Source of the DNA: Antedon mediterranea
Taxonomy: Eukaryota; Animalia; Echinodermata
Length of the DNA stretch: 64,000 bases
NCBI RefSeq assembly: GCF_964355755.1
Contig: NC_092673.1
Location: forward strand, 11,318,948-11,382,947
Reading direction: 5' to 3'
Part shown: positions 1 to 64,000 of the stretch, piece after piece
How positions within the stretch are numbered: the stretch's first letter is position 1
How the letters are laid out: every line of letters begins with the position of its first letter
The notes under the pieces: generated by a model
The model's input: the letters and a program-made list of their open reading frames with translations, nothing else
Databases searched by the model: none
Told to the model about the DNA's origin: nothing
Program-made: the position numbers and the translations under genes

Positions 1-1890
1 TTGTAAACATCATGAAAAGCTTCGCTTGACGACGTTACATAAATGTCAAAATGTTAACATAGTTAACAAAATGTTATGTTTGCGAGTTTTAGAGAAAAGC
101 GTTACACAAAAATCATACAGAAAGAAAGAAGAAGAATAAAAAGTTGATGATGATGATGATGATGATGATGATTTCGTACAATCACAAGAGGTTATCCTGC
201 AACTTCGTTGCGGATAACCAAAAATAAAAAGATGATGATTTCGTACAATCACAAGAGGTTATCCTGCAACTTCGTTGCGGATAACCAACTAGACATGTAA
301 CTCGTCACTTTGACGAGTTTGGTTATCCGCCGCGCAAGTGGTGCAACATTAACATTAAGGGGATAGGTTGAGGACAAAAGGAAGTGTTCACGTTGGCATT
401 ATGACCTGAACTGAAGAATATGATATGTTGTTATTGCTGAATTTTATTATTTAAATTCATATATAGTATACACAGTATAATCTGTATCCATATCACATAC
501 AGTGACATACAGTGTAGAATAGGTGAAATTACGGGACCCGCTATTTATTGCAATTTTTAACATGTTGACGGTTTTAAAATGAAACGCGAAGGTAGCAATT
601 CCGAAAGGAAATTATCTCAGCAACAACGTATTAGCGTGTAGAAGAAATTTTAATACGTGAAATATTGATGAGCGCTCTTTTAAATGTAATGAATTATGAC
701 GCAAAAGATGAAAATACGACCTTTTTTATTTAACTGGCCATATGATGACGTCACAACATCCGATGGGCAACATTTTTACATAATTTCGTATCTACAATCC
801 AATAGCTTCCAGAAAAAGTTTTAATCGTGATTATCACATTTTATTCTTACGAGCTATAACAGATTAAAATTTACTGTAAAGATGAAATTGATGCCACACG
901 TGATTTAAATTTTTAGGCATGATGACGTCAAAAAAATTAAAATATTTTTAACTCATGCAAAAGATAGTTGATTGACCTAGACAATATCAAAATCTGGGTG
1001 AAAATGGAAAACGAATAAGTGGAGATGCGCTCTATTCAATGTGATGAGCTATGACGAAAGATACAAAAATCCTAAATTTTATATTCGCGTGGCTATACGA
1101 TGACGTCACAATGTCCGGTTAGCCATATTAATACCTGATCCGATACCTACAACTCATCTACTTCCAGAATATGTCATCCACAAAAAGTTGACCGTCTAGT
1201 TTAGAAATTACGACTGTTTAAAAAAAGGCATATTTTAAACGAATTTTTTAACCTTTTCATTAAAAACGCGCGCAAATTGTCCAATTCGACGTGCTCGTAT
1301 GACGTATCTTTAAGTCGAAATTGTTTAAAATTTGGTAAAATTATTAGAAAAGGCTGGAAAAACATAAATCACGCGAAAAAAATACGTTTTCAATGCTACG
1401 TGCGCACCGCACACGTAAAAATGTGCGCACGCGTGGGAATTTTTGACATGCTTAAAACGACATGAAACGCGTAGAAAGTTGATTATAAATTAATTTTGCG
1501 CATTTTGAATATTTAAATGCGCGTGCGCGCGTAACTTTGTGTAAAACACGCAATTTTTTTTCAACAGAAAGTTAGCGCATGAAATAAATTAAACTTTTGC
1601 AAAGTTTCACTTTAAAATGTTATTTGGTTTTCGACATATGTTAAATACGAGAAAATCGTTAAATCGCGCGTACGTCACGTTGCGCAATTGTAAACATCAT
1701 GAAAAGCTTCGCTTGACGACGTTACATAAATGTCAAAATGTTAACATAGTTAACAAAATGTTATGTTTGCAAGTTTTAGAGAAAAGCGTTACACAAAAAT
1801 CATACAGAAAGAAAGAAGATTAAGAAAAAGATGTTGATGATTTCGTACAATCACAAGAGGTTATCCTGCAACTTCGTTGCGGATAACCAA
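1..1890 (-). mobile_element. Non-autonomous Helitron2/Helentron-like family, about 1.5 kb units: one full copy 289..1890 plus ends of others
   Basis: On the minus strand the 3' end is the hairpin ACTCGTCA-aag-TGACGAGT followed by CTAG. Sub-terminal inverted repeats GTTATCCGC/GCGGATAAC. 5' hairpin next to (GAT)n and GAA-rich tracts. Confidence 0.75.
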
Positions 1891-2688
1891 TAAAGATTTT
1901 GACAGAATCAAGAGGTTATATGCATGATAATGCATATAACCTAACAAGTGGTTTATTTGGTTGGAGGGACAGAAAATTGGCCTCAAATTGTCCCATAAAT
2001 AACTTTTGCAAAAGATTGCGCCATTTTTGTGCCCATCGCTGTGCCATGAATTTGAAGGTAATAGTCATTTCCAAAAATAAAATTGTTGGTGGTTAAAATC
2101 AACATGACCAGTTCTCGTAAATGAGCTTTAGTAGGCGTTTTGCCTGGAATTTGTTTGTAATTTAAAATACATGCGTCGGATCCTTCTTCGTGAGGGATAT
2201 TAGTATACAATGATGAAACATCTAATGTAGCCAGAACAGAATTGTTAGGTAAATTTTGAATTTGGTTAATTTTGCGGATAAAGTCCGTGGAGTCCTGAAT
2301 GTATGAAGGGAGATCAGTCACATATGTTCTAAGTAAATCATCCACATATTCAGAAATTTTCTATGTAGCAGTGCCATTGCCCGAAATAATGGGTCTACCA
2401 GGATTGCCTGCTTTGTGGATTTTAGGTAGGAAATAAAATCTGCCTGGTGCCAAATGAGGTCCAATTTTAGGATCGATGGAGTGTTTTTTAACCATCACAG
2501 AAACAGATTTGGCCACCTTATCCGCAATTTCCGGATATATATATATAAATATATAAATTTAAAGGCATTACTGAACAAATGACAATGCTGTGGTTATCAG
2601 TGGCTGGATCTCAATGGAGATACAAAAAAAAGCGAAAAGCTAAATCAAAACGATAAAGTAAAACAGCCAGAAAAGTTAGCAGAGCTTT
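1885..2688 (-). mobile_element. Penelope-like retroelement fragment (RT) with adjacent terminal-repeat-like segment
   Basis: FYFLPKIHK..PGRPII, SYIQDSTDF, LDVSSLYTNIP and YLQIHGTAMG are PLE-type RT motifs. Segment 2562..2688 recurs at 35858..35989. Confidence 0.8.
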
Positions 2689-5131
2689 CTTGTTTACTTG
2701 TTTACTTGTTTCCCGTACACTTTCGTCTACGGGATCGAGGCGAAGCACTCAGTGCTTAAAAGCCCCTCTTAGCAATAAAATCATATTCTATATAGGGTGA
2801 AAACTTCAACGGGTGGTTGGACCATGCGACGTTAAGTTTTGCTTTGAACAAGTTCACCGTAGCACATGACACTACATCCGTAGGCAGAGCATTCCATAAG
2901 AGAATAACTCTCCTGGAAAACGTGTCCCTCCTAATATTAAGACGAGAGCTTTTAAACTTGAGTTTATATGGGTGTCCACGGGTCCGAGATTCTAGATCAA
3001 ATTCAAAAAATGTGTTGATCGAAATACGATCGAAACCTTTTACAATCCTAAAAACTTGGATAATATCCGCTCTCTGCCTTCGATATCTCATGGTAGGAAG
3101 ACCAAGAATTCTCAATCGTTGTTCATAAGGCATATTACGGTACCTAGGAATCAATCTTGTTGCTCTTTGCTGGACCTTCTCTATTTCATCCTGATCTCGT
3201 TTTCTAATAGGATTATTAACAGTATTACAATATTCAAACGTTGGCCTGACAATAGACTTTATTCAAGAATTTAAAAGATCTATAAATCATTCCTAGTTTC
3301 TTATTAGCTCTTTTACAAATATCCGCTACATGCAAATTAAATATTAAACTAGGATCAAAGGTAACACCTAGACCTTTCTCCTGCTTTACCTCATGTAGTA
3401 AATTACCAGCCATTGAATACAAGAAATTGGGATTATCACGACCATAATGAAATACCTTACACTTAGTGTCATTAAATGGCAATTGCCAAACATTAGACCA
3501 ATGGGAAGCACTGTCAATGTCTCTCTGAAATAAATCCGCATCCTCAATGTTATTGACCACTCTATACAACTTAGTGTCGTCTGCAAATAAACGAATACTA
3601 GACTCGACAACATCAGGTAAATCGTTAATGACGATTGAAAATAAGATTTGGCCCACAACGCTACCCTGTGGAATTCCACTTAATACTGGAGCCTGTGATG
3701 ATAATTGACCATTGACACTAACTCGTTGTGTTCTATTTGACAAATAATTAGAGAACCATCCTAGTAGATTTCCCGTAATACCAAAACCTTTCAATTTGAC
3801 TAAAAGCCTTTGGTGTGGCACACTATCAAAAGCCTTTTTATAGTCTAAATATACATAATCAAAGCTATCATAGTTATCCAGGTTAGTAGTTCAACTCTTC
3901 AGGACATCAAGTAGTTGTAATGCACATGATCCGCTACCTTGTCTGAATCCAAATTGCTCATTGCACAAAAGACCATTACTCTCAAGATACATTACAAGTT
4001 TATCCCTAATGATCCATTCCATCATTTTCCCTATGACCGACGTTAAACTAACCGGTCTGTAGTTAGCCGGGTCCTCCTTTTTGCCTTTTTTAAATATAGG
4101 TATTACAATTGCCTCCTTCCACGATAGAGGGACCTTCTGATCATTGAATAATCTAGTGAATATTAGACTGAGAGGGTAAACAATTTGATTTAATTTTTTA
4201 ATTCAATTAAAACCCGTGGGTGAAAGCCATCAGGGCCAGCTGACTGATCTATAACTAAGGGCCTGTTTCTATTGAAAAATAAAAAAAGAACGGTTTTTTG
4301 GAAACCGGTTTCGGCTGTTGTTTATAAATAAAGATCGCGTTGCAGCTCAATTTTTACTCCAATAAAACCGGTTCCGTCCATGTGCATTCGTTATGAATGA
4401 CATCATTATATACACCACAATGCAGTTCGTTAGGCGGAAGCGTGATTGGATCGAGGTCATGTTTACTTTTTTTTCGCATAGCGCGATCCCCAAGAAATAG
4501 CATCCATTTCATCATAGAAGGGGGAATTATTACCTGAAACGTTATTGTGGTCCTTGGTTAAAGTATAGGTACTATGATTGGCCTCTGATATTGTCAAGTT
4601 GAACTCGTCTAGCTTTCACACGCTTTACAATATTCTTAAAAACATGTAGGCCTTAGGCCTACGTGAGTCTTTCTTCCGACTCCCGACAAGTCCCCTCATC
4701 TTCTTCCCTTCACATATTTTTTACAAACCTCGTAATGGCATCGGTCAACATTTTTTAGTTAAATAAAATACTCACTATCTAGAGAAATAAAGGTTTGACT
4801 GCGAGTTGACCGCAATCGTCCCAGTGCAGCAGACTGGAGAGTTCAATTTTTGGGGTCAAATTGAGACCGCGATTGTGTTGCAGCTAAAATTTGCTCCACG
4901 GAAACCGGTTTCAGAACGGTTCTTTGCGATCGAGACCGCAATCAATTGGGGTTTTTGAAACCGTTTTTAAGATCGGTTCTTTTTTGTGGTTTTTTGTGGG
5001 GACCCATTTCTGCTGGCAAGAAAAAACGGTTCTTGAAAAGAACGGTATTCAAAACCGTATTCTCTGCTCTATAGAAACAGGCCCTAAGTTAGACAACAGC
5101 TTATGAATATCTTCTACATTAAACTCAATAT
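2689..5131 (-). mobile_element. CR1-group LINE, 5'-truncated and decayed, interrupted by a MITE
   Basis: RT motifs KAFDSVPH, SGIPQGSV, LFADDTKL and C-terminal RTRGHPYKL; frameshifts; (TAAACAAG)n 3' tail at 2689..2712. Confidence 0.88.
4259..5084. mobile_element. PIF/Harbinger-type MITE
   Basis: TIR GGGCCTGTTTCTAT at both ends and TAA duplication; the LINE reading frame resumes across it. Confidence 0.85.
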
Positions 5132-5134
5132 CTG

Positions 5135-6240
5135 ACAAAGAAGAGTGTAACTACTTCAGGGTACTTGGAAAAATATTCAACTACAATAAGATGATCTCTG
5201 ACAGCGAATGTAAATATATCTGCGCCCAGCTTAGCCCATGGTCTCATAGGAACTTTATGTGGAATCATCGGCTCCCGTTGATTTCTACGCATGAACTTTA
5301 CACAAACAGGGCATCTTGACACTGCTGATTCTATATCATTGGTCATACCTGGCCAATACTATTTATTTATTTATTTTTATTTATTCGACTTCTCACTAAC
5401 TCAGTTAGTGAAGGATCTGGACCAACAGGTGGTAAACACCTCTAAAACGGCCCAGTCCCAATTTGCACAGTGGCTGTGTGTGACAGTGGCTGTGTTTGTG
5501 TGGACTAGTACACCGGAGTAACCCCCTACTCGTCTCGAAAGATGTACTAGGTTCTTTAAAGTGCGCATGAGCTAGTGTACACTGGACCTACGGTTTATAG
5601 TCCTTATCCGAGAAGACTCGTTCTACCACCAGAACCATGGAGCGAGTGAGCCTCGAACCCTTGCCGATGTTATGGCTACTAAATTACGGTTCCACTGTCT
5701 TAACCGCTCGGCCACTCACTCACTAATACATAATAGATCTGGCCCTCGCCTTACACTTCTCCATCCCAAGGTGACTTTCATGAATTTTATTCAGCATATC
5801 TGCTCTCATTTGGCTAGGAACAATCAACTTCTCACCTAAAAACACAAGACCATCAATTTCATGTATCTCATCACGAAGATGCCAATACTGCCTAATTTGC
5901 TCCGGTGCACCCCATCTATGTTTAGGCCACCCGTTTTTGCATGTTAGAATTAGAGTTTGGAGTACCACATCTGCCCGTGTAGCTCGTATTGCTTCTACAA
6001 TTCTTGCTTTACTCATGGGCAATAGGCCTATTTCGTCTAGACTATGCACCCTATATTTCAACTGTTCAAGGGGTTGAGCATCACGATCAACCTTATCAGG
6101 ATATGCTCTGCTGAGAGCATCAGCTATGTACATGTACTTTCCAGGAACATACTTAACATCAAGTTCATGCTTTATCAATTTGAGCAGCATTAGTTGTATT
6201 CTAGGACTAGCTTAATGGAGTGGTTTACGTGTGATTGTTT
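5135..6240 (-). mobile_element. Gypsy LTR retrotransposon pol fragment (RNase H end, integrase zinc domain and start of core)
   Basis: YVPGK..ADALSR, HESHLGMEKCKARAR..YWPGM..CPVC, PWAKLGADIF, VEYFSKYPEV. Confidence 0.88.
5360..5724 (-). mobile_element. tRNA-derived SINE inserted in the Gypsy fragment
   Basis: A box TGGCCGAGCGG, B box GGTTCGAG, (TAAA)n tail and AATAC duplication; splits the IMY|WPG coding sequence. Confidence 0.85.
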
Positions 6241-6701
6241 CGACCATCAAAATAAAAGGGTGGAGGCGGCTTAAATTTCAACGATTTCATTTTGAGTGAA
6301 TTTCCACTATTCTGACACCATATTACAAGTGTGACTCGTCAACACGGTTCTTTTAATTCAACTGTTTTATTAATTCACCGAGCGTAACGTAGTTTGCATA
6401 ATTAGCAAATAACAAACAAATATAATTAGCATATTAACAGAACATATGTGACATCTTCCCTTTTCTAACAAAATAAATTTCTAAAGTGTCCTTCTTTTTT
6501 TTTAAAAATCAATATCAAAAGTAAATTAGACACAATATATCACATTTCTCATAATAAATAATATTACTTTTCTTACTTGTCATTTTTTCAGTAATTTACC
6601 TTTGGATTTGTATATAATTTGAAACGATAAAGATGAGGAAATCAGTGAGAGGGCTTTCATGGTTTGTTCAAACTCGATTGGATAGCGACTCTTTAACATT
6701 C

Positions 6702-6770
6702 TCGTCGGAAAAGCACTAGTCCTCAGTTGTACCTAATAGGTACAACTGAGGACTAGTGCTGTTCCGACGA
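6702..6770. repeat. Near-perfect palindrome (mini foldback element)
   Basis: Arms TCGTCGGAAAAGCACTAGTCCTCAGTTGTACCTA of about 34 bp with one mismatch. Confidence 0.85.
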
Positions 6771-6839
6771 CTAATGGTTCACAATTACATAATATAAAGC
6801 AACACAAATTCTACTGACTTATTAACAGTAAATGTTTTT

Positions 6840-7640
6840 TAAATATTTCAGTCCTATGTGACATAGCTTTAATAAAAATGATTTACTTTTATTGTCAAAA
6901 ATGGAGCAAATTGATTTATCTTGATATAATTTATTATGTCGTCTAGTAGTGATGCTTAAATTCTGTTGAACCATTAAAAAAAATGTCCCAATAATATTCA
7001 TTAAATTGTACATAAGTCACTTTTCAATTCAGTAAACAAGTATTTCTTACAGAGGATAAACTTACACAATCAAACAAGAAACGATCAATTGTTTCTATTA
7101 AAATACTTTTACAAATGAGACAATGGCCTGAGTAGGAATCTGACCATAATCGCTTTCTGCCTTCTAAATCTAAGTTATTGGTTCTTGCTTTGAATTTTAG
7201 GTTCGCTCCTTTAAAATGTATTCTATCTAAAAGGTAAATTCCATATATGGTGTATTTTTATATTTAACGTAGTCAGTTATGTCGTTTTTGTTTTTTGCCT
7301 TTTCAAACTAATCATTCAGAAATATTTTTCTTAAAAGATTTGCACCAATAACCTTGAGGTTCCATATTGAATTTGTCATTTAAGTTACACTTTTCCGAAA
7401 TTCATTTAACATTTTCAATCCATTTCCATCTTGTTGAAAATCTAACCTCCATAAGTTCTTTACATAATAAATGTGGCCACCTATAATCTTCCATCGTCTT
7501 AAGTCTATTAAAGTAACTTATTCTAAATTTGTTTTTTAATGTTTCAATGGATTGCCATCCTAAATCACCTAATAATACTTCATTGGCGACATTTCTAGGT
7601 GCTTTTAATATGATTTTAGCCATTTGGTACTGTAAATTCT
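6840..7640 (-). mobile_element. Decayed LINE ORF2 C-terminal region (RTE/RTEX-like)
   Basis: ILKAPRNVANEVLLGDLGW..RISYFNRL..RWP; broken frame. Confidence 0.55.
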
Positions 7641-7694
7641 CAAGTTTTTTCTCTCAGGTTAACACAGGCGTATATCAGTGCCTTTTGCGTAGGG

Positions 7695-7853
7695 CATATC
7701 TGATTGGTCGATTGCGGCCACCATCTTGTTTAAGAATAACTTTTTGAACTGCGATAACATTGTAGTTTACCATCCAGCCTTCGGCTATATAAAATAATAT
7801 ATATCATTGATTTAAAAAACATCTTAGAGGGCGCTACCTACATTAATGTCAAA
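7695..7853 (+). promoter_or_regulatory. Putative QTRT1 proximal promoter
   Basis: CTGATTGG near 7700 and YY1-like motifs (GCCACCATCTTG near 7718; AAAATGGC over the start codon). Confidence 0.35.
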
Positions 7854-8108
7854 ATGGCAGCCCCCATTAGTTCATTGGCGTCCAAACCCACACGTGTTTC
7901 CAAATGTTTATCTCTTCAAATTCTAGCTGAATGTAGTACAACTAAAGCGAGAACATGTAAACTATCTCTTCCACATCAAACTGTTGATACACCTGTATTT
8001 ATGCCCGTAGGAACTCAAGGAACAATGAAAGGTTTAACGGTGGGCCAGCTTGAGGAACTCGATTGTCAAATTATTCTTGGAAACACATATCATCTGGGGA
8101 TGAGACCG
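7854..8108 (+). CDS. QTRT1: QTRT1 exon 1
   Basis: ATG in aaaATGg context; ...[17 protein letters not shown]...[12 protein letters not shown]; donor GTTAGT at 8109. Confidence 0.93.
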
Positions 8109-11100
8109 GTTAGTATTCCTAAATTAGCCATATATTGAGCAAATCTGTGAAAAAATTTAAAAGAAGCTAATTTCAACTGATTTTGGTAGGTATGGGTATG
8201 GACAACTACCAAAAAAATAGAAGGGAAGATAGGGGCTGGGTAAAATTTTTTATCGGAGGTCAAAGTTATTGACCGTTGCTAAATAGCTAGACTTGCCCCA
8301 AGTCTGTATTTATTGTCTTTTTTTTATATTTATTTGTTTTTATTTCGACCGCGATTTTTCTCTGAAAATACAGACTTGTGAAACACGTATCGAAATCGAT
8401 TTGGAGACCGCAAACATCCGATAAGAATGACGTAGGTTATCATACCGTATTTGGCTATATGGGGCGGGCGGTATGTAAATATGGATTTCGAATCAACCAA
8501 TGATCATTTTGTTTCAAAATGAAAAAGATAGAGTACGTACAGTGCTGAATGTACGATCGAGACTGAACAACTGTTGAAATATAAAATCGTGTTGCCAAGT
8601 TGTTTTGTTTATTAATTGTTTAGTCCTGGCCTAGGCCTCCTTCGTAGGGATACTCAACTCGTACGTATGACCTGCCAAATAGAACGCCAATAAAGTACAT
8701 ACCACCACCGACCGGCACACAACAGGGCTACACCGGCACACAACAGGGCTACACCACCACACAGAACAGGACAGGGTATGGCTGGGTGGGAAATAAATTA
8801 AATTATCTCCGCATAATAAATGATCCATTCAATGTTTGATTTGCGGAGAAGCTAGCCTATCATATCAAGACGAGTTTTCATGTTCTTGGGAAAAATCCCA
8901 TCAAATGTTTACCAGACTACTAGGCATATAAAATCATTTCTAGCTTTCAGAAACTGTCATCAATGTACCCAAAGTGCACATTGTCTAAACGTAATATAGC
9001 GCATGCGCATCGTCTTAGATGTTGAGTCTTTGAAATTCTGAAATATGAATATTAAAACAGTGTACGAGTGAGTAGCCAATCACATGCAGCTGAAACTAGT
9101 CAACCGGATAATCGTATGCACCAAGAATTCTTGGTGTCAAACCACGTGACTTGTGCGTGTTTCCCCAGACGGAGTATCCAAACTCAAGTAATACACGTAT
9201 GAAACGCCATATGTGCAAAAATATTTATATTTTTACTAATATTAAGACAAAACTCCGTCTGGAGCCCAGACTACTAAATAGCTATAAATCCTTGTATGAA
9301 TCATATTTCGTCACTAGAATATGGTATCTAATTAAAATTGGTGTCAAAATGTGCAGAATTAAAAAAGGAATAACACTTAAAATAGAAGTCATGTCTTTGG
9401 ATCAAATCTTGACCACTAAAAATGAGGTCAAAAAGTCAAATTTTCTACATAAAATGGCATATAATTGATATTTCAGCAACATATAATGGTATATTGATTG
9501 ATGTTAAAATATGCAGAAAAAAAAGGAAGAAAACTTGGACCAAAAACAAACAACTTAAAAAATGAGGTCAAAGGTCAAAAGTATTTATGAACATGCTATT
9601 ATTAGTGATTGTTTTTTTTTAAATTAACAAAAATCCCCAAAACATTAACTTTGACATATTGAGGCGTACATGGTGTCAAAACGCACAGAATAAATGGGTC
9701 AAACTAAATTTGACAATGACCCTAAACCAAGTCTTGACCACCAAATACAAGGTTAAGATAATGCTGATAATAACTTACAGTAACTATCACCAAAACAAAA
9801 TAAACTAGACATGAAACTCGTCACTTTGACGAGTTAGTTATCCGCACGACAAACGCCACGTGCACGTCATACGTTGGGATATTGCACACAGAAAAAGATT
9901 ATGGCATTATGACCTGAACTGAAGAATATGATATGTTGTTATTGCTGAATTCTGTTATTTTGTGTCATATATAGTATACACAGTATAATCACATACAGTG
10001 TAGAATAGGTGAAATTACGGGACCTGCTATTTATTGCAATTTTTAACATGTTGACGGTTTTAAAATGCGACGGTAGCAATTTCGGAAGGAAATTATCTCA
10101 GCAACAACATATTAACGTGTAGAAGAAATTTTAATACGTGAAATATTAATGCGCGCTCTTTTAAATGTAATGAACTATGACGCAAAATATGAAAATACTG
10201 TACGACTTTTTTTATTTAACTGGCCATATGATGACGTCACAACATCCGATTGGCGAAAAGTTCACATGATTTCGTATCTACAATCCAATAGCTTCCAGAA
10301 AACGTTTTAATCGTGATTATCAGATTTTATTCTTACGAGCTATTACAGATTAAAATTTACTGTAAAGATGAAATTAATGACCCACGTAATTAAAATTTTT
10401 AGGCATGATGACGTTATAAAAATTAAAATATTTTTATCTGATGCTAAAGAAAGTTGATTGACCTAGACAATATATAAATGTAGGAGAAAAAGGAATACAG
10501 ATAAGCGTGATGCGCTCCATTGAATGTGATGAGCAATAACAAAAGAGACAAAAATCCTATATTTTACATTCGTGTGGCCATACGATTACGTCACAATGTT
10601 TTTTTAGCCTTATCGATGCATGATCCGATATCTACAACTCATCAACTTCTAGATTTTGTAATAAAAATAAACGGTTCATGGTTTACTTTAGAAACTATGA
10701 CTGTTTAAAAAAAGACATTATTTTGATGATTTTTTAAGCTTTTTCATAAAAAACGCGTACGAATTGTCTAATTCAACATGTTCGTATGGCGTTATTTAAA
10801 CTTGAAAAGGTCTAAATTGTTTTCAAAATTACTAGGAAAGGCTTGAAAAATATAATTCAAGAGGAAAAAATATGTTTTTAACGCTACGTGTGCACCGCAC
10901 GCGTAAAAAATTGCGCGCCCGTGGGAATTTTTGACATGCTCAAAATGACATGAAACGCGTAAAAAGTTGATTAGAAATTAATTTTGCGCATTTTGAAACT
11001 TTAAATGCGTGTGCGCGCGTAACTTCTTGTGAAACATGCCATTTTTAATCCGTAGAAAGTTTGCCCCTGGTATGACTTAAATTTTGTCAAAGTGTCAATA

Positions 11101-14100
11101 CTAAATGACTTTTGGTTTTTAATCTATGTTCAACCATTGAAATTCATAAAATTGCGCGTAAGTCACGTTGCGCAACTATGACGTCATTCAAAAATAGGAG
11201 GTGCACAACTTCACGTAAATGCCCATATGCTGTCAAAGTTATGAAATGTTATGTTTACACATTTTAGAGAAACGCGACTCACAAAAAGGAAGGAAGGAAA
11301 GAAGAACTAGACATGAAACTCGTCACTTTGACGAGTTAGTTATCCGCTCGACAAACGCCACGTGCACGTCATACGTTAGAATATTGCACACAGAAAAATA
11401 TTAAGGCATTATGACCTGAACTAAAGAATATGATATGTTGTTATTTCTGAATTCTGTTATTTTTTGTCATATAGTATACACAGTACAATCTGTATACATA
11501 TCACAAACAGTGTAAAATAGGTGAAATTACGGGACCCGTATTTTATTGTAATTTTTAACATCTTGACGGTTTCAAAATGAAATGCAAAAGTACAAATTTC
11601 TGAATGAAATTATCTCAGCAACAACATATTAACGTGTAGAAGAAATTTGAATATGTGAAATATTGATGCGCGCTCTTTTAAATGTAATGAAATATAATGC
11701 AAAAGATGAAAATACGACTTTTTTTATTTAACTGGCCATATGATGACGTCACAACATTCGATTGGCACAATTTACACATGATTTTGTATCTACAATACAA
11801 TAGCTTCCTGAAAACGTTTTAATCGTGATTATCACATTTTATTCTTACGAGGTATAACAGATTAAAATTTACTGTAAAGATGAAATTAATGACCAAATTA
11901 ATTAAAATTTTTAGGCATGATGACGTTAAAAAAATTAAAAAAATTTTTATTCATGCAAAAGATAGTTGATTGACCTAGAATATATTAAAATCGGGGTGAA
12001 AATGGACAACGAATAAGTGGAGATGCGCTCTATTAAATGTGATGAGCTATGACAAAAGAGACAAAAATCATATATTTTATATTCGCGTGGCCATACGATG
12101 ACGTCACAGTGTCCGGTTAGCCATATTAATGCATGATCCGATATTTACAACTCATCAACTTCCAGAATATGTAATTAAAAAAAAGTTCTCCATGTAGTTT
12201 AGAATCTATGACTGTTTAAAAAAAGGCATAATTTTGACAAATTTTTGAACTTTTTCATCAAAAACGCACGTAAAGTATCCAATTCAACGTGCCCGTATGA
12301 CGTAATTGTAAGTCGAAATTGTTTTAAAATTGGTAAAATTACTATAAAAGGCTGGAAAAACATAATTCAATAAAAAAAAAATACTTTTAGCGCTACGTGC
12401 GCACCACGCGCATAAAATTGTTCACGCGCGTAGGAAATTTTGATATGCTCAAAATGTCATATTCAGCGTAGAAAGTTGATTAAAAATTAATTTTGCGCAT
12501 TTTGAGTTTTAAATGCGCGTGCGCGTGTAACTTTGTGTAAGACACGCAATTTTTTTTCCACAGAAAGTTAGCGCATGATATAAATTAAACTTTTGCTAAG
12601 TTTCAATTTAAATTGTTATATGGTTTTAAATCTATGTTAAATACGCGAAATTCATAAAATCGCGCGCAAGTCACGTTGCGCATTTCTGACGTCATTCACA
12701 ATAGGAGGTGCACAACTTCATGTGAATGCCCATATGTTGACAAAGTTATGAAATGTTATGTTTACACGTTTTTGAGATACGCGAGACACAAAAACAGAGG
12801 AAAAATGCGCGTGCCCGCGTAACGTCTTGTAAAACATGCCATTTTTAATCCACAAAAAGTTTGCCCTTGATATGACTTAAATTTTCACAAAGTGTCAAAA
12901 CAAATTTATGCTTGGTTTTTAGCCTATGATCAATCATAAAAAATCATAAAATCGCACGTAAGTCACGTTGCGCAACTCTGACGTCATTCAAAAATAGGAG
13001 GTGCACAACTTCACGTAAATGCCCATATGTTGACAAAGTTATTAAATGTTACATTTACACATGTTAGAGAAACGCTCTACACAAAAATGGAAGGAAAGAA
13101 ATGAGAATAATACAGAAAAACTAGATTTGAACTCGTCACTTTGACGAGTTCGGGTTATCCGCGCAAACGCAACATGCACATACTTTAAACTATATGAACT
13201 TCGACAATTATTATACCATCCTATGACATGAATTAAGAATGTTTACAGTGCTGAATTGTACCTATTTTGTAGCATACAGCATATTACAGTGTTTACAGAA
13301 TACACTGTATGTTATATACAGTGTAGAATAGACAAAATTACGAGACCCATCTTTTAAATCCAATTATTAACACGATGACGTCATCAAATTGGCATATAAA
13401 GATAACAATTTTAGAAGATAATTATCTAAATAATTACATTAATACAAATTTTAAGAATTTTGGGCACGTGAAAGTGAGATGCGCTCTCGTTTAAACGCAA
13501 TGAACTTTTACGCAAGAGATGAAAATATGACTTTTTGAATTTAACTGGCCATATGATGACATCACAACATCTGATTGGCAAAATATTCACATAAATTCGT
13601 ATCTACAATCCAATAGCTTCCAGAAAACGTTTTAATCATGATTATCACTTATAATTCTGATGAGCTATAACCGATTGAAATTTACTGTAAAGATAAAAAT
13701 AAGTGACCCACATTATTTACATTTTTAGACATGATGACGTCATAAAAATTAAAATATTTTTAATTCATGCGAAAGATAGTTGATTGACCTAGACAGTATT
13801 AAAATATATGAGGAAATGGAATACGTATAAGCGATATGCGCTCTATTTAATGTAATGAGCAATAACGAAACAGTCAAAAATCCAATATTTTACATTCGTG
13901 TGGCCATACGATGACGTCATAACATCCGAGGGGTAAAGATTCTGCATGAATTCATAGCTACAACATATCTGCTTACATATTAAATTAAAAAAATTGGGGG
14001 TAACGGTTGATCCTAAGGAGCTATAATAGATTCAAAGTAGGCATAATTTTGACATTATTTTGTAACTTTTTCAACTAAAATGCGCGCAAATTGTCTAAAT

Positions 14101-17100
14101 CAACGTGTTCGTATGACGTCATTTTAATTTGAAATGAAGTCAATCTTTTTTTAAATGACTAGGAAAGGCTGGAAAATCATAATTCAAGAGAAAAAACATG
14201 ATTTTCATGCTCCGTGCGCACCATACGCGTAAATTTGTTTGCGCGCGCGGGAATTTTTGACATGCTCAAAATGTCATGATCAGCGTAGAAAGTTGATTAG
14301 AAATTAATTTTGCGCATTTTGAAACTTTAAATGCGCGTGCGCGCTTAACTTCTTGTGAAACATGTCATTTTTAATCCATAGAAAGTTTGCCCTTGATATG
14401 ACTTAAATTTTCACTAAGTGTCAAAACAAAGTGACTTTTGGTTTATAATCTATGACCAATCATTGAAATTCATAAAATCGCGCGTAAGTCACGTTGCGCA
14501 ACTCTGACGTCATTCAAAATATGGAGGTGCACAACTTCAGGTAAATGTCCATATGATGAAAAAGTTATATATATGATATAGTAACAAGCAATAGGGGATA
14601 TGCTGCGCACAAAAATCCGGGAAAGAAAGAAGAACTAGACATGAAACTCGTCACTTTGACGAGTTAGTTATCCGCACGACAAACGCCACGAGCACGTCAT
14701 ACGTTGGAATATTGCACACGGAAAAAGATTATGGCATTATGACCTGAACTGAAGACTATGATATGTTGTTATTGCTGAATTCTATTATTTTGATTCATAT
14801 ATACCGTATATTTCGGTGTATAAGTCGCACTTTTGACACGCAAATTTGACCTCTAAATTAAGGGTGCGTCTTATACACCGAACATAAATGCCTCACCACA
14901 CAAATTGTACATAGGCCTAGGCTATCGTCACCTCGTTTGCTAGGCCTGAGTAGGCTAGGCCTAGCTACAGTAACTAACTAACGTAACGGCAACCTGCTTC
15001 TGCCTAGGCCTAGTTTTCAAGTCATTTTAGCATGATGTTATACTAAATATGATGAAAAGATTTGTTCATTATGGCGCTCCGATAAAATTTCATTTGTAAA
15101 CGTTTACGTCGTACGATTGGAATAGTATTTATTTATACAGTAGTTATACGCACGATCGCCGTACCCCAAGCGCAAGCCCTTCTTTTGGTGGCACATGGTG
15201 TACGGTATTCGACTAGTATATTCTCCAGGTGATTATAGCATGGACCTAGCGTACACACTTCTCGGATACATAGATACTAATCGAATACGATTGTCCGTGA
15301 AAACGTGCGCCCTCTCGAAATGATCGAGCGAGGCTAGCCCACACACGTGCGTGTTACACACACGGTCATGCACTCGATGTTGCGGCGAAACTCATGAATA
15401 ACAAGTTAGAAAGAACTTGTTGAGGCTGGGCGCGGCCGAGCCTAGGTAAGAAAAAACCTAAATAAAGGACGCCGTTGTAGATATAACAAAATATATAATT
15501 ACAATAATATTGATTACAATTTAAAAAAACATTGTTTTGATGAAATATAAGGTGCGTCTTATACATCGACGATATAAAAAATACCGATATTTTACTCTCA
15601 GTTGGGGGTGCGTCTTATACACAGGTGCGACTTATACACCGAAATATACGGTAGTATACACAGTGTAATCTGTATACATATCACATACAGTGTAGAATAG
15701 GGGAAATTACGGGACCCGCTATTTTTAACATGTTGATGGTTTTAAAATGAAACGCGAAGGTAGCAATTTTGGAAGGAAATTATCTCAGCAACAACATATT
15801 AACGTGTAGAAGAAATTTGAATAGGTGAAATATTAATGCGCGATCTTTTAAATGTAATGAACTATGACGCAAAATATGAAAATACGACTTTTTTTATTTA
15901 ACTGGCCATATGATGACGTCACCACATCTGATTGTCAAAATTTTCACATGATTTTGTATCTACAATCCAATAGCTTCAAGAAAACGTTTTAATCGTGATT
16001 ATCACATTTTATTCTTACGAGCTATAACAGATTGAAATTTACTGTAAAGATGAAATTAATGCCACTCGTAATTTAAATTTTTAGGCATGATGACGTCATA
16101 AAAATTAAAATATTTTTAACTCATGCTAAAGATAGTTGATTGACCTAGACAATATCAAAATCGGGGTGAAAATAGAAAACGGATAAGTGGAGATGCGCTC
16201 TATTAAATGTGAGGAGTTATGACGAAAGATACAAAAATCCTAAATTTCATATTCGCGTGGCCATACGATGACGTCACAATGTCCGGTTAGCCATATTAAT
16301 GCATGATCCGATATCTACAACTCATCTACTTCTAGAATATGTCATCCACAAAAATTTGACCGTCTAGTTTAGAAATTACGACTGTTTAAAAAAAGGCATA
16401 TTTTAAACGAATTTTTTAACCTTTTCATAAAAAACGCGCGCAAATTGTCCAATTCGACGTGCTCGTATGACGTATCTTTAAGTCGAAATTGTTTAAAATT
16501 TGGTAAAATTACTAGAAAAGGCTGGAAAAACATAAATCACGTGAAAAAATACGTTTTCAATGCTACGTGCCAACCGCACACGTAAAAATGTGCGCACGCG
16601 TGGGAATTTTTGACATGCTTAAAACAACATGAAACGCGTAGAAAGTTGATTATAAATTAATTTTGCGCATTTTGAAATTTTAAATGCGCGTGCGCGCGTA
16701 ACTTCTTGTAAAACATGCCATTTTTAATCCACAAAAAGTTTGCGCTTGATATGACTTAAAATTTCACAAAGTGTCAAAACAAAATTATGCTTGGTTTTTA
16801 GTCTATGAGCAATCATAAAAAATCATAAAATCGCGCGTAAGTCACGTTGCGCAACTCTGACGTCATTCAAAAATAGGAGGTGCACAACTTCACGTAAATG
16901 CCCATATGTTGACAAATTTATGAAATGTTATGTTTACCCATTTTAGAGATACGCTCTGCACAAAAAGTGAGGGAGAAAGACAGAAGAATAATATAAAATT
17001 GAAACAGGACGATTACAAGGAGTTATCCGCTACTAAGCGGATAACTAATAAAGATGAAAAAAAAAAGGATATTTACAATAACAAGGGTTATTCGCAACTT

Positions 17101-20100
17101 AAAAAGTTGCGGATAACCAAAAAGAAAAAAAATGATGATCCTATACAATCACAAGGAGTTATCCGCCAAGTGCGGATAACTAACTAGACATGAAACTCGT
17201 CACTTTGACGAGTTAGTTATCCGCACGAGAAACGCCACGTGCACGTCATACGTTGGAATATTGCACACAGAAAAAGATTATGGCATTATGACCTGAACTG
17301 AAGAATATCATGTATTGTTAGTGCTGAATTCTGTCTATTTTGTGTCATATAGTATATACAGTATAATCTGTATACATATTAAATACAGTGTAGAATAGGT
17401 GGAATTACGGGACCCACCGTTTATTCCAATTTTTAACATGGCGACGGTATTCAAATTAAACACTAAGATAGCAATTTCGGAAGGACATTATCTCACCAAC
17501 AACATATTAACGTGTAGAAGAAATTTGAATACGTAGAATATGGATGCGTGCTCGTTTAAATGTGATGAACTATGACGCAAAATATGAAAATACGACTTTT
17601 TTTATTCAACTGGCCATATGATGACTTCACAACATCCGATTGGCAAAATGTTCACATTAATTCGTATCTACAGTCCAATAGCTTCCAGAAAACGTTTTAA
17701 TCATAATTATCACTTTTTGTTCTTACAAGCTATAACAGATTAAAATTTACTGTAAGAATGAAATTAATGACCCTGTTAATTATAATTTTTAGGCATGATG
17801 ACGTCATAAAAATTAAAATATTTTTAACTCATGCGTAAGATAGGTGATTGACCTAGACAATATTAAAATCTCGGAGAAAACGGAATACAGATAGGTGTGA
17901 TGCGCTCCATTGAATATGATGAGCAATAACAAAAGAGACAAAAATCCTATATTTTACATTCATGTGGCCATACGATGATGTCACAATGTCCGGTTAGCCA
18001 TATTGATTCATGATACGATATCTACAACTCATCAACTTCCAGAATATGTAATTAAAAAAAAGTTCACCTCGTTCTTTAGAATCTATGACTGTTTAAAAAA
18101 AGGCATAATTTTGACGAATTTTGACAAATTTTTTAACTTTTTCATCAAAAACGCACGTAAATTATCCAATTCAACGTGCCCGTATGACGTAATTTTAAGT
18201 CGAAATTGTTTAAAAGTTGGTAAAATTACTAGAAAAGGCTGAAAAAACATAAATCACGCAAAAAAAATTGTTTTCAACACTACGTTCGCACCATGCGCGT
18301 AAAAAAATGCGCGCGCGTGGGAATTTTTTACATGCTCAAAATGACATGAAATGCGTAGAAAGTTGATTAGAAATTGATTTTTCGCATTTTGAAATTTTAA
18401 ACGCGCGTGCCCGCGTAACTTCGTGTGAAACATGCCATTTTTTCCCCATAGTCAGTTAGCGCAAGATATAACTTAAACTTTTGTTAAGTTTCATACTAAA
18501 TTGTTATATGGTTTTCGATCTATGTTAAATACGCGAAATTCGTAAAAACGCGCGTAAGTCATGTTGCGCAACTCTGAGGTCATTCAAAATAGGAGGTGCA
18601 CAATTTCACGTAAATGCCCACATGTTGACAAAGTTATGAAATGTTATGTTTACACGTTTTTGAGTTACGCGAGACACAAAAATGACAGAAAGAAAGAAGA
18701 ATACAGAAAAAAAACTAGACATGTAACTCGTCACTTTGACGAGTTAGTTATCCGCACGACAAACGCCACGTGCACGTCATATGTTAGAATATTGCACACA
18801 GAAAAAGATTATGGCATTATGACCTGAACTGAAGAATATGAATTTCTATTATTTTGATTCATATAATTAAGTAGAGGCTATATATGGTTTGACCTTGAAA
18901 AAATTCTAATAAAAGGTCTTTTGGTATTTTCTTGTAGCTTTAGGTGTCAATAATTACCAAAAAATTTTTGCAGCCTTCTAGTTGCTGCGTTAGTGAGATA
19001 TTGAGGGTCAAAGGTCAGTCACCTTTTTGTGGCATTTGATGGCTCATAACTCCTCAACTCCTGGGTTTAAAAAGACAAATGTGGTTTGTACATCTATGTT
19101 TTAGTGGTCAAACAACAAAATAAAGTTTTTGCAAATTTTGGGTTACTTGTGCCATTGGTCAGATAGTCGGGTCAAAGGTCATTGACCTTTATTCATTAAT
19201 AACTACTGCTAGTGTAGGACCTGAGTAAGATTTGTATGCATTCAATTTAGGAGAGAATATCTCAACTGTTATAGGATAATTTGACCCCAAGGAACAACAT
19301 GGGATATGTGTCAAATTCGTTATCTAGGGCGGACATGCCCAAAATCGGGGTCAAAGGTTAGAAATGTGTGGTTCTTATATCTCGAAAACCACTTGTCATA
19401 CAGATTTGCTTTTGGTGTCAAATTGTTCAGAATATACATATTTATATTCGGTCTAACACAACTTTTACCCAAAAAAATGACCGGAAATGCTTTTACTGAC
19501 CTTTGACCAAAAAACACATTTTCGGGTTAAATATTTAAAATGTCAATGGACACACTGTATGGTATCAAATGAAAGCATATACAATATGCTACCCATTGCT
19601 ACCCAACTTGTATTTAATTATGTGATGTTATTTTTGGAAAATATGCATATTTTATTAAATTTAGACAAAAATGAGTATAAATTAATGTAAGTTTATTTTA
19701 GGTGAAATAATTCTAGCGTTGTAATGAAATATTTGGTATAAAAAAGAAAAAACTTAGTTGTAGTTTATTAAGTTCTTTATTTGGTAGACCAAACAAAATG
19801 GCATTGCAGTAGTCTAACCGTGATGTTATTAGTGCATGGACAAGTTTAATAAGCGAGGAGTGTGTTTGCGAATTGATCTTATGTTACGAAGGTGGTACTG
19901 TAGGTTTCAGATTTACTAATGTTGTTGATATGTATGGACATAATCGTTGCCGAGTCAAATACAACTCCGATATATCTAACCTCCAACGATGATGTGATTG
20001 ATGTTTCTAGCAATGGCCAATTTCTTGAAGTGTTTTGAATGAAGAAATAAGATTTCGGTTTTACCAGGATTAAAAAGAGCATGTTTTTAGTTAGCCAATC

Positions 20101-23100
20101 CTGAACATCAACAACACAAGCTTCGATAACCGATTTCGCCTCATTAAACTCTGCTGGATTAAAGCTGATGTACAGTTGTGTATCATCTGCGTACACATGA
20201 TATTGGACACAATGTCTCTTAATGATATCACTCATGGGCGAGATGTAAACTAAAAACAATACTGGACCCAGTATTGATCCTTGAGGAACACCGCATTTCA
20301 GGTCGATAGAGGTGGATTTGACATTACCAATCCGGACCTGCTGCTTCCTAGAAGACAAATGACTTGAACCAATTTAGAGCAGATCCACAGATACCAATAG
20401 ACGAAAGTCTTGCAATAAGAATGGAATAGTCCATGGTATCAGAAGCTGCCGACAGGTCGAGGTACACAGAAAAAAGACAATTACCTTTATTCAGAGCTAA
20501 AATAATATCATTATGCACCTTGAGAATGGCTGACTCTGTACTGTGGTGCTTTCTATATGCTGATTGAAGAGGGTCGAACAGATTATTGTCGTCAAGAAAA
20601 TGTATGAGATCTAAAGCAACGCAGTTCTCAAGGATCAATTAGATAAAAAAGCGACATTAGAAATAGATCGAAAATTTGCCATGCAAGTATGATCCAGTAA
20701 AGGTTTCTTTAAAATAAATGTAACTAGACCCAACTTCAAATCATCAGGAAAGGTCGTACCAGTTGATAAAGATAAATTAATAATAATTCTAAATACTGAA
20801 GTCAATTATGCACATTTTCCATAAAGTTATATTCCTAATTAAAAATTTCAATACAAGTTGGGTAGCAATGGGTAGCATATTGTATATGCTTCCATTTTAT
20901 ACCATACAGTGTGTCCATTGACATTTTAAAGAATAATTTAACCAGAAAATGTGTTTTTTTGGTCATTTTTTTTCGATCAACCAGCATCGACCAACAGCTT
21001 AAGATCTGCATGGCAACTTGTCAAACAACTCTCAGGGAAGAGATCTCAAAGTGCCTGCATCATGGGAGAGGATCGTCTTCTAGCATGGAAAACTCACTTC
21101 CACAAACTACTATCGGTGGAGACTTCAGTGGTAGATGACATGGATATCGGCAAAATCTTCAACTTAACCACCAGATAAGCTCCGAGAGGTTCTCCGAGGC
21201 TGAGGTGTCAATTGCGTGCAAACAGATGAAATCTGGCAAAGCACCTGACGGTCTTCCCATCGAAATATGGAAATTACCTGGCACCCAGAAAGCTCTCACT
21301 TCTTTCTGCAATCAAATTCTTGATGGAAACAGGCCATCAGAATGGGGAATTTCGTTCATATCCCGAAAAAAGGTGATCTTTCAAAACCAGATAACTACAG
21401 GGGTATTTCATTATCACAATTGGCTGCAAAGATCTACAATCGCCTGATTTTAAATAGGATACGTCCTGTGATTAATGAAGTTTTACGCCCCAACCAGAAT
21501 GGCTTTCGTCAGGCACGATCAACAACTACGCACATTCTTGCACTGAGGAGAATTGTTGAAGAGGTTAAGAACCATCACAAAGAGGCAGTCATTGTGCACC
21601 GCGTGCGTAAAAAGTTTCGCGCGCGTGGGAATTTTTGACATGCTCAAAATGACATGAAACGCATAGAAAGTTGATTAGAAGTTGATTTTTCGCACTCTAA
21701 AATTTTAAACGCGCGTGCTCGCGTAACTTTTTTTGAAAGATGCTATTTTTAATCCATAGAAAGTTTGCGCTTGATGTGACTTAAATTTTCACAAAGTGTC
21801 AAAACAAAATTATGTTTGGTTTTTAGTCTATGATCAATCATTGAAATTCATAAAATCGCGCGTAAGTCACGTTGAGCAACTCTGACGTCATTCAAAAATA
21901 GGAGGTGCACAAGTTCACGTAAATGTCGATATGTTGACAAAGTTACGATATGTTCTGTTTACACGTTTTAGAGAAACGCGACGCACAAAAATGACAGAAG
22001 GAAAGAAGTATAATACAGGAAAAAAAAAAAAAATATGATGAAACAGGACGATTACAAGGAGTTATCCGCTACTAAGCGGATAACTAACTAGACATGAAAC
22101 TCGTCACTTTGACGAGTTAGTTATCCGCACCACGACAAACGCCACATGCACGTCATACGTTGGAATATTGCACACAGATAAAGATTATGGCATTATGACA
22201 AGAACTGAAGAATATCATATGCTGTTAGTGCTGAATTCTGTCAATTTTGTGTCATAGTATATACAGTGCAAACAGTATAATCTGTATACATATTACATAC
22301 AGTGTAGAATAGGTGAAATTACGGGACCCGCCATTTATTCCAATTTTTAACATGGCGACGGTATCAAAATGAAACACTTAGATAGCAATTTCAGAAGGAA
22401 ATTATCTCAGGAACAACATACGTGTAGAAGAAATTTGAATACGTAAAATATAGATGCGCACCCTTTTAAATATGAAAATACGACTTTTTTTATTCAACTG
22501 GCCATATGATGACGTCACAACATCTGATTGGCAAAATGTTTACATGAATTCGTATCTACACTCCAATAGCGTCCAGAAAACGTTTTAATCATGATTATCA
22601 CTTTTTATTCTGACGAGCTATAACAGATTGAAATTTACTGTAAAAATGAAAATAAGTGACCCACGTTATTTACATTTTTAGACATGATGACGTCATAAAA
22701 ATTAAAATATTTTTAACTCATACGGAAGATAGTTGATTAACGTAGACAATATTAAAATCTTGGGGGAAATGGAATACGTATAAGCGCGATGCGCTCTGTT
22801 GAATATGATGAGCAATAACGAAACAGACAAAAATCCTATATTTTACATTCGTGTGGCCATACGATGACGTCATAACATCCGAGAGGTAAAAATTCTGCAT
22901 GAATTCATATCTACAATTTATCATCTTACATAATATGTTAAAAAAATTTGGGTAACCTATGATCCCGAAGAGCTATAATAGATTCAAAATTGGCATTATT
23001 TTGACAATATTTTATTACTTTTTCAACTAAAATGCGCGCAAATGGTCTAAATCAACGTGTTCGTATGACGTCATTTTAATTTGAAATGATGTTAATCTTT

Positions 23101-26100
23101 TGTAAACTGACTAGGAAAGGCTGTAAAATCATAATTCAAGAGAAAAACACATGATTTTCATGCTCCGTGCGCAGCTTACGCTCTACCAAGCGGATAACTA
23201 ATTAATAATTATAGTGCTTCCTCTTCATCGCTGTCAATTAGTTCTTCTGCATCTGTGTTATCCTTTCCATTCTCGCAATGTCCACTGCACACACCACATG
23301 CAGACACACACGACATGCCAGCTTTCATGCAACTGCATCTCATGGTTTGGTATTGCCTTTCGCCTTCCTTGCAATTGCAGCAGAAGGTTGTCTGGTGCAA
23401 TACCACAAGAGAGCATCTTAGGTTTAAGTTTTCTGTTGAAGTCTAATTCCCATCCTCTTCCTTTGGGTTCAAGAACCGAGGTGTTCAGATGCCTCCATAT
23501 CTTAACTTGAAGATGAACACGCAGGGAATGTTGAGCGGTTGCATATTCCGTTGGTGGTAGACGGTCAGGATCGATCTTTCCTTTGGCTGCTTGCTTCTTG
23601 AACTTAAGATAGCGAGGCTTTTCAAGAGGAGTATCCCCACAGCCATATGTGATCTGCATTGCCTTTGATTCGGCTGTTCGAATTTGTGAGACAGGTGAAG
23701 TGGTACATGTAAATGTTGTGATGACACTGGCAGGAAATTTGGATTTGTAAATAGCACATTTGGTATGTCCATGAATGCATGAAACAGTGTCATTTCCAGA
23801 CCAGCCATACTTGAAGAGGAACTCCTCGCGGTCACAGATGTCTATGGTAGAGATGTCGTAAAGACCATCAAAGTCTGCTTTAAGATATAAGATAGTCGAT
23901 AGGTCTATGATAGCAGAGCAAAATCAAAATATCAGTGTCCTGGGCGACAACAACAACTGGGGAATTGACACCTACAGGCCTCAAATTTTACCGCGGCCAG
24001 TGCCGTCGGTGCCCTCCCAGTTGGCCTCAATGCCCTCGAAAATGAATAGCAATCGCTTCGGACGAACAGGAAATTCTTGTGTTATATAAGTTCTTTGTTT
24101 ATCGCAAATAGCTTGCACAATGCATGATGGGAAGGGTTTGGGAGCAAACGTCACAACGCGTACGTGCAAACAACAAATCACGTACGTACGCGTTGTGACG
24201 TTTGCTCCCAAATCCTTCCCATCATGCATCGCACACGCTATTTGCGATAAACCTTATTGAGCTAGCCGCCTTCGATTACACGCACTCCTAGCTAGCCTAG
24301 CCTATCCTCCCGCCGCCGATCCGGTCAAACACACGCAATTCTTCAATTCATTGGGAAAACAATTCTATTTGACGCACACGCACCCTCTGATAAGAAATTT
24401 CACACACGACGTCCGTACGTAATACCAAAGATAATAAAAGGAGAAGATACAACAGTTCCGTTGGCGGTGTAAACCACATCCGGGTTACTATTTGCCTACG
24501 CCTGAAGGTGGCGCATTTCTTTTTCGCTAGAAAAAGTGCGCCACCTTCAGGCGTGGGTAAGGTAAAACTTTTATTGTAAATATCTATAAAAATGCAAACG
24601 ATGATTATTTATCAAAATGATTATCAAAATATTAATAATATCAAAATTAGTAGAGCACAGACGCGAGAACACATCAGATCATCACGATCCATCGAAACGT
24701 GGGATTAGACGGGAACCATATCTAGAGCCCGCCGTCGTTCGGCTGCTGGATTCTTACGCGTCCATGAATAAGCGTCTATCCTTCTATGTATAACAGCGCG
24801 TACTGTTGATTCTTTACCTATTTATATTCTTTGGTAATACGCGAAGGATCGGATCGTTGGAAAAACAATTCAGGGCTGAGCGAACCCACTTGCCCGACGC
24901 CCGGGACAAGTGTTTTTTACGGTCGGACAACCACATTTGACGTATCCTCTTGTCCGAGGACAAGCACTTTTGAAATTCAGGAAATTAAACTAAGAGCACA
25001 GAAAACCATGTGCCAACACAGTTAGCCATGTGCATTAATAAAAATAGCAGGCTTCTTCAAAGCACATTAAACCCAGTGCATTTAATACATCACTGATTGG
25101 TCAATGACCTGAGTCACATCATTATAGATTACACGATTTTCTATTTGGGGAGGTAATTAAAACATTTTTGGACCATGCAGTGGTTGAGACATAGGTTAAC
25201 TGGGTAATTAAAAAAATGCCCAGTTAAAAAGAACCCCCGTAATTAATGGACTCTACCAGGTATTGTTGATCAAAAATACCATGCTGTATACACGCGAGGA
25301 TGTGGTAGGCCCAGTATTTTAATTTTTCTCTGTACATCGTGCATGGAACGGACAATTGATAAAGTGGTTTCATAGGGAAAAGAATGTTTTTTATAAATTT
25401 ACCTGTGAAATGCAACAAGCTATTTTATTTAGTGAATTGGATAATAACAAAAACATCCTCTCTCTGTCTGTTGTAGAGTAGGAGGCCTAACTTCTAGAGT
25501 AAGGATGGCCTGGAGCCTGGAGGTATTTTTCTCTCTCTCCATGGTGACTGTCTAAGGCCTAGTGTCTGGATGGCAAGCTTTAATTAGTATTGGGCCTAGC
25601 CAGACCTACATTAATTCGGTATTATTTGTTAACTAATTATGCCTGGACAAAATAACAATTATTTAAAAAAATAATTTTAATTATGCCTGGACAAAATAAA
25701 AATTATTTTAAAAAATAATTTAAATATACCTACTATCTAGCTAGCCGGCATAGCTACAGTAGGCAAAGATCAGTTCACATGTATGACTAGGCTATGATAC
25801 GTTTGTATATAATAGACACCACAGTTTTTTTGGTAATTCAATTCTTTTATTTTTTATTTACTAACTACTATTTATTAATTAGGCCTACAGTACTCTACAC
25901 ACTGTTGTGTTAATAAAATAAAACCTAAAAATGACCGTTATTTTTATCAAAATATTGAGCAGGCTAAAAAAGTCTAGGCTAGGCCTATAAACTGCTGAAT
26001 TTTAAATCGACAATAAACACTTGCGTGACATTTGTCGACACTTGTGTAATTTTTTGCCTATTGCGCAATAAAGAGGGACAAGTAAAATTTTTTCTCGGAC

Positions 26101-29100
26101 AAGTGAATTCCGTGCAGGTACTTGTCCGGGGACAAGTGAAAGAAATTGAAATTCCCTCACCCCTGCAATTCCTGTTGACGTACACGCACCCTCTGATAAG
26201 AAAATACCATGTGCGTTCCTGCATGGTGTAGTCCATTATACGTGTAAAATTAGGGGTGTTTACTTTTAGCACCAAAGTTAAACCTGCACCTCAACTCGAA
26301 GATCGTTGGAGGTATATCATATTTATATTTTATCGCACCCACCTCAATAATCCAGCAGACAGATCATCAAAAAATCTTGTTTAACAACGTCGTACACTAA
26401 ATTACCAAACGCGTTTTTACCGAACTCAAGGAAATGGTATAGTCCACAATACATGTGCAGAAGGCCGGCTAAACACAAAGAGCGAGAAAGGGGTCGGCAC
26501 GTCCGTCCGTGTTTTGAATTCTTATAAATATGGATTATACTAACAAAAAAGCTTCAGAAATCGAAACTCGGAAAATAACTATAATTTATATTCTACTACA
26601 TAATGTCATTGGCTTAATTTTTACCGTGGTTAACACTCTGTGTATGAATAGTTGTAGGTAAGGCCTACAAACAAATTGTTTTGGTATCATGTTTTCTCCG
26701 TCGACTGCTAGCTAAGTAAGGCTGAGTAGCTTGCTGTTGTAAGGGTCTTTATACCTGTTCTGGGGTTCCTTGGTTGGCTTCACGTGCCTTTTTATCGCAT
26801 TATTTGAAACTAAACGAAACATTCAACACAGGACGGTAAACTATAAACGCTGACCATCGTACCTATTTATTATTTATATGGATCGTAAATACACGTAATA
26901 TTTATATAAAATACAAAAAGATGTATTGTAGACAGTCCTACTACTACTACGCAATCTGATGAATAGGGGGAAATCCCCAAAACATTTTGCGGGTAGAATT
27001 TTTTTTTTTTTTTTAATTCCACCCTCAACCGGAAACAAGCTATTTTTTAATTTTGGCCTAGTTATTTTTTAATTTTGGCCTTGGTGCCCCTTCGATTTAA
27101 AACAAATGGCCTTGGTGCCCTCCCATTTGGCCTTGGTGCCCCTAAAATCAATGAAAACTGGAGGCCAAATGGCCTTGCCCCTAAAATCCCCAAATTCGAG
27201 GCCTGCACCTACGACCAAATTCATTGCAGATCTAACAAGCAGTGTGTCACCATCATCCTTTGCTTGGCGTACAGTGATATGCTGTCTTGCCATCTCTGTA
27301 GATAATGTAATGATTTTGGGGTAGAAGGAAAAGATAGAGGGCGGCAGATGGAGGCAGAGTAGGCAGGAGGAGAAGCAGAGAACGGACGTGAGAAAAAGGG
27401 CTGAGAGGGATTTGAGAAGGAAGGCAATGGAGGGTTACCTCGAGCTGCGTTAAAAAGGAGGGAGAGATTGGAGCTGGAAAAGCGGAGAAGCAGGGAGAAG
27501 ACGTGTAAAATAAGTAGAGACATTAGAGAAATTGAAAAACAAAGTGTATAGAAGATTAGAAAGAAAGAGAAAATTGGAGTTGAATAGTAAAAGGAGAGTT
27601 AAGACACAGCAAGTAAGTTAGCCGGAGGGTACAGCATACCGCTTGAGCTGCTGTTTGAGACATAGTGAGCCGGAGGTTGCGCCTACTGTACTGGTTGTAT
27701 CACTATTTGAGACATATTGAGCCGAAGGTTGCGCCTACTGTACTGGTTGTATCACTATTTGAGATAGCTGAGCCGGAGGTTGCACCTACTGGTTGTGTTA
27801 CTGCTTGAGATACAGTTAGCCCGTGGTACACCCTGTGGTTGTGATACTGCTTTGCTGGTGGGTACACCTATTAGCCAGTGGTTAAGACTACTGGTGGTTA
27901 CCCTGTTAGCCGGTACGTGGTTACGCCATTGTTGGTGGTTACGTGCTGTAGGAGGTTACACCATTGTGTTGGTGGGTACGTTGCTGGTTGGAGGTTACAC
28001 CATTGTTGGTGGTTACGTGCTGTGGAGGTTACACCATTGTTGGTGGTTACGTTGCTGTGGAGGTTACACCACTGTTGGAGGTTACACCATTGTTGGTGGT
28101 TACGTTGCTGTGGAGGTTACACCATTGTTGGTGGTTACGTTGCTGTGGAGGTTACACCATTGTTGGTGGTTACGTGCTGTTGGAGGTTACCCATTGTTGG
28201 TGGTTACGTTGCTGTGGAGGTTACACCATTGTTGGTTGTTACGTGCTGTTGGAGGTTACACCATTGTTGGTGGTTACGTGCATGTTGGAGGTTACGCCGT
28301 TGTTGGTGGTTACGCTACTATTGGAGGTTACGTCATTACTGGTGGTTACGCTGTTGTTTCAAATCCGGCGTAATAGCAGAACTAATTAAATTAATTATTA
28401 TAATCGGTTGTTACCAATAATTTGGAATCAAAGAAGAATAAAGGAGGTCACTCCAGAAATTGTAATTGATTTTTTTTGTTTCATTCGAGTGTGCCGCGGT
28501 ACCGCAGACCCTTCCCCCCAAAAGGGAACAAACCCGAGAGCGGATTTTCGTTACAATATCATCGTGATGATGCTTTCTTGTGGTATTGCGCCAGACAACC
28601 TTCTCAAAGGAATCTGCTGCAATTGCAAGAAAGGCGAAAGGCAATGCCAACAAATTCAATAGTGCTACCGTCGTGTTTGATGGCTACGGGGAAGAATCAT
28701 CAATGAAAGACCATGAGCATATACGCCGGATGGCTGGAAAGAAGGTTTCTCCGGACTTGAGTGTCACACTGGACCTGACTGTGTCATGTGATAGAGAGGT
28801 ATTCCTGGCAAATGAGAAGAACAAAGGAGCCTTGATCACGATGATATCTACAGAGATGGCAAGACAGCATATCACTGTACGCCAAGCAAAGGATGATGGT
28901 GACACACTGATTGTTAGATCTGCAATGGATTTGGTCGTAGGTGTTAATTCCCCAGTTGTTGTTGTCGCCCAGGACACTAATATTTTGATTTTGCTCTGCT
29001 ATCATAGACCTATCGACTGTACTAACTTGTATCTTTAAGCAGACTTTGATGGCCTGCGTGTTCATCTTCAAGTTGGAATATGGAGGCATCTGAACACCTC

Positions 29101-32100
29101 GGTCCTTGAACCCAAGGGAAGAGGATGGGAATTAGACTCCAACAGAAAACTTAAACCTAAGATGCTTTCTTGTGGTATTGCGCCAGACAACCTTCTCAAA
29201 GGAATCTGCTGCAATTGCAAGAAAGGCGAAAGGCAATGCCAAACCATGAGATGCAGCTGCATGAACGCTGGCATGTTGTGTGTATCTGCATGTGGTGTGT
29301 GCAGTGGACATTGCGAGAATGGAAAGGATAACACAGATGCAGAAGAACTAATTGACAGCGATGAAGAGGAAGCACTATAATTATTAATTTATTTTGTTTT
29401 GGTGATAGTTACTGTAAGTTATTATCAGCATTATCTTGACCTTGTATTTGGTGGTCAAGACTTGGTTTAGGGTCATTTATTCTGTGGGTTTTGACACCAT
29501 GTACGCCTCAATAAGTCAAAGTTAATGTTTTGGGGATTTTTGTTAATTTAAAAAAAACAATCACTAATAATAGCATGTTCATGATAGAATAAATACTTTT
29601 GACCTTTGACCTCATTTTTTAAGTTTGTTTTTTTTTCTGCATATTTTAACATCAATATACCATTATATGTTGCTGAAATATCAATCATATGCCATTTTAT
29701 GTAGAAAATTTGACTTTTTGACCTTTGACCTCATTTTTAGTGGTCAAGATTTGATCCAAAGATATGACTTCTATTTTAAGTGTTATTCCTTTTTTAATTC
29801 TGCACATTTTGACACCAATTTTAATTAGATACCATATTCTGGTGACGAAATATGATTCATACAAGAATTATAGCTATTTGGCAACGGTCAATGAACTTTG
29901 ACCTCCGATAAAAAATTTTCCCCAGCCCCTATCTTCCATTCTTTTTTCTTGGTAGTTGTCCATACCCATACTTACCAAAATCAGTTGAAATTAGCTTCTT
30001 TTAAATTTTTTCACAGATAAACCTAGGTGTGTGAAAATTAAAGTAATTGTGGTTTTAGGCCTGGGCATAGATCATTTCAATGTTATTGCAGTGCAATCAA
30101 ATATCACACGAAAGTTTTGTGATGTTGATAATTTTTTAGTCTGTTTGTTTTATTATTTAGTCCTAATACGAATTTTCTTGCAGTTATTATAGGCCTAGGC
30201 CAGGCAGGGGGAGTATAATCGAAGCGGCCGCCAGTTTAATATCGTCATTTGTATGGAACGCTGTGTGCGCTTTAATCTTTGATTGTTGTTGTCAACGCCA
30301 TGGCCTATGGCGAGTTGAGTTACAGCTAAGGGGTACTGTCAAACCAATAAATATAAAAGCCAAAAATCATTTGAGTACTATCAAATCTTTATATTTCTAC
30401 TAATAGGCCTAATATTAAATAATTAAGTTTGCCTGCCGATAAATCAATGTATATTTTATTTGTATTTTAATATTAACTTACATGCTATCGAATCTTATAT
30501 TCTATTAATATTTACATACTATCGAATCATTAATAATTTACGTTTACATCATAATATACATACTTTTATATCTTATTTACATACTTTATATTGCTAGTAA
30601 AGGGAAAAAATAACTTTGAACTGACCCACGTTTCTCGAGCACTCTCCTATAATCTCCTCAAATCTATATTCAGTATGCATTAATAATTTACGGACAGTAC
30701 TGTCGAATCTTTATATATTATTTACATACAGTACTATCGAATCTTCATACAGTATTGAATTAATAATTCATGTACGGTATTGTCGAATCTTTATATATTA
30801 TTTACATATTATCGAATCGTTATACAGTATTGCATTAATAATTTACGTACGGTATTGTCGAATCTTTATATATTATTTACATACAGTACTATCGAATCTT
30901 GGTTTTTATTATTAGTAATAGGGTGTGTTATACATTATGTGTTATTCCATTGTAATACATTGTTTGTGTTTTCAATAAAGCAATGTGGGGACGAATACGC
31001 CAGAGGAACGCGCACCTTCTACAGCACTAATTGAGTCAGCCAGTCAAGTTATTAGCAGAAATTCGCGTAATTAATTACCATGTTATTATTATTTTAGTAT
31101 TTAAAACTCATTTTGAATTGATTTATATATCTGAAGGCAAGGTATAACATAAATGTTAAATAAATTAGAAAGAAGTTAACAAATTATGATGGTGAACACT
31201 ACTAGTTACTTTACTGAATAATTAATATACAATAACAAAAATATATATTTTGATATACTTTATTGAAAAAATATATATAATTCTTAATATTTAAAAAATA
31301 ATAATAATAATGTTAACTTTTTTGTTAAACCAATTGTCAAGTACTTACTTGCTACGTTTCGGCTATTTTCAGTAGCCTTGGTCACGCAAATGATGTTGAC
31401 ATGATGTTCTGTCATTCGTCATGGTTCGGTGAATTACGCCATCTCTCGTCTGATGTTCAGCTTTCTGCTGGTGTCCCCCTTTGGATGCTCGAGAGATGAC
31501 TATATGTAAATTTACGTACGAAAAATTCTGTAAATCATGCGTTACTTACTCTATGGTATATAAAGTTTGTTGGTACTGATTTTAATCATTGTTTTTACTA
31601 ATTAAGTTGAGTTTTCCCCTAATAGGGTGCTTTCTAATCGTGGTGGCTAATGGATGTTGATGCTAAAGTATAACTGCACATCTCAAGGGTGGATCCAAGG
31701 GGGTGGTCCACAGGGTCCGGGCCCCCCCTAAATTTTAAATGTGCCCTTTTTTTTAGAGGTTCAATATATTTTAATCGTGTGACATTTGTGTGTATGTTAG
31801 TGTACACAGACTGAGTAGGCTACACATACGGCAAAAACGAAAATAGAAATTTCCGACGATGTGCTGGCCAATCAAAGAGCATTATGAGGTGACATAACGA
31901 TCTCTAGTTAAACTTCTAAAAATAGATCCTTTTACATACTACAGAGGGTGCATTATCAAACTTTTTCATCACGTGAAATAATGTATCAGGAATTAATGAT
32001 TAAAAAAAAATTATTTTAAATTGCTTCTTGGTGTTGGTGGATCAAAATTTACAAACTTGGGTCTGGTAACAGACCGATAGTAACAAACTGACCTATAAGG

Positions 32101-35100
32101 CGTCGTCAAAATCTATAGTAATTGTCTTATTATGTTTGTTGGGTATTTGCAGTAAATCATTAGAAACCATTCCAAGGAAGCTTGTCTTTTGTTATATATT
32201 TTGATTATTGATTATAAAGCATATTGAAATAAACTTTACTATAAAAATGTACTGTAATAACACTGGTCACAGACTGACATGTCAGTCTGTGACCAACTCG
32301 GTAACAAAAAAGGTTTTTAAAAAAAATAACCTTATGAGTGTATGTAAAGCTATAATTTTTAATAGTTTGAAAAATATTATAATTGTCAAGAAGGTACATG
32401 GTTTTTAAATTTTAAAAAATGTCGTTTTTTGGTAACAACCCGACAAAATTATTAATGATTATGTTGTCTCCTCAACATATTTCTATGTTGATTGATTACA
32501 TTTTTTAAAACTATATACTATATATTTTGATTATTGATTTTAAAGCATATTGAAATAAATTTTACTATAAAAATGCTAGTTTAGCTTACTGTAATAACAC
32601 TGGTCACAGATTGACATGTCAGTCTGTGACCAGCTCAGTAACAACCAGACACTTTTTAATATCATATAAAAATGTAAAAATAAGGTTTTTAAAAAAAATA
32701 ACCTTATGAGTGTATGTAAAGCTATAATTTTTAATAGTTTGGAAAATATTATAATTGTCAAGAAGGTACATGGTTCTTAAATTTAAAAAAATTTGTTTTT
32801 TGGTAACAACCCGACAAAATTATTAATGATTATGTTAGCCCCTCTTTAATATTTCTACGTTGATTAATTCAATTTTTGTTAACAAAATCTCAAATAATAT
32901 ATTTAATTCTTTAATTCTAAAAAGAAATGACATGTATAAATTGGGATTTAGTTGTCTGTTTTATAGGATTTAAGTAAACCTCATATTGTTTTATTTTTTA
33001 AGTTTTCTAAATATCATTATTTTAAATGGAAATATGTCCGTATATATCTCATAATTTTTTTTTACCGCTTAATTATCCTGAAAATATATCCCATTAGCTT
33101 TAGTTTGATATCAAACATGTTAAGATTGCTAAAATTTGAAAATTTAAAAAAATCAAAAAAAAATCGTGGAATTGCCCATTTGTAACTTTCTATAACCCTC
33201 CCGGTGAAATTATAATTATTCAACTACATACATTCTATCATGTCTGTATTGTGTGTGGAGTGCCTATATATAAGAACCATCCATGAGCACGAGAGTGTAA
33301 GCAAGCGTCTAGTAAGGATAATAATAGTTTTTGAGGCTATGTTTACGACTTGTATGAGGGGAATTAATGCAAGGAATGTCATACAAAATCAAATAGCAAA
33401 GATACACTTACAAGTGTGTTTTAATTTGTAACATTTGTTTCTTCAGGGTCCAAAACTACTGGATAAAGCAAATGGTCTTCATAATTTTATGAACTGGAAA
33501 TGGGCACTTTTAACTGTGAGTTTATAATCTATCTATTTATACTCTACTTTCTGTCTTAATCTTTTTGAAATCAATTTTTTACATTTTAGATTGTTTTTCT
33601 CAAACTTTGTGTATTATATTGAATAGAACACACTTTTTTAAAGCTCGGTACAGGCATGAATTTTAAATATGATATCTGGTTAATTGTACATAAATCAAAT
33701 ATTTGTAATAGAAATCAAGATGAAAAAACATGAATTTCCCATAAAATGGTCAAATAAAAAATTTGGCAAAGTTCTGCCATAAAAACCTTTTTAAGACTTT
33801 TTTTTTTTCAGTAATTATGTAGTTTAACCTAATGTAATGACATGTCTGGTGACTCCCTAGAAGGTGAAAAAAGATGGTGGATATACGGGGGATAATGCTA
33901 TAGCATGAAAATAAAAATCTGAAATTGAATAAAAACAGCAAAAAACTAAAATTCAAGTTATACATATTACCTATATTTAGTCATCTGCTTTTTGAAATGC
34001 CTTTGAACTGATAAGAAACAGCTTATTTTCAACAAGCTTGTGTAACACAAATAAAATCCCAAAAATTATGAAACATAGGGGAAGCTATAGATCGGTAATT
34101 ATTTGAATGTATGATCAATAAAAATGTTAAGCCCGCACCTGGCCTTTAAAGGAAAATGATTAATTAATTAAACAGTAAAATTAACACTTTTAACTAATTG
34201 TATAGTATTGCATACAGTAGTCACGATATAGCAGACACAGATTGCAGTTTCATAAATTTATTGTTTTTAACTTTATGATTTGACATTGCAGGACAGTGGT
34301 GGCTTTCAAATGGTGTCCTTATTAGATCTTGCTGTGATTACAGAGGAAGGAGTCAAGTTTCGATCACCTTACACAAATGAAGAATTGCTTCTTACACCAG
34401 AAAAATCAATGGAAATTCAGAATAGTATAGGAGCAGATATTATGATGCAGCTAGATGATGTAGTTCATGTTTTGACTACTGGCCCACGGGTAGAGGAAGC
34501 TATGCATAGGTTTGTCAAAAGTCAAATGTTGTGGGACACGTTTCAAGTTCCATTGGTTTTTAACTAGTCTGCTGAGCTCACGGGCGAACATGTCTTTTAT
34601 ATATAAATCAGGCACAGAAATAGCTAAACCACCTTGTAATATATTAAAAATTAATTTTTTTTGAAACGGAAATCTGTGAGAATGAGAAAAAGTCTCACAG
34701 AAAAGATTAAAAAAAACAGAACCTTTTGTTTGATATGCACTGGGTCTTTCATGGTATTGTTTAAATTTGACTCTAAGTGTGGTAAGGCAGAACAGTACTA
34801 GTCATTGATTTCAGTATATATGTAAGTTCACAAAAGGTGCAGACAAAAATATTTGTATAAGTTCTATATTCGTAAAATGGAAGTAATTTTATTCAGTTAA
34901 GAATGAAATTTGTTTTATCATGAAATTATTTGTACCATTGTACTCAAAAACATATATTATTGATCATATTTGACTGAGAAAATATTCGCCCCATTCAACA
35001 CAAAAACTTTCATATTCAGGGGCGGATGCAGGGGTGTTGTCCCAGTTGCCCGACAACACCCTTAATTTCATACTAAATGTTTTTTCTGCCACTAAATTAA

Positions 35101-38100
35101 AATTTAGATCCCATTTCATCATATATATTAACCATTAATGTTATAGTCCAGGCCTGTGGCGCAAATAATCGGTTTCTACAGCCCTGTACTCTTGGGCAAC
35201 CCCCTTAAAATATTCCTGTGACCGCCCCAGATATTTGTATAATATACAGTATCTTCTTTTCAGGTCTATACGATGGTTGGACCGATGTATCGCAGCTCAC
35301 AAGAGACCATCAGAGCAAGCTTTGTTTGCAATAGTACAAGGTGGTCTAGATATTAAAATGAGAAAGCAATGTGCAAGAGGTATATTTTGTAATATTCTTA
35401 ATTAGTCAAAATATGAAAATATTTGGCCTAACAACAACAAAATTGCAAGAAAGGGTTTTTAATGTATTATAAAAAAGATGGTCTCAAAAAACATAAATCA
35501 AAAGTTTACTCAAATCGGAATACTGCAAAGGTTCAAAATTTGATGTTAAAAAAAATGGCCGACAAGTTTTGAAAATCTGTAACCACTTCGTAGAGAGCTG
35601 TATTTGGTGTCAAATTGTTTATATTGATACTTTTTTAACATTTTGTTGAAACATGACCGGAAATTCCATTTTGTGACCTTTGACATAAATGGCATGACGT
35701 TTATATCTACGTAATTGCAAATCACAGAGTCTTGATATTAGTGTCAAAATGTACACACATACGTTTATGTTTACCCTTTTTGAACATTTTGTTGAAAAAA
35801 AAAAAATCCATTTTGTGACCTTTAACATAAATGGCATGATGTTTATATATAAATCCAAAGGCAAATTACTGAAAAAATGACAATGCTGTGGGTATCAGTG
35901 GCTGGATCTCAATGGAGATACAAAAAAAAAAGCGAAAAGCTAAATCAAAACGATAAAGTAAAACAGCCAGAAAAGTTAGCAGAGCTTTCGGGCAACACTA
36001 GCCTTTCATCAGTGCAATGCAGTGTATATATATCTATGTAACTGCAAATCACAGAGTCTTGATGGGTCAACATGTTCAAAATGTACACACATATGTTTAT
36101 ATTTACCCTTTTTGAACATTTTGTTGAAACATGACCAGAATTTCCATTTTGTGACATTTGAGCCAAAAAAAAGTGTTAATATAAACCATCAAGATATTAA
36201 GCCGAAGGCTAGAGGGCGCACTCCAGACTGAAAAGTGATTCCAACAGGAGGGGAACCAACAAGATGGCGGCGGTAAATTTGTTCAAAAACATTATTTAAT
36301 ATAAAAAATTATAATCTAATATAATACATTAAGACCACATAAATTACAACACATATTCTTGTCAACTCAAAGCACAGTGAAGTTTTTATATAATTAAATA
36401 TAACTAGATTTAATTCGTCACTATAGGTTATATGCATTGATTTAAATAAAGATAATTGATTTTTAAAAGATATATTGATTGATTGATTTTCTCAGAATCT
36501 TTAGTTATTTATAATATATGATAGGACCTTGCTAACGCGAACACCATAGCCGGTATCACAATCCGATCAAAGATCCATATGCTTATAATGTCATAAACCA
36601 CATTTGTTGTTACATAATAATAAAGACATAAGTTAATTTTTATCTAGATTTCATTATAAATCATGTGTATAATCTATACACTAAGAAATAAATTTGAACA
36701 AACAATACAGATAATAAAAAAAAATCTTATTTCATTTCCCAAGGTGAGACTCGATCTCGGTACCTTGAATGCCATAGACACGAGCACAGACCATCGAGCC
36801 ATACACAACTGACTAAAAGTTGTAGAAAAATTCCTCCGTGTATTTACTATGCAGTAACCACTTTGGTGCAAATAGATTATTACATACCGCAATGAATTAT
36901 AATTTTTTACTATGATGACATCTTTAAAATGTAAACAAATGATGCACTGTCAAACTATATACTTTTAACTTTAATATATGAACTTTTGAAGGAAGAAAGT
37001 TAATGTTAAGTTTGTTATTTTGGCTTAAGAAAATGTCATAATTTGTTTGATTGTCGAAATTATTTTTTTTAAATTTAATATGCAATTAATGATGACTTCA
37101 TCTTGTTGGTTCCCTCTCCATGGAGAATCACTTTTGAACTGCGATAACATTAAAAGATTGCCATATAGCCTTCGGCTATAATATCTTTGATATAAACATA
37201 CAGTCGGCCTTCTCATTTACGAACTCCTCTCAGACCAAGGGGTTCGTAAATGAGAAGGTTGACTTTATGTTTATATTGAAATTTTTTTGTATAAGTTCTA
37301 TATTCGTAAAATGGAACAAGTAATTTTATTCCGAAATTTGTTTTATCTTGAAATTATTTGTACCATTGTACTCAACATCATATATTATTGGTCATATTTG
37401 ACTGAGAAAATATTCTCCCTATTCAACACAAAAACTTTCATATTCAGTGGCGGATGCAGGGGTGTTGTCCCAGTTGCCCGACAACACACTTAATTTCATA
37501 CTAAATGTTTTTTCTGTCACTAAATTAAAATTAAGAACCCATTTCATCATATATATTAACCATTAATGTTGTAGTCCAGGCCTGTGTCGCAAATAATCGG
37601 TTTCTACAGCCCTGTACTCTTGGGCAACCCCCTTAAAATATTCCTGTGACCGCCCCAGATATTTGTATAATATATATCTTCTTTTCTGTTTGTAAATGAA
37701 AAAGTTTGTAAATGAGAAGGTTTGGAAAAATGCACCCTCTATTAAAATCAGTGGTAAAAACATGCCCAAACAAAGGCCCTATGTATAACTTACTGTGTAA
37801 GAAGAAACAAACAATATTAAAAATACAGTATAAAACAATTAAATTTAACATGTCAATTAACACTTTGACTGCCAAAAAGATATTTCTGCTTTTTGTTACA
37901 CTCATTTTCTGTACCAAAATTCTATCGTTTTCTTTTTATTATTGCATATTTTGATACAAACTGTAATTTACGAACCTGTTCTTGAAGTAATAATATCAAA
38001 TCCGTTCTGGACCGCATATATTTTACATTTTAAAAGCTACTAAAATCTGGTGTGGACGACAGCAAGTTAAATTCCCAGAAAAATGAGGCGACTGACAACA

Positions 38101-41100
38101 AATTTTAAAATGTTATAAATAAGAGTCATGTGTTTTTTTATATCGTAAAAACATGCACAAACCAAACTAAATTTATGGTATTGTCATTGTAGCTAGCTTT
38201 TTTAAAGTTTGCAATCAATCTTTGGTTCTTTTAACAAACATGTGCAGGGTGCTCTCTATAGTATAGTGTTTTATTTAAATTTTAAAATGGATAGGTTAGG
38301 CCATTTACAAGCCTTCCGTGTTCTTTCTTACGTATTATCTCAACTCAAAGAAGTTGCCAAATGAGGCCGCAGTTACAATAAACATGTCAAGTTTGGTTTC
38401 AAATTAAAGCTTATGACATGTATAACGACAAAAGCATATGTGAAATATATTTTGAACAATTTAATAGCATCATTTAAGCCACAACAATAAATACTCTGGT
38501 ATTAAATAAGTTTGTCATTATATTGTGAAATTATATTTTTCTCATTTTAGTGGTGTTGTACATGATTGTCATAAGCTATAATTTGATACCAAACTTGATG
38601 GTATATACAGTTGGTTAGAATCTCGGTACTGATTTTAACCACCTTATGTAACCCTGTTTACTAATTAAATTTAGTTAGATAATTAGTTATTGACGATTAA
38701 AACGAATTTAGGTTCAACGATTTGCCCCAAATAGGGGTGTTTTGCGATCGTGGTATACACTGTCTAATGGATGTCCGTCTTGAAAAATACCTGCACACAA
38801 TAATACGAGGATGCTTCACATTTTCCTATCTACTCCTATGATAATTGTTTTTAATGGCTGAAAACCGGTTGAACAGCTCGAGTACAGTATCATAATGTTG
38901 AAGACAGGCCGATTTTCTTTAAAAAATATACTATTTTGATACTAGATTTAGTATACGTTTATACAAATGTATTGATTTGCGATAAATGGAACATTCCAAT
39001 CTCTCTGACTCCCAGTTTGTAGGTAAATTTAGTTGGTTTAACACAAGTAGGTAAATTTATGGGCCCTTGGAGAATAAAACTTATATATAGTATTGCAATA
39101 CTTTGACAATATTGTAAATACTGTACGTATTAACCATTTTTGTATTACTGTGACTGTGGGTAGGTTACTGACAGTTGCTTCTTAACGTTTGTATTAATAA
39201 TTATAAAAAATATAAACGTCGTAGTGGTGTATCGTTACATGTACTTTACTATTTCAATCGACTATAACAGGGACAGTTTTAAAAAAAGTAGTATAAATCG
39301 TAAATGTGTTACTGTGTTTAGTGGTATATTATTGATAGGCCTGTAAAACATTTAAAACAATATTTCGTTACTGAGTGGATAGAGAATATATTTAAAAATT
39401 GTTCTTCCCATCCTCTTCCCCATCCCTCAACTCTAATGTTATATACAAAACACAAATTGGGTTTGTTTAAATGAGTTTAAATAAAAAAATTAGACTCATT
39501 TTTAAGACAAGGCATAAATCATCGTGTCTATTTATTCGTTTCTGTAAACGACAATGTACTATAGTCCTGCGGTACACGGTACATTTTTTACGCTGAAATT
39601 ACTGTGTATTCGAGAACCATCTGTGGACACGACCTAGATGGTACGCGAGCGTACAATCTAGTTTATGTAATTTAGAGTTTTTTTTATATTTTTACATAGC
39701 TACATAATATATTTAAAATGGCCGTGGTCAAAATGATGCCATTAAATTGTTCGAATTTTTGGGCACCCCTTCTAGAATTGTTAAAGAAGGTTTCTGCCAA
39801 GTTTGGTGCTTTTGTCACATAGTGTACAAAAAAGTGCTAAGCGACCTGACTATAAGGGAATAGTATCAATACATAGGTGAAAACTAATTATTTCCTAGTT
39901 TTGTTATTTTTTAGAGATGATCAAGCGTGGAACACCAGGTTTTGCTATTGGTGGATTGAGTGGAGGAGAAAGTAAAGATGAGTTTTGGAAGATGGTTAAT
40001 GTGTCAACAAATATCCTTCCTAAAAACAAACCAAGATACTTGATGGGAGTTGGGTAAATATACACTGTTCTATTAGAGAGATATAGGTACACACTACTAT
40101 AGTAATTCTATGAATGGATGACTAGTTGGTGACAAGAAGACTATTTGATAATATCCAGTATCATTTTGATTTTAATCATTAGGCAAACACCTCACACTGA
40201 CAGATTAGTCATTTGATCTTTAATATTTATTATAAAGTTATCACTGACATTGAAAATCTTTTATTGATTAATATTGATTGATCTATCAGCAACAGACGGA
40301 AAACTGAATCCAATCATAAAATTATACAAATGATTATCATTTACATTGATGTATTTTAAAGTCGATTCTTTCGTTGCGAAAGTGTTAAAAATTAAAGTTT
40401 ACATAAAAAAAACGTTGATTGAACGTAAAAATTGTCAATGTTGAAACAACGTAAAATAAGTAACGTTGAAATATGAAAGTTTGCATCAGCATAATTTTTA
40501 ATGTTGAAATTATCAACATTGATTCAATTCAATTAACATAATAATTTAGTTGAATATGAAAGTTTGCATAAATTTCAACGTTGATTGAACATTGGAAATA
40601 TTAATGTTGTTTTAACATTTAATTTATCAACGTTGAAACAACTTCATAAGTTGGTTGAATATTTTATGTTCTGTATAATTACATTACAATAATATAATAA
40701 TTATATACAGTAATATGCAAATGTTAAATATTTTTGCATCTTAGATATGCAGTAGACCTAGTAGTATGCTGTGCCCTTGGAGTAGATATGTATGACTGTG
40801 TCTTTCCAACAAGAACAGCTGTGAGTATAAGTAAATAATAACATGAGAAATTGTCCTTATGCATTACAGTATACAGTAATATTATAATATTAATATGTAT
40901 ATTTAGACTGGTCCATACCAAGCAGGTCAAGGTTTTCTCAGTGGATTTGTCATACTAACATTATTAAAATTGATTGAAATATATATTTATACTGGGTAAC
41001 CTCTTCAGTCAAAGACTGGTCTCCCAGAGGGCCCAGTTGGTGATCAGTGACTGTGATGTACTAATACACTGGGGTAACCCCCTACACGTCTCGAAAGATG

Positions 41101-44100
41101 TACTAGGTTCTTTAAAGTGCACACGAGCTAGATGTGTACACTGGACCGAAGACTCGTTCTACCACCAGAACCATGGAGTGAGTGAGCCTCGAACCCCTGC
41201 CGATGTTATGGCTACGTAATTACGGTTCCACTGTCTTAACCGCTCGGCCACTCACTCACTATACTTTTTAAAATAAGGTTGGGGCCATGTTGAGCTATGA
41301 AATATGCAAAAATTCACATTTGTGCAAACATGTTGCCCTCAAATGTGCAAACAACCATATTTGTGCAAAGATGGCTTCCTCAAATGTGGAAATCTGTAAA
41401 AATTCATTATCCACTAATGTGCAAACATCACAAAAACGACCAGTTTTGACGTTATTGTGCAAAATAAAATGTACAAATCATTTTCTTAAAGAAAAATCAG
41501 TATATTACAAGAAAATAATATATAGACATGGATAGGAATGGATATTGATATAATCCTTAGGCAAAATTAAATGTTATGCGCGATTTAAAATAGCGCAAAG
41601 ATTTCGATGCGCATTTTGAAACAGCACAACTTTGTGTAATTTTATATTTTATTCTTTTACTTGCATTTTTTATAAATGTATGCGTAACATATACATACAT
41701 GAGCTTTCAAATACTGAAAATACAATGCGCAATTCCGAAATTGTCTGTATACAGATTTCGCTTCAGAAACCTCACTGTATGCCTTAATAATATCAACTAA
41801 ACGCCCTTGTAGTTTGATTGTTATTCCAGCAAGATGTGATAGAAAATGATAGATTGTAAGGATTGGAAGGATGAAGTCGAAAGATGTGATACTTACCAAT
41901 AAAGATGGCGCATCTCTGTGACTCTTTGGGTCCCATCTGGCTTCTCAAAACTCTACTCCACATGATTCGCCGTTCATACCATGGGCAATGTTCTCCAATC
42001 AGGAGGGGATGTAGGATTTTGAAATAGGGGGCGAGCAAACATTGGCTGAAGGCCAAGGGGCCGCCAAGAGCCCCTGGTCGAGGTCCAGAAATTTTTGACT
42101 TCTTAGCACATTTTAAGTTGTTTAAAACGATGTACAAACACCTTATACTGTCATTTTCCACACTCTAAAGCTCGTAAATTACGACATGTGGAACATGCAG
42201 CTATACCAAAGCAAGCTAACAACTTGCCTGTACTTTGAATTTAATTAGTTAACGTGACGATGTTTTTTCAGTATTACTTTCGGTATTATTTTCTTACACG
42301 CCGAGACGCGGCTGCGTGTGTGTGACCGGCCTGATTTAAACAATCGTTTAAAAATTAGAGGTCCAGCTCGATCATTACTGTTATTTATTCTCAACTCAAA
42401 AAATAACAAGCTGCAACTCTTTTGTCATGACAATTTGTTTAAGTAAGTCTAAAAATGACGACAATTATTTTTAAACCAAATATTTCAATATTAATGAGGC
42501 TAGCGTTTGTTTTTATTGTACTTAATAAATGGGCACGTAGTATAGTAGCACACCGGAAAACCGGCTTTATCAACTCTTTTTTACTGCGATTGATCGTCGA
42601 ATACTCTACAATACGAGAGTAACAATGCCGACCTGCTTAGTGGAACGTGACCAAGCTCACCACTAGGCCTGCTCTTTTTACACTCAACTGTGATCGTTAG
42701 TAACGCTAAAGATTAATAGTACACAAAGGATGTCGACGTACCTGCTTGGTGGAATGCAAATGCGTGCTTTATCAATGTACGTTGTAGCATTCCAATAAAT
42801 TTCATTTTTGGCCATCGATAGTTTTCCATCTTTATAATTTTATGGAAGTATTTCATACGAAGAGCGTTATGGATCTCGTTAATTGGAGAATAACCAAGCT
42901 CTCCATATAAGGCGGCACAAGGTGTATTTCGAAGGGTTTTTAAGATATAAGCACCATTTGGAGCTGGAGACGCTATCTATCTATTAAAGAGCACCATACT
43001 GAACAACCATAGTTATAGATTACCATATTATACCTCAAATAAAGATGCCTCCCTCCCCCTAAAAACCCTTTTGAACAATAAATGCCCGGGGCGTTTAATC
43101 TGATACACATGGCAAGTTACTTCTAGCATTCTGAAAAGAACTGTTGAGCTTGACGTTTATATCAAAATGTTCTCGTGGACACCAATAACTAGTACTTGAA
43201 ATTGAAACAATTTATTGCATAACATTACTGTCTAAGGATAAGTTGTGTAGAGATATGTTTTTTGTTTGAAACATTAGTAATAGTATTTTCTGTTCATCTT
43301 TTAACCACATTTTCTATTACAATGAATGTAAATATGTATATTTCGAACAATTTGATACCAAATTTAAGTTTCTACGACCAGTACTTACAGAGATATGAAG
43401 ATGCCCTGGTATGTGGGTCAAAGGTCAGAAATGGCATTTCTGATCATATTTTACTAAAATGCCCCATTAGACGGAATATAAATGCATTCCTTCTGAACAT
43501 TTTGAGACAAAAATTGACTTGCTGCTGACCTGTGGTTGCTGAGATACAAGTACCTTTATTTATTTGTTCATGTAACCCTTGACCCTGACCCTTTGACCTT
43601 TTGTAACATTTTTTCAAAATGTGTAACAAATAACAAAATATATATTTTGAACAATTTAAAACCAAATTCAAGTGTCTACGACCAGTAGTTACGGAGATAA
43701 ATACATGCCCTGGGTTGTGGGTCAAAGGTCAGAAACGGCCTTTCCTGTCATTTTTAACTAAAATATTCCATTAGACGGAATATAAATGTATACCTTCTGA
43801 TCAATTTGAGACCAAAATTACTTCGCTGTGACCAGTGGTTGTTGAGATTTAAGGAGATATTGGTGTTTGGTCTTATGACCTTTCACCCTGACCTTTTGAC
43901 CTTTCGCCACATTTTCAAAATGTGTAACCAAGCCAAAAATGATTGTTTGACCACCCTAAACCAATTTCTGAAGTCAAATTCTCTGGACCTCAAAGTGCAT
44001 ACGAAAGTTGATCTAGCTACTAGAGTACATGGAGTGTCTTAATTGATTTTGAAGGTGATTTAAATGAGGCTTTGGATATGTTTTATAATTTGTTAAATGC

Positions 44101-47100
44101 TGCCGTCAATGATTTTCTAAAATTAGAAAGCGCAGAAAGCTTCCTCCGATGTTTGACAATGAGTTGAGAAGTGTGCTTCAACTCAAAGAAAAGTATTATA
44201 GATATCTGAAAAAAACATAATAATCGGTTAGCCCAAAGTAATTTCAAATGTGCTCGCGCGTCCTTTAAAAAAATGTGCAATAAAAAGTACAAAGATTACT
44301 TGTACTCTTTGGCTAAGCAAATTGTCACTAACAGCTGGATGAAAACTAAATACAAGTCAAATAATCTTCCTTCTGTCATGAGTCACGATAACATTTCATT
44401 CCAGTCTAATTATGATAAAGCTACCACATTTAATTCTTATTTTCATTCTTTTTTCAGTGAGCCTTCTCCGGACGTTCCCCGGGACTATCTAGGTCTTCCT
44501 GACTATGCGGTGGATAACTTGAGTTCTCTGTCTGTGAATCAGCATTCTGTGGAAAAGACACTTAGTAACATTGATATCAATAAAGCTACTGGCATTGATC
44601 AGATTAGTAACGTTGTCTTAAAGGGTGCCTCCTCCTCACTCTCATCCGCTTTGCAAATTGTTTTAGCTATCTATTAATTCTGGTGTTTTTCCTTCATCTT
44701 GGAAACACGCTAATATTGTCCCAATTCACAAGAGTGGTCCCAAAAAACTATCGTCCTATTTCGTTATTGCCTACTATGTCTAAGATTTTTGAGCGCATTG
44801 TGGATGATGGTTTGTCATCACATGTTGCTAATGCTTTAAGTCCTAGGCAGCATGGATTTGTCTCGGGCAGATCATGTCAAACCAACCTTGCACTGCTTCT
44901 TGCTACATCATACGATGCAATTAACAGCAAGAAGCAGTGCGATGTGATTTACATTGATTTCTGTAAGGCTTTTGATTCCGTTTCCCATGATTTGCTTATT
45001 TTTAAACTTTCAAAATTTGGATTATCCGGTTCACTTTTAAGTTGGTTTAAAAGCTATTTAACTAATAGACAACAGCGTGTTGTCATTGGGGGAGAGACAT
45101 CTGATTGGCTCCCTGTGTTATCGGGCGTTCCGCAGGGCTCGATCCTGGGCCCGCTTTTGTTTAATTTATTTATCAACGATCTTCCTTTAAAATTTAATCA
45201 TTCCGAGTCTCTTTTATTTGCTGACGATCTGAAATTGTTTAAAGTGATTACCACTCCACAGGATGCTTTTTCACTTCAGGAGGATCTGGAGGGTCTCGTG
45301 GAATGGACGGAGATGTGGGGGCTAAAACTTAATGCTAATAAATGCAAATATTTATCTATAACACTTAAAAAAAGGCCTGTGCTCTTCAATTATAATTTGA
45401 ATAGACATGATCTTGAGATGGTTTATGTACAGAAAGATTTAGGTATTTTTATCGATAGTAAATTAAATTTTTGTTCACATATTAATCATGTGTTGTCAAA
45501 AGCTAATAGAATGATGGGCTTGATATGGAGAAATTGTAGGTTTATGAACGACGGCAGGGCACTTTTATCTTTATACAAATCTATTATACGTCCTCACCTT
45601 GAATATTGTTCCGTAATTTTCAATTCAATTTCTCCATGTCAGGCCCGTCGAATCGACACTGTTCAACGGAAGTTTGTACGATTCCTGTCTTATAACTGTG
45701 TTAATTTTGCCTTTTCCATTGATTCTGTCAGCAATCGTCGAACGATATCTGATATGGTTTTTTTATATAATATTTTAAATTCTAAATATGACTGTTCAGT
45801 AATTTCACTATTTAGTTTAAATGTCCCTGGTCGTACACGAAATAGACATTTATTGCATATTCCTTTTAGCCATGTCGACTGTACTAAGAGGGGAATTTTT
45901 CATAGACTACCATATACATTTAATAATCTAAATAGCAATCATATTGATATTTTTAATGATAGACTTATTTTAAGAGGACGATTATGTGTTCACTTCTTGA
46001 ACAGCCTGCATAACCTGTTTGATTAATATAAATTTTAAATTGAAATTGTTTATGGCATGCTGATCTATGTTATATATATATATATTTTTTTTTATCTATA
46101 TTTTATTGTTAACCGTTTTTTATGTTGTATTGTTTTTTGTTTCAAACCTGTTAGTGGCAGTATTTATCGCTGTTGGTTTTGACTGAATAAAATAAAAATT
46201 AAAAAAATAAAATAAAAATAATTGATTTAACGTACGCTAATAATCTTTTTTTTACAACATTCTCAATTTGTATGTGGTCATTTAATTTACGAGAAATATG
46301 TACACCGAGATATTATATATATATATATATATATGATTCAGTTTCAGATATAAAGCTATTACCTAATTTCCATTTATCAACATGTTTACCAGTTATCAGT
46401 ATATTTGACTTTTCAAAGTTAAAACATAATTTCCATACCTTAGCAAATTTCCTGCAAGGTCTACCATTCTTTTCATTTCCAGTTCATTGTTAGCTAATAA
46501 TACAATGTCATCAGCTCTCCATACACTATAAAATGGTTTTCGGAAGTCTTAAGAAGGCCATGTATGTATGCTTACCCTGTTGTAAGCAACAAGTTGCTAT
46601 ACTCTTTAGAACAAAGATATGATCTTTGCATCTATACGAAGGTCGAAAGCCTCCCTGGACTTCCGAAAGAATAGCATTGTCTTCAAGATAGAGAAAGATC
46701 TTTTTGGCAACTATCCTATTAAAAATGTTGGATATACAAGAAGTTAATGATATCCCTCGATAATTATTGAAATCATTGCGATCCCCTTTTTTGTAAATAG
46801 AAAAAATTACACTAATGTTCAACTCACTTGGCATTTGTTCTAGTTTTATTTGTAAAAATAGGTCTAATATAAATCTGATTAATTTGTCGCCACCATTCTT
46901 AATTAATTCATTTGTTATATTATCTAGATCTGGTGGCTTATTATTCTTTGCCATTAGGATAGCCTTGTTTAGAATATCATAATCTATCTTAACATCATAC
47001 AAACAATTTTTGTCAACATCTTTATCATATTTACAATTTGTTTTTGTTTGATTTCTAATATTATTAACAAAACAATTGTAAAGGTAAGTACAGCAATCAT

Positions 47101-50100
47101 TAAGATTCATATTGGCTTTGCAAGATTGTTCCAGTAATCTTTTAAAACCTCATTCATTTCTCTTTTTCGACAATGTTTTCACCAAAGTTTCTTGATTACA
47201 TTGAATTACTGTAAATTTACCACCTTTGTTTGCAATTTCAATAGATTTGTTAACATGTTTTTCTATGATTTTGTGAGCAACAAGTTGCTTAACATGTTTC
47301 TGTGTCTCTGTATAATGCTCCCATAATGTAACACCATTATCATAATTCAAAGTATTATTTGTGTTGTTATTATCAGTGCAGTTCCTAATACTGTAGTAAT
47401 TTTATTATTTTTAACCCATGTTCTGTGTTCTCGCGACGCAATTTTCCTTTTTTTGATGGCATCGTCTATCTCTTTGTCAAACCATGGTTTGTTTTTACTA
47501 TTTACATGTCTAATTCCGATACCTTCAGTGGCTGCCTCGATAATTTTTTTCTTCCACAAATCCCATGTAGTATTGATATTCGTTTCATTACTAACATTCC
47601 AGTCGTTAAATTATTCTTCAACTTTTTTTTGATACAAGGAATAATCTTGGTTCTTGGTCCCAAATTGGTTTATTGTGATTACTTTTGATTACTTGATTAC
47701 TATGTTAAGATTATTTAGTGTTATAACACACAATGGTCACTCCCAAAACTAAATTGTCTATGCTCATCAATAATTAGTTTATTTACATAATTTATTAAGG
47801 ATTTTGAGCATAACATGTAGTGTATCGTGCTTTGTTGCGTATATCTTTGCCATGTTATTTCACAATAAAGTGAATAGAGGTCATCAATTGCAATGCTCAA
47901 TTCTTCAATAGTAACATTATCATTTATTATTACACCAATATTATTTATGAATACAGTACTCTTGTTGTCATTCTACTCTACGATCTATGCTAGCTGGGCT
48001 AGTACTACTATTAGCCATAGTGCCATGCTCCTCATCTTCCACTGCCTGTGTTTCTTTTTGTGACTCATTCGATTCACCATTTCAGCTCGGTTAGTCTTAA
48101 TCATCCACTAATCCAAAGACTTACATTTTTTAGTAGCTGCCTTTCTTTTCCTTTCATTTTGTTCTTTTTGACCTATAATAACAATAATTGTAATAAATAA
48201 TGAGTATTGACTAGCCTACGGAACTATGCCTAGACAGACCAGCTATTGTTGGTAGGTTGCTGATGGATGAAGTTTATGTTGTTCACTTTGTTTGTGTGTG
48301 GCGCGCCATCAAACACTCAAATGCAGTGTGTGTGGTCATGCGGTATATTATATACAGTATGCATACACACCTGTTGCAAAAATGTCCACTTTTTCAGGCC
48401 TCTGGGCCTGACATTTTCAAAGTACAAATGCAATTTATGAAGACCTGCCATAGAGGTCTTATAAATTTTCTTTCATATTTCGAAGTATAATAAGTGCATT
48501 TTCCGTGGACCTAGTAACAGCTCTACTTTATTTTTCACAATTTTCTTAGCTCAGTTCCAACCATGTTGGGATGGTTCTGGAGACTTATATATTTTGTATA
48601 AGTTGTTTGTCTGATCTTTGTTTTTAATTGAAAAGCATGTTTTTCCAGTGGATTGCGAGCACATCGGCATATAATGCAAAGGGTGGCACAAAGTGGGGGT
48701 GAAGTATGTTAACAGTATCACATATTCACCGTGTAGAGCTACACTGATACCGTATAGTTGGGTCTCCCTTTTCATAGTTTTAGGTCTCCTTTTTCATATA
48801 GTTGGGTCTCCCTTTTCGTATATTTAGTCTCCTTTTTCATATAGTTGGGTCTCCCTTTTCGTATATTTAGTCTCCTTTTTCATATAGTTGGGTCTCCCTT
48901 TTCGTATATTTAGTCTCCTTTTTCATATAGTTAGGTCTCCCTTTTCGTATATTTAGTCTCCTTTTTCATATAGTTGGGTCTCCTTTTCGTATATTTAGTC
49001 TCCTTTTTCATATAGTTGGGTCTCCCTTTTCGTATATTTAGTCTCCTTTTTCATATAGTTGGGTCTCCCTTTTCGTATATTTAGTCTCCTTTTTCATATA
49101 GTTGGGTCTCCCTTTTTGTATATTTAGTCTCCTTTTTCATATAGTTGGGTCTCCCTTTTCGTATATTTAGTCTCCCTTTTCGTATAGTTGGGTCTCCTTT
49201 TTTATTTGTAGGGTCTCCCTTTTCGTATAGTTGGGTCTTCCTTTTCATATATTTAAGTCTCCTTTTTTATAGTGTAGGGTCTCCCTTTTCGTATAGTGGG
49301 GTCTCCCTTTTCGTATATTTAGTCTCCCTTTTCGTATAGTTGGGTCTCCTTTTTTATAGTGTAGGGTCTCCCTTTTCGTATAGTGGGGTCTCCCTTTTTG
49401 TATTGGGTTTTTGGTCTCTGGTCTTGGGGGTCTAGTTTCCAGATTTTGAAAAAAAAATTTCTAATGTCTGTAAATGTTTATATATATAAATGTATCTGTT
49501 TCATGAATTACTATACTGAAAGATGAGGGCGTATCAATTTGATCTCAATGCATACAATTTAAAACTACTACTATGATGCCATACCATATCAAGTTAGGAG
49601 CTTTTTCTCATTCTTACAGATTTCCGTATGTTTATCGTTTCAAATTATTTTAGTATCACTGAGCGATTTATTATTTATTCCGTAAATCCGAGCCTTTTGA
49701 GATAATAATAAGTTACTGAAAGATGAGGGTGCGTCAATTTTATCTCTGTTGCCCATCAGACAATTGAGAACTAGCCTGGTAGGATTTTACTTAGCGAACA
49801 GTACAATGTTTATGTGGAATTTGCAACATTTTCCAAGCTTCTAAAAGTTATGACAATTGTGTTAATTAACCTTATAATCCACCGTATGACCAATGAATCC
49901 TACAAACAATAATTAGTAGGCAACTTTCAAAACAATGACCTACGATCTTCCTACATAATTATAGGGTATGAAAGGTTCACTATATCACTGGCCAGTTCAG
50001 AATTTTATTTTGTGCCTGTTCATTTATATACATCATCCACAAAATGTCTATATTTTATTTTTATTGGCAGAGATTTGGATCTGCCTTAATTGATACTGGA

Positions 50101-50571
50101 AGTTTAAATCTTCGCAGCAAGACATTTTCAAATGATTTGAGACCAATCGATGAAACATGTTCATGTTCAACATGTAAACGTCACACAAGAGCCTACCTTT
50201 ACTCTATAAATAACAAAGAAACTGTAGCATGTCATCTTATTACTGTTCATAATATTGCATATCAGGTCAGTTCTTCAGTACTTCACATGATTTTATTTTT
50301 CTACAGAAGTGATAACTTTATTAAAACTGCTATTATACTATTCAAAGTCTTTTTTATTATTCTTCAGTTTTCATTTTTTGGGGGACATCTTTTATTGAAA
50401 TTATTAATTTTATTTTTTTAGATGCGTTTGATGAAATCAATACAGAGAAATATTTTAGAAGACACCTTTCCAGAATTTATTCAACAATTTATGAGCAAGA
50501 TGTTCCCATCAAGTAACTACCCTTCTTGGGTTGTGGATTCCCTCTTATCTGTCAATGTTGAACTGTTATGA
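7854..50571 (+). CDS. QTRT1: Queuine tRNA-ribosyltransferase catalytic subunit 1 (eukaryotic TGT); join(7854..8108,33447..33515,34292..34509,35264..35379,39915..40053,40745..40820,50071..50265,50422..50571), 405 aa
   Basis: Exon lengths 255+69+218+116+139+76+195+150 = 1218 nt give an open frame with GT-AG introns of matching phase. TGT motifs: [56 protein letters not shown] and the Zn site CSCSTC..H. Confidence 0.96.
8288..9273. mobile_element. Non-autonomous DNA transposon with TAG..CTA ends and 9-bp TSD (AcademH-like)
   Basis: CTAAATAGC at 8279..8287 and 9274..9282; the empty site is seen in the inverted arm near 29875; imperfect TIRs. Confidence 0.7.
14804..15651. mobile_element. Tc2/pogo-type (Tc1/mariner) MITE
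   Basis: Perfect 27-bp TIR CCGTATATTTCGGTGTATAAGTCGCAC and TA duplication; absent from the sister Helitron copies. Confidence 0.9.
19780..20790 (-). mobile_element. L2/CR1-group LINE RT fragment
   Basis: [39 protein letters not shown]; frameshifted. Confidence 0.85.
20975..21595 (+). mobile_element. RTE-like LINE RT fragment
   Basis: [37 protein letters not shown]; truncated at both ends. Confidence 0.8.
23975..27205. mobile_element. Non-autonomous hAT-like element
   Basis: TIR CAGGCCTC(A/G)AATTT and CACCTA duplication; interrupts Academ sequence that is intact at 28920..28955. Confidence 0.72.
24871..26165. mobile_element. Nested hAT-like MITE
   Basis: Imperfect TIR CAGGGCTGAGCGAA / CAGGGGTGAGGGAA, CAATT duplication and sub-terminal GGACAAG repeats. 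Confidence 0.65.
27615..28360. repeat. Minisatellites (about 55 bp unit, then about 36 bp unit GGAGGTTACACCATTGTTGGTGGTTACGTTGCTGT)
   Basis: Direct tandem repeats; these explain the three overlapping repetitive ORFs. Confidence 0.9.
28570..29380 (+). pseudogene. Academ-like transposase remnant (XPG/PIN-like nuclease and Cys-rich finger)
   Basis: ORFs 28580..29038 and 29162..29380 with deletions and rearrangement; inverted counterpart at 23209..23974 and 27206..27304. Confidence 0.65.
30480..30900. repeat. Degenerate AT-rich tandem repeat
   Basis: Recurring TATCGAATC/TGTCGAATCTTTATATATTATTTACATA units. Confidence 0.7.
32195..32875. repeat. Tandem duplication of about 330 bp
   Basis: 32195..32505 is repeated at 32520..32875, including the hairpin GGTCACAGACTGACATGTCAGTCTGTGACC. 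Confidence 0.85.
33447..33515 (+). CDS. QTRT1: QTRT1 exon 2
   Basis: Acceptor tttcttcag; [23 protein letters not shown]; donor GTGAGT. Not in the ORF track. Confidence 0.93.
34292..34509 (+). CDS. QTRT1: QTRT1 exon 3
   Basis: Acceptor ttgcag; [11 protein letters not shown]...[12 protein letters not shown]...RVEEAMH(R); donor GTTTGT, phase 2. Confidence 0.95.
35264..35379 (+). CDS. QTRT1: QTRT1 exon 4
   Basis: Acceptor ttcttttcag; [38 protein letters not shown]; donor GTATAT, phase 1. Confidence 0.94.
35979..36015 (-). ncRNA. Minimal type I hammerhead ribozyme motif (Penelope-associated)
   Basis: Minus strand reads GCA-CTGATGA-AAGGC tagtgtt GCCC-GAAA-GC-TC-TGC, within a segment shared with the PLE at 2562..2688. 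Confidence 0.6.
36188..37191. mobile_element. Unclassified TIR element of about 1 kb
   Basis: Inverted ends ATCAA(A)GATATTA(T)AGCCGAAGGCTA; ATAAAC lies next to both ends. Confidence 0.55.
37287..37689 (+). repeat. Duplicate of intron segment 34852..35263
   Basis: High-identity direct copy of the 400 bp preceding QTRT1 exon 4. Confidence 0.9.
39915..40053 (+). CDS. QTRT1: QTRT1 exon 5
   Basis: Acceptor ttttttag; [27 protein letters not shown]...KPRYLMGVG; donor GTAAAT. Confidence 0.95.
40745..40820 (+). CDS. QTRT1: QTRT1 exon 6
   Basis: [25 protein letters not shown], containing the catalytic nucleophile Asp; donor GTGAGT. Confidence 0.95.
40975..41260 (-). mobile_element. Second copy of the tRNA-derived SINE
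   Basis: Near-identical head and core to 5517..5724, with a different 3' part. Confidence 0.8.
44040..46220 (+). mobile_element. CR1/Jockey-group LINE, 5'-truncated, with 447-aa RT ORF
   Basis: [47 protein letters not shown]; upstream frameshifts; A-rich tail with AATAAA at about 46186..46220. Confidence 0.92.
46490..47780 (-). mobile_element. Decayed LINE (RTE/RTEX-like) ORF2 fragment
   Basis: [41 protein letters not shown]. Confidence 0.8.
48752..49400. repeat. 43-bp minisatellite built from two related 21-22 bp subunits
   Basis: TAGTTGGGTCTCCCTTTTCGTATATTTAGTCTCCTTTTTCATA repeated; more degenerate toward the 3' end. Confidence 0.93.
50071..50265 (+). CDS. QTRT1: QTRT1 exon 7 (zinc-binding subdomain)
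   Basis: [10 protein letters not shown]...[19 protein letters not shown]...[11 protein letters not shown]; donor GTCAGT. Confidence 0.95.
50422..50571 (+). CDS. QTRT1: QTRT1 exon 8 (last coding exon)
   Basis: Acceptor ttttttag; [24 protein letters not shown]...[17 protein letters not shown] then TGA. Confidence 0.93.
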   Translation: MRLMKSIQRNILEDTFPEFIQQFMSKMFPSSNYPSWVVDSLLSVNVELL

Positions 50572-52202
50572 CAATAATACACCTACAGTTGTCAAACAAA
50601 CGTACACCCCCATTGGAGAAGGCGGCCTTGTAGGTATAACACATGGACATTGCTATACCAGTAATAATATTTGAAATTTATTAAGCAGATAGTATTGTCT
50701 GAAAATTTTCAAATATCTTGTCTGGAAATGAGAAAATAAGAGTCACTTGAAAAATTTGTTATAGATGCAAATTACTACTAATCGAACATTCCTGAGTTAT
50801 GAACTTCAGGGATCTATTTTGAGACCTTCTTTTCATTATTTTATATCAATGATCTTCCGGATGTCATTGCTAAACTGTGCTGCTTTGTTTTTTTGTGTGC
50901 ATATGATATCACTTGATTAATTATAATGTTTAAATAGATTTATACATAACAAGAAATATTTCTTACAAAATCAATGCTCGCTTGTTGATGTAACAGTTTT
51001 GAAAATATATTGTCTCCCTCTCTCTTCAAATTTGCTTTTGAATGTGTCATTTTAATGTCACATTAACCCTTTTACGGCCAATAGTTTTTGAGATTGTAGG
51101 AATGTGTATTACCTGTACAGGTCAAAGGTCAATAAGAACATTTTGGGTCATTTTCGTGAAAAAGTTCTTATTAGACTGAATAGAAACATACACCTTCAGA
51201 ATAATTTGAGCCCTATTTAAAGTTTGTCCAACTGTTAGTTACGGAGTCCATTTTTGGACAAACTTTTCCATTAGAACGAATATTAATATGCGTCTCCCAA
51301 ATAATTTGACACTAAAATTATTTCATTTAATCTGAGCGTTACAAAGATATGACGATTTTGTTTTCAATGGGTCAAAAAATTCAAGTTGAGGTCAGAGGTC
51401 AAAGATGAATTTTAGAAATTTGACAACATGGGTTTTTACAACCAGCATGATTCAAATATTCATAAAACACAATGTTTACACTTTCCCCATGATCTGCACA
51501 CGAAAATACATAGGGATCTGGACTAATATATTTTTTTTATATTGTCTAATTAATGTAATTAGTTAATTAATGATATTTGAATGTTTAGATTTTGTGAAAA
51601 CATAGTTTGATATACATAATCAAAATATGGAAGAAAAAAAATTTTCAAAAATACCAGATTTTTAGGTTAGTGTCACTTTGTGATGCCGACAACGATATGG
51701 ACATTGCATGTCACTTGAGTATTGCACTGGTATAAATTATGACCATAGATTACAGAGTCAAAAAATAAATGTTCATAATATGTTGGCAAAGTTATGAAAT
51801 GTTATGTTATCACATTTTAGAGATACATAAGCCAAAAAAGTGAAAGAAAGAAATAAGAAAAACATAGAAAAAAAAACAAGAGAATTACAATGAGTTATCC
51901 GCTTGTAGCGAATAACTAATATCATAGAAAAAAAAAAGATCCTGACAATAACAAGGGGTTATCCGCCAAGTCAGTGGTGGCGCCAGTGGGGGGGGGGGCT
52001 ACGGGGGCTGTAGCCCCCTCGTCGGGGAGCCTAGCCCCCACGTCGGGGAACGCGAGTACTTTTCGTCGGGGAATATAATATAAAGTAAAAATCATTCGCG
52101 TTCACTTCGTAGCTTCAGCGACTAGAAAACCGCGAAGTTCCATTTTTGTTAAGTACGTCGGAGGGCTATTACACTTTATTATGCATGCATTATTGCCAGC
52201 GA

Positions 52203-53919
52203 TCTAATCTATATTATAAGTGAGAGAGTTTGTCTGTTTGTTTGTTCGTTATACAAATTTTTGTTACTGCACATAATCTTACATATGGGGTATCAAAATG
52301 ACCGCAATTGTACCGAGAATGTTCTAAGCTATATTTCAACATCATCCGCCACCTAGGATCCAAGTTAGGGACCAAAATGTGGTCAAAACCCCCACTTTCG
52401 ATGTTTGTTCGTTATACAAATGTCTGTTTCTGCACGTAACCATACGTATGGGGTATCAAAATGATGGCAATTGTACCCGGAAGGTTTTAAACTACATTTA
52501 AAAAAATTACCCCAACTCCTGGGGTTTTTGTTGGAGGGGTGGGGGGGTGGTTGTGTGGTGGTTTGTGATGTCATATTTGCTAGGGCTCGGGGTTGTAGGC
52601 TATCGAATTGTAAATTATACTACAAAGGTTTTACAGTATTTCAATTATCCTCAGGAAAGTGTTTGGGGAAATATAGATATAGATAATATACATATTTCAA
52701 TCATTAACCAATATGACACCTATTCAATTACACATTTAGCAAACTACTTTAACCATATCCAGCTATGTATCGGTCTCTTGGATTGTCTCATTACAGACAT
52801 CCATTCCTGTGTGAACATACACACGTTGTTTACTGTTACTGTGTACAACTACACACCATGCCTCCAAGGAAAAAACGTCCATTGTGGGAGAGTGGGGTTG
52901 GGAGTTGGGGTTCAGGGGATAGTGGGGATTTTGCTTAGACCAGAATTGTGTTTGGAAATGTTAAAGTATTTAATTATCCCTGGGAAAGCGGCTGGGAGTT
53001 TGGGGTGGGGATGTAGGCCTATCACCATGACCGAAACTGTATTTGGAATGTTTTAAACTACATTTGAAAACTGCCACTGAGGGATTATGGGTTGGGAGTG
53101 ATAAAAACATAATTTGTACTGGAACAGTCTTCAACACATCACCCAGTGTATCTGGGGTGTGTTTGTAGGGGGAGGAGGAAGAGCGAAAATACTGGCGTAA
53201 TGAAGTAGCCTATATGCTTGGAATTGTACTAGGAAAAGTTACTATATTTTAACTGTCTAGGGGAGGAGTTAAGGTTTGTTGATTGTGGCTGGTGGTGAGA
53301 GGAGAAAGAAGGCTGGGGGACCGCAGTATCTAAATTAGATACATGACTGAAACTGGGAATGTTTAAAACTACATTTGAAAACTGCCACTGAGGGATTATG
53401 GGTTGGAAGTGATGGCTAACATAATTTGTACTGGTGAGAGGAGAAAGAAGGCCGGGGGACCGCAGTATCAACATTATATATTTTAATTATCAGCCAATAT
53501 GACACCTACTCATTTACACAGTTTACAACGTACTTAAGCCATAGGCCTATCATAGCTATGTATGCCCTCTCAATTTGAAGCTAAAGTTTAATTGAATTTG
53601 TCCTTCACTGTAAAGACAGGGAAAAATTTCATTTAAAAATTTTGTTTAGCAATATTGCTAATCAAACTGATTTTTCAGTCGAGAAACATAGTTTTGTATT
53701 GTATTTTTTGCTACACAATTTTAAAAATGTGTAGCAATAAGGTTGTTTTGTATAGCTTTTTGCAATGCTACACTGGCGAAAATGTTCCCTGAAAGAGTGT
53801 GGGGTGTTATTAAGGGGTGGAGGTTGGTGCGTATACGGAGATACTGGCGTCGGGTGTTATGTACTGAGAAGGCTTTAAACTCATTTTGAAACCCGCCCTG
53901 GGGCGGGTATAATTGCTAG
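52203..53919 (+). mobile_element. Non-autonomous canonical Helitron
   Basis: A|TC start, GTTT/GTCT microsatellite, 3' hairpin ACCCGCCC-tg-GGGCGGGT, then CTAG|T. Confidence 0.78.
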
Positions 53920-54152
53920 TAAACAATAGGTATGCACTTGTCTGGCGGTGTCCCTTTGTACGAATCGTTTAACATTGGGCCCGGCCCATTGCGGTTTACG
54001 CGTGATATCATGTTCCACCCAGGGACCAGAATGTGTACTGTAGTTTACTTTCCAGGTTTCAAGTTTACTGACGCGTTACGTCGTGTACTGTGTATCGACA
54101 GCAAAAGGGTACGAATTATCTTCGCGATCTATTTTATTGTTCGTATGTTCAA

Positions 54153-54831
54153 TTTTTAGTCGCGTGGAAGCAACTCTATAGTTCACTATGTCGGTCTGTC
54201 GGTCCGGTATCACTATGCGTTTTATCGCTTTCTGACCTTATCTTGATATCAGTTTAATCTAGCTAAGTCAATTTTTCACAGTATATTCCATATGGCCAGG
54301 AATCGATGTGGTTATGTTTTCACGGTGCGCAATAAAAAATTACGCGGTCTACGCACGATTTAACGAAATCACGTTTGTAATCATATCTTCACAACCATGA
54401 ATCACAATTAAATAAAATTTGGTACTCATAAATTTCAGGGCATAAATCATCATATGACAATACAATGACGTGCGTAGCGCATGTAACGCATGCGTACGCG
54501 TGCTTAAAATTTTCAAAATTTATTTTCAACGAAATAAGAGTACGTTTCAGGCAATTTTAAGCGTTTACAAAATTGCCATGAGTGCGCAGATTTTTGCGTG
54601 CGCACTCTTTTTGCCCGATTTCTGTTTTCTTGACTTACTTTTCAACTCGAAATTACGTTATACGAGCACGTCAAAAGTGACAGGCTACGCACGTGTAAAT
54701 TAAAAAATATAACTGTTTTTAAACATTTCAACATTTTTAAACATGTTCAGTAATTTCGGTCAGTTGGTAGGTCGGTCGGTCGGTCGGTAAACACTAAGCA
54801 CGCGACTGCAGCCATCTATATGGCCTTGTTT
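54153..54831 (+). mobile_element. DINE-1-like (Helentron-associated) element
   Basis: T-run start, sub-TIRs AGTCGCGTG/CACGCGACT, (GTCG)n microsatellite and 3' hairpin GCCAT..ATGGC then TT; a solo 3' end lies at about 57230..57303. Confidence 0.75.
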
Positions 54832-55149
54832 AATTTACGATTACCGTGGGGTACCTGAACCTGAAATAGACGTTTTTCACTGTAGGCTCGGCCTACATTA
54901 CTAAACAAAAAACATGCCATTTTCGTTTAGCCAACATCTTATTATAGCTAAGTTATTACATTTCCAATGTCCTGTATGTCATGAACTGCTCGTACATCGA
55001 AATTCCAGATTCACGTCTGGGAAATAAACTTATTTTCCCGACGGAAAATGGTCTACGCTTGTGGACGCATTCCCCTCCAAATAAAAGGTAAAAAGGGTAA
55101 CTTGTTTAGGCCTCTATGTCTGAATTTTTTTAAAGTATAGGTGTAATTT

Positions 55150-55830
55150 TTGAAGACCTGCATTTCTAGTTTTCAAAATTGTCTTAGCTCAACCGTCCCC
55201 AATTATAGAGCTGGTCATGTATACTTACCGTACATTTTGTTTCATATTTCGATGTACAATATACAGTCAGTGCATTGAAGCTAGAGAGCTCTATTTTTTT
55301 CTATTTTTTTTTATATCCATGGTAGGGCTGGTTCTGGAGACGTACCGGTATATATCTTGTTTTATGCTTCGAAGTATAATAAGTTAAATTTCCGGGAACT
55401 AGCAACTCTATTTTTCAGAATGTTCTTAGCTCCACCCCAACCATGGTGGGCTGGACCTATAATTTCGTTTCATATTTCAATGTTTTGCAGGGACCTAGCA
55501 GCTCTATCTTTTGACAATTTTCTTAGCTCTGGTTCTGTAGACTTATAATTTCGTTTCATTTATCAATATGGGCCTATATAAGTGAAATTTCCAGGTACCT
55601 AGCAGGTCTATTTTTCACAATTTTCTTAGCAGCTCCACCCTAGTGGTAGGGCCTTATATATTTTGTTTATTTTTTTCGAAATACTATAATCCAGTATGTC
55701 CTTAGCTCCATCTCAACCTCAGTGGGCTTGTTCTCGGATAGACTTGTAATTTCGTTTTATATATCAATGTATAATTGCAATTTCCGGGGACCTAGCAGCT
55801 CTATTTTTCAAAATTTTCTTACAGATCAGA
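55150..55830. repeat. Degenerate tandem repeat of about 110-120 bp
   Basis: Recurring GGACCTAGCAGCTCTATTTTT..TTTCTTAGCTC; a related copy lies at about 48440..48610. Confidence 0.65.
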
Positions 55831-58800
55831 CCATGGATATCTCGCGCATTTACAATTTTCGCACCCCCAGACAGCAACCTGCCTACGTCTCTGCGATTAT
55901 AGCGATATACCTCTTGGCCCGTGGGTAGGTTTTACGTTCGCGTATATTTTCTATGATAGGTATATTGAACTTTAAAAACTTCATTTTTAAATTTGAAAGA
56001 ATGGATTTACACAGTCATCGTACCGGACCTTTTGCAATGTGTTTTTCACACAGTATTTTATTTATGTACCATACAAAATTGAAAAAATTGGCTACCCTAA
56101 ATCTGATTAAAACGGCCTCAAATTACGCTATAACGTGTTGCTTCCGGGGACTCCCCCCCCCCCTGTACCCCCACCAGGGGCCCTTGGCGGCCCCCTGACC
56201 CCCAGCCAAGTGATGCTCACTTCACTCGCATTCCCCCCCCCCCCGTCGGGGAATTTAGCATATCCTCCCCCTCCCCGTCGGGGAATTTAGCATATCCCCC
56301 CCCCCCCTCGGGGAATTTAGCCCCCGCGTCGGAAAGATCCTGGCGCCACCCCTGCGCCAAGTGCGGATAACCAAAAATAAAATTATAAATTGCTACACTA
56401 TTCAGATCGATCCTTTCTGAATAGCTAATTAGAAAGCTAATTAGTTGGCCTTTATTCAAAGGAATGCTCTGGTAAAATTGCATCTGAATTTGTATTAATA
56501 ATTTTAAAAGTATTTTAAATAAATTATTTAAACATTAGTATGAATATTCAAAATCACAATTAAATATAAATCCCTGTTTTTAAAGTAACCAAATACTTCA
56601 AGAAAAGGCTTTATCTGTTTTGTCCCCCAAAAAAAAACATTTAAAAAATCAGAAAACATTGTTTTTCTCTTTTGTCATAATTAATAGAACGCACATTTAA
56701 GACGAGAAATGACCTGGTTTAATGTTGTTAAAGTTATATAGGACTATATGCATTATTTTTACAAAACATCAAAAATTACAGGTCTAGTGTCTTTTTTAAC
56801 AACATCGAGAAAAAAAGAGTACAGTAACTGCATAGAGAAACAAGTTATTTCTCCATAGTAACTGTGACCTACTGCGAACGTGCATATTCAGATCGACAGT
56901 GTGTTTTGCAAGTATGACGTCATGAGCTCAGACATGCATCATTAATGGTTATGTGATATGTACGTCGTCTATAGTTTCTGCCTTAACCTAATAGGAAAAA
57001 AATAATGCGTCCGAATGATGCAGGACTGACACATGGTCCCTGCTTGCTGGAGATGGTAACTTTCATACCGTTGAAATTGAAGTCCCTTAATAGTTATCCT
57101 CTTATTTACCTCCGCCAAGAAGCTATATGTAGTCGATCGTGTGTCTCAAATACTCAAATAATTATTGCACGATCTTTACCAAAATGAAAATATAGATAGA
57201 TATGTGGTGAAGGACCACTCCATTAAATTGGATCGGTCGGTTCTGGTCGGTAAACACTATCCTAACTTGAGCACCCGACTGCAGCCATGTATATGGCCTT
57301 GTTAGTACATTTTCAGACCTGCTAGTGTTAAAAGATAGAGAATTTTCAAAAGCCGGCGAGCAGTCTTAAAGTAACAAGTAAACTGAAATTGCATATTCTC
57401 GAGAACTACTTGTCCAAACAACTTCATTTTTGCACAAGAGGCAAGAGTTATAATTTTTGATTTGTAATTTTAAAACATAATTTGATCAGGGAGTTGTAAC
57501 GCTGATTTGATTTAACGCACAGGTTTTTTTATACGAGTAATTTTTAAAACCCTAGGCCTATTTCAATTCAAATTAACCCGTTACGTGGCGTTGTCGTTGC
57601 TGTTCTATTGTGAGTCAACTGAAACATTGTTAGTTGAAAGGCTGGTTACATAACCATTACACCAAATTCACATACACATGGTTGTAGTAAAATTGATTTT
57701 ATATTATTGTATTTAAACTTTTTAATTTATTTTAATGCAATTTGAAATTTTAAGGATTTTCTTGCGCAAATCATGTTCTCTAACAACATTAATTAATTAA
57801 CAAGAAAATAATGCATATGGTATACTCATTAGGCGAATGTATGTAATGCGTGATTTAAAATAGCGCAAAGATTTTCATTGCTCAATGGAATCTGCACAAC
57901 ATTGTTTAATTTGAAATTGCGCAAGGAAATCTTTGCGCAATTTTAATAACATTTTATTCTTTTACCTGTATTTTTTTGTAAATGCATACGGATTTATATG
58001 AGCTTTGGTTTTATCAAATACGGAAAATAACATGCGATGTTCCAAATTTTCTGCGCAATTTGAATATTGATTGAATTTGCGCAGAAAATCCTCCTCGCAT
58101 AACAGAAATAAATTTAATTAATTAAAATAATATGAAATCAAATAAACTCAGTTCATTATGTTTTGTACTATAGGAGACTTCCACATGCAGCCACCAAAAT
58201 GCGTTGTAATCATGTTCCTAACATTAAAAAATATATACATATATTCAAGGCATTCAGAATTTGAGATGCAAATGCATTGTGTGTAGGCCTATACCTACTG
58301 AGCCATTGGAAATCACATCAAAATGGTACATAATGTAGCCGAGGCTACCAACTATCTAAAAAAACGTTCGTCGTAGTTGTTTTCCAACTATACCAATACA
58401 TTTCTCGTGAGCAACGGAATCGTCGGAAGTTCGAAAGTCCGTAGTTTTAGGTGATGAAATACCTACACCGTTATCTATACACCCATCACCCCACTCCCAT
58501 ATTTAGACAGTATTCTGAACAGCTGATGACCCCTCTGTGTTATCTCCTTGTTGATAAACTGGACCATTAATATATAAATGACTAACCTCAGTGACCGATA
58601 CTGTGGTCTATAATTAGAAACCGTTATTTACATTGTTGCTATATCCAATATGTGTAACCAATAGCATTTCATCTAATTTTAGAGCTATAGGCCTACGATA
58701 TTTTATCTTGTTAAGTAAATTACTGTTAATCAATCGTGTGGTTATTTATATCGAACTGATCATCACGATACTCTATGCCAATACTATGTTTTTATAATTA

Positions 58801-59864
58801 CCCAAACGACGATTAAATGTGTATAGTTGGTTATAGGATGGATTTCTCCATGGTTCCAAGGCCTACTGCAGTTAATTTCTCGAAATCTAACGGCTACCAC
58901 TACCAATGACCGATTGATAGACCTAATGATACTCTTTGTTGTTCATATGGAAATACACTATAGAAAATACACATTTGAAACTGGAAGGCATGATAAAAAA
59001 AACAGCAATTGTATACTGTAAAAGAACATTTTAAATGAAAGTTATATACCTTATTTAGGCCTATAACAAATTTACCATTAACATTTTACCAAGTTTCCGT
59101 CAGACTGATCTTTCTAACAGCAGATTTTCATTTCATATTTAAAAGGTAAAGCTTAGTAGCCTACAGAAAATCAATCACATGACTAGAAAAATAACATATT
59201 TTTGTATTGGATAAAATATTAAGTAAATATTACAATAGTACTGTATGCTATAAAGAGAGAAAGATCATTCCAATCAAATTCCGAGTTCATTCAAGAGTAG
59301 CTCCATTTTTACAATGCCTATCTCTTCATTACAAAATATTAAAATTTAAGAAAAAAAAATAAAAATCTCATTTGAAGCAGGACGAGCGTTGTGATATGAG
59401 GTCATTACAAAAATGGCATACTACAGGACATGAATACACGAATTTACCGATTTCCAATGGCCTATCATTAACTGGGTAACTATTATGATTCTGATTATTT
59501 GATTTGATTATGTACAGCATTTATTATCTATTTTAATATTGTATTTCTTTTCTTGTTTTTGTGTGTGTTCTCTTCTGTAATAATGTTGTTATGCCTATAT
59601 CTACGCTATTACGATTGTAACGCAGAGTGCCAAGTGGAGTTATTTAAATGTTTTTTTTAAAAACGGTTAATATAGGCCTATTTCATAACACATAAGGTTC
59701 CCCAATAAAGTGATTTGACCTGGAGTGGTGTTCCAAAAGTATATGAATAAAAAGGGGACGACAGTGAAACCCACATTTTCATCAGAAATGTCCAACGGAA
59801 AGTGGCATTGAAACTCCACACGATCGACCATTTTCGGATAGGCGGAGTCCCGACAGCGAATAAA

Positions 59865-59920
59865 TAGCTGATTGGTCGAAGAATCCTAATTCGTCAATAA
59901 CGGACGCCGTTATATAGGGC
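59865..59920 (+). promoter_or_regulatory. Putative core promoter of the HMGR-like gene
   Basis: Inverted CCAAT box (CTGATTGG, about 59868) and TATATAG (about 59911), 160-210 bp upstream of the ATG, in a locally CpG-richer patch. Confidence 0.35.
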
Positions 59921-60078
59921 ATACAAACTTGAATAATAAACAAAACAATCTTATTTGAGGTAGAGCTTTGTAGGAACACGCTATATAAGTAACATTTTAG
60001 CTCTTCGATACCCATTCGGCAATTTACGGCAATAAATCAGCTTTGATAGTGTTGCGTTGTCACGTTTCTTCAAGCAGA

Positions 60079-60179
60079 ATGAGCTCAATCCGTTACAGCA
60101 CAAGACTGCTACAGAAAACCAAAGATGTGGTAAAGTGTCAATTCAAACGAGCTGTCAGTAACACTACTTCAAATACAAG
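60079..60179 (+). CDS. HMGR-like exon 1 (putative transit peptide)
   Basis: MSSIRYSTRLLQKTKDVVKCQFKRAVSNTTSNT(R); AG|GTATTA donor, phase 2; TATA- and CCAAT-like motifs upstream. Confidence 0.62.
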
Positions 60180-63100
60180 GTATTATAGGCCTAAAGTATG
60201 TCTATTTAATAAGTATAGAGTTTGTAAAAGTTGTTTGAAACGAATTGGGCAACAAAGTGGTTTTACTTCTAAAACAGATACTGTACTTCCAGTCACTGAT
60301 TTTTCAATCACATAAAATATTTATATTAGTTAAGCAATAAATAAATAAAATACCGTAAACGTTATTTTAGATAATGTATTTTTTATTAAAGGCAAATCAG
60401 GTACCGTATGGTCACGCTCACAGGGAATGATTTGCACGTTATCTATACCTTGTGTTTATTTATAGATATGTATATAGTTGGTCACTATAAGCTAAACAAT
60501 AATGTTATAAGTTGCCAAATCAATATGTTGCAGAATTTGCTTGTGGGTGTGTCTTACCGGTCCGGTTTTTGTTTTGTTTTTGATACCATGAAATATGAAA
60601 TTTGAAAAAAAATTCAATATGTTGAGAAGATCATATATACCAGATTTTTCATTTTTTTGACTCTTTGATAAACTTTATGAACTTCGACTTATTCGATATC
60701 CTTGTTAGAAATGGAGTTGCAACACAGAGTAGAACAAGGTCGACCCTAGTTCAAGAGAAAGGAACACAAACAAGGTAGGCCTCCGTCCGTAGCCACAAAC
60801 AAAATGTATAACCTAAAACTAATGCGTCTCGGGATATATTAATTTTTACCTCTGGTTTAATATGATAATGGATGAAACGTTATAATACATTTTTTTGGGA
60901 AACTGTATAGGGCCTATACCGTAAATCTTCTAATAGTAACCCACACTCTAATAGTAACCCCCCTTTCTATTAGTAACCACCTTATAAGTCAATCTATAAT
61001 AATAACCCACTACTATAATATAAACCCATAGGGGTTTGTTGAGCCGTGAATGTGTGCAAAAAGTCACATTTGTGCAACCACCAAACATGCACCCTCAAAT
61101 GTGCAAATTTGTAAAAATGTATAATCCAGTAATGTGCAAAAATCACGCCGTTAAATGTAAAAACGATTAGTTTTGACGTTAAAATGTGCAAATGTGTAAC
61201 ACGTGTTCGCTGCTTGCTGGAGATTTCCTTTAAAATACAGACAACTTTTTTATATTATTTATTTAAAATGTATTTCTGTTATGCGCAGTTTATGTAATTT
61301 TTAATTGTGAGGATTTTCTTACGCAAATCATTTTCTTTAACAAAATTAATTAACAGGAAAATAATGTAGATGAAGTAGGTATATGAATATGGTATAATCC
61401 TTAAACGAATGTAAATGTTATGCATGATTTAAAATAGCTCAAAGATTTCGTTGCGCATTTGAATTTGCGCAAGAAATATTTGCGCAATTTTATTCTTTTA
61501 CCTGCATTTTTTATAAATGTATACATATTTTAATGAGCTTTGGTTTTATCAAATGCTGAAAATACCATGCGCAATTTGAATAGTGCTCAAGAAAATCGTC
61601 AATGAATTTCAAATTGCATAAATTTCAATTATCGCTCATAACAGAAATACATTAATAAAATAATATAAAATCTAATGAACTCAATTATGTTTTGTAAATT
61701 TCGTTTAAAATAAGAGAACAACTACAAGGGACTTAAATTTCAACGGTATGGAAGTTATCATTTCCAGAGAAGCAGCGACCACGGACATTCTCGGACATAT
61801 TCGGACATTCGGATTGTGTTTTTTCTTTCTTCAAAAACAGATTATTTCAGCCTGTACTACAATATATGTAATGCCATATCTTGAAAACATTGTTAGAATT
61901 AGGTTATAATTTTTAATAAACGATTTTGTTTGAGAAAAAATGATTTGCAAATTTGTAGAATTTCATTTGCACATTTTTAGACATTTGCACATTCAACGTC
62001 AAAACTAATCGTTTTTACATTTAACGGCGGGATATATGCACATTAGTGGATTATACATTTTTACAGATTTGCACATTTGAGGGTGCCATGTTTGCACAAA
62101 TGTGGTTGTTTGCACAAATGTGACTTTTTGCACATTTCACGGCTCAACAGGGTTACTATTAGAGTCACAAAAACTATTGACAAAATGATTGGCTGTTTAT
62201 GATGCAGCCGTATTTTGAAAATAAGGAGATAATTTGCATGTTTATCTCGGGGAGTGGGTGAAGATTGAATGTTTTTGAGTTTATAAAATATAGTTTGTTT
62301 ATTTGTACTGTTTTATTAGTTTTACTATGAGTACCGTAAGTAATGTATTTTACTCTATAGGGATTCAACTCAAGGAAGTCGGAAGGATGAAGGGTTTCGT
62401 ATATTGCATGAACATAAACGCACATCAACATCTCTCAATGAGCTTGTAGATAACTACGGTCCTGAAGTATATGAAAAGAATTGTGAAAACTTCATCGGTA
62501 CTGTCAAAATACCTACAGGAGTGGTATCTATCAAAGTCAACGGAAAACACGCAAATGGCACGTATACTGTTCCCATGGCAACGACAGAAGGGGCACTAGT
62601 GGCATCATACAATAGAGGCACTAAAGTTATCAATGAAGCAGGTGGAATCAATGCTGCTTTTATTCGTCAAAGAATTGTCAGAGCACCATTATATGAATTT
62701 AACAGTGTTGATGATGCATCAAAGTTCCAGGAATTTTACAGCCAGTCAGACACGTTTAAGCGAATGAAAGAAATAGCAGAGAAGACAACACGTCATGGTA
62801 AACTGCACAAAACAACCTGTCATGTCCACGGAAGTACGGTACACACACGAATGAGTTACTCAAGTGGAGATGCATCTGGACAAAACATCGTAACGTTTGC
62901 TACAGAACCTGTCTGTAAATGGATACAGAAGAACTCTCCAATTACTCCGACGGCTTGGTACATCGACAGTGGATTTTCCTTGGACAAGCGAGCTGGTTCG
63001 GCCAACGTAATAGACGGTCGTGGATCATATGTCACTGGGGAGGTAGTGATTCCAAGAGAGCTAATTGAGAAGAGGATGCATACATCTGGTAAGACAATGC

Positions 63101-63948
63101 ACGACGAAAGTATATTGTATAGTCCAAGGAAACGAGTTGTGTCATCATGACGATAGAGGATCTCTTTCAGTTTTTACATGGAAAACATTTTTTTTTAAAG
63201 AAATTAATAAGTTACAGTAATTCAGTCTTGTTATTGTCATGTTTAATTTTGAGTAATATGAATTAAACAATTTTAATATTATAGTTTTTTCTTACAGTGG
63301 AAATCATTCAGGATTTGAATTGGCATCAAATTGACAATATATTCGCCGGATCACAAGGTAATTGTTTTAACATAACTCTAATATTTTACCATAGATGACC
63401 CTTAATCTTATGTCAACGAAAATCATTTGTCCTTTTTTTATTTTACAGCTTTAAATTGTCAAGCATCTAACGCTCTAGCAGCCATTTTCATTGCTACTGG
63501 ACAGGATCCAGCATGCGTTGCCGAATCACACCAAGCATATACACAATACAAGAAAACAATTGATGGTGATCTAAAAATGGTCTGTACACTACCATCACTT
63601 ATGATCGGTACCATTGGAGGTGGAACTTCCCTACCTAGTCAGAAGGTAACATTTTATATACAGTATATTATATTGTTTGTAGTATTGAAAAACGGTGCTT
63701 GTGACTCTCAGAAATAGACAAATAATGATTATTGTTATTAATCATTACAAATTTCATCTACTTCATTCCTTTTCCAGACATGTTTAGAAATAATAGGCAC
63801 TCATGGAATCGGAACGATGCCAGCATTTGCCGAAGTGATATTGGGTGTTGTCATGGGAGGAGAACTATCATTGATTTCAGCAATGGGCGCTCAACATTTT
63901 GCTTATGCTCACAAGAAGCATGCTCGTGGACCTAAGACGGTTGCGTAA
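60079..63948 (+). CDS. Soluble class I HMG-CoA reductase-like protein, bacterial-type motifs, putative N-terminal mitochondrial presequence; join(60079..60179,60709..60774,62361..63088,63298..63357,63449..63645,63778..63948), 440 aa
   Basis: Exon lengths 101+66+728+60+197+171 = 1323 nt give an open frame with GT-AG introns. Motifs: CENFIG, PMATTEGALVASYNRG, GDASGQN, DKR, ATGQDPA, GTIGGGT, GELS, AHKKHAR. No transmembrane region. Exons 1-2 rest on splice signals and phase only. Confidence 0.85.
60709..60774 (+). CDS. HMGR-like exon 2
   Basis: Acceptor cttgttag; NGVATQSRTRSTLVQEKGTQT; AG|GTAGGC donor; symmetric phase 2-2 exon. Confidence 0.58.
61037..62149. mobile_element. TGT..ACA foldback MITE with long TIRs in HMGR-like intron 2
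   Basis: Imperfect TIRs of about 150 bp starting TGTTGAGCCGTGAA, 5-bp TSD GGGTT; related pieces at 41288..41750 and 57720..58170. Confidence 0.8.
62361..63088 (+). CDS. HMGR-like exon 3 (N-terminal part of catalytic domain)
   Basis: Acceptor tactctatag, in frame with ORF 62404; ENFIG, ATTEG, GDASGQN and DKR motifs; donor GTAAGA at 63089. Confidence 0.92.
63298..63357 (+). CDS. HMGR-like exon 4
   Basis: Acceptor tttcttacag; VEIIQDLNWHQIDNIFAGSQ; donor GTAATT; phase 1-1. Confidence 0.85.
63449..63645 (+). CDS. HMGR-like exon 5
   Basis: ALNCQASNALAAIFIATGQDPACVAES...LPSLMIGTIGGGTSLPSQK; donor GTAACA. Confidence 0.92.
63778..63948 (+). CDS. HMGR-like exon 6 (last coding exon)
   Basis: Acceptor tttccag; TCLEIIG...GGELSLISAMGAQHFAYAHKKHARGPKTVA then TAA; contains the His at the catalytic position. 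Confidence 0.9.
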   Translation, partial: TCLEIIGTHGIGTMPAFAEVILGVVMGGELSLISAMGAQHFAYAHKKHARGPKTVA

Positions 63949-64000
63949 ATAGTTTTAAAAAAAAGAAGATAATTATAAAGAACATTTTGTGTCCACGAAG

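Follow-up and report, generated by a model that had tools for sequence, protein, structure and literature searches.

The question raised by a 64,000-nt stretch of Antedon mediterranea DNA (hereafter, the window) is how a feather star came to carry an intron-bearing gene whose product resembles bacterial class I HMG-CoA reductases (HMGRs), and what that product does. A sequence-only reading of the window had proposed an old bacterium-to-animal transfer that opened a second route into mevalonate or isoprenoid metabolism. The answer that we prefer, and on which belief and doubt are for us evenly balanced, is that the gene would encode a soluble, mitochondrial, NADPH-dependent reductase of the FcrA clade, converting an acyl-CoA other than HMG-CoA into an alcohol, and that it would have entered a crinoid ancestor from a protist.

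Gene structure and genomic setting

When spliced, the six exons of Table 1 give an open 440-aa frame, interrupted in the genome by five GT-AG introns (529, 1586, 209, 91 and 132 nt in order; phases 2, 2, 1, 1 and 0), as the sequence-only reading had described, and all six motifs that it quoted (ENFIGTVKIP, VNGKHANGTY, EGALVASYNRG, TTRHGKL, GDASGQN and GQDPACVAES) occur in the protein. Collinear matches to Pfam HMG-CoA_red (PF00368) lie in exon 3 (E=2e-59), exon 5 (E=2e-22) and exon 6 (E=2e-08), and the core exon 3, at 728 nt, contains no intron. The six-exon gene is real, and the existence of the feature is confirmed.

Table 1 Features of the locus, in window positions
Feature	Position	Strand	Content
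Late exon of TGT-family (QTRT1-type) host gene	49972..50418	+	First exon of this gene within 7758-8135
Exon 1	60079..60179	+	Start codon and bulk of predicted mitochondrial presequence (aa 1-34); orthologue match
Exon 2	60709..60774	+	Linker; 71% identity to Anneissia orthologue; low confidence in fold model
Intron-2 host repeat bearing long inverted arms	61050..62134		95-nt arms 94% complementary; outer 28-31-nt arms
Exon 3	62361..63088	+	Catalytic E132, NADPH-domain motif, D258 (human S684 site), G260, catalytic K265
Exon 4	63298..63357	+	Pocket-lining helix, W307 at or beside human K735 site; 90% to orthologue
Exon 5	63449..63645	+	Q323 (human H752 site), catalytic D338, H346
Exon 6	63778..63948	+	F425 (human L862 site), catalytic H429, stop codon

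The RefSeq model of this gene, XP_071948691.1, is identical to exon 3 (100%) and skips exon 4, giving a protein of 425 aa. Since the Anneissia japonica orthologue XP_033103802.1 (78% identity) contains the exon-4 peptide and matches exons 1, 2, 4, 5 and 6 by tblastn, besides exon 3, we regard the 440-aa model as the better one. Read data bear on two of the junctions. A 242-nt contig from run X8 covers 141 nt from the start of exon 5, and the depth table implies that it also takes in 42 nt of exon 3 and 59 nt of exon 4 and skips intron 3 altogether (0 nt), which is the prediction for a spliced exon 3-4-5 transcript, as judged from depths in a run not recorded as RNA. Of the splice junctions for which confirmation had been called for, those of introns 3 and 4 are therefore supported by reads, through depth arithmetic, and those of introns 1, 2 and 5 by the orthologue only. 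Run X9 covers intron sequence and is therefore uninformative on expression. In run X5 the three differences listed in exon 1 are all synonymous.

Contamination, which the sequence-only reading had thought unlikely, was rejected: depth across the gene is flat in DNA runs under two organism codes, intron 2 contains high-copy host repeats whose depth in DNA runs is far above that of the exons, exon GC (0.37-0.44; GC3 0.33) is close to that of the window (about 0.35), and RefSeq holds the matching crinoid protein. The intron-2 repeat appears MITE-like. Upstream lie exons of a TGT-family gene, as expected from the reported proximity to QTRT1 (Pfam TGT, E=7e-20 and 1.5e-19), the nearer being about 9.7 kb away; the final QTRT1 exon was not found. 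Position in host DNA, introns and conservation in a related species (Anneissia japonica), the marks looked for in a horizontally acquired gene, are all present.

Fold, residues and class

The orthologue model has an HMGR fold (pLDDT 83.7; TM 0.72 to 6hr8, Foldseek E=7e-40), with residues 24-60 below pLDDT 50. The catalytic residues are kept (E132, K265, D338 and H429, equivalent to human E559, K691, D767 and H866), as are R163 and D264 (human R590 and D690). Fold (TM about 0.72) and catalytic residues are shared with canonical class I HMGRs, both animal HMGCR and the archaeal 6hr7, and identity to insect HMGCR is 36% across the core. Unlike the canonical enzymes, however, the crinoid protein has no N-terminal sterol-sensing membrane domain (the domain scan returned PF00368 only, whereas the insect and chytrid controls have one), and its HMG-binding residues are replaced. 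Grouping with canonical eukaryote HMGCR was rejected in the AU test (p=0.0007, three constrained searches; constraint of two cellular eukaryote rows and one giant-virus row). The gene product is not animal HMGCR, and the observation that it stands nearer to bacterial class I HMGR-like proteins holds. None of introns 3-5 is known to coincide with a human HMGCR exon border. By NCBIfam it is class I-like and below the HMGR cut-offs (orthologue: 290 versus 441.8 bits for TIGR00533, 230 versus 778 for TIGR00920).

Three sites that select HMG are changed: D258 replaces S684, W307 replaces K735 (to within 1-2 residues, the alignment having a gap of that size nearby) and F425 replaces L862. No lysine occurs anywhere in the exon-4 helix, and the human H752 site is a glutamine (Q323). 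We take the HMG-binding lysine to be K735 in the human numbering. It is printed as Lys795 by Grossi et al. 2025 (PMC11948995), who describe FcrA, an HMGR class I-related fatty acyl-CoA reductase, from archaea and bacteria.

Comparison across our alignment separates the two kinds of enzyme. The S684 site is serine in 8/8 canonical rows and acidic in 50/56 rows of the non-canonical clade (Asp in the crinoid protein), the K735 site is lysine in all eight canonical rows versus none of the 56, and the L862 site is aromatic in every one of the 56 (Phe in the crinoid protein). The FcrA residue pattern, namely an acidic residue at 684, no lysine at 735, a bulky residue at 862 and retained catalytic residues, is complete, and crinoid rows fall inside a monophyletic non-canonical clade, apart from canonical HMGR, with support 100 in four trees. 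We recognised the FcrA clade by its PF25653-bearing proteins and a WS/DGAT fusion, the trees being built without Pb-FcrA and N. pharaonis FcrA. Fusions with acyl-CoA-binding, AMP-binding and ACP domains occur in relatives. On this evidence the crinoid protein is probably not an HMG-CoA reductase and belongs to the FcrA clade (PMC11948995). It shares with FcrA the clade, the fold, the catalytic Glu, Lys, Asp and His, and the acidic, lysine-free and aromatic states of the three sites. In contrast to FcrA, it comes from an animal gene that has introns and has been duplicated, and the protein lacks the N-terminal Lad domain (PF25653) and begins with a presequence-like stretch.

Crinoid gene family and origin

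Besides the Antedon mediterranea gene, the family comprises the Anneissia orthologue and five crinoid paralogues, and crinoid rows are monophyletic (support 100) in four trees. Paralogues differ by 1.4-1.7 substitutions per site, versus 0.21 for the Antedon/Anneissia orthologue pair, so the origin of the family may be older than crinoids; introns 3 and 4 would already have been present before the duplications, from which three to four lines of paralogues, or more, would have diverged.

Model-rich trees were built on subsets of 95, 64, 45 and 38 rows; partial domains were left out (51 of 509 rows in one tree; BLAST on 48 of them placed none closest to a crinoid row). In the trees of best likelihood, crinoids join amoebozoan, heterolobosean and unicellular holozoan proteins in a eukaryote clade (support 91/92) nested in bacteria (100/99), within which they are sister to, rather than inside, one protist group (80/75). 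The clade is retained without the motif columns (SH-aLRT 88). Its protist members include Acrasis kona KAL0490829, which has an ACBP domain, a Clastostelium recurvatum protein from EukProt, and EukProt Clim_evm48s147, from its prefix presumably Corallochytrium limacisporum; they share 39% identity with the crinoid proteins, Gly260 and mostly His346. Gly260 is found in 25/26 eukaryote-clade rows versus 1/405 others, and also in about a dozen distant rows outside that clade; His346 is found in 3/5 crinoid and 4/6 protist rows versus 0.5% elsewhere. Protist members differ in having an ACBP fusion or a peroxisomal-type C-terminus where crinoids have a predicted N-terminal presequence. The gene would have passed from bacteria to protists once and then from a protist to crinoids, a transfer that we favour tentatively, with somewhat more doubt than belief.

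A serious but rather doubtful alternative is that the same type of enzyme is an old eukaryotic gene, acquired early from bacteria, passed down through holozoans, retained in crinoids and lost from all other animals sampled. The heterolobosean group branches outside the amoebozoan, holozoan and crinoid rows of the one eukaryote clade, an order roughly that of the species tree, the paralogue splits are very deep on a long stem, two rare residues are common to crinoids and protists, and the AU test allows crinoids with the holozoan protein (p=0.15; a weak rejection in the first run, p=0.045, was dropped once better tree searches gave this value). Such a history nevertheless demands many independent animal losses, and no non-crinoid animal in this clade appeared among the named matches listed (best 120 or 150 per search). 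The holozoan protein, moreover, joins the amoebozoan side rather than crinoids (95/83), and a peroxisomal-type signal ends three protist members and no crinoid one. A broadly inherited eukaryotic paralogue clade would have refuted the sequence-only reading; the eukaryote clade recovered goes part of the way and weakens the bacterium-to-animal route, although its members are patchily distributed and no broad inheritance is seen.

Direct transfer of an FcrA-type gene from a bacterium, with long-branch attraction and convergence in the pocket accounting for the protist likeness, is improbable in our judgement and not the best reading, so that the bacterium-to-animal part of the original proposal stands only as a tree that the data allow. 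The best BLAST matches after the crinoid proteins reach 46% identity and, where named, are prokaryotic, the 728-nt core exon is intron-free, Gly260 recurs in those distant rows, and crinoids with Vibrio-type bacteria were not rejected (AU p=0.22), nor were crinoids outside the eukaryote group (p=0.26 and 0.17). Long-branch attraction is possible because the eukaryote branches are all long, and quick and FastTree trees place crinoids basally, apart from protists. Against this, the eukaryote clade has the best likelihood and persists when motif columns are removed, sisterhood to the Bacteroidota/Omnitrophota-side group was weakly rejected (p=0.03), and a tree with some 620 rows contained no bacterial sister of crinoids. 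Nor did metagenome loci (80, of which 76 were usable) yield a sister, the sole Gly260-bearing one matching a protein of the ACBP-fusion group exactly. GTDB gave no match to a single-protein query and gave matches to an alignment query; Atlas searches returned PF00368 clusters only, with taxa uninformative on origin. A viral vector was rejected, both viral matches grouping with canonical HMGR.

Either origin would be unusual, since eukaryote-to-animal transfer and retention of a gene by a single animal class, with loss in the others, are both rarely shown. The main text of PMC11948995 names no animal FcrA member, and a literature search covering few subscription papers found no report of an FcrA or a bacterial-type HMGR from crinoids or other animals. 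If our reading is right, an intron-bearing, duplicated and probably mitochondrial FcrA in one animal class would be the first animal example within reach of the searches made here.

Predicted activity and location

Pb-FcrA is NADPH-dependent and reduces fatty acyl-CoA but not HMG-CoA (PMC11948995). The crinoid enzyme likely turns acyl-CoA into alcohol: assembled into an oligomer as in HMGR, it would use E132, K265, D338 and H429 for two hydride transfers, from acyl-CoA to aldehyde to alcohol with release of CoA, while D258, F425 and the missing K735 lysine would keep out the carboxylate and branch of HMG. Its first 35 aa hold 8 K/R, 1 acidic and 10 S/T residues, and presequence-like N-termini occur, by composition, in 4/7 crinoid proteins as annotated versus 0/220 single-domain homologues. 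This resembles a mitochondrial presequence; the basic N-terminal helix would drive import and then be cleaved, so that the enzyme is probably mitochondrial.

As to the acyl group, W307, H308, D311 and N312 in the exon-4 helix are bulky or polar, whereas in most bacterial members these positions are small or aliphatic, and the 735 site, bulky here, is generally small in FcrA (PMC11948995). To judge from the sequence, the pocket may be shorter than the elongated one that takes a chain of C14 or more in FcrA. Together with glycine at the N686 site and glutamine at the H752 site, this helix suggests a different acyl group from that of FcrA, and it suggests a short or polar one over a C16 chain; any particular substrate would be a guess.

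The alternative of a long-chain fatty acyl-CoA reductase just like Pb-FcrA, supplying wax-ester or ether-lipid synthesis, is unlikely, if still to be reckoned with. Clade membership, the diagnostic residues, and protist relatives with acyl-CoA-binding fusions and peroxisomal-type ends speak for it, as does the fit of C14 in 47/59 modelled FcrA members (PMC11948995). The modelled pockets are, however, smaller in 12/59 members, 'mainly in eukaryotes' (PMC11948995), and the exon-4 residues are bulky. In animals the alcohol for ether lipids is supplied by peroxisomes, and crinoid members lack the peroxisomal C-terminal signal.

Among prokaryotes, the closest relatives (up to about 46% identity) belong to a bacterial gene set of HMGR-like, UbiA-like, dikinase and DUF3419 proteins, an operon of an uncharacterised lipid pathway that is unlike the crinoid locus; none of its partners was found among five window ORFs scanned, and a scan of 61 neighbouring ORFs at 22 bacterial loci found no gene of the mevalonate pathway. 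Trypanosomatids have a mitochondrial route to mevalonate. A true HMG-CoA reductase, whether forming a second, mitochondrial mevalonate route as first proposed or substituting for a lost canonical HMGCR, is very unlikely: the HMGR fold, the four catalytic residues, R163 and D264 are kept and speak for it, but the three HMG-selecting sites are changed in FcrA fashion, H752 has become glutamine, none of those 61 ORFs belongs to the mevalonate pathway, and the assayed member of the clade leaves HMG-CoA unreduced (PMC11948995). Among the long-protein matches (best 120 of 1641), the named canonical enzymes were from an insect and a chytrid only.

A wider proposal, for us almost as easy to believe as to doubt, is that feather stars would be the only animals with laterally acquired and expanded mitochondrial HMGR-fold acyl-CoA reductases, of protist or bacterial source, giving them an alcohol chemistry unique among animals, perhaps on a short or charged acyl-CoA connected with unusual metabolites or with feeding on plankton. 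Because the enzyme is small and soluble, direct assays could show what it reduces. Several crinoid genes labelled 'HMG-CoA reductase-like' are probably misnamed, which affects mevalonate gene counts in echinoderms. In one paralogue line, represented by XP_033108485, the catalytic Asp-Lys pair is gone, and so are the His and the Arg on the NADPH side.

The crinoid gene is a spliced host gene

In silico splicing joined six exons across five GT-AG introns to give a protein of 440 aa with an orthologue in Anneissia japonica, which bore out the intron-bearing gene proposed in the sequence-only reading. Pfam HMG-CoA_red matches fell on exons 3, 5 and 6, and the best-fitting NCBIfam model was that of the class I NADPH enzymes, with a score below its cut-off. 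The exon 3 product was identical to an Antedon mediterranea RefSeq protein, while exon 4, present in the Anneissia orthologue, was absent from the RefSeq model XP_071948691.1, which has five codons from intron 4 in its place (window 63298-63448); this omission is likely an annotation error. One 242-nt contig of run X8 showed depths of 42, 0, 59, 130 and 11 nt in consecutive bins, and in this run, which carries no RNA label, they would fit a spliced exon 3-4-5 join.

Contamination, already considered unlikely, was excluded as the source, since the gene was evenly covered in DNA runs from two organism codes and host repeats lie inside intron 2. Run X5 differed from exon 1 at three or more positions, the three listed differences all being synonymous. 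An AT-rich stretch near 58000-58150 resembles the intron-2 repeat, and upstream lies a QTRT1-type gene more than 42 kb long (7758-50418).

Repeats and reverse-transcriptase remnants in the window
Feature	Position	Strand	Context
Non-coding repeat, ~1.1 kb, long inverted arms	61050-62134		intron 2
Reverse-transcriptase remnant	44611-46026	+	listed with QTRT1-type gene
Reverse-transcriptase remnant	2756-3890	-	listed with QTRT1-type gene
Low-complexity repeat	near 27768-28420		QTRT1-type gene

Active-site residues point to an acyl-CoA reductase

Residues were compared in a 64-row alignment anchored on insect HMGCR, with 8 canonical rows and 56 from the non-canonical clade of FcrA, the HMGR class I-related fatty acyl-CoA reductase; human residue numbers other than those printed in the FcrA paper are our assignment. 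The crinoid protein retains the catalytic E132, K265, D338 and H429. At the three pocket sites (human S684, K735 and L862) it carries D258, W307 and F425, as does the clade (acidic in 50 of 56 rows, Lys in none, aromatic in all 56) and unlike the canonical rows (Ser 8/8, Lys 8/8, Leu 6/8). Mevalonate synthesis is therefore unlikely on residue grounds, and the second mevalonate route proposed earlier was not upheld. The available text of Grossi et al. 2025 (PMC11948995) specifies these three changes for FcrA, and describes smaller pockets in 12 of 59 members, mainly eukaryotic. Since the exon-4 helix is bulky and polar, with an alignment gap nearby, we would guess at a short or polar acyl-CoA as substrate.

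By tree and residues the protein is assigned to the putative FcrA clade, not to canonical HMGR; it would work likewise, long-chain specificity being putative, and the family product is probably an acyl-CoA reductase rather than a mevalonate enzyme. Among the longer relatives, many carry a fused AMP-binding, ACP, ACBP, DUF3419, phosphotransferase or WS/DGAT domain, and HMGR-like proteins of this fused type constitute the FcrA clade in the text available (PMC11948995).

A crinoid gene family

The family is real, odd and microbial-type. It comprises at least three Antedon and four Anneissia genes among the named matches, monophyletic with support of 100 in every tree built. The annotation truncates the proteins of two paralogues, in which homology stops at the intron 3 and intron 4 positions of the gene studied here, and isoforms of a third diverge at the intron-4 position; because these RefSeq models break there, introns 3 and 4 would predate the crinoid duplications. 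In the Anneissia paralogue XP_033108485 both the catalytic Asp-Lys pair and the His are gone, and this protein is likely a pseudo-enzyme; it has a Lys-rich N-terminus, an acidic tail and three splice isoforms. A basic, acid-poor N-terminus occurs in 4 of 7 crinoid proteins and in 0 of 220 single-domain homologues. From this composition and a fold model in which residues 4-26 form a helix and the chain beyond them is disordered, we read it as a predicted mitochondrial presequence.

We found no report of a crinoid FcrA-type family in the literature; the text of PMC11948995, figures apart, mentions no metazoa, crinoid or echinoderm in the portion available, and the accessible parts of PMC11052028, PMC9181382, PMC7351957 and PMC13079724 held nothing bearing on the gene. 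According to the available text of PMC6627624, every echinoderm class can synthesise some sterol from acetate, which suggests that a normal HMGCR exists in echinoderms.

Origin of the crinoid gene

A tree against animal HMGCR had been proposed as a check; placement within canonical eukaryote HMGR was rejected (delta lnL 53, AU p=0.0007). After the crinoid proteins, the best named matches among those listed were bacterial, with at most 46% identity across the whole core. The crinoids and all the protist members came together in a single clade (91/92), itself placed within bacteria (100/99), in the best 45-row tree and in the finished 38-row tree under LG+C20 PMSF. Gly260 occurs in 25 of 26 rows of this eukaryote clade versus 1 of 405 others, and His346 is a second rare residue common to crinoids and protists; two control groups of other long-branched rows had neither residue in common, and after the Gly260 motif was dropped the clade kept an SH-aLRT of 88. 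In contrast, FastTree and two quick trees placed crinoids basally. No non-crinoid animal appeared in the clade among the named matches (best 120 of 593, 120 of 287, 120 of 1641 and 150 of 2128; 28 proteins named).

We consider a eukaryote a more probable immediate source than a bacterium, and tentatively prefer protist-to-crinoid transfer. In AU tests, which rest on short searches, a heterolobosean-group sister (p=0.22) and the basal place (p=0.26 and 0.17) were not rejected. Inheritance with many losses is a possible, somewhat doubtful reading, with which the surviving holozoan sister (p=0.15) agrees. A bacterial donor is unlikely: a Vibrio-type sister survives (p=0.22), but the eukaryote clade of the best trees and the two residues in common with protists speak against it. 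The interpretation first proposed is partly supported: the gene is of microbial type, but the best trees join crinoids to protists. The only sister placement of the clade tests to fall, weakly, was a Bacteroidota/Omnitrophota-side one (AU 0.03).

Protist and prokaryotic relatives

Eukaryote members of the clade were already noted in the available text of PMC11948995. Those in our searches include the protein of Acrasis kona, which carries an ACBP domain. Further members come from Clastostelium recurvatum, one EukProt protein and additional relatives. The EukProt prefix is one we take to denote Corallochytrium. ACBP (acyl-CoA-binding domain) fusions occur in the heterolobosean-side members P0170, P0138, P0375 and L112. 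Three protist-side proteins end in peroxisomal-type tripeptides (P0391 and P0393, AKL; P0441, SKL), which would suit a role in providing these protists with fatty alcohol for ether lipids.

Beside the nearest prokaryotic relatives, at 22 loci sampled from 80, neighbours included a dikinase (15/22), DUF3419 (8/22) and a UbiA-like protein (7/22), and no mevalonate genes were found in 61 scanned of 92 picked ORFs. A set of UbiA-like, PPDK_N/PEP-utiliser dikinase and DUF3419 genes recurs downstream of the closest prokaryotic relatives (loci L011, L023, L027, L031, L057, L063, L075 and others), possibly an alkyl-diphosphate route to ether lipid. L057, in a bin labelled Halobacteriales, pairs a bacterial-type member with the dikinase/DUF3419 set, which may reflect misbinning or transfer. 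A giant-virus genome bin (L082:2818-4092) encodes a canonical eukaryote-type HMG-CoA reductase branching beside fungal and animal enzymes, and a viral contig ORF (L081:1573-3909), possibly a chimeric assembly, joins an N-terminal part that by eye is phage-tail-like to an archaeal-type HMGR fragment.

Follow-up and report, generated by a model that had tools for sequence, protein, structure and literature searches.

An HMG-CoA reductase-fold gene of the crinoid Antedon mediterranea with a presequence-like leader and an FcrA-like substrate pocket

A gene near the 3' end of the window (the whole stretch of 64,000 nucleotides of Antedon mediterranea DNA that was analysed) combines the fold of HMG-CoA reductase (HMGR) with a basic N-terminal leader, raising the question of what its enzyme reduces and in which compartment. 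The initial annotation had read it as a sterol-insensitive mitochondrial reductase that could divert leucine carbon to mevalonate. The gene (PF00368, + strand) was resolved into six exons with 441 codons and GT-AG borders at all five introns, and exons 1 and 2 join exon 3 in frame (phase 2, phase 2). Exons 3, 5 and 6 match Pfam HMG-CoA_red, and the class I HMGR model matches far better than the class II model. The features are given below, with equivalent residues numbered as in human HMGCR and checked on 1DQ8.

59841..59987, + strand: promoter candidates, pattern matches only and without a chance control
60079..60179, + strand: exon 1, residues 1-34, a basic amphipathic, presequence-like helix
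60709..60774, + strand: exon 2, residues 34-56, a linker rich in Ser, Thr and Arg, predicted to be disordered
60916..62233, no strand assigned: nested inverted-repeat elements, high-copy, most of intron 2, with depth spikes and skipped-form joints
62361..63088, + strand: exon 3, the larger part of the class I HMGR-fold core, with E132 (=Glu559), R163 (=Arg590), R200 (=Arg627) and D264/K265 (=Asp690/Lys691)
62965-62967, + strand: D258 in exon 3, which stands for Ser684
63298..63357, + strand: exon 4, the helix that bears Lys735 in true HMGRs, here with no Lys or Arg
63449..63645, + strand: exon 5, with Q323 (for His752), N326 (=Asn755) and the catalytic D338 (=Asp767)
63778..63948, + strand: exon 6 up to the stop, with F425 (for Leu862), the catalytic H429 (=His866), R434 (=Arg871) and G435 where the Ser872 phosphorylation site would be

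Over exon 3, the translation is identical to the Antedon mediterranea RefSeq model XP_071948691.1 (P0001), which skips exon 4 and is spliced into exon 5 at a position lacking AG. Exon 4 is conserved in the Anneissia japonica orthologue P0002 (78% identity over exon 3, 71% over exon 2), and the six-exon model was therefore preferred. Both proteins share the start Met, and tblastn of P0002 matches both small exons. An AG at 60076-60077, directly 5' of the ATG, could act as splice acceptor for an upstream exon. Promoter-like words comprise a GC-box-like word at 59841, an inverted CCAAT at 59871 and TATA-like words at 59911 and 59982; a bacterial promoter scan, irrelevant to this gene, gave matches at chance level. 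The exon missing from the RefSeq model would speak for a contaminant or a dead gene. We regard this as extremely improbable, since the gene has five GT-AG introns and an intact frame, its close orthologue comes from another crinoid family, depth is even over the gene and its flanks (contigs of three DNA-like runs of one sample, which may be the assembly's own), and it comes after a spliced tgt/QTRT1 gene (queuine tRNA-ribosyltransferase; window 7758-50570, ~43 kb).

The introns of tgt/QTRT1 hold reverse-transcriptase-like and transposon-like fragments. The inner repeat element of intron 2 spans about 61031-62150 and has arms of 95 nt that are 94% complementary, and related repeats also occur upstream at about 56750-58050.

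No transmembrane segment was found in the 441-residue protein. The leader has no hydrophobic segment either: within residues 1-80, the Kyte-Doolittle average of 19-residue stretches peaks at -0.44. When the N-terminal 420 residues of six animal HMGCRs were searched against the whole window by tblastn, no match among those listed was better than E 0.26, against 5e-32 for the catalytic part in the same search. The earlier observation of a leader without a membrane anchor, and without sterol-sensing-domain exons ahead of it, holds, and a soluble enzyme that lacks a sterol-sensing domain is supported.

The relatives of the protein were identified by sequence searches. Over exon 3, its closest non-crinoid matches are prokaryote-type proteins with 39-49% identity (118 listed, all named ones bacterial), and an archaeal HMGR scores 157 bits versus 92 bits for the human enzyme. 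A search of 1.84 billion representatives placed the crinoid paralogues P0246 and P0247 on top, with crinoid P0250, the EukProt protein P0249 (inferred to be from Corallochytrium, 'Clim' label) and proteins fused to an acyl-CoA-binding domain (ACBP) next behind; no further named animal member was found in the 150 rows, of which 20 had names, most rows being without one. With an octopus HMGCR as query, canonical membrane-anchored HMGCR was recovered from sea urchins and hemichordates, and no crinoid protein was present among the best 120 of 460 matches (7992 candidates scored), which does not show that crinoids have lost the canonical enzyme.

Phylogenetic trees, all of them quick and with SH-aLRT supports, united the crinoid proteins, P0304 included, in one clade (SH-aLRT 100) amid bacterial and likely protist proteins. 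Canonical enzymes were split from all others (SH-aLRT 99), and the crinoid proteins share the non-canonical side with Trp862-type and with carrier-fused proteins, in a tree without published FcrA references or class II outgroup. A grouping of crinoid proteins with animal HMGCR was rejected (p-AU 3.2e-7), as was one with all canonical eukaryotic HMGR (p-AU 6e-6), both with 46 of 68 rows. The comparison with animal HMGCR drawn in the initial annotation is therefore not supported. The same rejection speaks against descent from an animal HMGCR by loss of the membrane anchor, since the lineage of this protein never possessed such an anchor. A clade of crinoid and likely protist proteins was recovered in three trees (SH-aLRT 95, 94 and 91) and was absent from two others, and a grouping of crinoid proteins with core bacteria that leaves out the likely protist proteins was not rejected (p-AU 0.43). 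Two gammaproteobacterial proteins with similar motifs (L014, L015) were considered as sister group and rejected by the tree. The gene may have come by direct bacterial transfer, by transfer via a protist, or by ancient inheritance with many losses; we favour lateral gain, since no other named animal turned up.

Crinoids have at least three paralogue lineages, diverged to 40-51% identity. In P0304, a relative of P0247, homology ends where intron 3 of the window gene begins (63088), which suggests an intron position common to the paralogues. P0250 and its isoforms P0384 and P0385 (Anneissia XP_033108484-6) have lost the equivalents of Lys691, His866, Arg590 and Asn755, start with a Lys-rich segment, end in an acidic tail and are alternatively spliced at the pocket helix; P0250 is likely a pseudoenzyme.

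The active site retains the catalytic tetrad (E132, K265, D338 and H429), together with Arg590, Asp690, Asn755, Arg627 and Arg871. The canonical HMG pocket, formed by Ser684, Lys735, His752 and Leu862, is altered throughout: Asp, Gln and Phe stand at 684, 752 and 862, and Lys735 has no counterpart. Asn686 is changed to Gly and Lys692 to Arg, and two residues are deleted in the 735 helix; the residue equivalent to Lys735 is ambiguous because of this gap relative to the human enzyme, and the exon-4 peptide contains no Lys or Arg at all. The pocket was compared with 117 of the 118 listed relatives (one short sequence was dropped) and with 35 canonical controls, 13 of them animal and 22 chosen by a DAMGMN motif. 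An acid occupies position 684 in all crinoid proteins (5/5) and relatives (117/117), versus Ser or Thr in every control (35/35). Lys735 is found in 35/35 controls and in none of the five crinoid proteins, and Met, Val, Leu or Ile takes its place in 108 of the 117 relatives. Position 862 is aromatic in the crinoid proteins (5/5), Phe in the relatives (117/117) and Leu in the controls (34/35). A Streptomyces HMGR encoded in a complete mevalonate operon keeps the Ser684, Lys735 and Leu862 state of the controls. According to PMC9500038, Lys735 forms a salt bridge with the carboxylate of the HMG moiety.

The pattern found here resembles that of FcrA, an HMGR-derived fatty acyl-CoA reductase of which one member, Pb-FcrA, has been assayed (Grossi et al. 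2025, PMC11948995). As described in the main text of that paper, the assayed enzyme converts acyl-CoA of C14 and longer to alcohol with NADPH, requires at least C14 in vitro, shows no reduction of HMG-CoA and is resistant to simvastatin. FcrA is diagnosed there by a tetrad that is kept, replacement of Ser684 by an acid, a missing HMG-binding Lys (Lys735, which appears there as 795) and a bulky residue instead of Leu862. All of these are present in the crinoid protein, in the form of the tetrad, D258, the lost Lys735 and F425. The main text of PMC11948995 contains none of the terms crinoid, echinoderm, metazoa, mitochond and peroxisom, and the eukaryotic FcrA of its figure or supplement could include an animal one; literature searches, of which the term FcrA was not part, returned nothing on a crinoid HMGR-like gene.

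Bacterial kin were examined for the isoprenoid pathway that accompanies the gene. Among 250 gammaproteobacteria, 35 genomes matched and 25 with loci were tested, these genomes being related to one another and maybe incomplete: the 10 best matches had DXR in 10/10 and mevalonate-diphosphate decarboxylase in 0/10, and the other 15 had DXR in 0/15 and the decarboxylase in 15/15. None of the nine genes typed in the first group carries Lys735, and their residue 684 is Glu in five, Ser in three and Ala in one; all 14 genes typed in the second group carry Lys735. Four further genomes contained DXR, and neither mevalonate kinase nor HMG-CoA synthase exceeded the cut-off in them.

These data bear on the proposal that the gene encodes a true HMG-CoA reductase of mitochondria, insensitive to sterols, that would channel carbon from leucine to mevalonate on the trypanosomatid model. 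Such an enzyme would account for the kept tetrad and CoA/NADPH contacts, it has the trypanosomatid precedent (PMC5993337), and no canonical crinoid HMGCR appeared among the octopus matches considered. However, the residue that would hold the HMG carboxylate is gone and Ser684 is replaced by an acid, both being kept by the Streptomyces enzyme of the mevalonate operon, and the bacterial kin do without a mevalonate pathway. The leucine-to-mevalonate role is unlikely because the assayed FcrA, whose altered pocket the crinoid protein shares, does not reduce HMG-CoA (main text of PMC11948995), and we consider a true HMG-CoA reductase very improbable. By analogy with FcrA, the substrate would very probably be something other than HMG-CoA.

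That the substrate is a fatty acyl-CoA seems reasonably probable to us, again by analogy. Among the relatives are fusions with acyl-CoA-binding, AMP-binding and carrier domains. Likely protist FcrA-type proteins include P0262, P0263, P0332, P0249, P0251 and P0256, two of which are fused to an acyl-CoA-binding domain; the change of Asn686 to Gly is common to these six and most crinoid proteins. PTS1-like ends of the peroxisomal type (AKL, AKL and SKL), present in three of the six, occur in 3 of 341 proteins scanned, all likely protist proteins of a single subclade. The domain fusions and PTS1-like ends would fit acyl-CoA chemistry. A mitochondrial reductase or dehydrogenase of the HMGR fold acting on short or unusual acyl-CoA rather than long-chain fatty acyl-CoA has also to be weighed; examples would be a branched or 3-hydroxy acyl-CoA that arises in matrix catabolism, or a precursor of secondary metabolites. 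According to the main text of PMC11948995, 59 FcrA were modelled, and 12 of them, mostly from eukaryotes, accommodate only molecules smaller than C14. Residues 752 and 686 have changed in a protein that retains Arg590 and Asp690; together with the change at 692 and the deletion, they could reflect a different substrate, and the divergence among the paralogues suggests several substrates. Against this stand the chain-length requirement of the sole assayed member (main text of PMC11948995) and the ACBP fusions of likely protist kin, and we judge a short or unusual substrate improbable.

The immediate neighbours of bacterial relatives point to no single pathway, those in L001, L002, L005 and L007 being unrelated genes. 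In a Weeksellaceae locus (L003:4896-10014), an FcrA-type gene is followed by UbiA-family and PPDK-like genes, and a PPDK-like gene is also present in L004. On a Sinorhizobium plasmid (L010:3516-9694), an HMGR-like gene with a degenerate cis-loop has genes for acyl-CoA carboxylase subunits on one side and one of the PrpD family on the other; it is another repurposed HMGR fold.

The location of the enzyme was addressed through its leader. Mitochondrial presequences form a net positive, acid-poor, amphipathic N-terminal helix, and the leader has this composition. As noted in the initial annotation, residues 1-55 are rich in basic residues (11; six Arg, five Lys) and in Ser and Thr (17; seven and ten), and D16 and E50 are the only acids. 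For comparison, 115 of the 118 listed prokaryote-type relatives were used, three without a start or anchor being dropped. The net charge of +6 over the first 30 residues was reached by none of them (median 0), nor was the number of Ser and Thr in 55 residues, and the hydrophobic moment was reached by two. When charge, acids and moment were combined by hand-made rules, chosen after the sequence was seen, both orthologues were positive and all 109 prokaryote-type N-termini were negative. The anchor of this comparison lies at position 97, versus a median of 83, with 10/115 relatives equally long; since the N-terminal part is just ~14 residues longer than that of the relatives, the leader appears to be a remodelled or replaced N-terminus and not an addition to the bacterial one. 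The AlphaFold model of P0002 has a low-confidence helix at residues 4-25, disorder at residues 24-53 (pLDDT <50) and a confident core.

In both orthologues, Arg24 lies three residues before Ser or Thr, a pattern also seen in 8/109 bacterial N-termini; we take R24-A-V|S27 to be a candidate R-3 cleavage site. Acid-poor amphipathic starts are found in four of the five named crinoid proteins, and the paralogues P0246, P0247 and P0304 (counted from Met84) have acid-poor starts too; most paralogue lineages have presequence-like leaders. The resemblance to a presequence thus stands, with a composition conserved in the orthologue and recurring in paralogues, although the enzyme that carries it is not HMGCR. 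On balance, we expect import into mitochondria with a cut near residue 26, somewhat more probably than not to occur.

The chief alternative for the location is an FcrA-type acyl-CoA reductase that is cytosolic or membrane-associated, in which the basic N-terminus would be what remains of a diverged older one, or a helix that binds lipid. Its N-terminal length is about that of the bacterial proteins, and the start of the paralogue P0250 is Lys-rich and not presequence-like. Residues 5-58 of P0002 weakly resemble the bacterial N-terminal profile (4/200 shuffles reach the score), and the leader may therefore be partly inherited from a bacterial N-terminus. To our knowledge, none of the known animal fatty acyl-CoA reductases is a matrix enzyme. 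On the other hand, P0001 has no such similarity to the bacterial profile (78/200 shuffles as high), a VV.CQ..R motif precedes the R-3-like site in both P0001 and P0247 (18/2000 shuffles reach the score), and the named crinoid proteins mostly start with acid-poor, amphipathic segments. We therefore consider a cytosolic or membrane-associated enzyme unlikely, though less so than the other alternatives. No PTS1 was found at the C-terminus of the crinoid protein.

Our preferred explanation, to which we give about an even chance, is that the gene codes for a soluble member of the FcrA branch with the HMGR fold, which would use NADPH to reduce an acyl-CoA with an uncharged end, probably a fatty one, to the alcohol, and would be directed by a mitochondrial leader. 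The nuclear transcript would be spliced and the leader then read by the mitochondrial import machinery. The soluble oligomer would bind NADPH and an acyl-CoA without terminal carboxylate, and the thioester would be reduced by four electrons (two hydride transfers, CoA released) via the HMGR catalytic residues. The alcohol might go into wax esters, ether lipids or secondary metabolites. Control by sterols or through the Ser872 site would be absent. A lateral acquisition by a crinoid ancestor would have been followed by gain of introns, gain of the leader and duplication. We tentatively propose, as a possibility that falls short of even, that, of the animals sampled, only crinoids acquired FcrA by lateral transfer, from a bacterium or by way of a protist, equipped it with introns and a presequence, expanded it to a family and use it to make fatty alcohols in the matrix, with an enzyme unrelated to the usual animal FAR.

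The fold is ordinary; the host and the predicted compartment are new, and we know of no animal precedent for the reduction of acyl-CoA to alcohols in the mitochondrial matrix. If the proposal is true, the crinoid genes, now annotated as HMG-CoA reductase or uncharacterised, represent animals in an enzyme family first characterised in 2025, and a foreign metabolic gene was domesticated with organelle targeting in one echinoderm class. It would also provide a testable starting point for work on the lipids or secondary metabolites of crinoids, and such genes should not be counted as an expansion of the mevalonate pathway.

Among known systems, animal HMGCR shares the fold (Foldseek E 3.5e-35 to 1dqa, rmsd 1.7 A) and the catalytic residues with the crinoid protein. 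The latter is only ~33-36% identical to the sea urchin (P0494/P0504), hemichordate (P0446/P0449) and human (1DQ8) enzymes and falls in a separate clade; unlike them, it has no sterol-sensing domain, no Ser872 site and an altered HMG pocket. By description, its predicted overall reaction is that of animal FAR1/FAR2, which convert acyl-CoA and 2 NADPH to alcohol, have an unrelated fold and are membrane-anchored and peroxisomal. The trypanosomatid HMGR is soluble, as is the crinoid protein, and is located in the matrix in trypanosomes according to PMC5993337, a location that is predicted only for the crinoid protein. The trypanosomatid enzyme is by description a true HMG-CoA reductase, so that the analogy drawn in the initial annotation holds for the predicted location and not for the predicted chemistry. 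The closest likeness is to FcrA as described in the main text of PMC11948995, with which the crinoid protein shares the class I HMGR fold, the catalytic Glu, Lys, Asp and His, a position outside the canonical HMGR clade in the trees made here and kin in genomes without a mevalonate pathway. The crinoid proteins form a subclade separate from the Trp862 type, the likely kin of Pb-FcrA, and the FcrA substrate is therefore carried over by analogy. In contrast to FcrA, the crinoid gene has an animal host and five spliceosomal introns, its product has His752 changed to Gln and Asn686 to Gly, and a presequence-like leader stands where FcrA has its Lad domain.
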